Shown piece by piece: positions 1 through 64,000 of a DNA stretch of 64,000 bases. Positions within the stretch are counted from its first letter, which is position 1, and every line of letters begins with the position of its first letter. The stretch spans positions 467,441 to 531,440 of the forward strand of contig NMRA01000145.1 in NCBI GenBank assembly GCA_002633005.1, written 5' to 3'. The notes under the pieces were generated by a model. That model did no database searches. It saw only the letters and a program-made list of their open reading frames with translations, and had not been told where the DNA came from. Origin of the DNA: Phoronis australis (taxonomy: Eukaryota; Animalia; Phoronida). Position numbers and translations under genes: made by a program.

Positions 1-21
1 TGAAAATTATTTCTTTTGCAG

Positions 22-2996
22 CTCGTGTGTTGTCAGCGCTGAGTCTCAACTTAACTAACAAGGCGCAGTCATACAGTGACCCCACCCTCAACTCCGTCTT
101 TATGATGAATAACTATAACTACATTATGAAGGCCTTGGACAGGTAATTGTTCTTTACAGCGAAATCTTGGAGTTCCTTGGTGGATTTTCATGAAAGTTGG
201 CAAGTATTTTTGTAATAGAGAGACGTCTATGCCAATTTTGGGCAGGTTTGACGTATTCCATGCCATCCAATGTCCATTTGTATGTTACCAAAACACCATT
301 AATAGCACACCGTTTGCGTTTCAGTCATGGAAACAGTACAACGCTCCATGTTGCTCTTGTAAAAATTAAGTTTGTTTGGAAATGCAAGTTTTCTTTATGT
401 ACAAACCAGATTCAAATCTACTTTGTGATAAACAGACCTTCAGGCTTAATACAAGACTAAGTCAACTAGCTTTTTATGTAGATTAGAAATCAAGGACGAT
501 AGAGTGCATGTTGGAACAGCTAGAGAGAAGAGTGGTTGCCAGACATGATGGGAAAACTAGATTGTTTAGATTAGTTTAGGTCATACCGTTAGCACTCTTG
601 AATGTCTTCTTTTGTCTTCGTCGTTATTCAGGGACGGTTTGTTGGATCTGATTCACCAGTGGAATCCGGATGTCAAAAAGTTTTACGAAGCTCAAATCAT
701 AGAACAGAAGAGGATGTACTCCCAGAGGTAACTATGCAGTTAAGATTTGAGATGGCTATATTCCCTGAGGTAACGATGCGGTTAAGATTTGAGGTGGCTA
801 CTTCAGATTGTTTAACACTAGCTCATGTGGCAAAAACATGTTAGTGTTAAAAGTGTTTCTTCATTATATATTTAATATTCATCCATTTTGCTCGTCAATG
901 AAATTCAAGGAAACATTTAATATACTATTTCCGCTTGATATTAGTTTAAAGAACTAGCCCATAAAATGAATTCTAGCAGAAATAATTAGGGCAATACCTA
1001 TTCACAAAAAAGTTAAGTTTTGAATTTCTGGTGGTGCACCCTCAAAATGGCCACCACAGTTGAATGCCAATGAACTTCAAGCTCTATGAAACTGTTAATA
1101 GAAAATATGAGCTGTAGATTGCAGAATGCCCCTACTCTGGTGATACCTTTCAATTGATGAGACTCTTTCTATGTTCTCATCTATGTATCTAGTTTAAATA
1201 TAAGTTAATAATCATAATTATAATAATAGCAATGCAGTAACAGTTAGTAAATAGTAATATAACATTATAATAATGATCTAGTCATTATGTATAATGAATA
1301 ATATTTTCCATGATGACACATTGTTCATAATTACAGCATCTATTATCTGACACATTGTTTTGTTAGACAGCTTATTTCAGCACTGTTATTGTTTTAACAA
1401 TGTAGTTTACTGAATGGTTTCTACTTGTACAGTTTCAGTCGTGTAATGCACTATATCCTAGAAGTACACAAACCAATGTCACAACAGAAAACATCATCAG
1501 CAGAAACGATGAAGGTAAATAGTTTTAGATAATGAGCTCAAGTTGAGCTATGTTCTTTTCTTGCTATTGATGTTTTTATGGTTTGCAATGTCTGTAATAC
1601 CCATCATCCAAGCCCCCTGTTGGCTGGAAAGGTAGACGTACATTCTCTGTTTTCATTGGTTGATTTCATTCAGGTTTGGATGACTTGTATCCCATAATCC
1701 ATTGTGATGTGACATTATAAGTAGACTTTCCCTTGCTTTGCAAAATGTTCCCTCACAGTAGCATTGCTTTGCAGGATGATATTTTATGATCATTAATGGT
1801 CTTTCTTGTTTTCAAGGACACTTGTCAACCTACCTGTTTGGTATGAGGTTAACTGGTTATTTTCGCTTACTTTTCATTGATTTTGTTGTTTAGTTATTTT
1901 CACTATCTATTCAATATATAAGTCAATGAATGAAAATCTAATGTGCATTACTGCTAGAGTTTAGCGGTTAAACTAAAACTTGAAAATTGTTTTTTTCGAT
2001 GACATTGCAGCTTAAAGACAAGGAAAGGCAAATAATTAAAGACAAGTTTGCCGTAAGTTTTTATAAGTTGACTTTTTATATCTGCAAGAAGTGGGTCACT
2101 GAAGGGAAAGGTGTGATTTCAACACCCTTGTACACACAAATGCTAAATCTCAGAGGAGGTGGGACGTGGAGGTAACTTGGGGATGCAGAAGTGATCACCA
2201 CCGAGGGTGGATGAAAATGATGACGACTGGGTGGCTGAGTTTAACAAAGTTGAATATGTACTCTGTGTCCCATATTTTTCCTTCCTACTGTTCTGCATAA
2301 TAATACAGTAAACCATTCCTTTGTAAAAATCATTGTCCTAAACACCACTTGGGTTTAGTTCAATAGTTGTCATGTAGTTTCGATTTTAGAAGTGGTAAAA
2401 TCTTGAGTAAGACAACCTTAATGGAATGTGTTTTTACCACACTGGCCCATAGGAAGGTGATGCAATCATGACAAGCCAAATCTGAAAAGTCAAAGAGTGG
2501 CTGTATTAAGATTTGTGGTCATCTTGACACTTGTTTCATAATGTGCGTGTGACTTTTTGAATTAGTACATTTGGTTGCTACACCAGGTTCTAGTATTGTT
2601 ACATTTTGTCTAAATCTGAGACTCATTTGTCTCTGGGGTTAGTTTATTCCATGCACGATCTATCAGGGTATTTAACAAGTTTGTTAATATGAAATATATC
2701 GAAGTGTATTCTAGAATCCACTAAGAATTCTCCCACATGATTTTATACTTCTTTTGCAGGGATTCAACAAGGAAATTGAGGACCTCTACCGTGTCCAGCG
2801 GGGCTATGCCATCCCCGACCCCGAACTGCAGAAATCTCTGATACTTGAAAATAAAGATTATGTGATTACACGCTATCAGGTGTTTTTGGATAAATACCAA
2901 CAGATGGCGTTCACAAAGAACATTACCAAATACATAAAGTATAAAGTGGCAGACTTGGAGCAACTGCTTGAGAAATTTTTTGATTCTGCATCGTAA
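22..2996 (+). CDS. EXOC7: Exocyst complex component 7 (Exo70), 3' part; exons 22-142, 632-727, 1433-1514, 2011-2052, 2760-2996 (5' exons lie upstream of the window)
   Basis: Five exons bounded by AG/GT with consistent phases (2,2,0,0) splice into ...RVLSALSLNLTNKAQSYSDPTLNSVFMMNNYNYIMKALDR-DGLLDLIHQW...QKRMYSQS-FSRVMHYILEV...MK-LKDKERQIIKDKFA-GFNKEIEDL...YAIPDPEL...FTKNITKYIKY...FFDSAS*. This is colinear with the Exo70 C-terminus (DPALSAIFLHNNYNYI, LRDKERQIIKERF, FTKNPEKYIKY, FDTSA). Confidence 0.96.
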
Positions 2997-3285
2997 ACAG
3001 GAAATGGAGAGATGAGCTGCCAATATGGTGGACAACTGTTTTTGTGCTCAATGGAGAGAAGAGGGTGTGCTTGGGAGGGCCACCATGATTGTGGTTTACT
3101 GACATAAATTATTTTATTGGAAACAGTATAATTACTTGCCATCTTTAAGAAGATTGACAAGATTAATTTTCACAGTAAACGTGGTTTCTGCTAACATTGA
3201 GGTCTTGCTTTCCATCGACGTAGGAGATTAATCTACGTGCCCGTTTGGCCAGATGTATTTGTAGCCGCTGATTGTAAATTTGGGC

Positions 3286-3515
3286 AGGTGCGTGTAATGA
3301 AAATGTTGTCACTACTGGCTGTAACAGTACAAGACATAGGGAGGTAGGGAGGTGCGTGTAATAAAAAGGTTGTCACTACTGGCTGTATTACAGTACAAGA
3401 CAAAGGGATGCGCGTGTAATGAAAATGTCACTACTGGCTGTATTACAGTACAAGACATAGGGAGGTGCGTGTAATAAAAATGTCACTACTGGCTGTATTA
3501 CAGTATAGGACAAAA
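3286..3515. repeat. Minisatellite, 4 copies of a ~55-64 bp unit (GTGCGTGTAATRAAAA..TGTCACTACTGGCTGTA..ACAGTACAAGACA), probably in the EXOC7 3' UTR
   Basis: Units start at about 3286, 3350, 3408 and 3463. Confidence 0.9.
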
Positions 3516-6500
3516 GTAATGGGAGTAAATACCATTTCCCTATCATGGTGGCTAATTCTGTTAGCAGCAAAAATTTCTGGTGAAGACTATTAGGGCAGTA
3601 AAACTGTAATTACGGAGTCACTTAGCCACCTTACTAACTTTCCTGCTGATTCCCCTTCATTTTTGGTCATAAGATTGAGTACTCTTGACTGTAAATTCGA
3701 CTTTGGCCCAACCGTTACCATTAGGTACCATTGTCTTGCAGTGTAAAAATCAAGAAATTTCCGCTATTACAATCTAATTTAGAATCATGCTGGATTAAAC
3801 TTGTCCAGCACGCCTTTTGTGTTGGTACACAATACTATGGTTGAGCTGGTAAGACCTTGCAATCGCACAGAGGAATCAACAGGTGAAAGTTAAGTCTAAT
3901 TTCCTTGAAAGTCAACCGGTTTTCTCCATTCGAAGTTTTTTTTTTGGTGAAAGTATTTCTTACATAACACATCTGCTTCACGACATTTGTTGAAAGTTGT
4001 TTGCAAATACTATTTTTAAATTTCGGTTGGCATCAGGCGCGCTGTTTTAAACAGAACTGTTGGATTACATGAGCATCAGATGAAAGCAGACAATAAGAGA
4101 GCTGGATTGTGTAAACCGTGGTTTCCCACTGTCAAACTGATAACAATGTGGCTGTATCCCGACTGGCGGATCAGTCAGTCGGATACTTGTTCCACACTGC
4201 GCGGGTGCCTAATGTTTTGGATGAATACTGCTGCCTTGTACTGTAAATATGTAATGTGTAAACCAACTCGGTGCAGTTTGTGTAGTCAGAAAATATTTGA
4301 CCTTTGCTTAGACCTATAACAGCTGTCAACCTTGTCCTCTTAGATCAGTGAAAACTACCATTGGCAGTCGTGGTAATAGAAAATGGGGATTTGTAATTTT
4401 GTGGGCCATGGGAGTTGCTGAAATTACATTGTGCAATAAAGAAAATACTGGTAATTGCTGGTTTTGTTCATTTTTCTCTGTCTGTTTACAGTTAAATATC
4501 CTGTACATTATAGAATTTAAAACAGTTCATGTGTTGCAGTACATGTGTCGAACTTTTTAAGGGGATTACAAAAACGTTATTTAGAATGCAGGTGACTTCT
4601 ACTGTTTTCAAGTTGTCAACAGTGGGGAGGTTTGGTTGTGCGAATTGTGCATAGAGTTCATAGGGCATGTGGTACATTCAGAAGAGCAATAATTTCACTT
4701 GTAAATGTGTGATTGGAAATTAGGAGTTTGAGGGGTAAGTGATAACCACTGAGGGTAGCATGATAGGGGAAGAAATTGGTAAGTACACAATTCTAACCCA
4801 TCGACTTCGCCAATCAGTTTCTGGGTATGCCCGTATTTTGTTCTCTGTTCCTGTATGTGAAGCTGTACCTACATGTATGTGTTGATTGGAAGGATCACGT
4901 GACCCTTTACAGTGTATGATATTATTTCCAAGCCAGGATTTGGTCTAGTGTCAGATTTAACGAGTGCTACGTAGTTTGGATCAATCAAGAGTATCGATAG
5001 ATAATACATGCTGTGAGCATGCCCTTTACAACTGAGATTCCTTATCACAACCCCTTTTGTGTACATTCTTTCAGGGACTGCTTCTGTTGTGAGTTAGTGA
5101 TGCGAAAATTAGGCGATATAAGTCATGCTAGAAACTACTTTCCCACGAATATCTCAAGGCTTGGGTTTTTATTAACAAAATCGCTATTTATACTTGATAT
5201 ATTTTGAAAATTCAATAATCCACGTAAGTCTTGATTCTACTCCTTTATTCAGATTTTATGGTTTCCATCGGTTTTCGTGTCCCAAATAGAAAATCGAAAA
5301 AAAGACCGTGGATGCTTTCAAGCCTTGAATTTAGATAGGAAACAGTCATTATCCTGATTACTATATGACCTTCCAGTGAATATAGATTCGCTCTCTTGAT
5401 GACAGCGACAGTAAGGCTGGAATGTGGAGAAAACCAGTCCAGCTGACCATGTGACCTTGTCGGGAGAAATTCAAAAGATTTCTTCAAATTGATCCTTATA
5501 TCGTTCGGTTTAAAAGGGTTTTACATCATGTAAAAGTAGACAATCGTTGAATTTGTGAAAGTGAAACCAAAACTGACTTGAAACTAGGCGTCTTCTCATA
5601 ACTCGGCGATGAGGCATGACGTCTGAACTTATTCTCCCACAACAAAATGTGTGTAGTGGCATTACGTCTTCGTCTCCGTCAGGGGCAAGCGTCCCGGCGT
5701 CCAGGGTGGCGTCGAGCCTCCACCACCGTACATGACTCCAAAACCCCTGGATGGATGTTCGGTGAAATTTTGTAGAAAGGCATGCTTCCGACTATGAATG
5801 GGATGTACCTAGCCTATTCGACTACTTCTGTCCCCCTTAGTGACGACGCTAGCGTACCGAGTGGCCTTGACGGATTGCCAAATAGATTTCTTAGTATTAA
5901 GCAGAAGAAAACTTCATATTTTATAACTGTTCTTTTCTGCGCTTAGTGTTTTTGGAGTCCTTTGTACTCTTACATTTGCCAAACCGATTCAAGGATGATA
6001 ATGAAATATCACAGGCTCCATATGTTCCTGTTGAGATTGACCACAGTTGATTTTGATTTTAGACCAGATCCCGCCACTGTTGCGTCCCTTAGTACCGTTT
6101 TGTAAATTTTCCTTTGGAAATTAAAGTTGGCCCCACCCCGTACGACATCTTAGATCCGCCAGTGTAACAAACTTATATCAATAGATTGGTTTGTAAGCTG
6201 GAAGATGCCATCGCCAGCCGGCATTCAAATGTTCTGAAGCGGGTTCACCCGGCTGATCCGAGGGAGTGAATCAAGAGCAGGCCAGAGTAGTTGGCTAAAA
6301 CCATTCAATAAAAATACCAAATAAATAGTATAACACTATGAACAGGAACACACACGCCTTACTTGTAAATCATGTATTTTCTTGAATTGCTTAAAAATTC
6401 AGCATGATGGTCTTATGCTTTAAGACCTTTCTCGAACATAATGTCGTGACAATAGACATCTTAATGCTGTGATGTCTACGGTCGTGACCTTGTCTAGATC

Positions 6501-7030
6501 GGAAGACGGTAGGCCTACGCACAGAGATGAGGTCTAGGCGTTATTTTAGGAGTTTAATTTTGGGTCTTCGTCATGCAGTGGGTAAATTGATTTGCCACCA
6601 TATTTTTAGCAAGCAGTTTGATTTTCTGAATATTTTTCGTTAAACAAACCCTTCCTTTCGAGTACAGGGTTGGGTGCTTTACATACCATAGCAGAAACGT
6701 ACTCTGGCACTAAGTTGCAAGATCCGGTTGATCTCGCGTCAAATTCACGCTGAACAATACTTCTTGTATTGAAATATAAAATGAACATGTTAAGAGGTTT
6801 TAAATGTCGGTTGTACAATATTTTTAATTACTGGTCAAACTTAGATAAAAAACTACACCTGTGCACATAGGTGTGAAAAAATCACTTCATTCTTACGGTC
6901 TTACTGACACTTGCGACTCGATTCATCAGCCTTGTATCATCACTGCATGGTGACAAGGGTATGAACCATATATTCCATGTTTCAAGCTTAGGTTTTTACT
7001 GCTTGTAATAGGTTATTTTCGTGAACGCTT

Positions 7031-8776
7031 TCACGCGCGTTTACCTCTAAGTGGGAAACTGTCAATCTTTCTTTCAATTTCTTTTAGAATTTGTCGGTCC
7101 CATCAACTTCAACTGCTCTACATGGTTTTAATACAGGCGGAATGTTCTTACATCCAGGCAACCTAACAGGGATTATGGTGCTGTCTTCTCCTCTTTCGCT
7201 CCTATCGGCAATAATTGACGTAAGAGTACGGAAAGCCACCGACGTGCCTGTGAAGAAGTCATCACTGCAGAAAACTAGTACATATTGACACGATTTGTCG
7301 AGGATAGTCCATGATTCGACAGTGTTCTCTCCACACAACAGATCTCGATCAAGAAAGAAGCACCGTACTTGCAACTGCTTCTCCAAGTACGTCAGACACT
7401 ATTGCGGCAATTTGGTCGATGTCGTCATCATGGTAAACGACACCAAACTCGTACTCATCTTCGTATTGTCCCCTAGCTAACCGTTGAGCTTTACTGCTCA
7501 TTTCTTTTGCACTGTCTGAAGAACCCATTTTCTCATAAATATTCGCCCACAACTCGTACAAATCGCTGTCTAGATTTCCGCCATGTTGTTCAGCCTGCTG
7601 GCACCGTCCAATGGCGGCATGGTATTCACCTTTCAGGAAATGGGCTTTTGCTAATTCCCGTGAACAGTACCACACATCAAACCCCTTTTCAATAGCAATT
7701 TTAAAACAACCTATGGCTTTGTTGAGTAACTTTACTTTCTCGGAAGAGTTGTCTAGCTTACACTCACAGTCATATTTCTCAAGACTCCACAGCCCTAGCA
7801 AATGGTGACCATAACCATTCTCCTCGTCCAAATCAATAGCTGCTTGCAAATCATCTCTGGCTTCAGGCATGAAACCCATGTTCATGTATGCGAGACTAGT
7901 GCGTCTGAGAATCATAGGCGCGTTTGTAGAAGTTGCTTTCTCATTAGCCTTTTTCATACAGCTTTGTACTGTGCAATCAGAAAATTCTTTTGGACAGTCT
8001 AGGCCTTCAACATCTCCCAGTCGTCTATATTTTTGCGGTCGATCGTATCTGGACATAAGTGATCCTATGAAGCACCATGCCTTTGGGACCGTGTCTTTCC
8101 ATAACTCTTGTAGAACGGTATCATTCGAAGTTGGGGTTGGCTGTTTGGAGGTCACAATCCTATAAAGGTATTCCATTGATTCTTTAAAGTATTTAGACTG
8201 CGTCTTGCCGTATGTGTTATCTGTGATGAAACAGAAGTAGGCATATCCGAGAGACCATTCTATTTTGGTGTCCTTGGGAACTTCATTGCAATGTATTGCT
8301 TCAAGAAACAAACTTCGGGCTACTGGAATACCACCCGGTTGCAGTTGAGCATTGACAGCTGACATAATCCCAGCAAGCTCATACTTAGCGTACGCCTTAC
8401 TTCTGTCTACCAACGAATCGTTGGACAGGATATCCTGGATTTTCGTCTCGTACTCTTCAGCTTTTGAAGGAAGTTTCATTTGTTCATAGGTGAACAGTAG
8501 GTTGAGTAGGGCGTTTATACTAGAGGGGTTTTCTGTAAGAACGTCTTCAAACCATCGAACAGCTTTGTCGTTTTCATTTATTTTGAAGTTCAAATATCCC
8601 AGTAAAATCATCATGGTGTGTCTTCTTGCATTCGGTTCACTTTTTATTTCTCTTGAAAATCGATGAAGGCACTTTTCAAACGTGCCTTTCATGTTCTGTA
8701 GAAAGCGGTTTGTGAAAAGGCTGGCGATGCCATCCTTACGCAGTTGCTTCACTACATCCCTGCCTTCTGCCATCAT
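7031..8776 (-). pseudogene. TPR-TIR paralog 1: TPR region intact, TIR frameshifted; as sequenced it would make a 475-aa TPR-only protein (8776-7349)
   Basis: ORFs 7349..8866 and 7084..7386 together align to intact paralog 2. A 4-nt insertion GTAC at 7387-7390 shifts the frame after ...IVSD. A 1-nt deletion near 7086 creates a second shift; the repaired tail reads ...DKF-x-KEIERKIDSFPLRGKRA*, stop at 7031-7033. The start is taken as ATGATG at 8776, just after the acceptor ttgcag|attc. Confidence 0.85.
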
Positions 8777-10107
8777 GAATCTGCAATATAAATTAAAGAG
8801 TTTTAGATTCCATGAAAAACCATCCCACCCACATGTTATTTTTTTTTCCAGTACTGCTTCATACATTCATTCTCAATGAATCGTGACAAATGGTTCTCTC
8901 AATGAATCGCGACAAATGGTGAAGCCAATTTAATGTTCTGTTCACCACAGAGAATGTCCGAAATCATGAAACAACGTCAAAAGATCTTTAAAATAAATGA
9001 AAATATGTCTAATGTGGGTGCTGTTTCTTATGACCGGCCACAGTTTACATGTTAGGTGTTACAATGTACCATGTAGCACAGGGTTCCATAAAATTGCGTA
9101 AAGCTGAAAAAACGACAAGGTAGAAACAGGCTCCTTCTGTTATAAAAACTTGTCCAATCGAAACGAATAATTGTGCTTGGGAAACTCAGGGAGACATATT
9201 CAAAGCAAAAGCCAACGTTTACTGAGTGACGCCAAATCTCAAAACATTTACGAGACCTCATTGGCGTGTTTTTGTACAATAACGTTTCAACAGATATTTC
9301 AGTGAATTCATGATCAATAATTCGTAATACAAAAAGACGACGATGACATTATTTTTTTAAGCCTTTGCCTGATCTGGAGGGGGCTGTGCGCTGCGGAATT
9401 TTTTGGAATCATTTACGAGACGTGCATAAACTCAACAATAGTGATTTAATTAAAATGAAGATGTAGAAACTAAAAAATTCTACTAATCTATGCTGATGTG
9501 CAAAATCAATACACAGCTTTAAAAGTTTTTGACGGACATTTAGAAAAAATAATGCTGGCCTTGCTTATCATTTACGAGTTTCATTTACGGGAGAACGATT
9601 TTCTAATTAGGCCAAGTCCAATAAATTCCACCTACTATTGGCATGTGTGACCTGAATATACAGGCCAATTTTTCAAAAACGAGCACGTGCGCTTCAGCCA
9701 ACATTGATAGGTCTACTGTCTGAAAATACTCGGTAAAGCAGTCACCAGAACTTTTGGGTAAGTTTTCAGTAATTTCACTTTTATAATTCATATGTTTCAG
9801 TGTTGTTATTAAAGTGCTGAGGGAAGTGACGAAATGCTTCCTGTGAAACATAGTTTGATTAGAATTTGCTTGACGTTGGTCTGATAAGTTCTCGCAAAAA
9901 TTGTCACGTAAATGACATTCAGTGTCCCGTAAGGGATTTGTTTTATTTTTGCCCAAATTAAACTCATTTCTTTAAGTAGTAAGTAAATTATTATATGTGA
10001 CGATACACTGACTTAATGCAGCTGGGATTGCAAATATAGTGATGACATCTTTTTGTTTTATTTCATACTTATTAATTAAAGTTTGTCACCTTGGTTTGCG
10101 TTGCAGA

Positions 10108-10564
10108 ATGCCAAAATCCAAGTCGCAGTGGATGAAAGAATACAGAGCCCGTAAAAAGACACAACTTGATGACGAATGGGTTAGAAGGGAAAGTGAACGA
10201 GTTATGGGGTGTTTCGTATCAGGGTCAAAAATGGCAGAAGTACAAAAAGTCGAAAGACAAGAAAAGAATGTTACCCGAGTCCAAAGAAGTCGAGGTACAA
10301 GTGAAGCAAGGCGATTTTGTTGTAAGTCTCCGACATCTCGGACAAGTCGTGGACACAGATGATGACGACTTGCATGTGAAAGTCAACTTCTTGCAGCCGT
10401 CCAGTAAAATCATTGGATTGTTTATGTGGCCGAAGAAAACGGACAGGATTTGGCTACGGAAAGATGACATCCTGAAGCTAGTCCTAGACCTCGCACACAC
10501 TGGGACGAGCCGCAGAGTGTTCAAGGTGTCAGATGAATTGACGGATTATCTTTATTTCTCTTAA
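10108..10564 (+). mobile_element. Relic of a DNA-transposon-encoded protein, internally deleted (N-terminal basic helix joined to a C-terminal domain in another frame)
   Basis: MPKSKSQWMKEYRARKK resembles transposon-protein N-termini. GDFVV...GQVVDTDDDDLHVKVNFLQP...FMWPKKTDRIW...IL resembles the C-terminal domain of some invertebrate DNA-transposon proteins. No catalytic core lies between them. Superfamily not determined. Confidence 0.5.
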
Positions 10565-11139
10565 TGACGTTTAAAGCCGAGTTGAAGATTAAAAACGAAA
10601 TATTGTGGACGCGTGTATAAAGTTGGAAAATGCTATTGTGACTCACAGTTGAATTGTGGGCCGGTAGGCACTTGTTCAGTAAAGGTATTATAATTATAAA
10701 TTAACAAAAATGATTGATGCTGCAAATAACTTGCTAACCAACTGCCGAGAGTTGACCTTGAGATTAAATATCCCACCTGTGTACGAAAACATTGAAAAGT
10801 CATTATTTGACGTATGGCTGACACTGTAGCGTGTACACTATGAATACTAACCTTAAACAAGTAAAAAAACTTCACCATAATTCATCGTTTCTTTCATCTG
10901 TCAATTTCCGAGTCAGAAGTAAACTAAAATGAATGGTTAGTATTAACATTGTCACCTCGTCGCTTAAGCAATTCATTTCCTTGTGTGTTTATAACTGGTT
11001 TTGACGATTTGATGACCTGGTGACCCACATTTTGTTCACTCTGTTTTGTCACGCCATCAAAAATGAAGTTTATGATGTTACAAAACGTTGATTCTACGAA
11101 GCTTTACCAAGATTTAACGGGGGATCTTCATTACCTAAT

Positions 11140-11740
11140 ATATCACGCATCTTCAACAGAATGACGTGGTTGAGATTTCTGGGCCTGGCAGGTGCAGCCC
11201 AAATTGTATTTTGTCTGTCATAGGGCATTTAGTGACCAACGACATGTATTGAATCACATGGAATTGTTTGTGTGGCACTTCGAATGTATGATGAGCTAGC
11301 TCATTTGGGGGTCCTTTTTGGGTTTCTGGCGGACCCTTTCCAGAATGCAATTTGCCTGTCATGGATCATTCGGTATTCAGTGCGGTACTATTGTTCGTTT
11401 TAAATCAGTTTTAGATGGTACATCGAATATTTAATCTAGCTTAAATTTTCAATGGCATACAGTGGTTAAAATTTGGCGGTTTCTGGCGGGCACAGCCTGG
11501 AGTGTATTTTGACTGCCGCGGGGCATTAAGTGATCAGTGACATGTATTGCATCACATGAAATTGTTTTTTGTGGTACCTCGAATGTATGAGCTAGCTCAT
11601 TTTTGGAGGGTCCTTTTTGGTTTCTACCGGGCCCATTCCAGAGTGCAATTTGTCCGTTTTGGATCATTCGGTATTCATTACAGTACTAATGTCCGTTTTT
11701 AATCAGTTTTGGCCGGTACCTCGAATTTCTTACCTAGATC
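11140..11740. repeat. Diverged tandem dimer of a ~300-bp unit
   Basis: Blocks such as GGGCATT.AGTGA, GACATGTATTG.ATCACAT, GAGCTAGCTCATTT and GGATCATTCGGTATTCA each occur twice about 300 bp apart. Confidence 0.85.
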
Positions 11741-14644
11741 ATTTGTGCCCCCCTTGTAAGTTCCCCACTGGCCACACCCAGGGTGCAGACAACGGCAGAC
11801 GTCTATGAGGCATGTATACTGAGGTGGACTCTACGTGCTCCTATGGCCAGATGTTGGTCCCTCGTTCATCTATGCTAAGTGCTCTGGGTTGCCGGTCCAG
11901 TCGTTATCACCGAACGAGACGGCAGTTCAACTCGCACTCAATGCGTGCACGCGCTATTCTCAAATTTTCAATTTTAAGGTTTGTCAAACTCAACATACAT
12001 GTACGCCGAAGGGCTTTTTAATTGCTGATGATTTCAGTGTACATCTTAGAGATGATATTGTTTTTCTTCTGTCACCTTTATTTTCTCATGACGAGGGCCC
12101 TAAGCTATCTGAAGTACCAGGCCGCACGACTAATTTGAGGTAAATTTCTGTAATTCGGTTCTCGTAACTAAGTACTAAAAGGAAGAAATTAACCAATTTG
12201 AAAGTCAAAAATGCAATATATTCCCACGTGAAAAGCTTTCACAATAATCTAGTGAGCACTTATCGATTGCACACAATTAGCTTATGTGCGCTAAATGTGA
12301 TACGACAATTTACTTGTTCATTTTATGATTTTGCGCGTTTTTGTTTTGATTTTTGATTTTACGGCCGAAACCTTTCAGTTATATCTTCGTAATCAAGACT
12401 TCTTAAATTTTCCCTGTCTACGCACATACTACCTAACGCACATATTTTCTTGCAACTTCGCGGATGTCAATACACATTTTATTAGTTCAAAATGACCTTG
12501 ATCTAGAGCAATTAGTGTGTGTGTGACTCAAAAACATTCTCAACACAGATTCCCCGTTTGGGAACGCTGACTCAATTCAATCTTTGCAGATTATTTGCCA
12601 GAAATCCTTGAAATCGTTTTCAGGAGCCAACCCAGTCAAGGTTATTCTGCTTCACGTAAGCATAGGTTGTCGTTAAGTTCGGCTGGTTGTTACGTCATCA
12701 ATAATTCAACTGATTCCCGTAACTGAACTCCCGATGCGTTCAAGTAGACCAAAAACGAGAACTTGTCGGATATGTAACAGTACATAGCTTGAAAATGTGC
12801 ATGTGGCCTAATATCCTTTGCGGTGCATCAGAAGGGCGCAGGCCTCATGGTTGGGCCCATTGCACAAAACACCAGTGAGCTAAAACTCACGAGAGCCCTG
12901 TTATGGCGGATCAAGAAGTTCTTCGTAGAGGTCGTTTTCAAGTCTGCTGTCTTTTAAGAAAACGGACAAACATTTTCATTTGCTGCCAAGCACTGTATCC
13001 TGTAGGCATGTAGTGGTGTCATCCAGTAGCTTTCTCTTTAGTCTATATAAAAACTTGCTGGGCAAGACAGTACGTGTATACAGCTACTCGAATACTCAAA
13101 TTCACCTCCCGAGACTCAACTCGACAACTGTCCCGTATTTTTCTATTGGATGATCCGCATTGTTCTCACCGAGTTTTTCTTTACAAGATACTAAACCCTG
13201 TTTTGATGATTTCAGCAAGTTCTCGTTGTGTCACTTGCTTACCCACCATTGGTGTCAATCTTGAACGATAAAAGCAGGAATTAACTGAAAATTCATACTC
13301 CCTTCTTGGTAGGTGGTCTTTCCTCACAGTTGCCGTGTAAATCCCTAAAAGCGTAACAGATTTTGAAAGGAGTTTTTAAATTCTCCTTCAAACTTTCGAG
13401 GGTTGTTGTGAGTTACAGATGATTATTTTGTTTCAGAGAATTGGATGGAAAGTCGTTTTAATATCTGTTAATAGGCCAAAAGCGAGTTTGGTATCCCAAT
13501 TATGTTTGCTCAGATCTTAGGAGAGAGGGGGAGACAATTACCACCTGCCCCGACGTCTAACCTCGAACATGGTTCCATGTTCCAGTGATCTCACTCGCTG
13601 CAGTCACAGCTTTATTTTTGACACTGTTGTTTGTTACCACACTAGACTGTACTTTGGCAATTGCCCGCCCCTTCCCGATTGTCCGTCCGGTGAAAACTAA
13701 TCTTGTGAAAGAATGAAATTGTTTGCCCCTTCTTGTCAATCAAAAGATTGCGAATGACGTCACATTGAAATTTGCTGCTATTCGCAAATGCAAATCGGTG
13801 CAAATTGGATTTTCTTTTTCAGTCTTACAAACTGCAAATAGGACATTGAAATAAAAATTAATTTTCAATTTTCATCTTGCCAGCTTAAAATAGGATATCG
13901 AACAAAAATTAAAATTTTCCTTTTTCGTTTTGCGTATTGAAAATTGAATTAACGGAATGCACCGTGATTGATTAGGTTCCAAACCCTGTTTATTTCAAAC
14001 TAAAATAATATGACTTGGGACAGCTTTATTGAAACAAAGAAACTGGAAAGTATGCAAAATACCAGATGCACAATATTTTATATTCTGAAGAGACTGTGCT
14101 AACAAATGATTGGTCAAAATACACCTACTCAGTCTAAAAAATCTTACAATGTCGTTGTTACTTGTCATTTAATTGTTACTACAAGACACATGCGCGACAT
14201 TCATTCCAGATTGAAGTTGGACGTTTTTGGCTTTTGACACGTCGCTGCATGACTCTTAAGCGAATATGAATCCGCCTTCCATCACAAAAAACATCCAACT
14301 TGGTTTAGATCACTTACCATTGTAGGCGAAGTTATTCTTAAAAGTAGTCTTTAGTCAAATCGTAGGAGGTTTCAGGGCTCCTAAAGAAGTGACGGGTCAC
14401 TGTTGCGAGAGACCAGTTGAAGCTCTACAATCTGGCTTGCCGCGGAGCGCCTCTCACGGAATAACGAACAGTCAGTTGTTTGCAAACCCAGACATCACTT
14501 TCCATTTGAGTAACGAACAAAATGAGACAAATTTTACACTAGTGTCTGCCCAAATCAGAAGTCACTTCTGAGTTCGCCCTTGGACAGAATGCAATTTATA
14601 ATCGCTTTCAGTGTTCCTAACGCGTTTTACCAACATGCGTTATT

Positions 14645-16402
14645 TTAAAGAGCGTTGTCCTGGATGGTGAAACTTTCAAACTTTCTTTTAATTTCGTCTT
14701 TGAATTTATCTGATCCATCAGCTTCAATCGCTCTAAATGGATTTAAAACAAATGGAATGTCCTTACATCCAGGTAACTTTGCAGGAATTATGGTGTTACG
14801 TTCTCCTCTATCACACCTGACATTTATAATAGACGTCAGGGTATTGTAAGCTACAGAAGTGCCCGGGAAAAAATTATCACTACAGAAAACTAGGATACAA
14901 TGGCACATTTTTTCAAGTGCACACCATGTTTCGACAGTGTTATTCCCACATAATATATCTCGGTCAAGAAAGAAACACCGCAGATGCAGCTGCTTCTCCA
15001 AATCAGTAATTAAAGCGGTAATATGATCAACGTCTTCGTCATGGTAAACGACACCAAAATCGTGCTTTTCGCTATCATACTGCCCCCTAGCTAACTTTTG
15101 AGCTTTATTACTCATTTCTTTTGCGCTGTCTGGACATTCCATCTTTATATAAATTTTTGCCCACAACTCGTACAACTCACTGTCTAGATTTCCGCCATGC
15201 TGTTCAGACTTTTGACAACGTCCGATAGCGGCATTGGGATTACCTTTCATAAAATAAGCTTTGGCAAGTTCTCGTAAACAATACCACATATCAAACCCCT
15301 TTTCAATAGCAACTTCAAAACAACGTATGGCTTCGCTGAGTAAATGTGTTTTATCATTGGAGCTGCCTTGCGCACACACGTACTCATAATTCTTAAGAAA
15401 CCATTGCCCAAGCAAATTGTGACCATAACCACTTTCCCCATCCAGATCGACAGCTTGTCGCAAACATTTTTCAGCCTCAGGCATCCACGTCTTACCCATG
15501 TCCATGTATACTAGACCAGTTCGTCTTAGAATCATCGGTGCGTTTTTCAAAGTTGCTTTCTCATTAGCCTTTTTCATACAGCTTTGTACTGTGCAACCAG
15601 AAAATTCTTTTGGACATTCTAGGCCTTCAACGTCCCCCAGTCGTATGTATTTCTGCGGTCGATCGTATCTGGACATAAGTGATCCTATGAAACACCATGC
15701 CTTTGAAACCGTGTCTTTCCATAGCTCTTGTAGGGCGGAATTATCATCATTCGTGGTGGGGGTCGGCTGCTTTGAGATAACAATCCTGTAAAAGTATTCC
15801 ATTGATTTTTTGAAGTATTTATCCTGCGTCTTTCCATATGTATTATCCGTGTTGAGGCAAAAATATGCATAACCGAGAAACCATTCTACTTTGACGTCTT
15901 GGGGAACTTCTTCACAAAGTATTGCTTCCTGAAACAGGTCGTCGGCTACTTGAAAACCCCCAGTTTGCAGCTGAGCATTGACAGCTGACATAACACCCGC
16001 AAGTTCGTACTTAGCGTAAGCCTTACTTCTCTCTGCCAACGAATCGTTGGACAGGATATCCTGGATTTTCTTCTCGTACTCTCCAGCCTTTGAAGGAAGT
16101 TTCATTTGTTCATAAGTGAACAGTAGGTTGAGTAGGGCGTTTATACTAGAAGGTTGTTCTTTAAGAACGCCTTCGAACCATTCAACGGCTTTGTCGTTTT
16201 TACTGGCTTTAAAGTTCAAGTATCCCAGCAGGATCATAACAGTGTGTCTTCTAGCATACGGTTCACTTTCTATCTCCCTTGTATAACGGTTGAGGCACTT
16301 TTCAAACGAACCTTTCATGTTCTGTAGAAAACGGTTTGTGAAAAGGCTTTTTATGCCATCTTTACGCAATTGCTTCACCACGTCTCTGCCTTCAGTCATC
16401 AT
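14645..16402 (-). CDS. TPR-TIR paralog 2 (585 aa): TTC22/IFIT-like TPR repeats plus C-terminal TIR domain, intact
   Basis: Uninterrupted ORF. TPR motifs include ILLGYLNFKASKNDKAVEWFEGVLKEQPSSINALLNL, ILRRTGLVYMDMG...AEKCLRQAVDLD and CLRELAKAYFMKGNPNAAIGRC. TIR elements are box-1-like HDFGVVYHDED, box-2/BB loop RCFFLDRDILCG, betaC ILVFCSDNF and betaD TIIPAKL. The splice acceptor ttgcag lies 4 nt before ATGATG. Confidence 0.92.
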   Translation of the reverse strand: MMTEGRDVVKQLRKDGIKSLFTNRFLQNMKGSFEKCLNRYTREIESEPYARRHTVMILLGYLNFKASKNDKAVEWFEGVLKEQPSSINALLNLLFTYEQMKLPSKAGEYEKKIQDILSNDSLAERSKAYAKYELAGVMSAVNAQLQTGGFQVADDLFQEAILCEEVPQDVKVEWFLGYAYFCLNTDNTYGKTQDKYFKKSMEYFYRIVISKQPTPTTNDDNSALQELWKDTVSKAWCFIGSLMSRYDRPQKYIRLGDVEGLECPKEFSGCTVQSCMKKANEKATLKNAPMILRRTGLVYMDMGKTWMPEAEKCLRQAVDLDGESGYGHNLLGQWFLKNYEYVCAQGSSNDKTHLLSEAIRCFEVAIEKGFDMWYCLRELAKAYFMKGNPNAAIGRCQKSEQHGGNLDSELYELWAKIYIKMECPDSAKEMSNKAQKLARGQYDSEKHDFGVVYHDEDVDHITALITDLEKQLHLRCFFLDRDILCGNNTVETWCALEKMCHCILVFCSDNFFPGTSVAYNTLTSIINVRCDRGERNTIIPAKLPGCKDIPFVLNPFRAIEADGSDKFKDEIKRKFESFTIQDNAL

Positions 16403-17199
16403 GAATCTGCAATATTGAAAGGAATTTTTTTATGCAAAATAAAAGAAACACCCTGTCGTGTAGATGGAATTGCATGTCTTTCTGTCTCATAAACGAGAAT
16501 GAAACAGCCCGTCCGACATATGTTCTAAACAATACACCATAGCTGGTACATCTGTAGCTAAAAAGTTACACGTTAACCGGGAAACGGTCAGTTTGATGGT
16601 ATTAGGTCTGTTGTCGCTTATAAACGTAACCATTTTGCGATTGGTTAAACCTTGAAAAATGTTGTCATCACATACTTTGAAATTTCCACAACACGATGAT
16701 TTAGGTTGTACATTCACAAAATTCGAATACACAAAGCTGACTTCTGAATCAACAATGTTGCATGAGAGAACTATTTCAGTTCTTTCAAAAGCTGTCCACG
16801 AGCGCGTTCGTATACTAACTAGCACTCACACATGTAGGCCCGTACGAAATGCCAAAGCATAGTTCAACCTGGTCTTTAAGTTTGAATGTACAAAGCCTTT
16901 AATCATAATACATAGTTAAGTATTTCGGCCAGGGTCCCTTTGATGCATTATTTAATGTCAAGTGTTAAAATAATTTGACGGCTTATAATTCGAACACATG
17001 GAAAACATCGTTTTTGTCTTTGCTTTTACTAATTATCCCAATTTCTTTGAAACTTACTTCGGCATAAATCACTGTGCGACTGTAGATCCGTTTAATTACC
17101 TCCCCTGTGGGAATACCCTCCAGGTCTGCCATAACCTCACCCCGCATGTCTATGGTCCTTGAAAATTATTAGCATATTTGTACCATTGAAAACTGAGGG

Positions 17200-17960
17200 A
17201 CGGACGCCAAAAACAGACTCGAAAACAAAAAAATGGCCACTAGGTGGCGCAAAGTATGAATCCATCGAAAACGAGAGGATAGCGTCATCTCACTAATAGA
17301 TGTCTATGTGCCAAATTTTATGGAAATCCGTTGAGGACCTTTGAAGATACAGAGGTAAACGTAAAAAACTAAAACTGCCACTAGGGGGCACACCGGTACA
17401 CTGACCTGTTCGAAAGTCGTCGTCGTCCGTTGCCAACTTCATATAAATACATTTGCTAAATTTAATAGAGATCCTGTAGAACGTTTAGGAGATACAGCCA
17501 TGGGCGCAAAACAAACAAAACTGCCACTAGGAGGCGCCACTGTAGTCGAAAATCGTCAACTGTCTTCTTCATAGTAAGAACACACATGCTAATTTTCACA
17601 ATCATCCTTAAAGTGGTTTGGTTGTTAGACGGGCGGACGCCAAAAAAAAACGACTCGAAAACAGTAAAAACTGCCACTAGATGGCGTAAAATGCCTCGAA
17701 TCCATCCGAAAACGAGAGGGTAGCGTCAACTCATTAAAAGATTCCTATGTGCCAAATTTCACAAAAATCGGTTGCGGACCTTTGAAGATACAGAGGCAAG
17801 CGTACAAAACTAAAATTGCCACTAGGGGGCACAGTGGTATTCGGGTCGGTCCGAAACTCGTCGCCCTCTGTCGTCAACCCCATTGGAACACACTTGCCAA
17901 ATTTCAATAACACCCTGCAAGGGGTTTAGGAGATACAGCCGCGGACGCCGGAGGCCCAGA
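17200..17960. repeat. Interspersed repeat with ~440-bp higher-order duplication and ~145-bp subunits, each carrying CCACTAGRDGGCRY
   Basis: Motif copies at 17237, 17378, 17524, 17674 and 17819. Segments such as GGACGCCAAAAA..GACTCGAAAAC, CGAAAACGAG..TAGCGTCA and GGACCTTTGAAGATACAGAGG recur about 440 bp apart. An inverted relative is at ~49225-49515. Confidence 0.85.
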
Positions 17961-19409
17961 CAGGGATGACGGCAATATGCGACCACATACAAATATTTGG
18001 GCGCATAAAAATGGGTATACCATCTTTTTCCGAAATTAATGAAAAACGTATACAATTTCAGCGGTACGTCCTCACTTTTTCACTCGGAATGCTTCAGTAA
18101 CAAAAGGAAATGTGGCCACACGTTAAATAACAATACTTCATTTGTCAATTTAAAATGACGATTTTGCAACAAGCGACCACGGGCACGTCAAACTGGTAGT
18201 GGAAGTGAAACGGACTTACGTGCAATATTGCCTCTCGCAGCAAAAGGCCAATACAGTAGTAATAATATTGAACAGAGCGCCAATTTGTACTGGGATTGTT
18301 CATAGTTGTCATGGAATGGCTCTTGCGCTAACGCCTACTCTTTTGAAATAAAGACAATAAAACTTAAATGTTCTTTTACTTTTACCCTGGCATCTACATG
18401 ACCGCTGTACATACAGCACAGAAACCAAATTAACTTCATTCTGTTACCGTTTGAAGTACCAAAAGCATCAAAACAGCCACTGAATTAAACACCGCATGTT
18501 CAAAGTTTGAGAACGATTAACTGAACATTACGGTGGCACTCAATAGTTTTTTGAACCACAGTAACCNCCCCCCCCCCAACTTCATAAAAAATCTCGCCTG
18601 CTGAACTGGTCGGGTATTTTGAGATTTACTCCATGTGTTGTTGGCTACAAATGGCTTTTGTTAAAAACATGCAGTTGCCCCCTAGATCTACTTTCTCGTA
18701 ACCGTGACTGTTCCTAAACACAGGGTCTAGCACTTCCTGATGGCTGGAAATTCAGGTACCCCACAGACTTTTCAGGTTAGCAAAAACGGTCTGGTCGACC
18801 CCCATTGACTACACAACGTTTGGAATATGGAGTTATGGAATGTGTCTAGTAGTCGCATGCGAGTTGTGGTGTTGGGCTGAAAACCACCACTTTTGTGTAT
18901 CTGCTTGTTTTTCGTCATAGCCGCCTAGAACCGCAAAAGACACGTAATGTAAAGAAGATTTATGCATGGTCAATACATGTATACGTTGTGTATTATGTGG
19001 TTTTGTTTTTGAAAAGTTAACTTGCTTTCCCTCCGTTGACCCTAATTATTAACTTCAATTCAAAACCGAAGTGTTCCCATTGACTGAAACTTCGCTAATA
19101 TCGAACCTTGGGAGCCAGTGGGAAAAGTCTCTTAATGACTGAAACAATTTATGGACAGCATGTGTACCTAAGGTAACAGACGAGCGTCAAAAGCTAGTTT
19201 CCTGAGATGAAAAAGACAGATATTGGCGAAAAAAGCTGGTAATATAGAATTGAAGGACAAAGATTAAGAATGAAAATGATAGTTAAACGGAGATAACAAA
19301 GGACAGTTTCTTTACACTTGCAGTTTAAAAATGTGAATTATGAAGCAGGGGGAATAACTCTCATCTACTTATATTGATTATTCATTATAGTGACATGGAT
19401 GCATCACAG

Positions 19410-20075
19410 AATACAATACAATACAATACAATACAATACAATACAAAAAATTGCCTTTATGTACAACATATCCCAGCCTCTTGGACTTGTATTAAGTTAC
19501 CTTATACCACTAACACCCAAACAGTTACACAAAATATAGACTGCTCTAAGTAATCTAGTGCCCTAATGAAAAACCTCGCATGAGGTTCTGGATAGCTTCG
19601 AAACAAGTTTAGAAAGGAGGATGACTTGGAAACACCGTTCTTAAACTTTTATAAGTGGGGCAAGCAAAAATAAGATGCATTTCATCTTCGATTAAATTTT
19701 GGCTACCTGTTTTGCAGAATCTTTCATTTAATGGAGATCTGAAAACCACCTCTAATAGCAAAATTCCTGACCTTGACTCTGCTAACACAGATCTTGATGC
19801 AGCGGAACAAATGCATAGCTTTCAATACAGTATTCTGGCTTGAATGTCTTACAGAACGTAATAGGTTTCGAGCCAACCAAATCTTTCCAAGCTCTTTCCT
19901 CTTCTTAAAAACATGAATAACCAAAATATTTTCATATATATGGTGGTCTCAAAAATTTGAGGTATGTGGGCCTCTGCCATCAAAACGAGTTTAAGAGTTC
20001 CCGAGCTACAATGAAGCGACCAGAGTTGGAGTGAATAACACTGGTGTCGAAATTGATAACGTTTTGACAGTGCCC
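19410..20075 (-). mobile_element. 3' end of a non-LTR retrotransposon (CR1/RTE-X-like), decayed, with (TGTAT)n tail
   Basis: Minus-strand translation gives SRSGILLLEVV...ERFCKTGSQNLIEDEMHLIFACPTYKSLR, the C-terminal 'C..C...EDE.H...CP.Y..LR' motif of LINE ORF2. A pentanucleotide microsatellite tail follows at 19410-19446. Confidence 0.8.
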
Positions 20076-20080
20076 TCAAT

Positions 20081-20189
20081 CAGTGACGGATTGGGAGGAG
20101 GGGGGGGGGGGGNATGTCTGACAGGCAAAATCCTGGCTAATTCTCTGCCCTGCCCCCCACCCCAAATCAAAATCCTGGAGATGCCCTTG
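20081..20189. mobile_element. Short non-autonomous element (CAGTG...), same family as 32572-32732
   Basis: Shares TCTGACAGGCAAAATCCTGG..AAT..CTCTGCCCTG.CCC and CAAAATCCTGGA with 32572-32732. Confidence 0.65.
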
Positions 20190-22955
20190 TCAGCAGTCTT
20201 TAACCCATTTAAACCCACGATGAAAATCAGTTTCTATTACGAAATTGAACGGCCCGAGACATATTTTGGTTGTACTAAAATTGACCCATTTACCATCATT
20301 ACATTCTTAAATGCTCTCGTGAGGCACTGCAAATGATATGCGTTCGTATAGGCCTTCTCGCTAAAGTGATATCGGCTAGCTGTGATGTTTTATGTGAATT
20401 GGCAAAAGCACAAAAGGTATGTTTAAGTAAGTCTTGATAGACAATGTACTCGTGATGGACAATTATTTGTGTACACTATACTCACTCATCCCCTATCATG
20501 AGAAAATTTACCTGGTCTCTAGCTACAGCAGTACAGCTCTCGGACTGCTGTTATGTTTATAACTTATAAAGTTTCAACTTACCGACCCCCTGTTATCACT
20601 GCTAGTAGTAAGTAAACATAGGAACTTAACACCCAGCCTAATATTCTGTACACGTACACGCTATAAATGAAATTTTATAAGATACTTAAAGACTTTTCGT
20701 TAAAATATTCAAAAACAGCACAAAAACAGTATATGAGAAGACATCGATTTCTTCTACATCCAATATTTATGATTTTACAAAATAATAAGTTGATGTGAAG
20801 GTGGTGTATGAATACAAAACTTGTAGTAGTTTTCATTACAGGCTTTGATGTTTTATTACAAGCTTTTCAGTTTCATTCTTGCACTTTCGAGAACGTCATG
20901 ATATTCTCGTAATAGTGGATATAATAGTTTTACAGCTATATCATATAATGAGAACTGTTTCAGTTTCTCAATTTCATGTCCAAGTGCAAGTTGGTTAAGC
21001 AGACGTCACTGGTGTCATCCATTTAAATGAACACCTGTGAGTATAACAAGACACAAAAATGTCAGTCTTTAATAAAGTTGGCAACTGTTGCCAAGAGAAT
21101 CTTTGACAATATCAACCTAAATAAGCAATCGTGTTTATTCATTATTTATAGTTTTTCATTTGGATGTGTAAACTAAAAATGGTCACTACAATGAATTTAA
21201 CCACAGTAAACTAATTCTCCATTTTCGTACCAGTATTAAAAGAAACACTCTGAACAAGATTACTGTACACTTTATATGCATCCCAAAATGAGACTGAAGC
21301 TAACCAAGGTGACCTTACAGCGTAGAAATACGCTGATGTCAAAATTTTATAAACTGTTCTTTTTTCATGGTAGAGTGCAAGCTCTAAATCCATTTGACAA
21401 TTCAAGGCGTTTCATTGCAACCATCATCATTGTGTTCGATCCCAGAATATGTTTTGGCTATATATATTCAGTCAAACGTTCCACATATGCTTGGTTAACA
21501 ATACTGAAGTGAACAGGACAAACACACAGTTGAGCCATATGGCCGTAATTGTGTATTGGTTCAGTTCCTAGAATCCCATGTAAAGCAGTCTGTACACTGC
21601 ATGTCCCTTTTTATTCCATTTGTTGTGATAGTAGTCTGTACCCTATTACTACCTTTTTGTTCTATTTGTTGTGATAGTGTGGGTTGTGACCTACAACCAC
21701 TTCAGATAGAAACTGAGACTGATTCATATGTGACAGTGGAGATAAAACCAGGAAAAATAGATGGGGAACTTCAGTCCCAAGACAGCACCAAAATACCCCA
21801 CCAACACGTAAAGCTCCGTCATTAAGAGAACAGAAAATAGCTATGCATGTACTCAGGGTACCTATACAGGGTGCGTGTTCTAAATCATCCAGGGTATTTG
21901 ATTTATTTTCCCTAGTTAATGGATTGAAGACGACGAAAAGTAAATTTAGCTGTAAACAACAGTTTGCCTACCGGTACGTGAAACTTAATTCTTTCTCAAG
22001 GAGATCTTATCACTCACAGAGAAGAGGATCAGATGATGGCAAAAAAGTAACGCCAAATGAGGTCCACGCTATCATGACAGGAAATGGTGGCAAATCCCAA
22101 AGAATTATATCCAATCTCACTAAGTCTTGATCAGCTATAAAATGGCACTTTTGTTTAATTCTTATAACAGCAAATCAAAGTATCCCTGGTTTTCAAAGTG
22201 GCAGTCCCAGGTGGCCATCTGGTTGTTTCCTACTCTTTTATTTTAGATTATGTTGCAGGGAACACGCCTAAAATCTGAAAAGCTACATTTCTCTGAAACA
22301 AGCTGAACTCTGAAGTTTTTGAAGAGCTTTTTATAAAAGAAAACAATTTGGCTATGGGAAAAAGTTCATTTCACTAATAAAATTCACTGAATGGACTAAA
22401 CAGAAAGGAAAGGTCAAAATTCCAACTGCTAAACACTTTATCAACTTATGAATAATGAGAACAAAAATTAATAATTTACAGGCGACATTTAAAAATCTTG
22501 TTATTGAAGAAAAAGAAGAATACTCCACTCTATATGAAACGTGAACAACTCAGATTATTCAAGCCAAAAATAAGTTCCTCGGTTATTCGGACGTAAAGTC
22601 ACATATAGGTCAGATTCTTCTGCATTTTCATCAAAATTGTAATTTTGTCATAATTGTTCATTTGTTTGGCTTTGTTTTGGTCTATTGGTCTGCCTGTCAT
22701 CGCTCAAAAATCACCCAGACCCTGTGTTGGTGCCAGGAATGACATGGTTTTCAAATTGGTCTTGTTATCTCTTAGTTTACTAAGTTGTCTCTTAATTGAA
22801 TCATTGTTCACTTTGGATTTACTTTTATATTAGCACAGCAAAAGATTTCAGATATGTTTCTGTCAACTAGCTTTGTTTTCTGTCGAGTAACTTCTGTGGC
22901 CCATCCAGCCTGAGTATCCATGTAATGTCAGAACTGCTCTTTTCTGTAGTAAACA

Positions 22956-23029
22956 TGTTGATGTCGTAGACCAAGAAGGTCACCCGTCCAAACGTGGTCG
23001 GGTGACCTACTTGGTCTACAACTTCGACA
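22956..23029. repeat. 74-bp near-perfect hairpin (inverted repeat, 4-nt loop AACG)
   Basis: GTAGACCAAGAAGGTCACCCGTCCA pairs with TGGTCGGGTGACCTACTTGGTCTAC (2 mismatches) and extends imperfectly 10 bp outward. Confidence 0.85.
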
Positions 23030-23218
23030 CATTGCCCATTCGAAGAAGCATTGCTTGCAAGCGACAGGATGATCATTAACATACATGTATGTTGCAGAAA
23101 CAGCGGTAGTTGCTTTCTGTATGTCAGGGCACAAGTGATTTCGATTCAATAAAGTGCCGCTGAATGAAAGCGAGGTCTTAACATATTCTATCTATCCCCG
23201 TTTACATGACCCAAACAC

Positions 23219-23896
23219 TTGCAGCCGATTTCATAAAGGTGGTTTGAAGTTAAACGTGGTTTAAACTGGACGTAGACCAGGTTTAAAGATAAACTGCATT
23301 TCATAAAGGTGGTTTAACTTTTAGACCAGTGGTCTAGTAAAACCTGGTTTAACTCCAGCCTTTTTAGACCTGGTCTAAGTCAGTTTTCATTTCACCAACG
23401 ATGTCTATATTCTTTAGACCTGTATTAAAATCTTAAACCAGGTTTAACTTTGGACTTGGTCAGACCCAGGATTACTGTTAAATGTGTCTGACTTGCATGG
23501 TATAGGTACAACTGAATGATGCCGCGGAGTGCATTTGCGACGCAGTTTTAGAGCCTCTAAAACTGCGTCGTAAATGCAAACCACAGCATCAACCAGTTGC
23601 ACCTATATCGTACAAGTCTGTCATATTTGATAGTTTTAAACCTGGGTCTGACCAAGTCTAAAGTTAAACCTGGTTTAAGATCTTAATACAGGTCTAATTA
23701 AGTAATATATACCTCGTAGGTGAAATGAAAACTGACTTAGACCAGGTCTAAAAAGGCTGGAGTTAAACCAGGTTTTACTAGACCACTGGTCTAAAAGTTA
23801 AACCACCTTTATGAAATTCAGATTATCTTTAAACCTGGTCTAAGTCCAGTTTAAACCACGTTTAACTTTAAACTACCTTAATGAAATCGACTGCAA
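23219..23896. mobile_element. ~680-bp fully palindromic foldback element/MITE
   Basis: The left arm TTGCAGCCGATTTCATAAAGGTGGTTT... is the near-exact reverse complement of the right arm ...ATGAAATCGACTGCAA. Symmetry continues to the centre (~23554, GCAGTTTTAGAG-C-CTCTAAAACTGC). Internal AAACCTGGT/TAGACCAG subrepeats are present. Confidence 0.9.
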
Positions 23897-25302
23897 CACC
23901 AGAGCCACTTCACACCTCACTGTTCACATGCTCTGCACTGACATAACAGACGGCTGCTCCAACGCATTATGCCTTAGTAATTTGTCTCATTATGTCAATT
24001 TTAACCTAATGTGTCAATTTTAACCCATTATGTCCATTTCACCCTAATTGAATTGCCGTTCTAGTCCACCCCAAGAACACTAAACTAGTTAATGGACCAA
24101 ACTTGACCTCACGAGTCAAAATGGACAGGGTCAAAATTGACATAATGGGTCAGAACAGATCCGGTTCAAATTGAGACCGACCTTTTGTATCACCAGGTGT
24201 GATCAGATCGCATTTTAATCCAACTCTAAATAGCGAGCAGTATTGAACTTTCTTAGAAAATGTTATCGCTATGAAATGTTTCAAGGCAGAATCAATTAAC
24301 GCTACAAATTCACTAGCCAACAACCGCTTCCAGGTGAGTGTGACCAAACAATTAAGACAAGTAAAAGTTACCTTGCAGTGGGCGTAAACGAGATGTTGCC
24401 AACACCCCCCTCCCGATATTAGGCTGCACCTGAATTATGTTCTCGTCTTGGCGTCGGTAACCTGAACTACGTGTATTGACACATACCTTTTCAATGGTAT
24501 GGTTTTTCCCATTGTAATTCAATACCATATTGATTGATATCCGTGTGTTCACGCACTGACTCCACCGGCATTCACAAGTTTATGAATATTAAATAGACGG
24601 TATAAATGAATGGGTTCAACTTCTTTTCAGACCTAACTAATCACGTGATGTGCCTATAGTGCGTCGTAGGAGAGCATAATAGCCTGGATATTATTCCCCT
24701 TTCAGTTTCAGGGTGCTTGCCCCAAGAAATTTGTAGAATAAATTTGTAATAACACGAATTGTGGAGTATTAAGAATTCAAGTTGTATTTGAAAACCACCG
24801 TGACAAAATTGATTGTTTATGCTGCCAGTACATTGAAGTGTCTTGAAATTTCTAAAACTTTCCGATAGTACATGTATGACACGTAAGAAATGCACACGGC
24901 CACCCGCACAATCTCACGCCGCTCAGTGAGTGTCGCAAAACAATTCCCTTTCATAAATAAATGAAGCTTTCCCAATAATTACTTTCTCGGAACCGATTAT
25001 TTTGAATTTGTCACAGTGGCATGTTGTCTTTATCTAATTGTCTTCTACACTAGAAACTCGTCTACATTTTGTTGCTGTCAGGCCGGACGTCTTGATGCCG
25101 CTTTGCGCATGACAATGTTTTGTGCTCTTCTAGAGCAATTCATTGTATTTCTCCTTCCTCGCCCAAGCAGTATTTCAGTCCCCTCTCTTCGATCTAAACT
25201 GTATGTTCTAAACGTTATCAATATGGTGCAAAACAGCTATCCTCGCGTTTGTCTTCGCACGCTGGTGTATTGCTATAAAACGAGTCCAACTTAATAACTT
25301 AA

Positions 25303-26615
25303 AGAGTTCCCACCATGCATTTTCTTACTTTTTCAGGTTTCAGTTAGCTAATAAGAATCGAATACCATAAAATCTTGCTAAATAGGCACTTTTTATGCCA
25401 AATAGTCGCAACTTTTTTAATTTTGAAGAAAAAATACTTATTTCTAACTTTCCCGCCAAATGATGCAATGGGTGGAAGACGGTTGGCCGCTTGACAATCA
25501 TTTGCAATGTCGGAACACTGCAGGTTAGAAGACAATGACAATATTGGGCGAGAATTGGACAATTATTATGTAGACAGAGAGGAGAGTGGATACGGGCATC
25601 ACACTCAAGTAATTGAAGAATCAGACAATGAACTCGATTTCCCACTGAGCGAACTTTCGTCGGCTTTGAGGCCGTATGAATTCTACCCACTTGCACGAGA
25701 AATGACATGTGAGCCACAACCAACTCTACCAAGTGGTGGTCAATACTCACAAAATAGACACTTACTAATTACTGACAAAGGCCACAGCAAACCTGGGTTA
25801 CTCTTATTCACTATTGCCGTGATGGAAAGAGCACAGTCTAAACACAATATGCATAAGCCTATTTGTAGTAGCACTCGATCTGGGCCGGGGTCCACCCAGG
25901 GCCTGGCATCACTCGCCCTAGAATGGAAGCAGTTTGTTCGTTATTTACAAAATTTGCAAATGCACTTACTTGGTGGTGAGTCCTTCATTGTAACGCCTCT
26001 TATGTGTGTGGTCGAAACACGATTCTTTGAAATGTGCCGATCAAAGTGTGGCTTACGTCAAACTGAATCCCATGTTCCACACTGACACTCCACACTCTTG
26101 TTCGGCGCACAATCATGGCCGGCGCGTGGCACAGCACTGAAAAAAGTGGGGGCTAACCCCTCCCCCAGCCCTCCTGTGGTGCACCGCCTATAGACCATGG
26201 GCGGCTTAGCCCTGAAAAAGTGGGGGGTTATAGCCCAACCCCAGGCCCCTGTAGTGCGCCGCCCATGACAAACCGATGACATTTCTGTGCAACTTTCACG
26301 TATTTAGGAAATTTGAACACTAAGACGTTCACAGTCAAGTTGTTGTTACCACAGTTTCAACAAACGCACCTTTTCATGTCTGAAAAAGACGGCTCCCCGC
26401 GGACTTTCTTCACAACTCCTCAGTATCGCACTGGTACGTAAAACAACAACAACTGAGGCGGTCTTCCACCCATTGCGTACAAACTCGATTACAGAAAAAT
26501 ATATTTTTAAAATTTTTAGCTTGTTTCGTAGCAACAGGTGTACTAAAGGCTATTAAATCTGTTAAGATGTAATAATAAAATTCCTTTTGAAACACAGGGT
26601 CATGGTGGGAACTCT
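25303..26615 (+). mobile_element. Non-autonomous Kolobok-like DNA transposon (1313 bp)
   Basis: Perfect 15-bp TIR AGAGTTCCCACCATG (25303-25317) / CATGGTGGGAACTCT (26601-26615), flanked by TTAA on both sides (25299-25302, 26616-26619). AG termini plus a TTAA TSD fit Kolobok rather than piggyBac (CC termini). It contains the acidic ORF 25507-26085. Confidence 0.85.
26113..26268. repeat. Dimeric GC-rich short repeat (CATGG.CGGC...CTGAAAAAGTGGGGG...GTGCRCCGCC) nested in the Kolobok-like element; a second locus is at ~54542-54705
   Basis: Two ~80-bp units here and two related units at 54542-54705. Confidence 0.7.
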
Positions 26616-27364
26616 TTAAAGTACTTTTGTTCACGAATTATTGTTGGATATTGCAAATATGCTATTACTCGCTAATTCTAAGCTATAAGTCTCTCGATAA
26701 AAATCAACAATCATTTGGTGTGCTGCGTACATTTTAAACAAAGAACATCAACAGGATACATTTTAGGTGTGGCAAAACGCCCCCTTTCATGTTCTGAAAA
26801 AACAACCTCATAGGATATATTTGTATTGGAACATCCACCACCCTTTCACTTCTTGTGAAATTTCACTTTTGAAATCACTGATGTGGGTATGATGAGCAAA
26901 ATGTAATTTAATACATTGATGGAGATTGCCACTCGTCTTGCGGCGAAGTGCAACGATGTAAGATTATCAACTCTTTCCTGGCCTTTCTTGAGAAGAGGTG
27001 AATCTATCCCATGGGTGAGTTTAAATTCACCCATCATTTTCCCCAGGTTCATCAGACGATAACAGGAGCCTGCTTTGTATTTTAGGCTGCTCCCGAACAG
27101 GCAACGGATTTCTGTCTTGGCTCCGAGTTGTAAGCAGATTTTTGACTTGTAGCTTGAGCCATGCCAAGACTGATTCTTCACCTTAGAATAAAAAGACAAC
27201 AGACTCTTCCGACAAACAGCCCTTTGATATTACTGAGGTCTGAATAAGTTGGCAGTCACTGCGATAGTCGACGAAACGTTTTATTTCGAATAATTGAAGC
27301 CATGCCTCTTTAAATAGCGCTCAGATGTTAAGTAGATCTACCATGAACACTTACTTCCATATGA

Positions 27365-27467
27365 ATTTTCAATCACATTTACCTCGAAGAGACAAACTAT
27401 CAATCTATCTTTTGCATTCATGAATTTATCTGACCCATCAACTTCAATTCCTTTGCATGATTTTAAG
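27365..27467 (-). pseudogene. Relic 3' end of a further TPR-TIR paralog
   Basis: AAACTATCAATCT...GAATTTATCTGACCCATCAACTTCAATT...CATGATTTTAA aligns with the 3' ends of paralog 1 (~7056-7131) and paralog 2 (~14700-14745). It translates on the minus strand as LKSCKGIEVDGSDKF, versus LKPCRAVEVDGTDKF in paralog 1. Confidence 0.75.
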
Positions 27468-29248
27468 CCCCCACCCCCTCTGTCACACCCAAACGCTCTT
27501 GATAAATGACGTATTTTATGAAGTCACCGGTCTCGATTTCAACAAGTGCCTGGCAGACAACAGTGAGAATAGGAACTTTGTAATCAAATCACAAAAACAA
27601 TAGATTTTGGTTTTTCTGCTGAACCTGGTCAACGCTAATAACTTAAAGAAGTCTACCCCATCCAATATTAATCCCCAAATCGACTGTAAAACCGATAAAA
27701 AATTCCATTTAATGTTTAATTTACTTCAGAAACGGACCACTCTTTAGAGTTTCGAGCTTCCATGTGAGCCTTTTGCTCAAAATTTTGTTGGAAACATTAC
27801 CCTTTTGTAAAGAAACTGCTGGTGAAAAAGAGACACTTTTCTGTGCGGTACGACCTGTTTCTCTTCAATGCGAGTGCCCATTAACATAATGAGTGGGGCT
27901 AGCTGCTCCCAGGGGCCAACATGGAAGGGGTGCCGAAAAGCTGTATACCCCCAAAATATAAAACCTATGCATAGCAATGTTTTCTGCTTATAAGGTGTGC
28001 TTTTTCCTTACGCACCAGTATCACACGAACCAGAATTTGTGAAAATGGTTCAGTTCCCACAAAAAACATTTGTGGTATTACTTCTATGGTACAATGTCCA
28101 AGGCTGTTAAAGTCATTCTTACACCCTCTTAAATGCACGGGCCTTCTAGAGTTCTCATGTCATGCATTCCTTTGTCACGAACTTTGTCATTTCTTTCCTC
28201 ATCAACCGCTGTTCTTACCACTTTGACAGGCTTAAGTGCATGCTTTGTAAACTATATCAAAGCTACCTAGACTATGACGAAAGATGCGAAAGGCTTTTTA
28301 ACACCAACCTGTTCAACAGTACAAAGAGGAGTGACGTGTAAAAATGAAAAAGGGGAGAAAAAATGAGAATAGTTGGAGGTAGTGGCTCATGTCTTTATCA
28401 AGACCGCCGTTCTCGTGGGTATTGAAAAAGGGATGAGATTTCCTGAGATCTCCTGGTGTGGGTGTAATCAAGATTCAGTAAACAGACCATGAGGTTATCA
28501 CTGCCATGGCCGTATGATTTTTAAATCACAATTAAAAAAAATTCCGCCACTGTTTGGCATGATTTTGACAGATGTCGCTTTTTAAAAACATCTTCCTTCC
28601 TGCAGAATGAAGAGAAATACTAGTATCCAAATTCCTATAATTTTTTACTTCGACGAACGGACATTTTGACTATCTTTGAATCCAGTAACCGCCGTGCAGA
28701 GTTGGAACTAATTTAGTCTTCTAGTTATTTATTTGTTGAACAAATTTCATTCGTTTTGCACGTCCGTTTTGAGTAAAGTTATTCCCAACCAGTCAAGCAT
28801 ATCCAAAATGCTCTAACGTCAATGTTTAAGTTGCTGAATATTAGTGACCTCAAGCCAAAAAGGATGTACGTGAAAACTTGGACTGCGAATCACAAATAAC
28901 GTCAGTTAACTTTTTAATGGTGAAAAGAAAGACTGTACAAAGCATAGGAAATAAAAGGCGTACCGCATTTTCACGTGCTTAATGACAGATTTTGTCAAAT
29001 TAATGATGGGTCAAATTTCGCTAACACACATGGTTTCAAAAAATATTTCATACAGTCTCATTACCACTTGCGCTTCACTCATCAGTATGGTGTCATGATA
29101 GTTGTCGCAGAAGAGACACATGTGTGTGACTGTTATTCCACTTTGAACGTGACGTATTTGTCTTTCGATAGTGCGTGGTGTTCCTCATTTATAGTTTCTG
29201 GATGCTTCTTACATGCTACACCTGGACAAGTTATTTTCCCCAACGTTT

Positions 29249-30961
29249 TTAATCACGTTTATCCAAGCAGTTAACGTCTCTGTTAATTTCGTCGATGTAT
29301 TTATCAGCGTCAACCTCTATAAGTGAATTTAAATCCCTTGGAATATCTTTACATCCGGGTAACTTTGCAAGAGTTATGGTGCTTTTATCTCCTCTACTGA
29401 ACCTGCCATTTATAATAGATTTCAGGGTTACGTTAACTTCTGAATTGCTAGGGAAAAATTCACCACTACAGAAAACTAGGATACGGCAGCACGACTTGTC
29501 GAGTGTATCCCATGGTTCAAGACTTAATACATCTCCATCAAGAAAAAAGATCCTCAAGCACAGCTGCTTTTTCAAATTATCAAGTATCGCAACAACTTTA
29601 TGGATGTCGTCGTCATAGTAAACGAAACCAAAATCGTACTTTTCATCATACTGCCCCGTAGCTAGCTTTTCAGCTTTACTTCTCATTTTTTTTGCTTCTT
29701 CTGGATAATCCATTTTAACATAAATTTTTGCCCACAACTCATACAGCTCTTTGTCTAGATGTCCGCCATGTTTTTCGGATTGTTGACAACGCCTAATGGC
29801 GTCACTGCAATCACCATTCAAAAAATGAGCATCGGCAAGATCCAAATAACAGTGCCACAAAATGAAACCCCTTTTAAGGGCATCTTTAAAACAGCCAATG
29901 GCTTCTTTGAGCAAATCAGTTTTCTCGGAGGTTTTATCTTGCTCAGGTGTTAACTTATACTTCTTAAGATGCCATCGTCCTAGCAAATTGTAGGCGTAAC
30001 CGTTTTCTGGATCCAATTTGACTGCATCTTTAAAATATTGTTCTGCCTCCACCATCGATTCCATATCCATATATACAAGACCTGTTCGTCTCAAAATCAC
30101 AGGCTTATTGAAACGATTTGCTTTTTCATTCGCTTTTTCCATGCAACTGTGTAGTGTGCACGCAGAATACCCTTTTGGACAATCTATAACACATTTCAGT
30201 TCTTCATATCTTGTGAATCGATCATATCTTGACAAAAGTGTTCCCATGAAACACCATGCCTTTGGAACTAGGTCGTTGAATTCCGTCTCTTGTCTGGCAA
30301 ACTCATCAGCATCCTCGCGTTGGACCGGTTTTTCCATTGTAACTATTCGATAAAAATATTCCATTGATTCTTTGAAGTGTTCAGGCTGTGTCTTTCCATA
30401 AGCAGAATCTATGTTGAAGCAAAAGAATGCATATCCAAATAGCCACTCTAACTTTTCATTTTCAGGAACTTCACTGCAACCTATTGCCTCTTGAAACAAG
30501 CTGCGGATTACTGGAATACCCCCGGGCTGTAGCTGAGCATCAATAGCCGACATAATGCCCGCCAGTTCATACTTAGCACGGACTATACTCTTTTTTGTCA
30601 ACAAACCATTTGACAGGATGTCTTTTATTTTCTTCTTGTATTCTTCTACTTCTCGTTGTTGTTTCATTCCTTCGTAGATATATAGTAGATGAAGAAGTGA
30701 GTTAATGTTATTAGCGTCATCACTGACAACTGTTTCAAAGTTTTTAATGGCTTCATTGCAGTTACCATCTTTATAGTTGAGATAGCCCAGCAAGATCCTT
30801 ACGATGTGTGTTCGAGCATGCGGCTCTCTTTCTATTTCTTTTGAAAAGCGATCAAGGCACTCTTTAAGCGTGACTTTCATGTTCAATAGAAAGCGATTTA
30901 TGAAAAGGCTGTCGATACCGGCTTCATGCAGTTCTTTTACTACGTCCATGTCTTCCGCCAT
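29249..30961 (-). CDS. TPR-TIR paralog 3 (570 aa), ORF intact but TIR BB loop carries R>G and a ~4-aa deletion
   Basis: Uninterrupted ORF colinear with paralog 2. The TIR reads YDFGFVYYDDD...RIFFLDGDVL----SLEPW, versus RCFFLDRDILCGNNTVETW in paralog 2. The acceptor ttacag|tttcataATG is conserved. Confidence 0.9.
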   Translation of the reverse strand: MAEDMDVVKELHEAGIDSLFINRFLLNMKVTLKECLDRFSKEIEREPHARTHIVRILLGYLNYKDGNCNEAIKNFETVVSDDANNINSLLHLLYIYEGMKQQREVEEYKKKIKDILSNGLLTKKSIVRAKYELAGIMSAIDAQLQPGGIPVIRSLFQEAIGCSEVPENEKLEWLFGYAFFCFNIDSAYGKTQPEHFKESMEYFYRIVTMEKPVQREDADEFARQETEFNDLVPKAWCFMGTLLSRYDRFTRYEELKCVIDCPKGYSACTLHSCMEKANEKANRFNKPVILRRTGLVYMDMESMVEAEQYFKDAVKLDPENGYAYNLLGRWHLKKYKLTPEQDKTSEKTDLLKEAIGCFKDALKRGFILWHCYLDLADAHFLNGDCSDAIRRCQQSEKHGGHLDKELYELWAKIYVKMDYPEEAKKMRSKAEKLATGQYDEKYDFGFVYYDDDIHKVVAILDNLKKQLCLRIFFLDGDVLSLEPWDTLDKSCCRILVFCSGEFFPSNSEVNVTLKSIINGRFSRGDKSTITLAKLPGCKDIPRDLNSLIEVDADKYIDEINRDVNCLDKRD

Positions 30962-32571
30962 TATGAAACTGTAATAAAAAAATGAAATTTAATGCAACAC
31001 ATGTATGGGACATTCGATGGTCTGAAACAATAAATCTTCTGTATTCCACTAAAAACGCGAATGTGCAAAAAAGGAACTTAATTCTCTTGGTCAAACTTAT
31101 TAATCTACACCAATTTATGGTCAACAAAATGTCCGAATAATAAAAGGGCGTTCCAAGATCAAAGACAGTATACCCACACCAAGTTTACCAGTTGGGTACC
31201 AGTTACCAGAAAATACAACCCTTAAATATGAATTGTAACTGGAAATACCTTTATCTTTTTTGCCAAATTATACTAAAAGACATGGTCACATAACCCAATT
31301 AATGCCAGATTGGCACAAAGTTAAAAATGACGGTATAAAGACTTTCCACATTCATAAACTATATACTTTTACAGCGCTAATTTGCACAAGTTTCCGATAT
31401 TATTTGACCATGCTCAGACAAGTTTTTAACTTGTCCTCAGTACTACTCAGCTTATCGACCAAAGTCAAAGTTTGGCTTTTAAATTTGAGCTATAGCAGTC
31501 TTGTATGTTTTACTGGTACAGTAAATCCACCAAAAGAAAGTACTTCCATCCAACCATCCGTGGTGCTAGCCAACTGGCAACACCCTACAAACATGTCTAA
31601 TGCGCCTGGTTATGAATACCCATTGTGTGACCTAGTTGAATAAGTGTCCGCTTCTTTCAAGGTCGAGTCGATTCCCATTCTGGCTGGGGCACACTGACCC
31701 TGGAGTCAGGTAACTAGCTCCTCAACTCAGCCGGTTTTAACTATTGATTAATAAAGCATAAAAATGGTTCTAGGTGATAAGCGCAATGAACCCACCTGCG
31801 CACGTCTGATACAACTTGTATCTGATCGCTTTGATGCGTCTGTCAACACTAGTATTGCTTTTCAGAGCTTGGAGGGTCTTTAAAAAGATAAGATCTTGCA
31901 ATAAAGTAGAGCAGTATCACAAATGAATTCCAAGCACTTACGTTGCACCAATCAAATAACCGTTGCCAAAAGTTCGGTTCCCTTTGCAGTAAATCCTCCC
32001 GTCAATATTGAATTCGTGTCTTCGCTCTGGCTCCTACAATGGTCGTCACAGTTTAAGCTTCCGCGTAGAGTTCAAAGATCAAATAAATGATCTATAGATC
32101 TTGAAATTCAATAATAACTACAAATTACTTCTAGAATAAACTTAATGATTCCTCACCTTCACTAACAATCAAATGATTCCTAACTAAAAAGAAAGCAAAC
32201 CATACCGATCTTTTGACGATCCATTACTCGACGCGTAAGGTTATTTATGTGTGCATAGTAACGCGTCTGTGCTGAGGTGTGAAACATCGATAGTATATAA
32301 CGTAAAGAATTCCGTCTGCCCAGCTCCACTACCGGCCTCAGTTGCACCCATTTCGACACCGACTTTGTCACAGGTAGTGCATCTCACCTTTATTTAGATT
32401 CGAATTGTTCTTCCTGTTTCCTCGCAGGCTGTTTTTTTCGCGGACGCGGAGAGTTGGCCTACTAGTCTTGGCCTTGTGTTGACGTCGGACCGTCGGATTA
32501 ATTTCACTCCCTCTGTATTCCACCTTAAATATTCTTCTTCGATCGGGCTTCGCTGTCGCCGCTAAACGTGG

Positions 32572-32732
32572 CAGTGGCGTATTAAGGAGGGGGGCGGGCA
32601 AGGGGACCATGCACCCTTTCTCCCAGATTCCATTTGGCATTGACGAGGGTGTGAATATCTGACAGGCAAAATCCTGGGGTAATGACTCTGCCCTGACCCC
32701 TCCCTTAACTCAAAATCCTGGATCCGCTCCTG
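32572..32732. mobile_element. Short non-autonomous DNA element with CAG...CTG ends and a 5-bp target duplication CGTGG
   Basis: cgtgg|CAGTGGCGTATT...GGATCCGCTCCTG|cgtgg; related to 20081-20189. Confidence 0.7.
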
Positions 32733-33660
32733 CGTGGCCACTCAGCTTCGCGGCAATTGTCGCCAATGTTGTCACGTTTCGCCCGTGCTTTGTTTTGTCT
32801 TCATTTATTTCGTTCGTGTTTTGTCACGACTGAGAAAATCTTCGCACTCTTTGTTGTCTTTTTATTCCTGCATGATTTTAAGCGTGGGCACACCCGAATG
32901 TTTTCAAACCATTCATTGTGGTACAAAACAAAGCCAAAGTCACAGTTCATGGTGACCTCGTGAGGCAAGGAAAGGTCAGTCAGCGGCAAAACAGTATCTA
33001 AAAACATTGCGTGCAAATAACAAAGAAGTTTTAAAAACCATTACAAAAGTTTTTTTTCATAAAATCCGATCCAATATTGCATTTGCACACAATGATGTGT
33101 GCTATTGGGCCTCGCGGCGTTCCTCATGCTGTGAAGAACTATTTGCACGTCTTGGGTATACAACCCTTAGTATTTAAATTTATGACGTGTCTTGAGTAAA
33201 TACTCTGACATACTTCGTGTACAAATGCTACTAAAGAGATTTTGTAAAAAGGCGTTTGCATAAAGCCTCTTTCTGTCTTTTGCATAAATGTTTCACAATG
33301 TCATCGTGCTTGGTATGTGTATTGTGCCTCACATTCTCATAGTCTTCATTGCTGTGTAGAAATGTTTGCACGTAATTGGCCAAGCCACCCTGGGCTTGCA
33401 GTGTGTAATGTATATACATCTATGCTTGCAAAATCTGTCCTGAGAACTACATTTGACACAACGGTGTGTGATGTTGTGCCTCACAATCTCAATGAATCTA
33501 ATTTGTGCTACTTAAGACAGGTTTTGTAAAAAAACATTTGTGCAAGCTCTCTTATTGTGGTACTGATGCATAAATGTGTCATAATGAATGCCATCGCGCT
33601 TAGTATGTCAATTTATGGTTACTAACGGTTTTTCATTGAGTGCTTCATTTGCACACAATG

Positions 33661-33843
33661 GTAAATATATATAGGTAAATAAAACAACAAGAATGGATGG
33701 ATCAACTGAAATTTTCGGATATATTAACATCCTCCGTCAACAGAAACGTGTCAACATCTGTTTCTGTTGACGAAGTGTGTTATTATATCCGAAAAATTCA
33801 GTTGATCCATTCTTGTTGTTTTATTTACCTATATATATTTTAC
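33661..33843. repeat. ~180-bp AT-rich palindrome inserted within a degenerate ~150-bp repeat region (33080-34070)
   Basis: GTAAATATATATAGGTAAATAAAACAACAAGAATGGAT...AACAGAAAC mirrors GTTTCTGTT...ATCCATTCTTGTTGTTTTATTTACCTATATATATTTTAC, with a ~12-nt loop. Confidence 0.88.
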
Positions 33844-36072
33844 ATTTCGTGAAACAATAGTATCCTTGAGAGGATCTGGATCGCCTTATTTAGTTTCAGA
33901 TTTATTTTCTACGTTATTTATACAATGAAATGGCATGTACGTATATTACTGCACCTCACAATTTCATTATTTTTATTGCCGAGAATTCTTTACACGTTTT
34001 GGCCCTGTCATCCTTTTATGATGTGACTTTTGTAAATACATCTGTGTTCCTTGTGTACAATACAGTATTTTTAAGCATTTCCTTAGTTTTCATTGTAAAG
34101 AATAGCTGAATATAGTACATGTACATTATATTACGACAGGGTCAAATGGTTTGGAAAGAAAAAATATTTGTACTACCTAGAGAAAGAATCGCGCATCCGC
34201 CCACTCTGCCTAAATCTGACAGAAATTCTGATTGAAGCTTTAAACAAAAAACGGTCTCTTCAAGAAATATTCATGCTTCATGTGATGAACACTAAGTGTT
34301 CACGTGAAGGTGTAGCTATTTCCCACCGGCATTCCCAGTATAAATAGATTTGTGGTCTGTGTCTGAACTGGGCCAACAAAGCTGACTCACGCTGAGGTCA
34401 GAGTCACATTTTAGTCTCCTGCATAATGTTTGTCTAAGCCTTCTTTACGTGACTCGTAGTCTCGGATTTGTGCTACGTAAGCCACAAGAGCTGGCTTATC
34501 AAGATGCTTCTGTGACCATTTTGGGCATTTTTGTTTTGATGTCGCAAATCATTGTATTTCAGAAAAGTAATAAAGTCTCCATGTCCTACACATTTCCATG
34601 AAATTTAAATTTTAAAGTTGACTAAATGTGCAAATTATAGATGGAATGAAACATAATTGAAAATTAAATTCCATGAGGCGTGGTACTACGACTTCAACTA
34701 TTAATTCATTTACGTATTGTATCCACGACACGACAACAAAGATTTCCATCACAAAACATTCAGGAGGTTAGTTAGCAAAAAAGGTGTCGGTACGAGTAAA
34801 TGCTAACACAAGTTAGTGAGTATTAATTCTGACATTGTCATTTTCTTTCCAGATTCAGCTATTCATAATCTACTCCTTTCCAGTGCCTCTTGTAAACGAG
34901 TTAGTGACGCAGGCTTTTTGTCTGTCCAGGAGAAGAACATAAAACGATTTATTGACGAACAAATGCCAATGACCTCAACATGTTTGTAGAAGAAGTTAAT
35001 TTATAAACACTCTAAACATCTTCTCTTTTTTCAATTTACATGGTAAAACACAAGGATTCAGCTACTTATTACCATTCACTTTGTATCGTTCGACCACAAA
35101 ATCCTTTTGTTTTTTGATTTTATGATTTCCAATTCCTCCTGTTGGCTATCAGCTTCATTCTCTGAAATCGAGGCCGGTGAATTTTTTCATATAATTCCCT
35201 TAAAACACCCTGCTATTTACCGAGTGGGGTTTAATTACCAAGAAAAGGGTTGGACTGCTACAGCTGAAGTCGGGGATTCGAATCGGTCACAGACTGATAT
35301 GAAAAATACATTATTCTTGCCGATTGTACATCGTTTAGCCAAATATCTACAAAACTATACATTTTAACTCAGTAAACGTGTTTTTTTTCTGAAAGTAGAA
35401 AAGATGCAGAATTCGACTTTTGATTTTATACCAAACTTGCATTGATTGGATCACGTGACCATGTGCTTTAATTGAAATTAGCAAAAACGAAAGTTACTTC
35501 CATAACAAATCAACGGTATCAATAGCCTGATCAAATTCAGTTTGACATGAATATACAATGTGTATTCTCAAAAACGCTGTTCCAGTTTTCTAAATTACCA
35601 TTTCGTTTTCATTTGATGCTACTTTTCAGTTTTTTCATAAAAATGATAAAAGTTCAAATTTTTGATAGCCCCTCATGCAAAAGCGGAAAGTTTAAAAAAA
35701 ATCCTAAAAGCGTTTTGGACAACAGAGCACGAACTATGGTGCCTAAAAGTTTCATGCATAAAGGGCAGTTTCTTCCCACTGGTATCTTAAACGTATCAAT
35801 TATGAAGTAGGGGGATTAACTCTGACATATTGATCATGTTCCAATTGTTTTTAAAGCCCGGGGTGTACAAAATTTTGTTTAAAAACACGAACAGAAAAAT
35901 AATATTATCAACCAATACGGCGTGCGCAAACAGTTTGCTTCAGGATTCAATAGACGAGACTCATTTCATGCCTCATCTGCACAAAGAAAACTTGGAATGG
36001 CACCCAAAATTATAACGAACAAGGTACGGTCAAGTCGAGGAGGTATCGGAAAAAGGGAACGTCAAATGGATC

Positions 36073-37630
36073 CCAGGAATTTTGAGCCGGAGGAACGTGG
36101 GGACGGGAGGACACAAAGTCAGAAGAACAGCAAATATTGAAAACATGACTGTAGCTTATCTGGGAACATTGGAGCATTCATTTTGGGTGAACTGTGAGGG
36201 AGGAAAATGTTGGTACCGGAAAAACACTAATAGAGACGAAACGGAAGATGGTTCACTGAGACTTCTTGGGATCATGGTTACCTGACAGAAACCAGCGTTC
36301 CATAGACGCAAGACATTTGCGAAGAGAATTTTCACTGAAACAGCTAATCCTAGCGAAACCACGCAAGACTACACAAATTCATGCAAGTGAAGGCGAGTGT
36401 TTACTGAGAAAGCTCGGGAACTTCAGTGTTCGTATGCATCACCATCTCGGATCAGTCTAGGAGACTGGGTAGCCAAGTACATTATTCCCGTTTCATAAGC
36501 CAAGATTTCTCGCAGCAAGTTTCTGGCGAGTGTTTTGCTCTACAGTACGCAGCCCAGTTTAGGCGAAGAACTCCGCGTACAAACGGACAGCTAGAAGATA
36601 ACCTTCAGGTTTTGCCCAGAGGCAAATTTTGCACGCGGGCGACTCAATTTTCTCAGATTTTTACCATTTGTTCGAATAAAACGAGGGATGTCCTCACATA
36701 GATCGAGAGATGTTCGAATGTGTTTGACGGGGTTTGCGGTTGGGAAATTAAAATACCAACCCGAGTCAGTATGCAGGATGAGAGTAACGAGAGTCAAGCG
36801 AATTAAGACGCGCACTTGTTAGGAGCTTCTGTAAAAATCACTTCCTCGTAGATTTTCCATCAAACTGAGCGACACGTTCCGAAAGTGCCACATACATTTA
36901 TTGAAGTATCCCTGGCTAACATTGTCAGCGACAACAACCCGACTGGCGCCGTATACAAACAAAGGAGCATCCGAGTCATAATCAACACAAGAGGTCACTG
37001 TGAAAATTCTTGACTCATATGAGCTTATCAATAGACAAGAGAAACGGGCAGCAACAAAACCAGCAACCTACATTACGAGTATCATTTTCACTGCATGTTT
37101 ATAGCTCTATTCCGTGTTGTTCAGGTCTAACGAATACCCGCTGAGCTCATTGACCGAAGTTGTTGAAAATAGACCAAGGTAAGTGGAATGCATCGAACAA
37201 GATTTCTGTTGTTGCGACCACGCAGTGACATTTTGATCTAAAGAACAGCGATCACTGATTAAACCATCTATTTTGTACTTCCGTTTTTTTGGCTACGTGG
37301 TCGTTTATCGTAGGATAAAGTCTCATAAGATACACACCGAATTGTCAACAATTTCCGTAACGTACAAGCAATTTATTACGCTCATCTATGAATCAATTTC
37401 TTGGAAATCCAGGGGTTTAAACATATCTTATATAGTGGCAAGTATATTAGCTGCCACCACTAGGCATCGAATTTCAGAGCAAATGGTAATAACCGGGGTC
37501 GTGTCCGCTCTTAAGCGGCTTTCTTATCATGTGACCACGTATTGTTATTAAAGACTCTATGAAAGAACAAACTGAAATGCCAGACATTTGCACTAGCAAA
37601 TAAGTTGAAGTGGCAAAACTAAACCAGGGG
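36073..37630 (+). repeat. Segmental duplication block A (5' region of the TPR-TIR pseudogene), homologous to 52150-54957
   Basis: Long colinear matches, e.g. CATTCATTTTGGGTGAACTGTGAGGGAGGAAA, CACTTGTTAGGAGCTTCTGTAAAAATCAC, AAAGGAGCATCCGAGTCATAA, AAGGTAAGTGGAATGCAT, GAATCAATTTCTTGGAAATCCAGGG and ACAAACTGAAATGCCAGA. Confidence 0.92.
37125..37178 (+). other. Putative upstream exon (54 nt) of the TPR-TIR pseudogene
   Basis: Acceptor TTCCGTGTTGTTCAG and donor AAG|GTAAGT are both conserved in the duplicate (54113-54163). The exon is open in the phase that would join the main exon. Predicted only. Confidence 0.5.
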
Positions 37631-38099
37631 GTGATTCGCCGTAAAATGAAACAATTGTTACGTTTTACGTGATTGTTAAATTTTACGTTGGTAAGCCTCT
37701 CCTAAAATGTAAGAAGTTGTTACATTTTACGTAATTATTACATTTTACGTCGAATGCACATGCGAGAAATGTACCATTGTTACATTTTAAAAAACCAACG
37801 TCATATCACAAAGAAAATGACTAAAATCACGAACAAGTGGTATCTGACACGGCCGGGGTTACTCGTGTATTTTTGGACGAGTGGTGCCACCCGAAAAGGA
37901 ACATTTTAAATAAATTTTTTTAGAAAACAGCACCATTTCGGAGAGTATTTTTGGTGTGTAAAAACACCCTTTTGGGCGGAACTTTTCGTATGCCTCTTCT
38001 ATCGGAATACCCTCCGGACGGCTGACACGTCATAAATTTGGCTAACCATTATTATTATTATTACTATTACTATTACTATTTCTATTATTACTGTTATAC

Positions 38100-39240
38100 C
38101 GTGCGAGAAAGCTGCTGGTCTCGACGGGATACCTATTGAGCTTTACAAAACAGTATGCTTCTCCATAAGGAAGACTTATTGTTGCGTCTGTTCGCTCATG
38201 TGTTTAACTCTGGTTTCTACCACAGCCAGTGGTGTAAGGGTGTCACCATTGTTTAAGAATGATCCAAATAACTATCGTGGTATCACTCTACTTGACGTGG
38301 CAGGCAAAATACTTTCTAAGATACTCTGTAATCGCTTGAAGAAAATGAAACCCTATCGGAATGCCAAGCAGGGCTCCGAAAATGTTGTTCTACCGTAGAC
38401 AACATGTTCATTTTGCATACCCTAATTATTAAGTACTTGTTGTTCACCAGAGGCCGTAACTATTGTCTATTCATTGATTTTAAAAAGGTATTTGACTGGA
38501 CATGATGTGGTTTAAAATATAAATTGATCAGCCACAATTTATCTGGTAAAATATATAAAATATTGTGTGAAATGCATCGTGACGTGACGCCGTGTGTCCA
38601 GATAAACCAAAATGGTGAAATCACTGACTATTTTGATTGTTTGTGGGAAATGCATCGTAACGTGACGCCGTGTGTCCAGATAAACCAAAATGGTGAAATC
38701 ACTGACTATTTTGATTAATTTTGGGAAATGCATCGTAACGTGACGCCGTGTATCCAGATAAACCAAAATGGTGAAATCACTGACTATTTTGATTGTTTGT
38801 GGGAAATGCATCGTAACGTGACGCCGTGTGTCCAGATAAACCAAAATGGTGAAATCACTGACTATTTTGATTGTTTTTGGGAAATGAGACAAGGCTGTCA
38901 GATTTCACCCTATATATTCTCGATAAATTTGAATGGTCTTCAACGCCACCAATAATGATGCCGATGTGTCATTATAAGTATGTTGACGTTATACTGCTTG
39001 CTATTTGCAGATGATTTGGCTGTATTCTCTAAGACACCCATTGAATTGTAACGGCTGTTTAAGAAAATTAAAGTGTGTTGTAAACATGGAAACTAGTTAT
39101 TAACATGCAAAAAACTACAATTGTGGTGCTAGAAAAGGGGGATACTTACGTAATTTTGAAAACATGGTTAAGGCTAGTAAGAAATATCATGGTACTTATT
39201 TTACAAGCTTTTTTCAAGAATGGTCTGATACTACCTACCA
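38100..39240 (+). mobile_element. Decayed non-LTR retrotransposon reverse transcriptase fragment (CR1/RTE-X-like)
   Basis: KAAGLDGIPIELYK, PLFKNDPNNYRGITLLDVAGKILSKILCNRL, CLFIDFKKVFD, RQGCQISPYIFS and LLLFADDL motifs are spread over broken frames. Confidence 0.9.
38569..38886 (+). repeat. Tandem array, 4 x 78 bp, inside the LINE RT relic
   Basis: GAAATG unit starts at 38569, 38647, 38725, 38803 (and 38881). Units are nearly identical; the unit translates as EMHRNVTPCVQINQNGEITDYFDCLW. Confidence 0.95.
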
Positions 39241-39353
39241 CCTTACAGCCTGCGGAGTACCGAGATCAGGCAGGGCGCGGGGAAATAAAAGCGTGGGCTA
39301 ATTTTTAAAAGAGCGGATCCACTGATTAGCGTTGCCTGTATTACAGGTTCACG

Positions 39354-40073
39354 ATGGTTAAAAGAGAAGCCTCCAAGATGCATCGTAAAGATGGAATTGA
39401 TAACCTGTTCACCCATCGGTTCCTGCAGAACACGAAAGACTCGTCCAAGCAACCCGAGAACCGAGAACGCTTTTCAAGAGAAAGTCGAAGACGTCCCATT
39501 GTGATTATGCTGGGATATTTAAAATTTAAAGTTAAGAAATGCCCAAATGCTATCGGATGGTTTAAAAAGGTCCTTAAAGAAGATTCATACAATTTAAAGG
39601 CCTTGCACAGTCTGGTACTCGTTCACGACCTATTGAAATTGCCAAAGCGGCTGGAGAGTATGAGGAAAGAATTTACGATGTTCTAGCGATGATTCTATGA
39701 TGGACATTTCCATGGCGTGCGCCAAGTATGAACTTGCAGTCATTTAGACGACAGATGGTACTCATTTTCAGCCTGGTGGAGTTTCAGTAACCAAAAATCT
39801 TTTCTGTCAGGCTCTGTAAGGTAAAGAAATTCTCCACGTTGACCAGAAAGAAAGACAACTTGCTTACGCATTTTTTGCTTTAAATTTAGACCAAGTTGAC
39901 TGAACATTTCGTAGAAGCGGTGGGAAATTTCTATGGGATAATAACCATCAGTGAAGAAAAACACCTGGACGGAAGAACGCGCTGCGAGATAAAGTGACGT
40001 TAACTGCAAAGGCGTGGTGTTTTGGGGAAGTCTTTGGTTTAAACACAAATGATTTGAAGAGTACAGGAATTAA
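39354..40073 (+). pseudogene. TPR-TIR paralog 4, pseudogene (5' part only), closest to paralog 5
   Basis: Aligns to ~58181-58951 (MVKREASKMHRKDGIDNLFTHRFLQNTKDSSKQPENRERFSRE...) with deletions, frameshifts and stops. The same acceptor context CCTGTATTACAG|GTTCA is present. Homology stops at a TTAA at 40070-40073. Confidence 0.93.
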
Positions 40074-41161
40074 GAATGATTCCATAAAAATTCTATATGA
40101 AAATGACAATACTCAAAAATTCACACAGTGCTAACAGTTTGTGCATGTGTTGAGATGCTGGCCAAAGTACACTGCTGCAATCAATGACCTTTGGTTACCA
40201 AGTTATGACCTGTTTGTCTATAAAGGTATATTTGCATTTTATAATGTGAGTAAAATTTCATTTTTTGAATGGAAAAAATCAGACCTGAAAAACTGGTTGC
40301 AAAGTTTGGCATTGTAGGTCATAAGGACTCGTGTAAGGTTACTAAGAAAATGATATTTGCAACTAGCAGATACAATTAAATTTCCAGCAAGGGAGGAAAC
40401 AACGAGACCAGATTTCAGGCCTTTCACAAGTGGCAAGATGTTGATTAACCTGCCTGCTATATCGAAAACTATTTAAAGTTCAAATTCTCTGAGTAGATAC
40501 TTCTGAGATTGAACTTTATGACCTGTTTTGTTTTCTTTTTTTAAACTGGTCTCAAAAACATTTAGTGCTAAACGTAGTCCTCGAATTTGGGCATTTTTGT
40601 GATTTGGCTTTACTCACTGACTGACGACAGGATTGAGGCTAGTTTTTGGAGTTCATAGAATTTACCTAAAATTGTATGCTCTAATGTTATCCATGCTAAC
40701 TTGACGTTGTGCATTGCGAGTTGAGATTTTATAACGGATGATGTATTCTAATTGTTGTTCATGCTCATGCTATCTTCTTGTTGTGCATTGCCTGTAAAAA
40801 ATTCATAATAGGCAATGTGTTTTAGTTAAGTGTAGCGTCCTTATATCCACGTGTCCATGCTCGCGATGGCTTGATCCTGTGCTTTGCCATGCAGTACAGA
40901 TTTTATCACAGACGATTAGTTATATGTTCATGTTCATGATATCTTGGTGCTATTGTTATAAAGATTTTATTCTAGTCAATTTACCCCCAGCATCGTCCAA
41001 AATAATAACAGGTTGCATTTGACAAAAAAGTTTTTGCTGTTGAGTGTTTACAGTTGAGCAGTAGAACTTCTAGTCAGCTACTTTCACGCATTCGCCATGT
41101 TTACAAATACCCATCGAAAACGAGGCGAGCAGATGTGACCTAGTTCCGCCTTTTAACAAGC

Positions 41162-43507
41162 ATGTTCTGTTGTGTGCCGCATTGCAGCAGTTCATCAAAT
41201 AACTGTAAACTTTCGTTTCATAAATTCCCTAAGGATGAAGTTCTTCGTCGTAAATGGATTTGTAACATTCGAAGGGATCCTGGAAGACATTTCAAGGTAA
41301 ATGAAGTGCTGAAATAAATATTTTATCGTCGCAAATTTACTTAACGTAATTCGTACCGATCAGCTGAGATTGATCGAGTGATATCTGCCGACTTGTCTTG
41401 ATCATGTGTCAGTTCACTGTCGCAATTCCTTTCAAGCTGTGTTTTAACTTTCGGCAGGCTGTCAAGACTGTGACACAGTCTTAGCACATTTTGATAGATT
41501 TACGGTCGATTTGAATTACCTAATGAACCAGTCGTTTCACTCTGCCTGTTGGTGTTGCCAAGCAGTCTCTCAGACTCCCGGGGGTGATCACATTCACGGT
41601 CAAATCGGACAGGTTTCTGGAACTTCGGTAACTTCTACCTGCTCGTTGAACATAACTATCTGACTACCGAAAACATTTTTCAAACACTATTGACTAATCT
41701 CGTTTGTCTTTGCAGGTAGCTCTTGCGTAATTTATTTAACTTTTTGATTTTGTAGCTGACTGGAAGTACAACAGTGTGTAGTGCACATTTCAAGCCTCAT
41801 GACTATGTGTTTAATGGCTACTCCACAAGAAAAAAACTAAAACCTGGTGCGGTTCCTACAGTTTTCAACTGGGCAGAAAATAAAATGAAGCGAAAATCAC
41901 CAAAGAAACGATCAAGCTCGACAACAACGGTGTAAGTAGTAGTGACATATGACACTGACTGGTGCCTACATAATATGAAAATTTTACGATTGGAATTTTA
42001 AATGACAGTTAGTTGTACAAACTTTAAAGTCACTGTTTATGTCAAAAGATTGCTAAATCTACCCGGATAAAATTTGTTTTGATGTTGATCGTGCAAACTC
42101 GAATGTTGTTTCTGACTACTTTACATTGGCAACAAGTATAATTTGGAATACTTTCACAGCTGAAAAAATGACAGGAGGAGGATTGGAGGGGATATTTCTC
42201 AAATTCCTATGTGTTACTGTTTTTCCAACCCAGGAATTGTAGGACCAGTTAAGGCTGGATAGATGGTTAAAATCATTCGAACATGGAGTATTGATATGTT
42301 TGATGCTGAATTCCTCAATCTAAAGATTGTTAACATTCTGACATTTTACAGGTCATGTCCCTTAAGTGTAACTGAAGTTGAGGCGCTTAGTAATGAGCTT
42401 GAACGAGACGGGGATTTGTGTTCAACGACAGATGTCCAAGATGTATCTCAACATGTACCTTCTCAAGATCATGATTATGCAGTGCCTCAAGATGGTGTAC
42501 CTGACCAACTTCTTGCAGCACAGAAAGAAATTGAGAGACTTCAGAACTTAGTAACAGAACTCCAACAAGAAAAGTGTTTATATTCACGCTTGGCTACTGA
42601 TGAGAAAACTGTACTATTCTACACAGGGTTTAAAGATTATGAAACACTGATGTCATTCTATCGTGTCATTGAGCCATCCGCAGCTAATATGCTCAGGTAC
42701 TCGCAGTACAGGCGACGTATTCTAGGGGAAACAAAACAAAGTCGGATATGTTTTGCACCACAGTCCATTCCATTAGTCGATCAGTTTCTCTTAGTACTTA
42801 GAAGACTTCGGCTGGGCACTACAGACAGAGAGTTGTCCGATTCATTGAAAGTGAGTGAGTCGACAGTCAGCAGGATTTTCATTTCATGGATCAACTTTCT
42901 ATATTTTGTCCTTGGGTCTTTGCCTTTGTGGCCTTCAAGGGAGACAGTGCAGCAGACCATGCCAGATGCTTTTAAGGAAAGTTACAGTGCGACACGTGTA
43001 ATTTTAGACTGCACAGAAGTTTACATTCAAAAGCCTTCGAGCTTGGTGCTAAACACAGAGTTTTACAGTCACTACAAGGGCAGGACGACCTTGAAAGGTT
43101 TGGTTGGGATTGCGCCTTCAGGAGCGGTGACGTTCGTCTCCAAATTATATCCAGGGTCCATTTCAGACAAAACTATCACACGCCAGTCAGGTATTCTGGA
43201 CCTAATTGAGGAAGGTGACTCTGTCATGGCAGACAAAGGCTTTTTAATTCAGGATTTGCTGGAGAAAATCAATGCTCATCTTATAATTCCTGCATTTTTA
43301 ACAAGCTCAAGAACACAACTTGAAAGTTCCGAAATCAGTGAAACCCAAGCCATTGCACGTTTGAGGGTGCATGTGGAGCGCGTTATTGGCAGAGTGAAGT
43401 GCTTCCACATATTTAAGGGTGTATTACCTTTGTCACTTGCTGGGTCAACAAACCAGATTTGGAGTGTGTGTTGCTTACTGACCAATTTTCAGGGTGACAT
43501 TTTGTAA
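41162..43507 (+). CDS. THAP-domain Harbinger/ISL2EU-type DDE transposase (~488 aa); exons 41162-41296, 41756-41931, 42352-43507
   Basis: Spliced THAP C2CH: MFCCVPHC...SFHKFPKDEVLRRKWICNIRR / VCSAHF...LKPGAVPTVF. HTH: LRRLRLG...LSDSLKVSESTVSRIF. DDE motifs: VILDCTE, GSISD, VMADKGF, RVHVERVIGRVK. GT-AG boundaries keep the frame (phases 0, 2). Confidence 0.92.
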
Positions 43508-44773
43508 CGTGTATTTGTAAGTTATAAACACTGTGTTGTATTGTGGAGTTGGCCATTTCTGTACATTAAACACATATTACTCTCCTCATTAAGTGTTGAA
43601 GTAATCCACAGGCAGTCAATCGTTTAACAGTTTATGGTACATTGCAGTTGACTGCAACGGAAAAGTTTTCCACAATATGACATCCCAGTGAAATTTTGCT
43701 CAGTCAAATTAAAAAAAATGAAATTTTCGCTTCATTTTGTGCATTGTAGAGCTGTTGTCAACAAACACAAACTTTGCGCATTTTTAACAATGCTCTGAGC
43801 ATTTGATCAATTGGAAAATGTCAATTTTGGCAATCAGTTTTGTTGAAGGAAACTTTACCGTAAGTTCAAGTACTGCATACAGCTGTACCATGAATTTCCG
43901 AAAGATCACCCAGGGTGCTTTCAGAAAATGCACTTTGCGGCTTGAATTATTTTCCTGAAAAAGCGAACCATAAGCGCCCTTTCCAAGGAAAACAGGAGTG
44001 CTTTTCGGGAAAGCCAGTTTAACATAGGGAAGCGTTTGCATATGAAATTTATGTAATTTTAGACTTAAAACAATTTTCTGATGCCTGCATGAGTCTGGTA
44101 TTACAAAAACTGTCTTGTCATGTAGTAATCTAAAATCCCCGTTACATGTGCGGTTGCTCAGATAAACCATGGTCATCTAGCATTAGTCTACAGAAAAATA
44201 CGAAAGCCATAATGATTAATTAATTACAGGTTAACTGTCGGGACATTATATTTTTTGTAATATTGTAATATTTAAATTTAACTAAAGCGAAAACAAAACA
44301 CCAGACAAAACTATTTCTTAGAAAAATTCTCATTTTGCTTCGATACCATCAAACTGTTTAAATCAAAATGTAAACGACAAATGTAAAATTTCCAAAATAG
44401 CACCCATGGACATTCTTTCAGGGGGGGGGGCACTCTTTCAGAAATTCCTGGTTTCTTAGCCAATAAAGAAATTATCTTGTCCGGTGTTTAAGACTTTGCT
44501 GTCAACTGCCCCGTGACACTGCTGAGATTGCATCTTGCATCGTTTCAATTCAAAGAAATCTATGAGACCATTTATATCAAAAGTAGAGATTTCTTCAATT
44601 TGGGATAAAATGCGACACCCAAATGCAGTCAAATTAGCAGCATGGAAGTGTACAAAATGTGAAAACACTGAATAAAGTCAACAAACACATTCCTGTATTG
44701 CTTTGAAAATTTGTACAGTATTTACATATTTAACATGGACATACTTGTGGAAAAACAGGAGCAAGGTTTAAAT

Positions 44774-47519
44774 CTACTTCTTCAGTTTGACAATGGCTGG
44801 CAGGAAGTGACTAACAAAAAAACTATCCAACTTTCTTTTCATTTCCCGAAAGTAGTCACTGTCCATCAAAATTCTCTCACGAAAGTACGTGTCCCCACAC
44901 ATAACAAAAAAGTCGCACCATTCTGCTCCTGTGATAGCCATTTGTCCAATGCATTGATCGTAATATGCATGGCTACGCTTCAGCTCCAACCCGTTCTCGC
45001 TGTCATTTAAATATGCAACCTCAGCAAGGGTTTCCTTGGTGGAGCATTTCACCTCCAAAAGTCCCCACTGAGGTTGTCCATCAGGGTCAAATACGCGGCG
45101 ATCAGGGCTGCACCCTAAGTGACAAGCCGATGGGTTTATGACAAAGCCAATGTCGTGAAGATCAACTCCAAACGTTTCAGAGTATTTTTTCGCAGCCACA
45201 GCCTCGTGGTCAATGCCATATTGCATGGCTGGCGTACTGCGGACTTTTTTTGTAAGCATGTCTGTGGCCAACTCCTCAAACTTGCTACGCCGAGCTGTTA
45301 CAGACCTAAACTTCGACGCTGTTAGTCGCAGCTCGCGTAGCCTAAACCACTCGGGGCATTCACTTTGCTTTCTTGTCTCTCGCTCGTACTGAAGTGACTC
45401 TAGTAACGTAGTTTGTAGAGACTTAAGCACAATTTTCTGCGCATCGCTTGCTGCATCCATGTCGATCTCCATGGGGGGTAGTCGGGGGATGTCCAATTCG
45501 GGGGGAGTGCAAGGACCCAAGAAAACCATTTCTGGGACTGATTTTTCTTGATATGATAATAACGAACCCTTCACTACGGGTCCAAAGTTTGAGTCCACTA
45601 AGGGTAAGTTGTCGCTGACGTTCCAAATCTTTACCCATTTGGGCGGCTTCCCTTGATTTGTAAAAGTGGGCATCAGCTGGTCGACCATGCTTGGCACCGT
45701 GCTGAGCGGCGTGGAAAGAGGGTTCCACAACGTTGACTTTACGCCCTCTTCCACCCGCTTGCGTTTCGATGAACCTTCACCAGTTGACGAGGGGAAGACT
45801 GGCTTATTGACAATCACATCAGTGACAGGTCGAGTTGCGAAGCCCTTTGTTCGTGGGGGAATGGTCCAGGTGCATCGCTCGTCTGTTTTCGAAACAATTT
45901 CTGGGATCTTCTTTAACTTCAAGTTTTGGTAGTGATTTATCTGAAACAGTAGTGCAACTTGATGTTGGCAGAATCCCCTTCCTGCAGTACACGAACAGCT
46001 GTGCTCTGTGATGTCAACACCATTGACATTTGTTAGTGTAAACTGAAAAAGAAAGTTAAGATTGAACTGATAAGTTTGGACAACTATATTACCATGTTCA
46101 AAAGCAATTTATCTGGAAGTTTTGAGAAAAAAATTCACGCCAAAGCCAAATGACTGCTTTAAGTGTCAAATACATTCAGTCTCACAATAACTTTCAACTG
46201 TCTTGCAAATTTTACAATTGTATCTTACATGGGTAACACCGCATATTCTCTCAATATTGAAAGACATGTTACCAAAACAAAGTTATTAGCCACAATAATT
46301 AAATTCCATGTGTTGCTGTTTAAATAATTGGTCAACGCAATTACAAGACAACAAATCCGTAAAAAGTAATGGTTGAAGCAGCCATGAACCTGCATTCCCT
46401 CACAGAAAATGTAATGTATAATTCAAGTGATGTAACAGCTATACAACTGATCTTGTAACTTCTCATCAGCTCACGTGTGAATAGGTTTCATGTCTGTTGA
46501 AATAGAAGGTAGGTTTATAACTGCATTACCTATTGAGAGTGGGTAAGTGACTAAAAGCAAGTACAAATACCTTAAGGGAATGTGGCTTCTCATTTTTCTT
46601 GAAACTTCTGTAGCAGCTGCACCTGACTTCATGACCGCTTGCACAGGCTCTCACTGAAAGAATCAGGAACGTCAAGTTATTAAAATTCAAAGCAACAACA
46701 GACAAATTGATTCAGGTGCTGGATATGGAGTGATTGGAAAGCATGCAGGAGCTACAGCCCGGGGACACTCAATCTCAATTTATTAGGAATGGTAGAGACG
46801 TGCTGCCCATATGGGTCATATTTTTCAGTGTTTTGGCATAAGTTTGGGTAGCTTTTTGCACAATTTTTGAAACTATAATTTGTGTGTCATTTTGCATTAA
46901 GTTGCAGTGCCCCCCCCCCCCCTCCAGGCACCCGGGAGCTGCATATTTACCCATTAGACAAAAATGGGGTTACGTAATTCCCAACAAAGAGTACGGACAT
47001 AAACTCTTCTGCCTTTTAAAATAAATACAAATCTCGTACTCAATGCGATTTTCACTATCTTACTTAGGGTGATTGCAGAATGTGGCTTTGTCAAACTTTT
47101 GACGAATTTCCGATAGTCAGCACCAATCAATGCAGTACAAAGACTAAGGACTCGAGACCCGAATAACACAAAACTGACAAGAGCTATAACCATGATTAAA
47201 CTGCATCAAATTCCACCATTTCTTCGATAGTTATAACTTTCAGAGCATAAAAACCGAAACCCACGTCTGTTTTCGTTCGTTTTGTGACGGGCACACTGTC
47301 GCGGAAAGAAACCGCGGGAAAACTGCTGAATTTCCGACGACTCAAAAACTAAAACTTACCTTCTACGTTGTGAATATAATGATCCCAAAAGAACTTGTAG
47401 CCTTTCTGAGTTGAATTTTTCGGCGTTTTTGTATATTTTTGGGAAATAGCGTCCACACTGGAAAGACTGATAATTGGTAAACCGTCAATCAATTTTGACC
47501 AAGCACTGGGAGCTTCCAT
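44774..47519 (-). CDS. SWIM zinc finger + YqaJ/lambda-exonuclease-like protein (~503 aa); exons 47519-47360, 46653-46571, 46042-44774
   Basis: Spliced N-terminus MEAPSAWSK...KGYKFF.../VRAC...CYRSFKKNEKPH. SWIM: CSCTAGRGFCQHQVALL. YqaJ motifs: QSECPEWFRLRELRLTASKF, YGIDHE, HLGCSPD, LLEVKC, YYDQCIGQMAITGAEWCDF. Confidence 0.92.
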
Positions 47520-49224
47520 TCTGATGCGTCGTGTAACCTCGTTTTCGAGCCGGGCGATTGCAGCGCCGCTAAAGCGTGAAAGTAGAGACGATTTTTGTTG
47601 CTATGGGAAAGGAAGTTTTGATGTGTCTTCTTCAAGCTAAGATTGAATTTTTTCCCATGTCGTGCTAGAAATGCCAGCTACCAGTTACATTTTGATTTAA
47701 ATGGATTTTTGCGTTGCACTATAGGATTTTTGTTCCTGCTAATGTTGTGTTCATTCGTATCATAACTAGGTGACCGGGGTCCACCCTGGGTGAAATTGGG
47801 AAAGCATGGAAGATGACGCAAATTAAAGGCAACCATGGGGAGAGATTTGAGTGGTGATCATTTGGGGAGAAATAATTGTAGCCACTGATGCTCAAGAATT
47901 AAAATCTTCTGTCACTTTTGACTGGCATTTTTTGTTTTATGTGCTATTTGAGGCTCGCTTGCTACACCGTTGTCAGTGTAACACGCGCGTAGGAATCTCT
48001 GTGTCAGTGCACTCTTTGCGTCAGTTCACGTATATGTGTAGACTGGCATTCTAGTTTGACAGCTCAGTTTTCACAGGCGTGTTTTACCTGTTGAAGTTAA
48101 TAATTATTATATTATTTACAACACTGTCGTGTTTTTCGTATTATTATTTTGAGAACCGTTCATCTTAGAAATGAGTGCTGAGCAAAATAAAAGGACTTTT
48201 GTGTTCCAATAGGTCTTGTTTTCTTCAAACAAAATGCAGATTTTTGAAGGGGTGTGTGGATATGCACCAAACACTAAACCTAGCATAGCTTCAAAAACCT
48301 ACGGGTTTGAGTCGCATGAATGGAGTCGACATATTGTGAAACTTTTATGCTGGTAAGTCGCATCAACACCCAAATGCTTAAATACTGGTTCGGAGCAGGT
48401 AATTTGGACACCACTGAAAGTATCATTTTTTCAACCGTAAATATCCATATCTGTCATTTTTCCGAAACCGCAAATTCTAGTGGGGCACGTACTATCATGC
48501 TCGGCCTCTTGTATGGCAGAAGAACAACTGCGTGACCTCTTTATATGTCCAATAACATTACCCCTCTGGTCGTATCCACTGTTCTCTATTTTAACTTTTA
48601 ATGTGCTCTCGAAGATCTTGATTAGTTTTAGCATAAACTTTGCTAATAGTGGGGGGGGGTGGGGTGAACCTTTTCAAGCGCAGATCCAGGGTTTTGTCCA
48701 GGGCGTCCGAAAATGAACCGGCATGCACAGTAGGCAGTGCGTAGGATTCTTAGTCCACTGCGGGGTTCGAAGACTGACCAGGGAGGTGGTTTAGGTCTCC
48801 TTTTAGAGCGAAACTTGCTTCTCTGTAGTATGAGACGGTGATGGGGGTTGTATTAACTCATCAGTACAGTACAGTTGACTTTTTTCTGCTCTGTAATCCT
48901 GTAATAGATTTTCATGGTTGCACCTGCAAAACCCAGTTTGTTTCGTCACTGATGTAGCAATATGAATGATATTTGTTTGGCATCTTGCTCGATAGATAAT
49001 TTCACAACCAGGTAGCGCCACCTAGAGTCTTTTAATCTAACTGAGAGTCACAGATTAACAGGAAACTGTGTGAGTGTAAGTTATGTAAAAAATTGACTAC
49101 ACAAAAACAATGAAAGAGACAAGATTTTTTATTCTTGCGTTCGACTCAACAAAGACAACAGCTCATGTTCCAAAAAATTTTCGATATAAATTTGGGAGAG
49201 CGATTCCAAACCAGTTTTTTATTA

Positions 49225-49515
49225 TGAGTCCAGCGTCCGCAACTGTATCTCCTAAACCTCTCATAGGACCTTGGTGAGATTTGGCAGATGTGTTTGCGTG
49301 ACTGAGCTGACGACAGATGGCGACGAATTTCGGACCTATTCGACTATTGGTGTGCCCCCTAGCACCAATTTTTATTTTTTTACGTTTACCTCTACGCCTT
49401 CGGAGGTCTTCAACGTATTTTCATAAAATTTGGCATATAGGCATCTATTAGTGAGATGTCAGTCGACGTCATTTTAGATACTGCGACTACTGCTGCCCCC
49501 TGGTGGCAGTTTCTA
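49225..49515 (-). repeat. Inverted copy of the CCACTAGGGGGC-containing repeat family (cf. 17200-17960)
   Basis: CTGTATCTCCTAAAC, GTGCCCCCTAG, TACGTTTACCTCT, CATCTATTAGTGAGATG and GCCCCCTGGTGGCAGTTT are reverse complements of segments at 17280-17940. Confidence 0.8.
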
Positions 49516-52149
49516 TAGTTAGATTTTTTTGTGAAATTTTAACTTTGGCCAGTACATTTCTATCGAGGAAACGATGACACATGCATGTTTGAGAGCGAAA
49601 TTTCAATATTATTCTACTATTCTCTTAAGATATTTTGTTTTCTGTCTATTATCGTACTTGAGGATGACTATTGTAACGCCGTTTACATGCTGAACTCCAG
49701 AGTCATATTCATTTCCCACTTCTAACTTTTAATTTGGCCAAATCTAATATTGTTTACATGCAAGTTTTAGAATGAGTCTAACCTGTGCTGACACAGCAGT
49801 CAGTGACAGTTTTAGCGCTTTGGAAACCATTCACATGTCTTACCTGTGCCCCTCCCCCGTCAGCAGTAAACTGATGCTATGCCCTGGTAACGTCCACCTT
49901 ATTACCTGATAACAATTTTTACAGGATGCTAATCGCTTTACCGATCCCACCCAAATCTGATTTTGTCACTTGTTGTAACACTCCCATGAGAGATAAAAAC
50001 GACATCTCTTAAAAATATTGAACGCACGGGTTTCAAAATTTCATTGTGGCTGAGGCTTACACCTAGCAAAATGATCTCAGTACAAATTAATACGCAAACT
50101 AACATGATAATAAAAGCCTTTTGCCATAATAGGGAACTTAGAATGTAAATTAATTGAAAAAAATCAGTAATACAGGCTGAATTAAGTTCACGTTAAGTAT
50201 GAAAGTAGACATGCGTGGTTGTTACTATGGCGGCTGAGTACCGTAAAAGCATTCCTCCTTAAACTAGAATTTGACAAGCATGATAATAAATAATGTGAAG
50301 CTATTAGGCACAAAAATTCAAGTAAGCTTCACACTTCATAATCCAAACGTAACCAGTTTGTGTAAACCAAGTAAGGTTTTTCATATTTTGCCGCTTTGAT
50401 ACTTTCTTGAAGTAAAAAGTAACTAGTAACAAAAGCCTGAATCAAAAGCACAGTTTATACGTGAAACTCAGACAATGTTGAGTCCTGTTGTGACACATAA
50501 TCATACCTTGAACAGAAACTGACTTTCAAACAAAAAAAAAACGATTTCATGCAATTTCAATTATTAGAGTTTAGCAGAGTGCAAGGTCTATTGAATGGGC
50601 ATTTCACATTGAAATAAATAGAAGATTCATGATACTTATGGCACAAGCACTGGAAAATTGTACAAAACTGGTTTTTTGTAGCAACGTGTCGACAAATGCA
50701 TTATAATTACATCTTCACCAATGAAAATGTAGCCGGTTAGACAATTCATGCCTTTCAGTTCAGTTCAGAAAAGTCGCCATTACGGGTAGAACGTGAACTG
50801 TGAGTACTTTAACCACTCAATAAGTTGACACCAGCGTGATTAAATTCTGGTGTAAACTCTACAACTATAGCTAAAAATCTGATAACAAACCTATGTTTTG
50901 CTGTTTTGTTGGTCGATCGGTTTTAAGCCATTCACATTCTACTTTTTGGGACCTCACGCTGCTATGGTCACCACGCGCGTTCAAAGTCGTGGTCGGTGGC
51001 TTATGACTGTCAGTAACATAGAGCGTCTAATCGTCGTCATGAACCTGTCATCTAGTACGCAAACACACGACCCACTTGGCGAAGTTGGCCGGGTACGGCC
51101 CAAGCGATTACGTAAAATGCTTTGATTCAGAACCAAATTTTAAATTATTACCAACTCATTTATTACGGCAGTTAGTAGTACCAGTAATAAATACAAAAAT
51201 TTTGTTGATCATTTATATCCTATGCGTAACGAATATGCTGGGGCTGAACCTTTTAAAGGGGGGGGGGGGGGTGGGAGATCGAACCCCTCCCCGAACCCCC
51301 CACACTTTACGGGCCTGCGTAGTGGAGTGAAAGCGTTTAGTAAGGCGTGTCTGTGGTCAGTGGCTCACCATTAACGTCACGGTAGCTTGCGTATTTTTGC
51401 ACTTTCTTAGATTCGAGAATCGTCGAACTTGGTCTCGAACCCAATGAGAAATACCGACGAACAACTTGATGAATCTCGCTGACATGGTGGGGCGAATCGG
51501 GGGCACGCACCAGTGGGACTTGTTGACGGAGAGGAAGATTTGGGGTCAAAAGGGGGATGGTGGCGATCAGGAGCGAACAGTCTGAATTCTATCGTGACCA
51601 GCGGTCATCAATGAAGTCTGCGGTAAAAAGTCTTGGACTACAAAAGCAGTTATGTTAAGCCGATCCGTTATACCAAACTTACCGGTAGACCAAAAATGGT
51701 AATGCCTTCCACCTTATGAATGGCAACTGATGTCATATGCATGTGTCTAGTGAGGTTTCAGTGTAGGTTTCGTGCAAGAATGTATGCCAGAATGCTGAAC
51801 CTGTCTCTTGTCGCCAGTATGCACGCCCAAGATATCGTTTGTTTATGAAGAATCGGTCTTAACATGTGATTTACTTTAATTAACAATTAATTAATAGCAA
51901 AAGCAGCAATTACAGAAAGGTTAAAGCTGCTGCAAACCTCGGTGAATTAGATCACTTACCGTTATGAAGTTGATCTCAACTTGTGAGTGGTTTTTGACTT
52001 GCAATAAATGACATTTTGTTACAGTTCATTACAAAAATTGACCTGCGTGACGAGCTAACCTGTGAATTATAGTCTTAAGCAGCGGTTGATTCATAACCAG
52101 CCAAGAAATCGTATCTGACTTTCAGACTAATTTCATTACCCTAAGGGTT

Positions 52150-54957
52150 CCAGGAATCTGATTTTGAGACCGAGAAACGTGGGGACGGAAGGAGCCAAAG
52201 TCAGGAGAACAGCGAATATTACAAACGTGACTGTAGCTTGTCTAGGAGCATTCGAACATTCATTTTGGGTGAACTGTGAGGGAGGAAATGCAAGTACCGG
52301 GAAACATTAATAGGGACGAAAACGAAAAAGGGCTAAGAAATGCCCTAACCAGAAAAAGCTATTACGGTCTTTGAGACTGAAATGAAAATGAATTTTGATA
52401 TTTCAACGAAAATATTCTGCAAATTTATCCATCTTTATCCTAGAGAAGTTACAGTTGACTTGTTACTGTAGCAACATTTGTCCAAATCCACACGAGACGG
52501 CAAAATGTAAAAGTATGCGGAATGGATTAACTATGATTGATGTTGATGATAAAATTGAGTGTACCATTCCCAATAAACTCAAGCGTTTTCCTCTTGAGTT
52601 GCATGTTCTTGTTTGTTGGTAACAGAAATAAAATTCTAACCCGGTGTTTAATGTTGTGCGCCCGATTGTAAAAGAGTACAAGGCGCAATCGCTTTTTGTT
52701 CTTTAGACATTTAAACATAGCGAAATGGAGCGACGTTCTTGGCAAGAGAGGTACATGTACATGAAGTTTTCCAGAAATGACCAGTGACTCGGAATCAAAC
52801 CCCGCTTCCTACAGTGTATGCAGTAGGAGTCGGACGCCGCTGTGCCACAGAGCCAAATCTCACGAACTAAATTGGAAATATTTTTTTCAAAAGCGGTTTT
52901 AATGCTATATATAGCACCGTCGGACAACGACGAGAATTAATGATTTGTATCAGAATCCCATAACACCACGGGTTTTGTTGTTTAGTAGCCAAGCTAATAA
53001 CTGAACGCCGGGTTTTACCATCCAAAAATAATCCCCAAAATACGTCTTTCCGCAGTAAAACCTTTTAAACAACACGGATTAAAGCAAAGAAAATTTCCCG
53101 GAGACCCCTTCGGGTCATGGTTACCTCAAACCAGCGTTCTATAGACGCAAGACGCTTGCGAAGAGAATTTTCTATCATAGTTCAATGTCCAGTCCTTTCA
53201 GTGTCTGCCGTTTTACAAGGAAACATTAGTTAGCTTCCGAGCAAAAAATATTCGCCTTTCATTCGACGAGTGATTTTTGCTTGATCTTGCTTCATTATGA
53301 GTTTCTCTCGTGTTCAAAACGTACTTCAGAGGAAGGTCCCGAAGAACAAGTTTTTTGCGGTACTAGCGAGACCACGAAGGCGAAAGTTTACTGAGCAAGC
53401 TCGGGAATTTCAGTGTTCATTACATCACTATCTCGGATCATTCCACGAGACTGTAATGGGTAGTAAGCTACATTATTCCAACTTCATAAGGCAATTAAGA
53501 TTTCTGCCAGCAAGTTTCTGGTTTGCACTACGTTACGCAGTCCACTTTATGCGAATAACTCCGTGTAGTACTGACGAACAACTAAAAGATTAACTTCAGA
53601 TGTTGCCCCCTGACGACTTGGATTTTTTACCACTTGTTCGAATTGAATGAGGGATGTCCCTATCCACGAAATAGATCGGGAGGTGCTCGGCTATATTTGG
53701 TGGGTTTTGTGGATGGGAAATTGAAATACCAACCTTTCAGTAGAGAGTCGGCAGGATGCGATTAACCAAATTCAATCCAGATTAAGACGCACACTTGTTA
53801 GGAGCTTCTGTAAAAATCACCTCGTAGAGTTTTCCAGCTTTTCACACAAATTATAACTGAGAGGCACGTTCCGAATGAGCGGCATTCATTTATCTAAGTG
53901 AGCGACAACAACTGTCGACGTCTGCAACAACAGTAAAACAAAGGAGCATCCGAGTCATAACCAACACAAGAGGTCGCTTTGTGGGAAAATTATTATTATT
54001 TCCTGATATGAGCTGATCGACCCACAACAGACAAGGCAGAAATAAAGAGATCAACATACTTTAGGATAATCATTCCTTCTACATGTTCATAGCCGTATTC
54101 CGTGTTGTTCAGCTCTAATACATACCTGAGCTCATTGACCAAAGTTGTCGAAGTTAGACTAAGGTAAGTGGAATGCATTTTCAGGCCTTCATGTTACTGC
54201 GACCCAGTGACCTTTCGATTGACGACAATGTCATCAACTGGTCTAAAGAACATCGATCACTGCTAAGCCATCCACTATGTACTTTGGCTACAGGCTGTGT
54301 ACGTGGTTATTTATTGTAGGGTATAATTTCATAAGATACATCAAATTATCAAGAATTTCCGGAAAAAGGTACAAGCAACGTCAGAGATTATGCTGAGAAT
54401 CAATTTCTTGGAAATCCAGGGACAAGCTTTTTCTGTGTTGGAAGCTAATTAACTTGCATATCAATTTTAAAATTGGTGCTTCCTTGTTGGTGGGTGTAAT
54501 GTTTTTGTTGTTTGTATTTGTAAACGCTCACTAAATTACGGATGGGCGTCACAGCACTGAAATAAGTGTGTGTGTGGGGNGGGGGGGGGGGGAGGGCTAC
54601 AGTCCTCTAGCCTCCCATAGTGCGCCGCTATGTGACCATGGGCGGCACATCACTGAAATAAATGGGGGCTATAGCCCCCAGCCCCCTATGGTGCGCCATA
54701 GACCTTAAAGACATTTACAGAAGGGCCATGGAAAAAGCTGTTGGATTGTGTCACTCTGTAGATCTATTTAGATGGAATAGTGAACTGGAAGTATGTCAAA
54801 CATTTTCTGCTTAAAAGCTAACAATAATCGTTATACCCTTTACTTATCATGGAACCACGCTTCCTATTATTAAATACTCTCAGACAACAAACTGAAATGC
54901 CAGAGACTTGCACTAGCTATAGACCCTAAACCGAAGTGGCCAAAAATGAAGCAGGGA
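52150..54957 (+). repeat. Segmental duplication block B (5' region of TPR-TIR paralog 5), with extra insertions at ~52330-53098, ~53173-53360 and ~54422-54770
   Basis: Colinear with 36073-37630 apart from the listed insertions. Confidence 0.9.
54113..54163 (+). other. Putative upstream exon (51 nt) of TPR-TIR paralog 5
   Basis: TTCCGTGTTGTTCAG acceptor and AAG|GTAAGT donor. In phase 2 it reads SNTYLSSLTKVVEVRL(R) and would join -FMMVDRE. Predicted only. Confidence 0.5.
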
Positions 54958-57900
54958 CTGTCCAGGTGTCCCAAAATCCATCACACTTTTAAACCTGGAG
55001 AATTTCGTACATTCTACTTCCAGAATGCATCATTTGCGATCAGAAAAATGCGTTGTGAATAACGTCTCAAGAAATAGAAATATAGAAATATGCAATACGT
55101 ACGTTTTCGTGAAGCATTGTGTTTTTCAAGATTCAGTTAAAGGTTGTTTACGATCTTACACTAGATAGAATTGAATAGACATTAGTATTCAATTTTGATT
55201 GAGAACTCTTTCATTTGAAACAGTTCTTATGACAACAAGCGCGTGCATGCTTGCATTCACTCATTCAACACGAATCTGGTATCTGAGATGAAGACTTCAT
55301 GCGAAGAATTCTGCAATATTGAGATGGGGACCGCTTTTCAGAGAGGAGTTTTATGAAACAAAACGGCGACTCCCAATGACGAATGATCCCCGCAAAGCCC
55401 AAAGTATTTTGGGTTATTTAATTCACTCTGTTTAGTGCGTTTTATGCAGTTGCGTTTTATACAGTTATGTTGTTGAAGAAGCAGCTGACTGGTTTATTTG
55501 CATTAATTGCCAAGGGAGTCATTTTTTATTTACAAACTTGTGATATTGGTTTTGACAGCTGTATCAATGCTTTCGTACATAGATTTCCTTAGCGACTATT
55601 TTTGGATTCTCGTAATAGTTCCATTGTTTATGCTATATCTTTGATAACGCGGACAATGTTTGCTTCAGACAACTTAAATTTTCCAAAACTCCAATGATAC
55701 TTTGAGTTTTAAAAAACTAAAGACTTGAATTTTGTTGTGTTAACAAATTATGACTGTTGAAAATTTTTCCTTTATTCTTGCAAACTATTAAAATTATATT
55801 GCATTGAATCTTGAACATTTTCGGTATACCTTGGCTGCGGTTGGTAGACCAAGTTTCTTGCGAAAGAAGGGAGATCAAGCAATTCCACGCTAGATATCGC
55901 CATGCATTACAACTGAAACACACGACTCAACCAACTTTTCTCATGAATGCTCTGATAATACCTAACACCCAATACACCGCGGAGTACTGTCTAGCACAGA
56001 CAGGATTAAGGCGAAATAAAAAGGCGACCTAATACTCTTAGGAGTGACTCCATATAAAAACCAACAAGTAGAGTCGATATCCAAAACCACAGATTTTTTA
56101 GACATATAACATGAGGTTTGGTGAGATGTAGAAAAATCTCACTTTTTAAGAATTTTCACCCATTATTTTTCTTTTTATGACATGTACCTAGCTTCATTTG
56201 GTTTCCCTTGCTGAACTCAGACCAGTTACAATATTGTGCGCCGGAGTAGACATATTTGAATGCATTTTGCTAGCATGTATTGTAAGCTCATAACAAACGA
56301 GTGATACGATTTGAAAGGAACATGATTGAATAAGTTAATGGCACAACATTCAAAATTCATTTTGAAATCTGTATGCTTTTGTGTGGCAAAAACGGCTATT
56401 TTGAACGTTTTCACTGAAGCCATTTTCGACCAGCTTTGGCACTCTTTAGCAGCCATATTGCTCTATTCCAAGAACTGACCTTATAATATAATAATCTGTT
56501 CAGTCATTCCTATTCTGTTCATAATGTAAAATAAAAAATCTTGCCTATTACTTACGAAGGATTACACGACTAACCGCTGCGGCTGCTCCTATTTGCCTGT
56601 TCTCAGTTGCCTCAACCACCAATAGGAGGCTCTTGGAACATGAAATTAGCTTGCAAAACACAGGCGACAGCTTGTATCATGGACAGCGCAGTACTGAAAA
56701 AGTGTGTGTGTGNCAACACAAGTAACGGTCTCAGTGAACTTCAAACATACCACGTGACTGCCTCCGTAGCCTAGCAAGGGAGGGGGGTCAGGTGCCCCCT
56801 GGCGCCTGCCGAAGAGATTGCCATACAGATGTTGTCTAACACCAGCCTCCCGTTCAGTAACGCTAGGACCTAGCTTAAAAGCAAGACTTTGCGAGATTAC
56901 GCGAGATATTGCCGTGTATTTTAAATACGAGCACGTGACCTTGACTAGCTTTTGGCTAGGTCCTAGCGTAGGTCCTAGCGTCTACTGAACGCACGCCCGG
57001 TATCTGTTAACTGGGGGGCTACACCGCTAACAACCGGAGTGGGGTAGGGGGGTGCCACTTGAGGTGTCGACAGGGGGCAAGGAAGTGCTCGCCACTAGAC
57101 TGACTACTGTCATTTCAGGTGTTCAGGGTACAGACACTTTCTGCTTGGGTGAAAACATCGCACACCTCACGTCTGGTCCTGCTCAGTCACAAATTTACCT
57201 ACTCTGGTTAGTAAGAGCTCATCCTCTGGCACTGGTCTTGATTTATGAGGTACTTTACAGCATTTTATATGTTCTGAAGTGCCTTTAGCATGACTGACCA
57301 AAGCCACAAAGCTTTCGTGATGCACTTTTTGAACATTCTCTAAATGACTTCCGTTCCCCATTTTGTCTTTAAGCACATGATACCCTGGACCAGTCTTTAC
57401 AAATAACAATTCCTACAAGTTCAAAATTCAAAGAGTGTTTAAATTAACCTGTTAATGGAAGAAAACAAGAGCAGCTACATGTACAAGTTTTTGATATATT
57501 CTCAAACCTAATGTCAACTGACTCACTGAGCAAAGGTCACCGGGTTCAGTTTTGATACTGACCGCGTAATACATCCAGAAAACAACTTGTTTTCATTTGA
57601 AAGAGCTTAGACTTGATTTTTAGAACAACTTAATGCAGAATTTGTGTTTATATTTTCGTCCAAATGATCTGTAAACTCATCATTTCCGAAGAAGTCTGTT
57701 TTGAAAGACAATTTTCACTAAAATAAAGCAAGATATTTTTTGCTCAAAGTGCAATATGGCGGTAAGTGGGTCACTAAATTAGCTAGGAAAAGTGGATTAT
57801 CTCCTCTGTCTAGCACGTAGCTATCAAATTTGAATAAATACTAAATAATTATGCACAGTATACATTGGTTATTGCAGACACGAAAGCACAACTTTTAAAC

Positions 57901-58177
57901 TAGTTTGTAAGTTACTTATTTTCGTTGCTAAAAACATACAATTTTCAAAACAGCTAATATGACCAATTAAGGTCTAATGCTCCAGCGGTGAAATTAAGGG
58001 TCATTGAGTGCACAAAATGTACGTTTTTGTTAGGATACCTATCCATGTACAAAAAGTGAAGTTGTTTTGAATTTTGACGTATAGACTATCTTTGAAGCTC
58101 TACTGGTTTTTATATAGCCTGCCTCTTAGTTCTTTAAAAGGAAATCCACTGATTAGCATTGCCTGTATTACAGGTTC

Positions 58178-59896
58178 ATGATGGTTGATAGAGAAGTCTT
58201 CAAACAGCTTCGTAAAGATGGAATTGATTGCCTATTCACCAACCGGTTCCTGCAGAACATGAAAGACTCGTTCAAGCAACCCGAGAATCGAGAACGCTTT
58301 TCACGAGAACTAACGAATGAACCGCATGCGCAAAGTCGAAGACGCCCCATTATGATTTTACTGGGATATCTAAATTTCAAAGTTGATAAATGCAATGATG
58401 CTATTGGATGGTTTAAAAAGGTCCTTGAAGAAGATCCAAATAATTTAAACGCCTTGCTCAGCTTGGTATTTGTTCACGACCAGTTGAAATATCCTAAAGC
58501 CGCTGGACAATATGAGAAAACAATTCTCGAAATTCTAGGCGATGGTTCTTCGGTGGGCATTTCCATGGCGTGCGCCAAGTATGAACTTGCAGCCATTTTG
58601 ACGGCAGTTGATGCTCATCTTCAGCCTGGTGGAGTTATGGTAACCAAAAGTCTTTTCTGCCAGGCACTGAAATGTAAAGAAATTCCCGACGTTGACCAGA
58701 GAGAAAAAGAATTTGCTTACGCATTTTTTTGCTTTAATGTAGATACTGTTAATGGACCCAAGTTGTCTGAATATTTCGTAGAAGCGGTGAGCTATTTCTA
58801 TGGGATTGCTAAATGGGATCAACAATCCGTGAAGAAAAACACGTGGACGGAAGAACGAGCGGCGAGATTAAATGACGTAACTGCCAAGGCCTGGTGTTTT
58901 TTGGGAAGTCTTTGGTCTAAACACGAGCGATTTGAAGAGTACAAGAATTTAAGTGCTTTGTTAGGGGAAAAATGCAGCGAAGAACATGCCGAATTTACCT
59001 TGCATGACTGTATGGAACAAGCAAATATTTTAGCAATGGAGTCGAATAAAGCTGTCATTTATAGAAGAATCGGCCTCGCTTATATGTACATGGGGGATCT
59101 GAATAAAGCCGAAGAATTTCTGAAAGATGGTGTCAAATTGGATGAGAAAGATGGTTATGCCCGCTGTTTAGTTGGACGATTCAACCTGAGAATGTTTAAA
59201 AAGTCAAAGCAGATCGATATCCTTAATCGGGCAATAGAGTGTTTTGAAGCCGCCATAAAAAGAGGTTTCAATGTGTGGCACTGTTTTTTAGATCTTGCTG
59301 AAGCCCAGTTTTTGAAAGGTGAAAATATGGAGGCTGTTGCAAATTGCAGATTGTCAGAAACCAACGGCGGAAAATTGAAAAGTCGGCTATTTAAACTATG
59401 GGCGGACATTCTTGAGAAATTGGATGACCCGAAAAGTGCGACGGAAATGAGAGAAAAGGCTCGCCTAATTGATGAACATAAAATCAATGACGATGCAAGG
59501 CACGATTTTGGTGCCATATACAATGACGAGGATATTAACGAAGTGGCAGGTTTTGTGGATATTTTAGAGAGACAATTGCACCGACGATGCTACTTTCCTG
59601 AGCGAGATACGATGTGTGGTGATGACTTAGTAGATGCATGGGGAAACGTTGACAAAACGAGCAAGGTTGTGCTTGTTTTCTGTGGCAATAAGGAGTTCTA
59701 TTCCCATGCTAGATTTGCTTTACACAGCATCATAACTAAAAGAGGCGGCAAAGGAGAAGCCAATACAGTTGTGCCTGTTAAATTGTCTGACTGTAAAAGT
59801 GTTCCAGATTTATTAGTGGCCAATAAACCAGTGGTGTATAATGGATCGGATGAGTTTGTGGAGGAGCTTGAAAAGAAGTTGGCCCTCTGTGACTAG
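58178..59896 (+). CDS. TPR-TIR paralog 5 (572 aa), intact, most divergent copy
   Basis: Uninterrupted ORF. TPRs include ILLGYLNFKVDKCNDAIGWFKKVLEEDPNNLNALLSL and IYRRIGLAYMYMGDLNKAEEFLKDGVKLD. TIR: HDFGAIYNDED...RCYFPERDTMCG...VVLVFC...TVVPVKL. The acceptor TTACAG lies 4 nt before ATGATG. Confidence 0.92.
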   Translation: MMVDREVFKQLRKDGIDCLFTNRFLQNMKDSFKQPENRERFSRELTNEPHAQSRRRPIMILLGYLNFKVDKCNDAIGWFKKVLEEDPNNLNALLSLVFVHDQLKYPKAAGQYEKTILEILGDGSSVGISMACAKYELAAILTAVDAHLQPGGVMVTKSLFCQALKCKEIPDVDQREKEFAYAFFCFNVDTVNGPKLSEYFVEAVSYFYGIAKWDQQSVKKNTWTEERAARLNDVTAKAWCFLGSLWSKHERFEEYKNLSALLGEKCSEEHAEFTLHDCMEQANILAMESNKAVIYRRIGLAYMYMGDLNKAEEFLKDGVKLDEKDGYARCLVGRFNLRMFKKSKQIDILNRAIECFEAAIKRGFNVWHCFLDLAEAQFLKGENMEAVANCRLSETNGGKLKSRLFKLWADILEKLDDPKSATEMREKARLIDEHKINDDARHDFGAIYNDEDINEVAGFVDILERQLHRRCYFPERDTMCGDDLVDAWGNVDKTSKVVLVFCGNKEFYSHARFALHSIITKRGGKGEANTVVPVKLSDCKSVPDLLVANKPVVYNGSDEFVEELEKKLALCD

Positions 59897-60508
59897 TGCT
59901 CGTTGTCACATTTGAAATGCACACGATTATTTTTACACGGAGACAAATTTTGGTCAAACATGTACATTGCCCTTTCCTGTTTTACAGTTTGATCGTTAAG
60001 TTTGACGTGATTGTTTGTATGCTCTAGGCAATCTCTACTTGGTAATGGATTGATGAGAAATTGACACTCGAAAAACGACTTGTCGAGAGCTTGAGGTATA
60101 TAATCATTGGTTATATTTTTTTGAGATGGTAACATTCAATGAACAACGCTATTGCAAGACATAATATATGTTCACAGAACAGTATGCACTATCATTATGA
60201 TGTCATTTAGACAATCCAGTCCAGATTCCTTTTTGCTCATTTTTTGTTTAAGGTGACCAACAACGTTTGAATGTGACTGGTAAAATACCTGAGACAATAT
60301 TTTATCAAAATAACTATAAGTACATGAGCTCTAAAATTTCCACAATTTACAACTTTTCTTCCACACACACATTACACACATTGGGCACATTACACGAAAA
60401 TATGTTACGGATCTTTTTATGTTTAAAAATATACCTTCGAATGAGAAAGGAAATTCAAAATGCAATTGCCAGGAAACAGTACTTTTCAATACCATACAGC
60501 TCAGAACC

Positions 60509-60556
<48 letters not shown>

Positions 60557-60710
60557 CCCTCTCTCTCTCNNNNNNNNNNNNNNNNNNNNNNNNNNNNNNN
60601 NNNNNNNNNNNNNNNNNNNNNNNNNNNNNNNNNNNNNNNNNNNNNNNNNNNNNNNNNNNNNNNNNCTCCCTCCCTCCCTCCCTCCCTCCCTCTCTCTCTC
60701 TCTCTCTCTC
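60509..60710. repeat. (CT)n/(CCCT)n microsatellite spanning an assembly gap (N at 60570-60665)
   Basis: Directly visible in the sequence. Confidence 0.97.
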
Positions 60711-60837
60711 TGCGTGCGTGTGTGTCCTCTTCTTAATTGTATGTATGGTCTGTGATTATGTGTCCTCGTCTTAATTGTATGTGTGCAACTAATAAAAGGG
60801 AATAAACATTAAAGTTACTAAGCGGTAAGCTACTCTC

Positions 60838-62420
60838 ATCCAGGGAGATGGAAAATGTTCTGAATGATATACCCGGCTTTGCATTGTACTTCAGTGACAT
60901 TTTTGTTACGGGATTGAATTACAAGGAACATTGGCGTAACCTAGAGACCGTCCTGTGGAGATTAGCAGAAGCTGTGTTGAAACCAAATCTTCAGAAATGC
61001 AAAGTTGTGCAAGCGGAGGTGCGTTAATTGGGGCATAAATTACCCCCTGCGGGTTTGCACCCGCTGTAAGAAAAGGATCCACGTAACCTGGTCAGCGGAG
61101 AGAAAAACTCGTCTCAGGCCGAAAAAGAGGAGTTGTTCGTCCTGTGGTGGTGGAGAAATTGTCGAAATTTACACAGATCACGAGCTGTTGCTTCGATTAC
61201 TTGGAGAAAAACGTACGACTCCAACTGCGACTCCCATGAAGAGGATTACACGTTGGAGTTTCTCTGTCGGCTTGTGATTACTAACTAGTGCACCGACCCG
61301 ATGCACAAATCGCAAACACGGACTGTCTGTCGCGGTTTCCCATGCAAAAAACTGTACATGCTTAGGAAATGGGTAAGGAAGTACAGTATTTCAGTATTGC
61401 ACTCTTTAACAGTGGTAAGAAGGGTAGCATTGTGGATGTTGTTCAACATGGCTTATCATTGGTTAAAGTAATGAAACTGACTTCAAAACATTCAGTCATT
61501 CCCATTGGTTGAAGTCTGTGAGACCCTTTTCAGCTTGCCCTTAAGCGTAGCATGGCGACCACCTTTGACTTGAATAGTTGCGATTTATTACAACTGGCAC
61601 AAAATGTGTTGTGGTACCATCCCAAGGCCAAGAAAGCTGCATGACTGACCCACTGGGGGTTATACAAATCGAAGGGGTTAGCTCACGGTAATATATGTAG
61701 TGGCCTGGTATTGACAAGGACTTTAATTAGAACAAAGGTTAACACATTTCGCACTAGCCGGTCGCTTCGGATGTTCTCTGTTCGCAATTGCCTGCCGTTA
61801 CACCCTTGAAAAGTTCCGTCGAAACATTGGTAGTTCTTGCATATCAATAACGCGGGACAGATGGGAAGAAATGTGTTCTTGGTAGTCGCAAACGTTCACT
61901 AAGTCAATGGACATTATCCCCTACCAGTGGATCTACTTCAGCAAAACCGATCAAGAAATTGCGGGTTATTTTGCGTTCATGGGTTGTCGGGTATGTTGAT
62001 ATCTGATAATGGTTCGTCCTTCACCAGTGGGGACTTCCAAGAGTTTTTGGAAAAGAACGGAATCCGACTCGCGCGGACTGGAACCCTCTATCATCCAGCC
62101 ACAAAAAGGCCTCGCGCAGCGTTCCCGCGTGTCGAGTTACTAATGAAGTATTGTAAAGATTCGCACTTTAATTTATCGTATGATACCCCCCAGTGGGTGA
62201 TATGGTGCGAAATTGCCAACTGTCACCCGTGAGACATCATCACAAATGCTCCGAGCGTTGGCAGGAGTTTGAGTTAAGGTCATCCCGTGTTCGTAATCAA
62301 GCTAAGCTACGGTCCAATGAATGTGCCGAATTAGGGGATCTTCGTCTGGCAGTGCTCGGGATGAAAGCGGCCTGCTGGTTAGAAAGCATTTGGAACCTTT
62401 GAATCCCGATTACCGTACAA
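60838..62420 (+). mobile_element. Degenerate Ty3/Gypsy pol relic (RT, RNase H and integrase fragments)
   Basis: RT: REMENVLNDIPGFALYFSDIFVTG...EHWRNLETVLWRL...KCK (YxDD decayed). RNase H: EIYTDHELL...RITRW. Integrase: HGLSGMLISDNGSSFTSGDFQEFLEKNGI...YHPA. Many stops and frameshifts. Confidence 0.88.
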
Positions 62421-64000
62421 CAGAGTTCAGTAATCGACATGTGACTGCAGAATTCGAGGCTTGTGCTGCCCGTTTGAGATTTAGTATACAGACAGACTGT
62501 TGATATCAATGGGCTTACTGCTTATTTGTTGTAAACCATGGAACCGATAGTTAGGTAACGACAGTTGCCACTAGTCAAGTAGCACGTACTTGTAACTGAC
62601 CATAACCATCAGTAGAGAATAGACCTATATCAGTATCCAGAAACATCTGACTTATTTGTTAGCTCAGCGCAATATTAAATTTAATAACTAATAATACTAA
62701 TACTATCACTGCTGCTGCTACAACAACTACTGCTGACACTACTATTACTACCCACGGCCAGTTCTACTATTAGTTCTTCGCTAGCTGGTATACTTACTGT
62801 ACTACCAGTGCTACAATACTGGTACCACGTACTACTACTACTGCTACCAACACATCGACTAGTACAGCCAACACCACATGCATTTGAAAAACAAATGCAA
62901 CTTTAACTGTATCAAAATTTCCTGAAATATTAAGCATCTTTCAGAGATAATTTAAGGCTACGAAAATTCTCGAGGTGTTCCTTATGGCTCAAATTATCCC
63001 TCGGAGGTGAAAGTCACGTGACTCTCAAAATGTAGAATGCCTTGAAATATCTGCTGGGCTGCCCTTGCAATAGCACAACTAAACGAGAGTGAAGAGTATG
63101 TCAGGCGACAGACTCAGGATTGAGAATGACGTCAAGTATTACTTTGAAGAAATGCTTGGCTGAAGGTTTCCGAATACCCTCGGAGGTGGACATTGTCTGG
63201 ACATGTTATGACAGTCACTCATACGGCCAATTACATGTATTCTCCAGTTTAGAAGACACATGACTTGCTGGTCTGACTGACGTCTGCAAATACGTAGGTA
63301 AAGTTCACGTCCGGCGAGGGAAATTTTAGTCTGGTGGAAACACCCGGCCCGAGGTGGTTCATACTACGCAATAGACAGCTAAAATCATGGCTTCAGCTCA
63401 GCATGTCTCAAAAGTCGTACGCAACGTTATTGTCAATCCTTAGTTGGTCTCTTGACTTACTGTTAATTAAATTTAACTTGTTAAATGCATTTATCGTCAT
63501 TATTTTGACACTTGTCTCTTTATTTTGAGACCAGTCCTTAGGGTTTATTTTGCATTACTCATCTCTATTTATAGCCTCTAGGGCCTACTTTTGTATTCAT
63601 ACGTTTCTCTACGCGACTCCTGATTGGTCGCCCATAGTTCCTTTGTTCTGTTCAACGTGGTCTCTCATTCAGCCACCTACCTCGTCGTCTACAAGGCGTT
63701 TTCTGCATGCCCATCTTGCAGAGTCTTAGTTAGTTTTATCTATTACGTCATAATAAATGACAATATTCGCAATCCTCCTCTTGTTTTACTCTGCAACATA
63801 GCTCGTGGCGTACCCCGGGCAAAATAGATCAGAGGCGGATCTACGGGGGGGGTTCAGGGGGTTTAAACCCCCCCTCGGGCCAGGACCCAAAAATTAAAAA
63901 AACAAAAAACAAAACAAAAACGTCTCCAGCAAAACAAAAACGCCGGCACCGCCAGCGTGTGTAAACCCCAAGTAAACCAACCTGGAAAAAATGAGGGGGG

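What the first reader, a model, noticed from the sequence alone, without database searches (positions are those of the whole stretch)
14645..15075. The TIR looks TICAM (TRIF/TRAM)-like: Cys-Gly BB loop and no catalytic glutamate
Seen: the BB loop is RDILCG / RDLLCG / RDTMCG, with Cys where most TIRs have Pro. The helix that carries W-C-x-x-E in NADase TIRs reads TSVAYNTLTSII / TSVAFRTLTSII / SHARFALHSII, with no Glu at that position. The tail reads NTIIP...PFVL...AIE....F...I.R.FES. Established: TRAM has Cys117 at the BB-loop Pro position; SARM1, plant and bacterial NADase TIRs need the alphaC Glu; the TRIF N-terminal domain is structurally IFIT-like. Inference from a by-eye comparison to TRAM (KFVILHAEDD, MPCG, FYTSL, NSVIP, PFAL..INALE...F..QVERIFQES): this is a scaffold-type, TICAM-related TIR. 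An IFIT-like solenoid plus a TICAM-like TIR would mirror TRIF architecture and may bear on the origin of TRIF.
Basis: partly seen in the sequence, partly recalled or inferred. Interest (0 to 1): 0.8.

Follow-up and report, generated by a model that had tools for sequence, protein, structure and literature searches.

The report
IFIT-fold solenoid fused to non-catalytic TIR
This is one of five neighbouring copies of an animal gene whose protein joins a repeat domain predicted to fold like the antiviral RNA-binding IFIT proteins to a signalling (TIR) domain that lacks the enzyme's catalytic glutamate, so it likely works as a one-piece immune receptor-adaptor, while its resemblance to the vertebrate adaptors TRIF and TRAM is likely convergent.

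Summary
The motifs are real but come from three paralogs, not one. The window holds five copies of a single-ORF TPR-TIR gene: three intact, two broken. Cys-Gly is in 3 of 4 TIRs; the fourth has a BB-loop deletion. No copy has the alphaC Glu. The 'TRAM-like tail' occurs in one copy only.

The TICAM reading is not supported:
- MyD88 or TLR-type TIRs outscore TRAM in every PDB sequence search that hit a TIR.
- The loop is the RD-type Box 2 of TLR/MyD88/MAL.
- Structure scores are tied.
- MyD88 and MAL also lack the Glu, and all 6 MyD88-like hits lack the Pro.
- pLxIS, RHIM and TRAF motifs are absent.

No tree with TICAMs could be built, so the idea is not formally refuted.

The stronger result is upstream. 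Residues 1-440 model as a full-length IFIT-type solenoid (IFIT5 Z 25.6; best non-IFIT 19.9). The same TPR-TIR layout occurs in mollusc and echinoderm proteins ('TTC22-like' in abalone), where the abalone TIR keeps Pro-Gly and W-C-x-x-E. Three copies are transcribed, and dN/dS is mostly 0.15-0.36.

Best reading: a non-enzymatic variant of an invertebrate TPR-TIR receptor-adaptor family; ligand and partner untested.

The parts
14645..16402 (-). Copy c2: intact single ORF, 585 aa (P0001), TPR/IFIT-type solenoid 1-440 plus TIR about 444-580; holds the finding
   Evidence: ORF and translation; Pfam TPR + TIR_2; strand-specific RNA reads at depth 0.5-3.8 in three runs
14645..15075 (-). TIR domain of c2 (the finding)
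   Evidence: TIR_2 29.3 bits; AF2 model pLDDT 82.3; all 50 rows of the structure list are TIR/SEFIR proteins, Z 12.0-14.2
14945..14962 (-). BB loop RDILCG; apex Cys485 (codon TGT, 14948-14950)
14825..14860 (-). alphaC helix; the position of the NADase Glu is Asn520 or Thr521 depending on register; T523-S524 follows
15086..16402 (-). IFIT-type TPR solenoid of c2 (residues 1-439)
   Evidence: VIA Z 25.6 to IFIT5, rmsd 4.5, 374 aligned, model 1-440 to chain 7-409; IFIT5 sequence match E 3e-6, in register
16407..16420 (-). Splice-acceptor-like site (pyrimidine run + CAG) 4 nt before the first ATG; present 4-7 nt before the ATG in all five copies; upstream exon not found
   Evidence: sequence; no joint shown among the listed ones
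7084..8776 (-). Copy c1: frame change near 7390 at the start of the TIR and premature stop at 7084-7086; still transcribed
   Evidence: DNA contig over 5500-7959 lists no indel there and RNA reads cover it
29249..30961 (-). Copy c3: intact ORF, 570 aa (P0002); TIR has lost the alphaA Glu and the Box 2 Arg and has a 4-residue BB-loop deletion
   Evidence: TIR dN/dS vs c2 0.77; expression not examined
39318..40070 (+). Copy c4: decayed 5' fragment with stops and frameshifts, no TIR; 81% DNA identity to c5
58178..59896 (+). Copy c5: intact ORF, 572 aa (P0003), BB loop RDTMCG; transcribed
   Evidence: strand-specific RNA depth up to 20 across the ORF in three runs

Best explanation
The gene encodes a TPR solenoid predicted to have the full IFIT fold, joined directly to a TIR that lacks the NADase glutamate, and it likely acts as a cytosolic one-chain receptor-adaptor: the solenoid would bind a ligand (RNA 5' ends are the leading guess) and the TIR would then nucleate MyD88/MAL-type TIR filaments rather than cleave NAD+. 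Shown here: the architecture, five tandem copies, transcription of c1, c2 and c5, purifying selection, loss of the Glu and the Cys apex. Predicted: the IFIT fold. Inferred from similarity: membership of a wider mollusc/echinoderm TPR-TIR ('TTC22-like') family. The abalone member keeps Pro-Gly and W-C-x-x-E, so Cys-Gly and Glu loss would be lineage-specific and convergent with TRAM. Untested: ligand, partner, filament formation, immune induction.
For: Fold: the top 11 of 50 VIA rows are IFIT5/IFIT1 (Z 22.6-25.6, 370-379 aligned, from residue 1-2); best non-IFIT Z 19.9 over 263-266 residues. IFIT5 has the highest query TM-score among the Foldseek rows shown (0.47). A sequence profile hits IFIT5 246-357 in the same register (E 2.7e-4; E 3e-6). 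TIR type: alphaA Glu + RD Box 2 in 3 of 4 copies, as in 16 of 20 other TIRs, the motif described for TLR/IL-1R/MAL/MyD88. MyD88 is the top PDB hit; 6 of 19 library hits form a MyD88-like clade. All four human TLR adaptors lack the Glu and form two-stranded filaments through the BB loop, where Cys works as the apex in TRAM. Family: P0024 (abalone 'TTC22-like', TPR + C-terminal TIR) was found by the TIR profile and aligns collinearly over 57-323 vs 48-316. The whole protein scores 0.97-0.98 with three ~750-aa eukaryotic TPR clusters, two mostly Mollusca and one mostly Echinodermata; the last has 91% TIR_2 and 78% TPR_2. Function retained: dN/dS 0.15-0.36 in 11 of 12 computable domain comparisons; sense-strand RNA. 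Tandem birth-and-death (3 intact, 2 broken) fits an immune family.
Against: The models rest on 4-sequence alignments, and Z is inflated for helical repeats. By Foldseek E-value SPY, OGT and designed TPRs rank above IFIT5 (rank 11). In the wide representative search the only IFIT listed was IFIT2 (Z 16.7, rank 11), below LGN at 19.9. MamA and BBS4 score above IFIT5 by sequence, and no IFIT is in the top 60 once abalone is added. The solenoid is not net basic (K+R vs D+E 61/58, 64/73, 65/67). The hhalign score to abalone (88%) is matched by 2 of 8 generic TPR controls (90.7%, 88.7%), which were themselves picked by this profile; only its length and register stand out. The TIR tree leaves window and abalone TIRs in a polytomy; grouping them is not rejected but not shown (p-AU 0.099; with MyD88-like TIRs p-AU 0.45). 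The one pair behind the 0.77 dN/dS (c2-c3 TIR) points to relaxed selection on c3.
Confidence: 0.5

Rival explanations
1. Decoys or dampeners. The TIR has lost signalling competence (non-Pro apex, BB-loop deletion in c3, solenoid-only product from c1) and the proteins sequester ligand or cap TIR filaments of TLR/MyD88.
For: c3 has lost the alphaA Glu, the Box 2 Arg and 4 BB-loop residues, and shows relaxed TIR selection. c1 is transcribed but would stop near the start of the TIR. Negative regulation is the proposed, unconfirmed role of mollusc orphan TIRs (PMC11103948 passage).
Against: Cys-Gly and E..RD are kept in c1, c2 and c5, although c2 and c5 TIRs are only 39% identical. Cys is a working apex in TRAM. 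MyD88-named arthropod hits also lack the Pro.
Confidence: 0.18
2. Generic TPR adaptor. The solenoid binds a peptide or protein (as LGN, OGT or Tom70 do), the IFIT match reflects only solenoid curvature, and the TIR links that client to TLR-type signalling.
For: LGN, Tom70 and OGT score Z 18-20; near-neutral charge; 17% identity to IFIT5.
Against: Among the best rows only IFITs align from the first to the last solenoid residue; there is a 5.7 Z gap to the best non-IFIT; the sequence match is in the same register over 105 positions.
Confidence: 0.15
3. One reading: the TIR is of the TICAM lineage, and IFIT-like solenoid + TIR is the ancestral form from which TRIF (N-terminal IFIT-like domain + TIR) and TRAM descend.
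For: The TRIF N-terminal domain resembles the N-terminal TPRs of IFITs (PMC5397763 passages). Cys apex in 3 of 4 copies and 0 of 20 other TIRs. TRAM is matched over 11-138 with TMq 0.71.
Against: The same by-hand mapping gives 7 identities for c2 but only 2 each for c3 and c5, and 3 for the abalone TIR, so most of it is specific to the copy the alignment was fitted to. RD-type rather than ED-type loop; no Pro before the Cys; no Arg at TRAM R119. MyD88, MAL and TLR TIRs outscore TRAM. None of the 10 named clusters among 19 library hits is a TICAM. No pLxIS, RHIM, TRAF6 or TRAF2/3 pattern in 3 of 3 intact copies, and no long linker. The abalone relative has the canonical Pro-Gly and Glu.
Confidence: 0.13
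4. An NAD+-cleaving TIR receptor that uses a residue other than the alphaC Glu.
For: The top structure rows are SPARTA NADase TIRs (Z 14.2, tied with MyD88 at 13.8). The abalone relatives keep W-C-x-x-E.
Against: No acidic residue at either candidate column in 4 of 4 copies; that Glu is described as critical for NADase activity.
Confidence: 0.04

Closest known systems
Invertebrate TPR-TIR proteins annotated 'tetratricopeptide repeat protein 22-like' (abalone XP_046361683.1, XP_046578085.1); possibly the 'TIR-TPR' class named in the oyster survey PMC4346834 (figure legend only seen)
   Same: N-terminal TPR solenoid with a C-terminal TIR; collinear similarity over about 240 columns and TIR similarity E 1e-8 pairwise; language-model score 0.97-0.98 with mollusc and echinoderm clusters
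   Different: 570-585 aa against 714-767 aa; only 21% identity; Cys-Gly and no Glu here against Pro-Gly and W-C-x-x-E in abalone; TIR monophyly not shown
IFIT1/IFIT5 (vertebrate interferon-induced RNA-end-binding proteins)
   Same: Predicted end-to-end fold of residues 1-440 (Z 24-25.6), in-register sequence similarity, tandem gene cluster
   Different: IFITs have no TIR; 17% identity; the model covers IFIT5 only to residue 409-414 of 482; basic pocket and RNA binding not shown
MyD88 and MAL/TIRAP
   Same: Best-scoring solved TIR by sequence and Foldseek; alphaA Glu + RD Box 2; no catalytic Glu
   Different: No death domain; apex Cys; no Box 3 FW; about 20% identity; the score is weak (E 5e-4 to 3e-3)
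TRAM (TICAM2) and TRIF (TICAM1)
   Same: Cys apex as in TRAM; no catalytic Glu; T-S at matching spacing in two copies; an IFIT-like region N-terminal to a TIR, as in TRIF
   Different: RD-type loop; no Pro-Cys dyad; a full 440-residue solenoid rather than one small N-terminal domain; no disordered linker, pLxIS, TRAF or RHIM motifs; no N-terminal Gly at the present start; lower scores than MyD88 and MAL

Membership tests
TICAM (TRIF/TRAM) | TIR closer in sequence to TRIF/TRAM than to other TIRs | tested here: not met
   MyD88 20.4 > MAL 18.6 > TRAM 15.9 bits, TRIF absent; TRAM and TRIF absent at E<=10; TRAM 27.3 bits, below Hydra TRR-2, TLR15, MyD88, TLR6, MAL, TLR1/2,
TICAM (TRIF/TRAM) | TIR structure closer to TRIF/TRAM | tested here: inconclusive
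   Z: SPARTA 14.2, MyD88 13.8, TRAM 13.4, TRIF 13.4, ACT1 13.2, all tied; Foldseek E favours MyD88, TM favours TRAM by 0.01
TICAM (TRIF/TRAM) | BB loop EDFxxPG (TRIF group) or Pro-Cys dyad (TRAM P116-C117) | tested here: not met
   RD-x-[LM]-C-G in 3 of 4 copies, deletion in the fourth; motif definitions. Only the Cys is shared
TICAM (TRIF/TRAM) | TRAM TS site (T155-S156) | tested here: inconclusive
   T-S in c1 and c2, K-S in c3, H-S in c5 at the ungapped offset (numbering); mapping by hand
TICAM (TRIF/TRAM) | TRIF pLxIS, TRAF-binding and RHIM motifs in disordered regions | tested here: not met
   0 matches in 3 of 3 intact copies (regular expressions written from recall); the TIR follows the last helix directly and ends the protein
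TICAM (TRIF/TRAM) | TRIF N-terminal domain fold or profile | tested here: inconclusive
   No TRIF N-terminal family among Pfam hits and no such chain among the listed fold matches; a small domain would rank low in these lists
TICAM (TRIF/TRAM) | TRAM N-myristoylation site | tested here: inconclusive
   No Gly2 at the present starts, but an upstream exon may exist
TICAM (TRIF/TRAM) | Groups with TICAM1/2 and amphioxus TICAM in a tree | not testable with these tools
   No search returned a TICAM as a usable sequence; the tree has none
TICAM (TRIF/TRAM) | No catalytic Glu | tested here: met
   4 of 4; not diagnostic, since MyD88 and MAL share it
MyD88 | N-terminal death domain | tested here: not met
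   TPR families only
MyD88 | alphaA Glu + Box 2 RD | tested here: met
   c1, c2, c5; also shared with TLR, IL-1R and MAL
MyD88 | Box 3 FW | tested here: not met
   F-K, Y-I, F-V at the start of the last helix in c2, c3, c5
IFIT | Collinear IFIT solenoid fold | tested here: met
   Z 25.6, rmsd 4.5, 374 aligned, 1-440 vs 7-409; predicted model from 4 sequences
IFIT | Basic RNA-binding pocket with conserved residues | tested here: inconclusive
   Invariant Arg293 falls on IFIT5 position 253 if the match has no gap at its start (coordinates; alignment not seen; the role of R253 is recalled); net charge near neutral
IFIT | Binds 5'-triphosphate or cap-0 RNA; induced by interferon or virus | not testable with these tools
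   needs binding and challenge experiments
IFIT | Stand-alone TPR protein without a signalling domain | tested here: not met
   fused TIR in one ORF
Invertebrate TPR-TIR ('TTC22-like') | TPR solenoid followed by a C-terminal TIR | tested here: met
Invertebrate TPR-TIR ('TTC22-like') | Common descent of both domains | tested here: inconclusive
   Longest in-register N-terminal alignment, but its score is matched by generic TPR controls; TIR clade neither recovered nor rejected, p-AU 0.099
NADase TIR (SARM1, plant, bacterial) | Catalytic Glu in alphaC | tested here: not met
   absent in 4 of 4 window TIRs; present in 11 of 20 other TIRs at that column

The most novel reading that the evidence does not exclude
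These proteins are invertebrate RNA-end receptors in which a complete IFIT-type clamp is wired directly to a signalling TIR. The wider mollusc/echinoderm TPR-TIR family is the ancestral stock from which vertebrate IFITs (solenoid only) and TRIF (first IFIT-like repeats + TIR) were both cut, with catalytic (abalone) and scaffold (this cluster) branches.
Probability: 0.15. Interest if true: 0.85.

Novelty: new variant of a known kind. Interest (0 to 1): 0.5.

Why it matters
IFITs are known as stand-alone antiviral effectors of vertebrates, and TRIF carries only an IFIT-like N-terminal piece. An expanding invertebrate family with a whole predicted IFIT solenoid joined to a TIR offers a testable candidate for a cytosolic sensor in animals where TRIF and TRAM were not found, such as oyster and Aplysia. 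It also gives a concrete set of sequences for testing where IFITs and the TRIF N-terminal domain came from. The abalone/this-cluster contrast (Pro + Glu against Cys + no Glu) is a natural pair for studying the enzyme-to-scaffold switch in TIR domains. The narrower claim as written, that Cys-Gly plus a missing Glu marks a TICAM relative, carries little weight, because neither feature is diagnostic.

Tried and rejected
Homolog searches:
- Word-based searches with the full protein and the 4-copy alignment found nothing at E<=0.001; one search gave 8 generic TPR proteins at E 0.14-9.3, later used as controls.
- The search with abalone P0024 returned only itself and one other abalone protein, so no deep family alignment could be made.
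- Two metagenome scans found no relative (0 of 215 and 0 of 183 pattern matches).
- No genome is held for this window, so copy number outside the window and the host's TLR/MyD88/TICAM set are unknown.
- The Atlas search with the TIR alone gave generic TIR clusters at 0.89-0.91.

Tests of the TRAM resemblance: the c2 tail alone and the stretch from the BB loop to the end gave no TIR hit at E<=10. The c5 TIR gave no TIR hit at all. The TIR tree (24 rows, none left out, no TICAM or vertebrate rows) is unresolved at depth.

Upstream exon: not found. Repeats dominate the joint and loose-end tables (15 of 102 and 15 of 27 joints shown). The block shared upstream of c4 and c5 matches in several frames on both strands, with no single conserved ORF.

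The wide structure search for the TIR model did not run. Earlier scan findings: three look-ups, nothing. No RNA holder was listed by the run search; RNA runs came by species label.

Literature: searches for TICAM+TIR+invertebrate+tetratricopeptide, TIR-TPR/TPR-TIR/ecTIR-DC/orphan TIR (33), IFIT+TIR+invertebrate+amphioxus (51), TTC22+IFIT (68), TTC22 full name+TIR (87) and TTC22+invertebrate+immune (108) listed no paper that, by title and abstract start, describes an IFIT-fold TIR fusion. The library lacks most subscription papers. The amphioxus TICAM paper and the TRIF N-terminal structure paper were not held. The 2017 bivalve/metazoan TIR survey (recalled, not seen) may already describe this family.
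Full report
Locus. The finding lies in the last 430 bases of a 585-codon ORF on the minus strand (c2, 14645-16402). tblastn, nhmmer and a six-frame profile search find five copies in the window: c1 7084-8776(-), c2, c3 29249-30961(-), c4 39318-40070(+) and c5 58178-59896(+), plus a 107-base remnant at 27363-27469. c2, c3 and c5 are uninterrupted ORFs. c1 changes frame near 7390 and stops at 7084-7086; the DNA contig over that stretch lists no indel there, though it may be the source sample. c4 is a decayed 5' piece. Pfam gives TPR repeats and a C-terminal TIR_2. All five copies have an acceptor-like AG 4-7 nt before the ATG. The organism is an animal by inference from the nearest relatives; no genome is held.

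The observation. Every quoted motif is present, but the three BB loops come from c2, c1 and c5. In an alignment of 4 window TIRs with 20 others (the 19 library hits plus P0039), Cys is at the apex in 3 of 4 and 0 of 20. The catalytic column holds Glu in 0 of 4 and 11 of 20. The tail that looks like TRAM is found only in c2.

Is it TICAM-like? By sequence against solved structures, c2 gives MyD88 20.4 bits, MAL 18.6 and TRAM 15.9, with TRIF absent. The 4-copy profile gives MyD88 only among adaptors. c1 gives MyD88, oyster TIR-STING and IL-1RAcP. c5, the tail alone, and the loop-to-end stretch give no TIR. With abalone added, TRAM ranks below Hydra TRR-2, TLR15, MyD88, TLR6, MAL and TLR1/2. The TIR model (pLDDT 82.3) matches MyD88 at E 8.9e-7, TRAM 8.5e-5, MAL 9.7e-5 and TRIF 6.1e-4, with TM 0.71 for TRAM and 0.70 for MyD88. 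Z-scores for SPARTA, MyD88, TRAM, TRIF and ACT1 lie within 1 of each other. A search of 1.84 billion representatives with the TIR profile gave 19 weak hits (best E 2.9e-5). Ten clusters carry a name and none is a TICAM; six hits form a MyD88-like clade (96/92).

The two headline features are not diagnostic. TRIF, TRAM, MAL and MyD88 all lack the catalytic Glu (PMC11745336, passages). The six MyD88-like hits have L, G, V, G, T or G at the apex and no Glu. RDxxPG with the alphaA Glu marks TLR, IL-1R, MAL and MyD88 TIRs, whereas TRIF-like TIRs have EDFxxPG (PMC7075850, passages); c1, c2 and c5 have E...RD. TRAM's loop is P116-C117 with R119; here the Pro is L/L/M and the Arg is N/E/D. No pLxIS, RHIM or TRAF pattern is found in the three intact proteins.

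The same mapping gives c3 and c5 two each and the abalone TIR three. A tree with TICAMs could not be made because no tool returned one as a usable sequence. The 24-row tree is a polytomy at depth and rejects neither a grouping with abalone TPR-TIRs (p-AU 0.099) nor one with MyD88-like TIRs (0.45). TICAM kinship is therefore unsupported but not excluded.

The solenoid. The full-length model (pLDDT 75.7, 4 sequences) aligns from residue 1 to 440 with IFIT5 7-409 (Z 25.6, rmsd 4.5, 374 residues, 17% identity). The first 11 of 50 rows are IFIT5 or IFIT1, and the best other protein has Z 19.9 over 263-266 residues. Sequence profiles hit IFIT5 246-357 in that register. Against this: Foldseek E-values put SPY, OGT and designed TPRs first; the representative-only search listed IFIT2 at Z 16.7 below LGN at 19.9; MamA and BBS4 outscore IFIT5 by sequence; IFITs are not in the top 60 with abalone added; and the domain is not net basic. 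IFIT1, 2 and 5 bind RNA in a positively charged pocket (PMC13740692, passages). The invariant Arg293 maps to IFIT5 position 253 if there is no gap at the start of the match; I did not see that alignment, and the role of R253 is recalled. TRIF's N-terminal domain resembles the N-terminal TPRs of IFITs (PMC5397763, passages), but no TRIF N-terminal match appeared in the Pfam or fold lists.

The family. One library hit, P0024, is an abalone 'tetratricopeptide repeat protein 22-like' of 714 aa with TPRs and a C-terminal TIR. It aligns collinearly with the window solenoid (57-323 vs 48-316, probability 88%). Two of 8 generic TPR controls reach the same score over shorter, out-of-register blocks, and one control aligns longer at 54%, so the score alone is not proof. 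The ESM Atlas places the whole protein at 0.97-0.98 with three eukaryotic clusters of 749-767 aa, two mostly Mollusca and one mostly Echinodermata, the last with 91% TIR_2 and 78% TPR_2; the next hit is 0.90. The abalone TIR keeps Pro-Gly and W-C-x-x-E. The simplest history is a canonical TIR in the family, with Cys and Glu loss arising in this lineage; the direction is inferred. A 'TIR-TPR' class is named in the oyster survey (PMC4346834: figure legends and passages seen; figure and supplements not seen) and in an abbreviation list of PMC9334734 (passages). I could not confirm that it is the same family.

Function. Reads from three RNA runs of one study (about a fifth of each read) cover c2 at depth 0.5-3.8, c1 up to 7 and c5 up to 20, almost all in the orientation expected for sense transcripts; c3 was not examined. 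dN/dS is 0.15-0.36 in 11 of 12 computable comparisons. The exception is the c2-c3 TIR (0.77), and some dS values are near saturation. The four human TLR adaptors assemble two-stranded filaments through the BB loop, with Cys117 filling the apex pocket in TRAM. The best-supported mechanism is therefore a one-chain receptor-adaptor: ligand binding by the solenoid, then TIR-TIR assembly without NAD+ cleavage (0.5). Rivals are decoy (0.18), generic peptide adaptor (0.15), TICAM ancestor (0.13) and atypical NADase (0.04). Ligand, partner and assembly are untested.

Other papers seen: PMC11788365 and its preprint (passages; TRAM motifs, amphioxus TICAM) and PMC11103948 (passages). The remaining search results were seen as listings only. 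No supplements were read, and those of the oyster and TIR-survey papers may bear on whether this family is already catalogued.

Verdict. The sequence features are real. The TICAM inference is weak. The interesting object is the IFIT-fold-TIR fusion, a non-catalytic variant of an under-described invertebrate family. Interest 0.5.

Noticed in passing
window 29249-29650 (c3 TIR): Intact ORF whose TIR has lost the alphaA Glu and the Box 2 Arg together, plus 4 BB-loop residues, with dN/dS 0.77 against c2: a candidate natural dominant-negative copy.
   Followed up: partly
window 7084-8776 (c1): The frameshifted copy is transcribed; it would give a solenoid-only protein ending about 15 residues after the frame change, that is, an IFIT-like product without a TIR.
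   Followed up: partly
window, 4-7 nt upstream of each ATG (16407, 8781, 30969, 39346, 58173): Conserved acceptor-like AG in the same phase (2) relative to the ORF in all five copies. IFIT genes are recalled to have a tiny first exon joined in this way to one large coding exon; the upstream exon was not found.
   Followed up: partly
window 42263-43507 (+) and 44774-46108 (-): DDE_Tnp_4 transposase ORF and a convergent SWIM + YqaJ recombinase ORF, just downstream of the broken copy c4; probably one or two transposons.
   Followed up: no
window 36079-37597 and 52161-54917: Upstream regions of c4 and c5 share blocks of 70-85% identity without a single conserved ORF: possible promoter or non-coding first exon.
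   Followed up: partly
window 23219-23896 and 33649-33854: Long self-complementary stretches (89% and 83%), hairpin- or MITE-like.
   Followed up: no
window 38562-38886: Tandem repeat with a 78-base period, about 96% identity between units.
   Followed up: no
window 17200-17950 and 56810-57000: High-copy repeats with heavy RNA coverage that runs on into unrelated sequence.
   Followed up: no
proteins P0015, P0016, P0020, P0028, P0029, P0030: MyD88-like proteins (three with arthropod names) all lack the BB-loop Pro, showing that the apex residue is freer in invertebrate adaptors than often assumed.
   Followed up: partly
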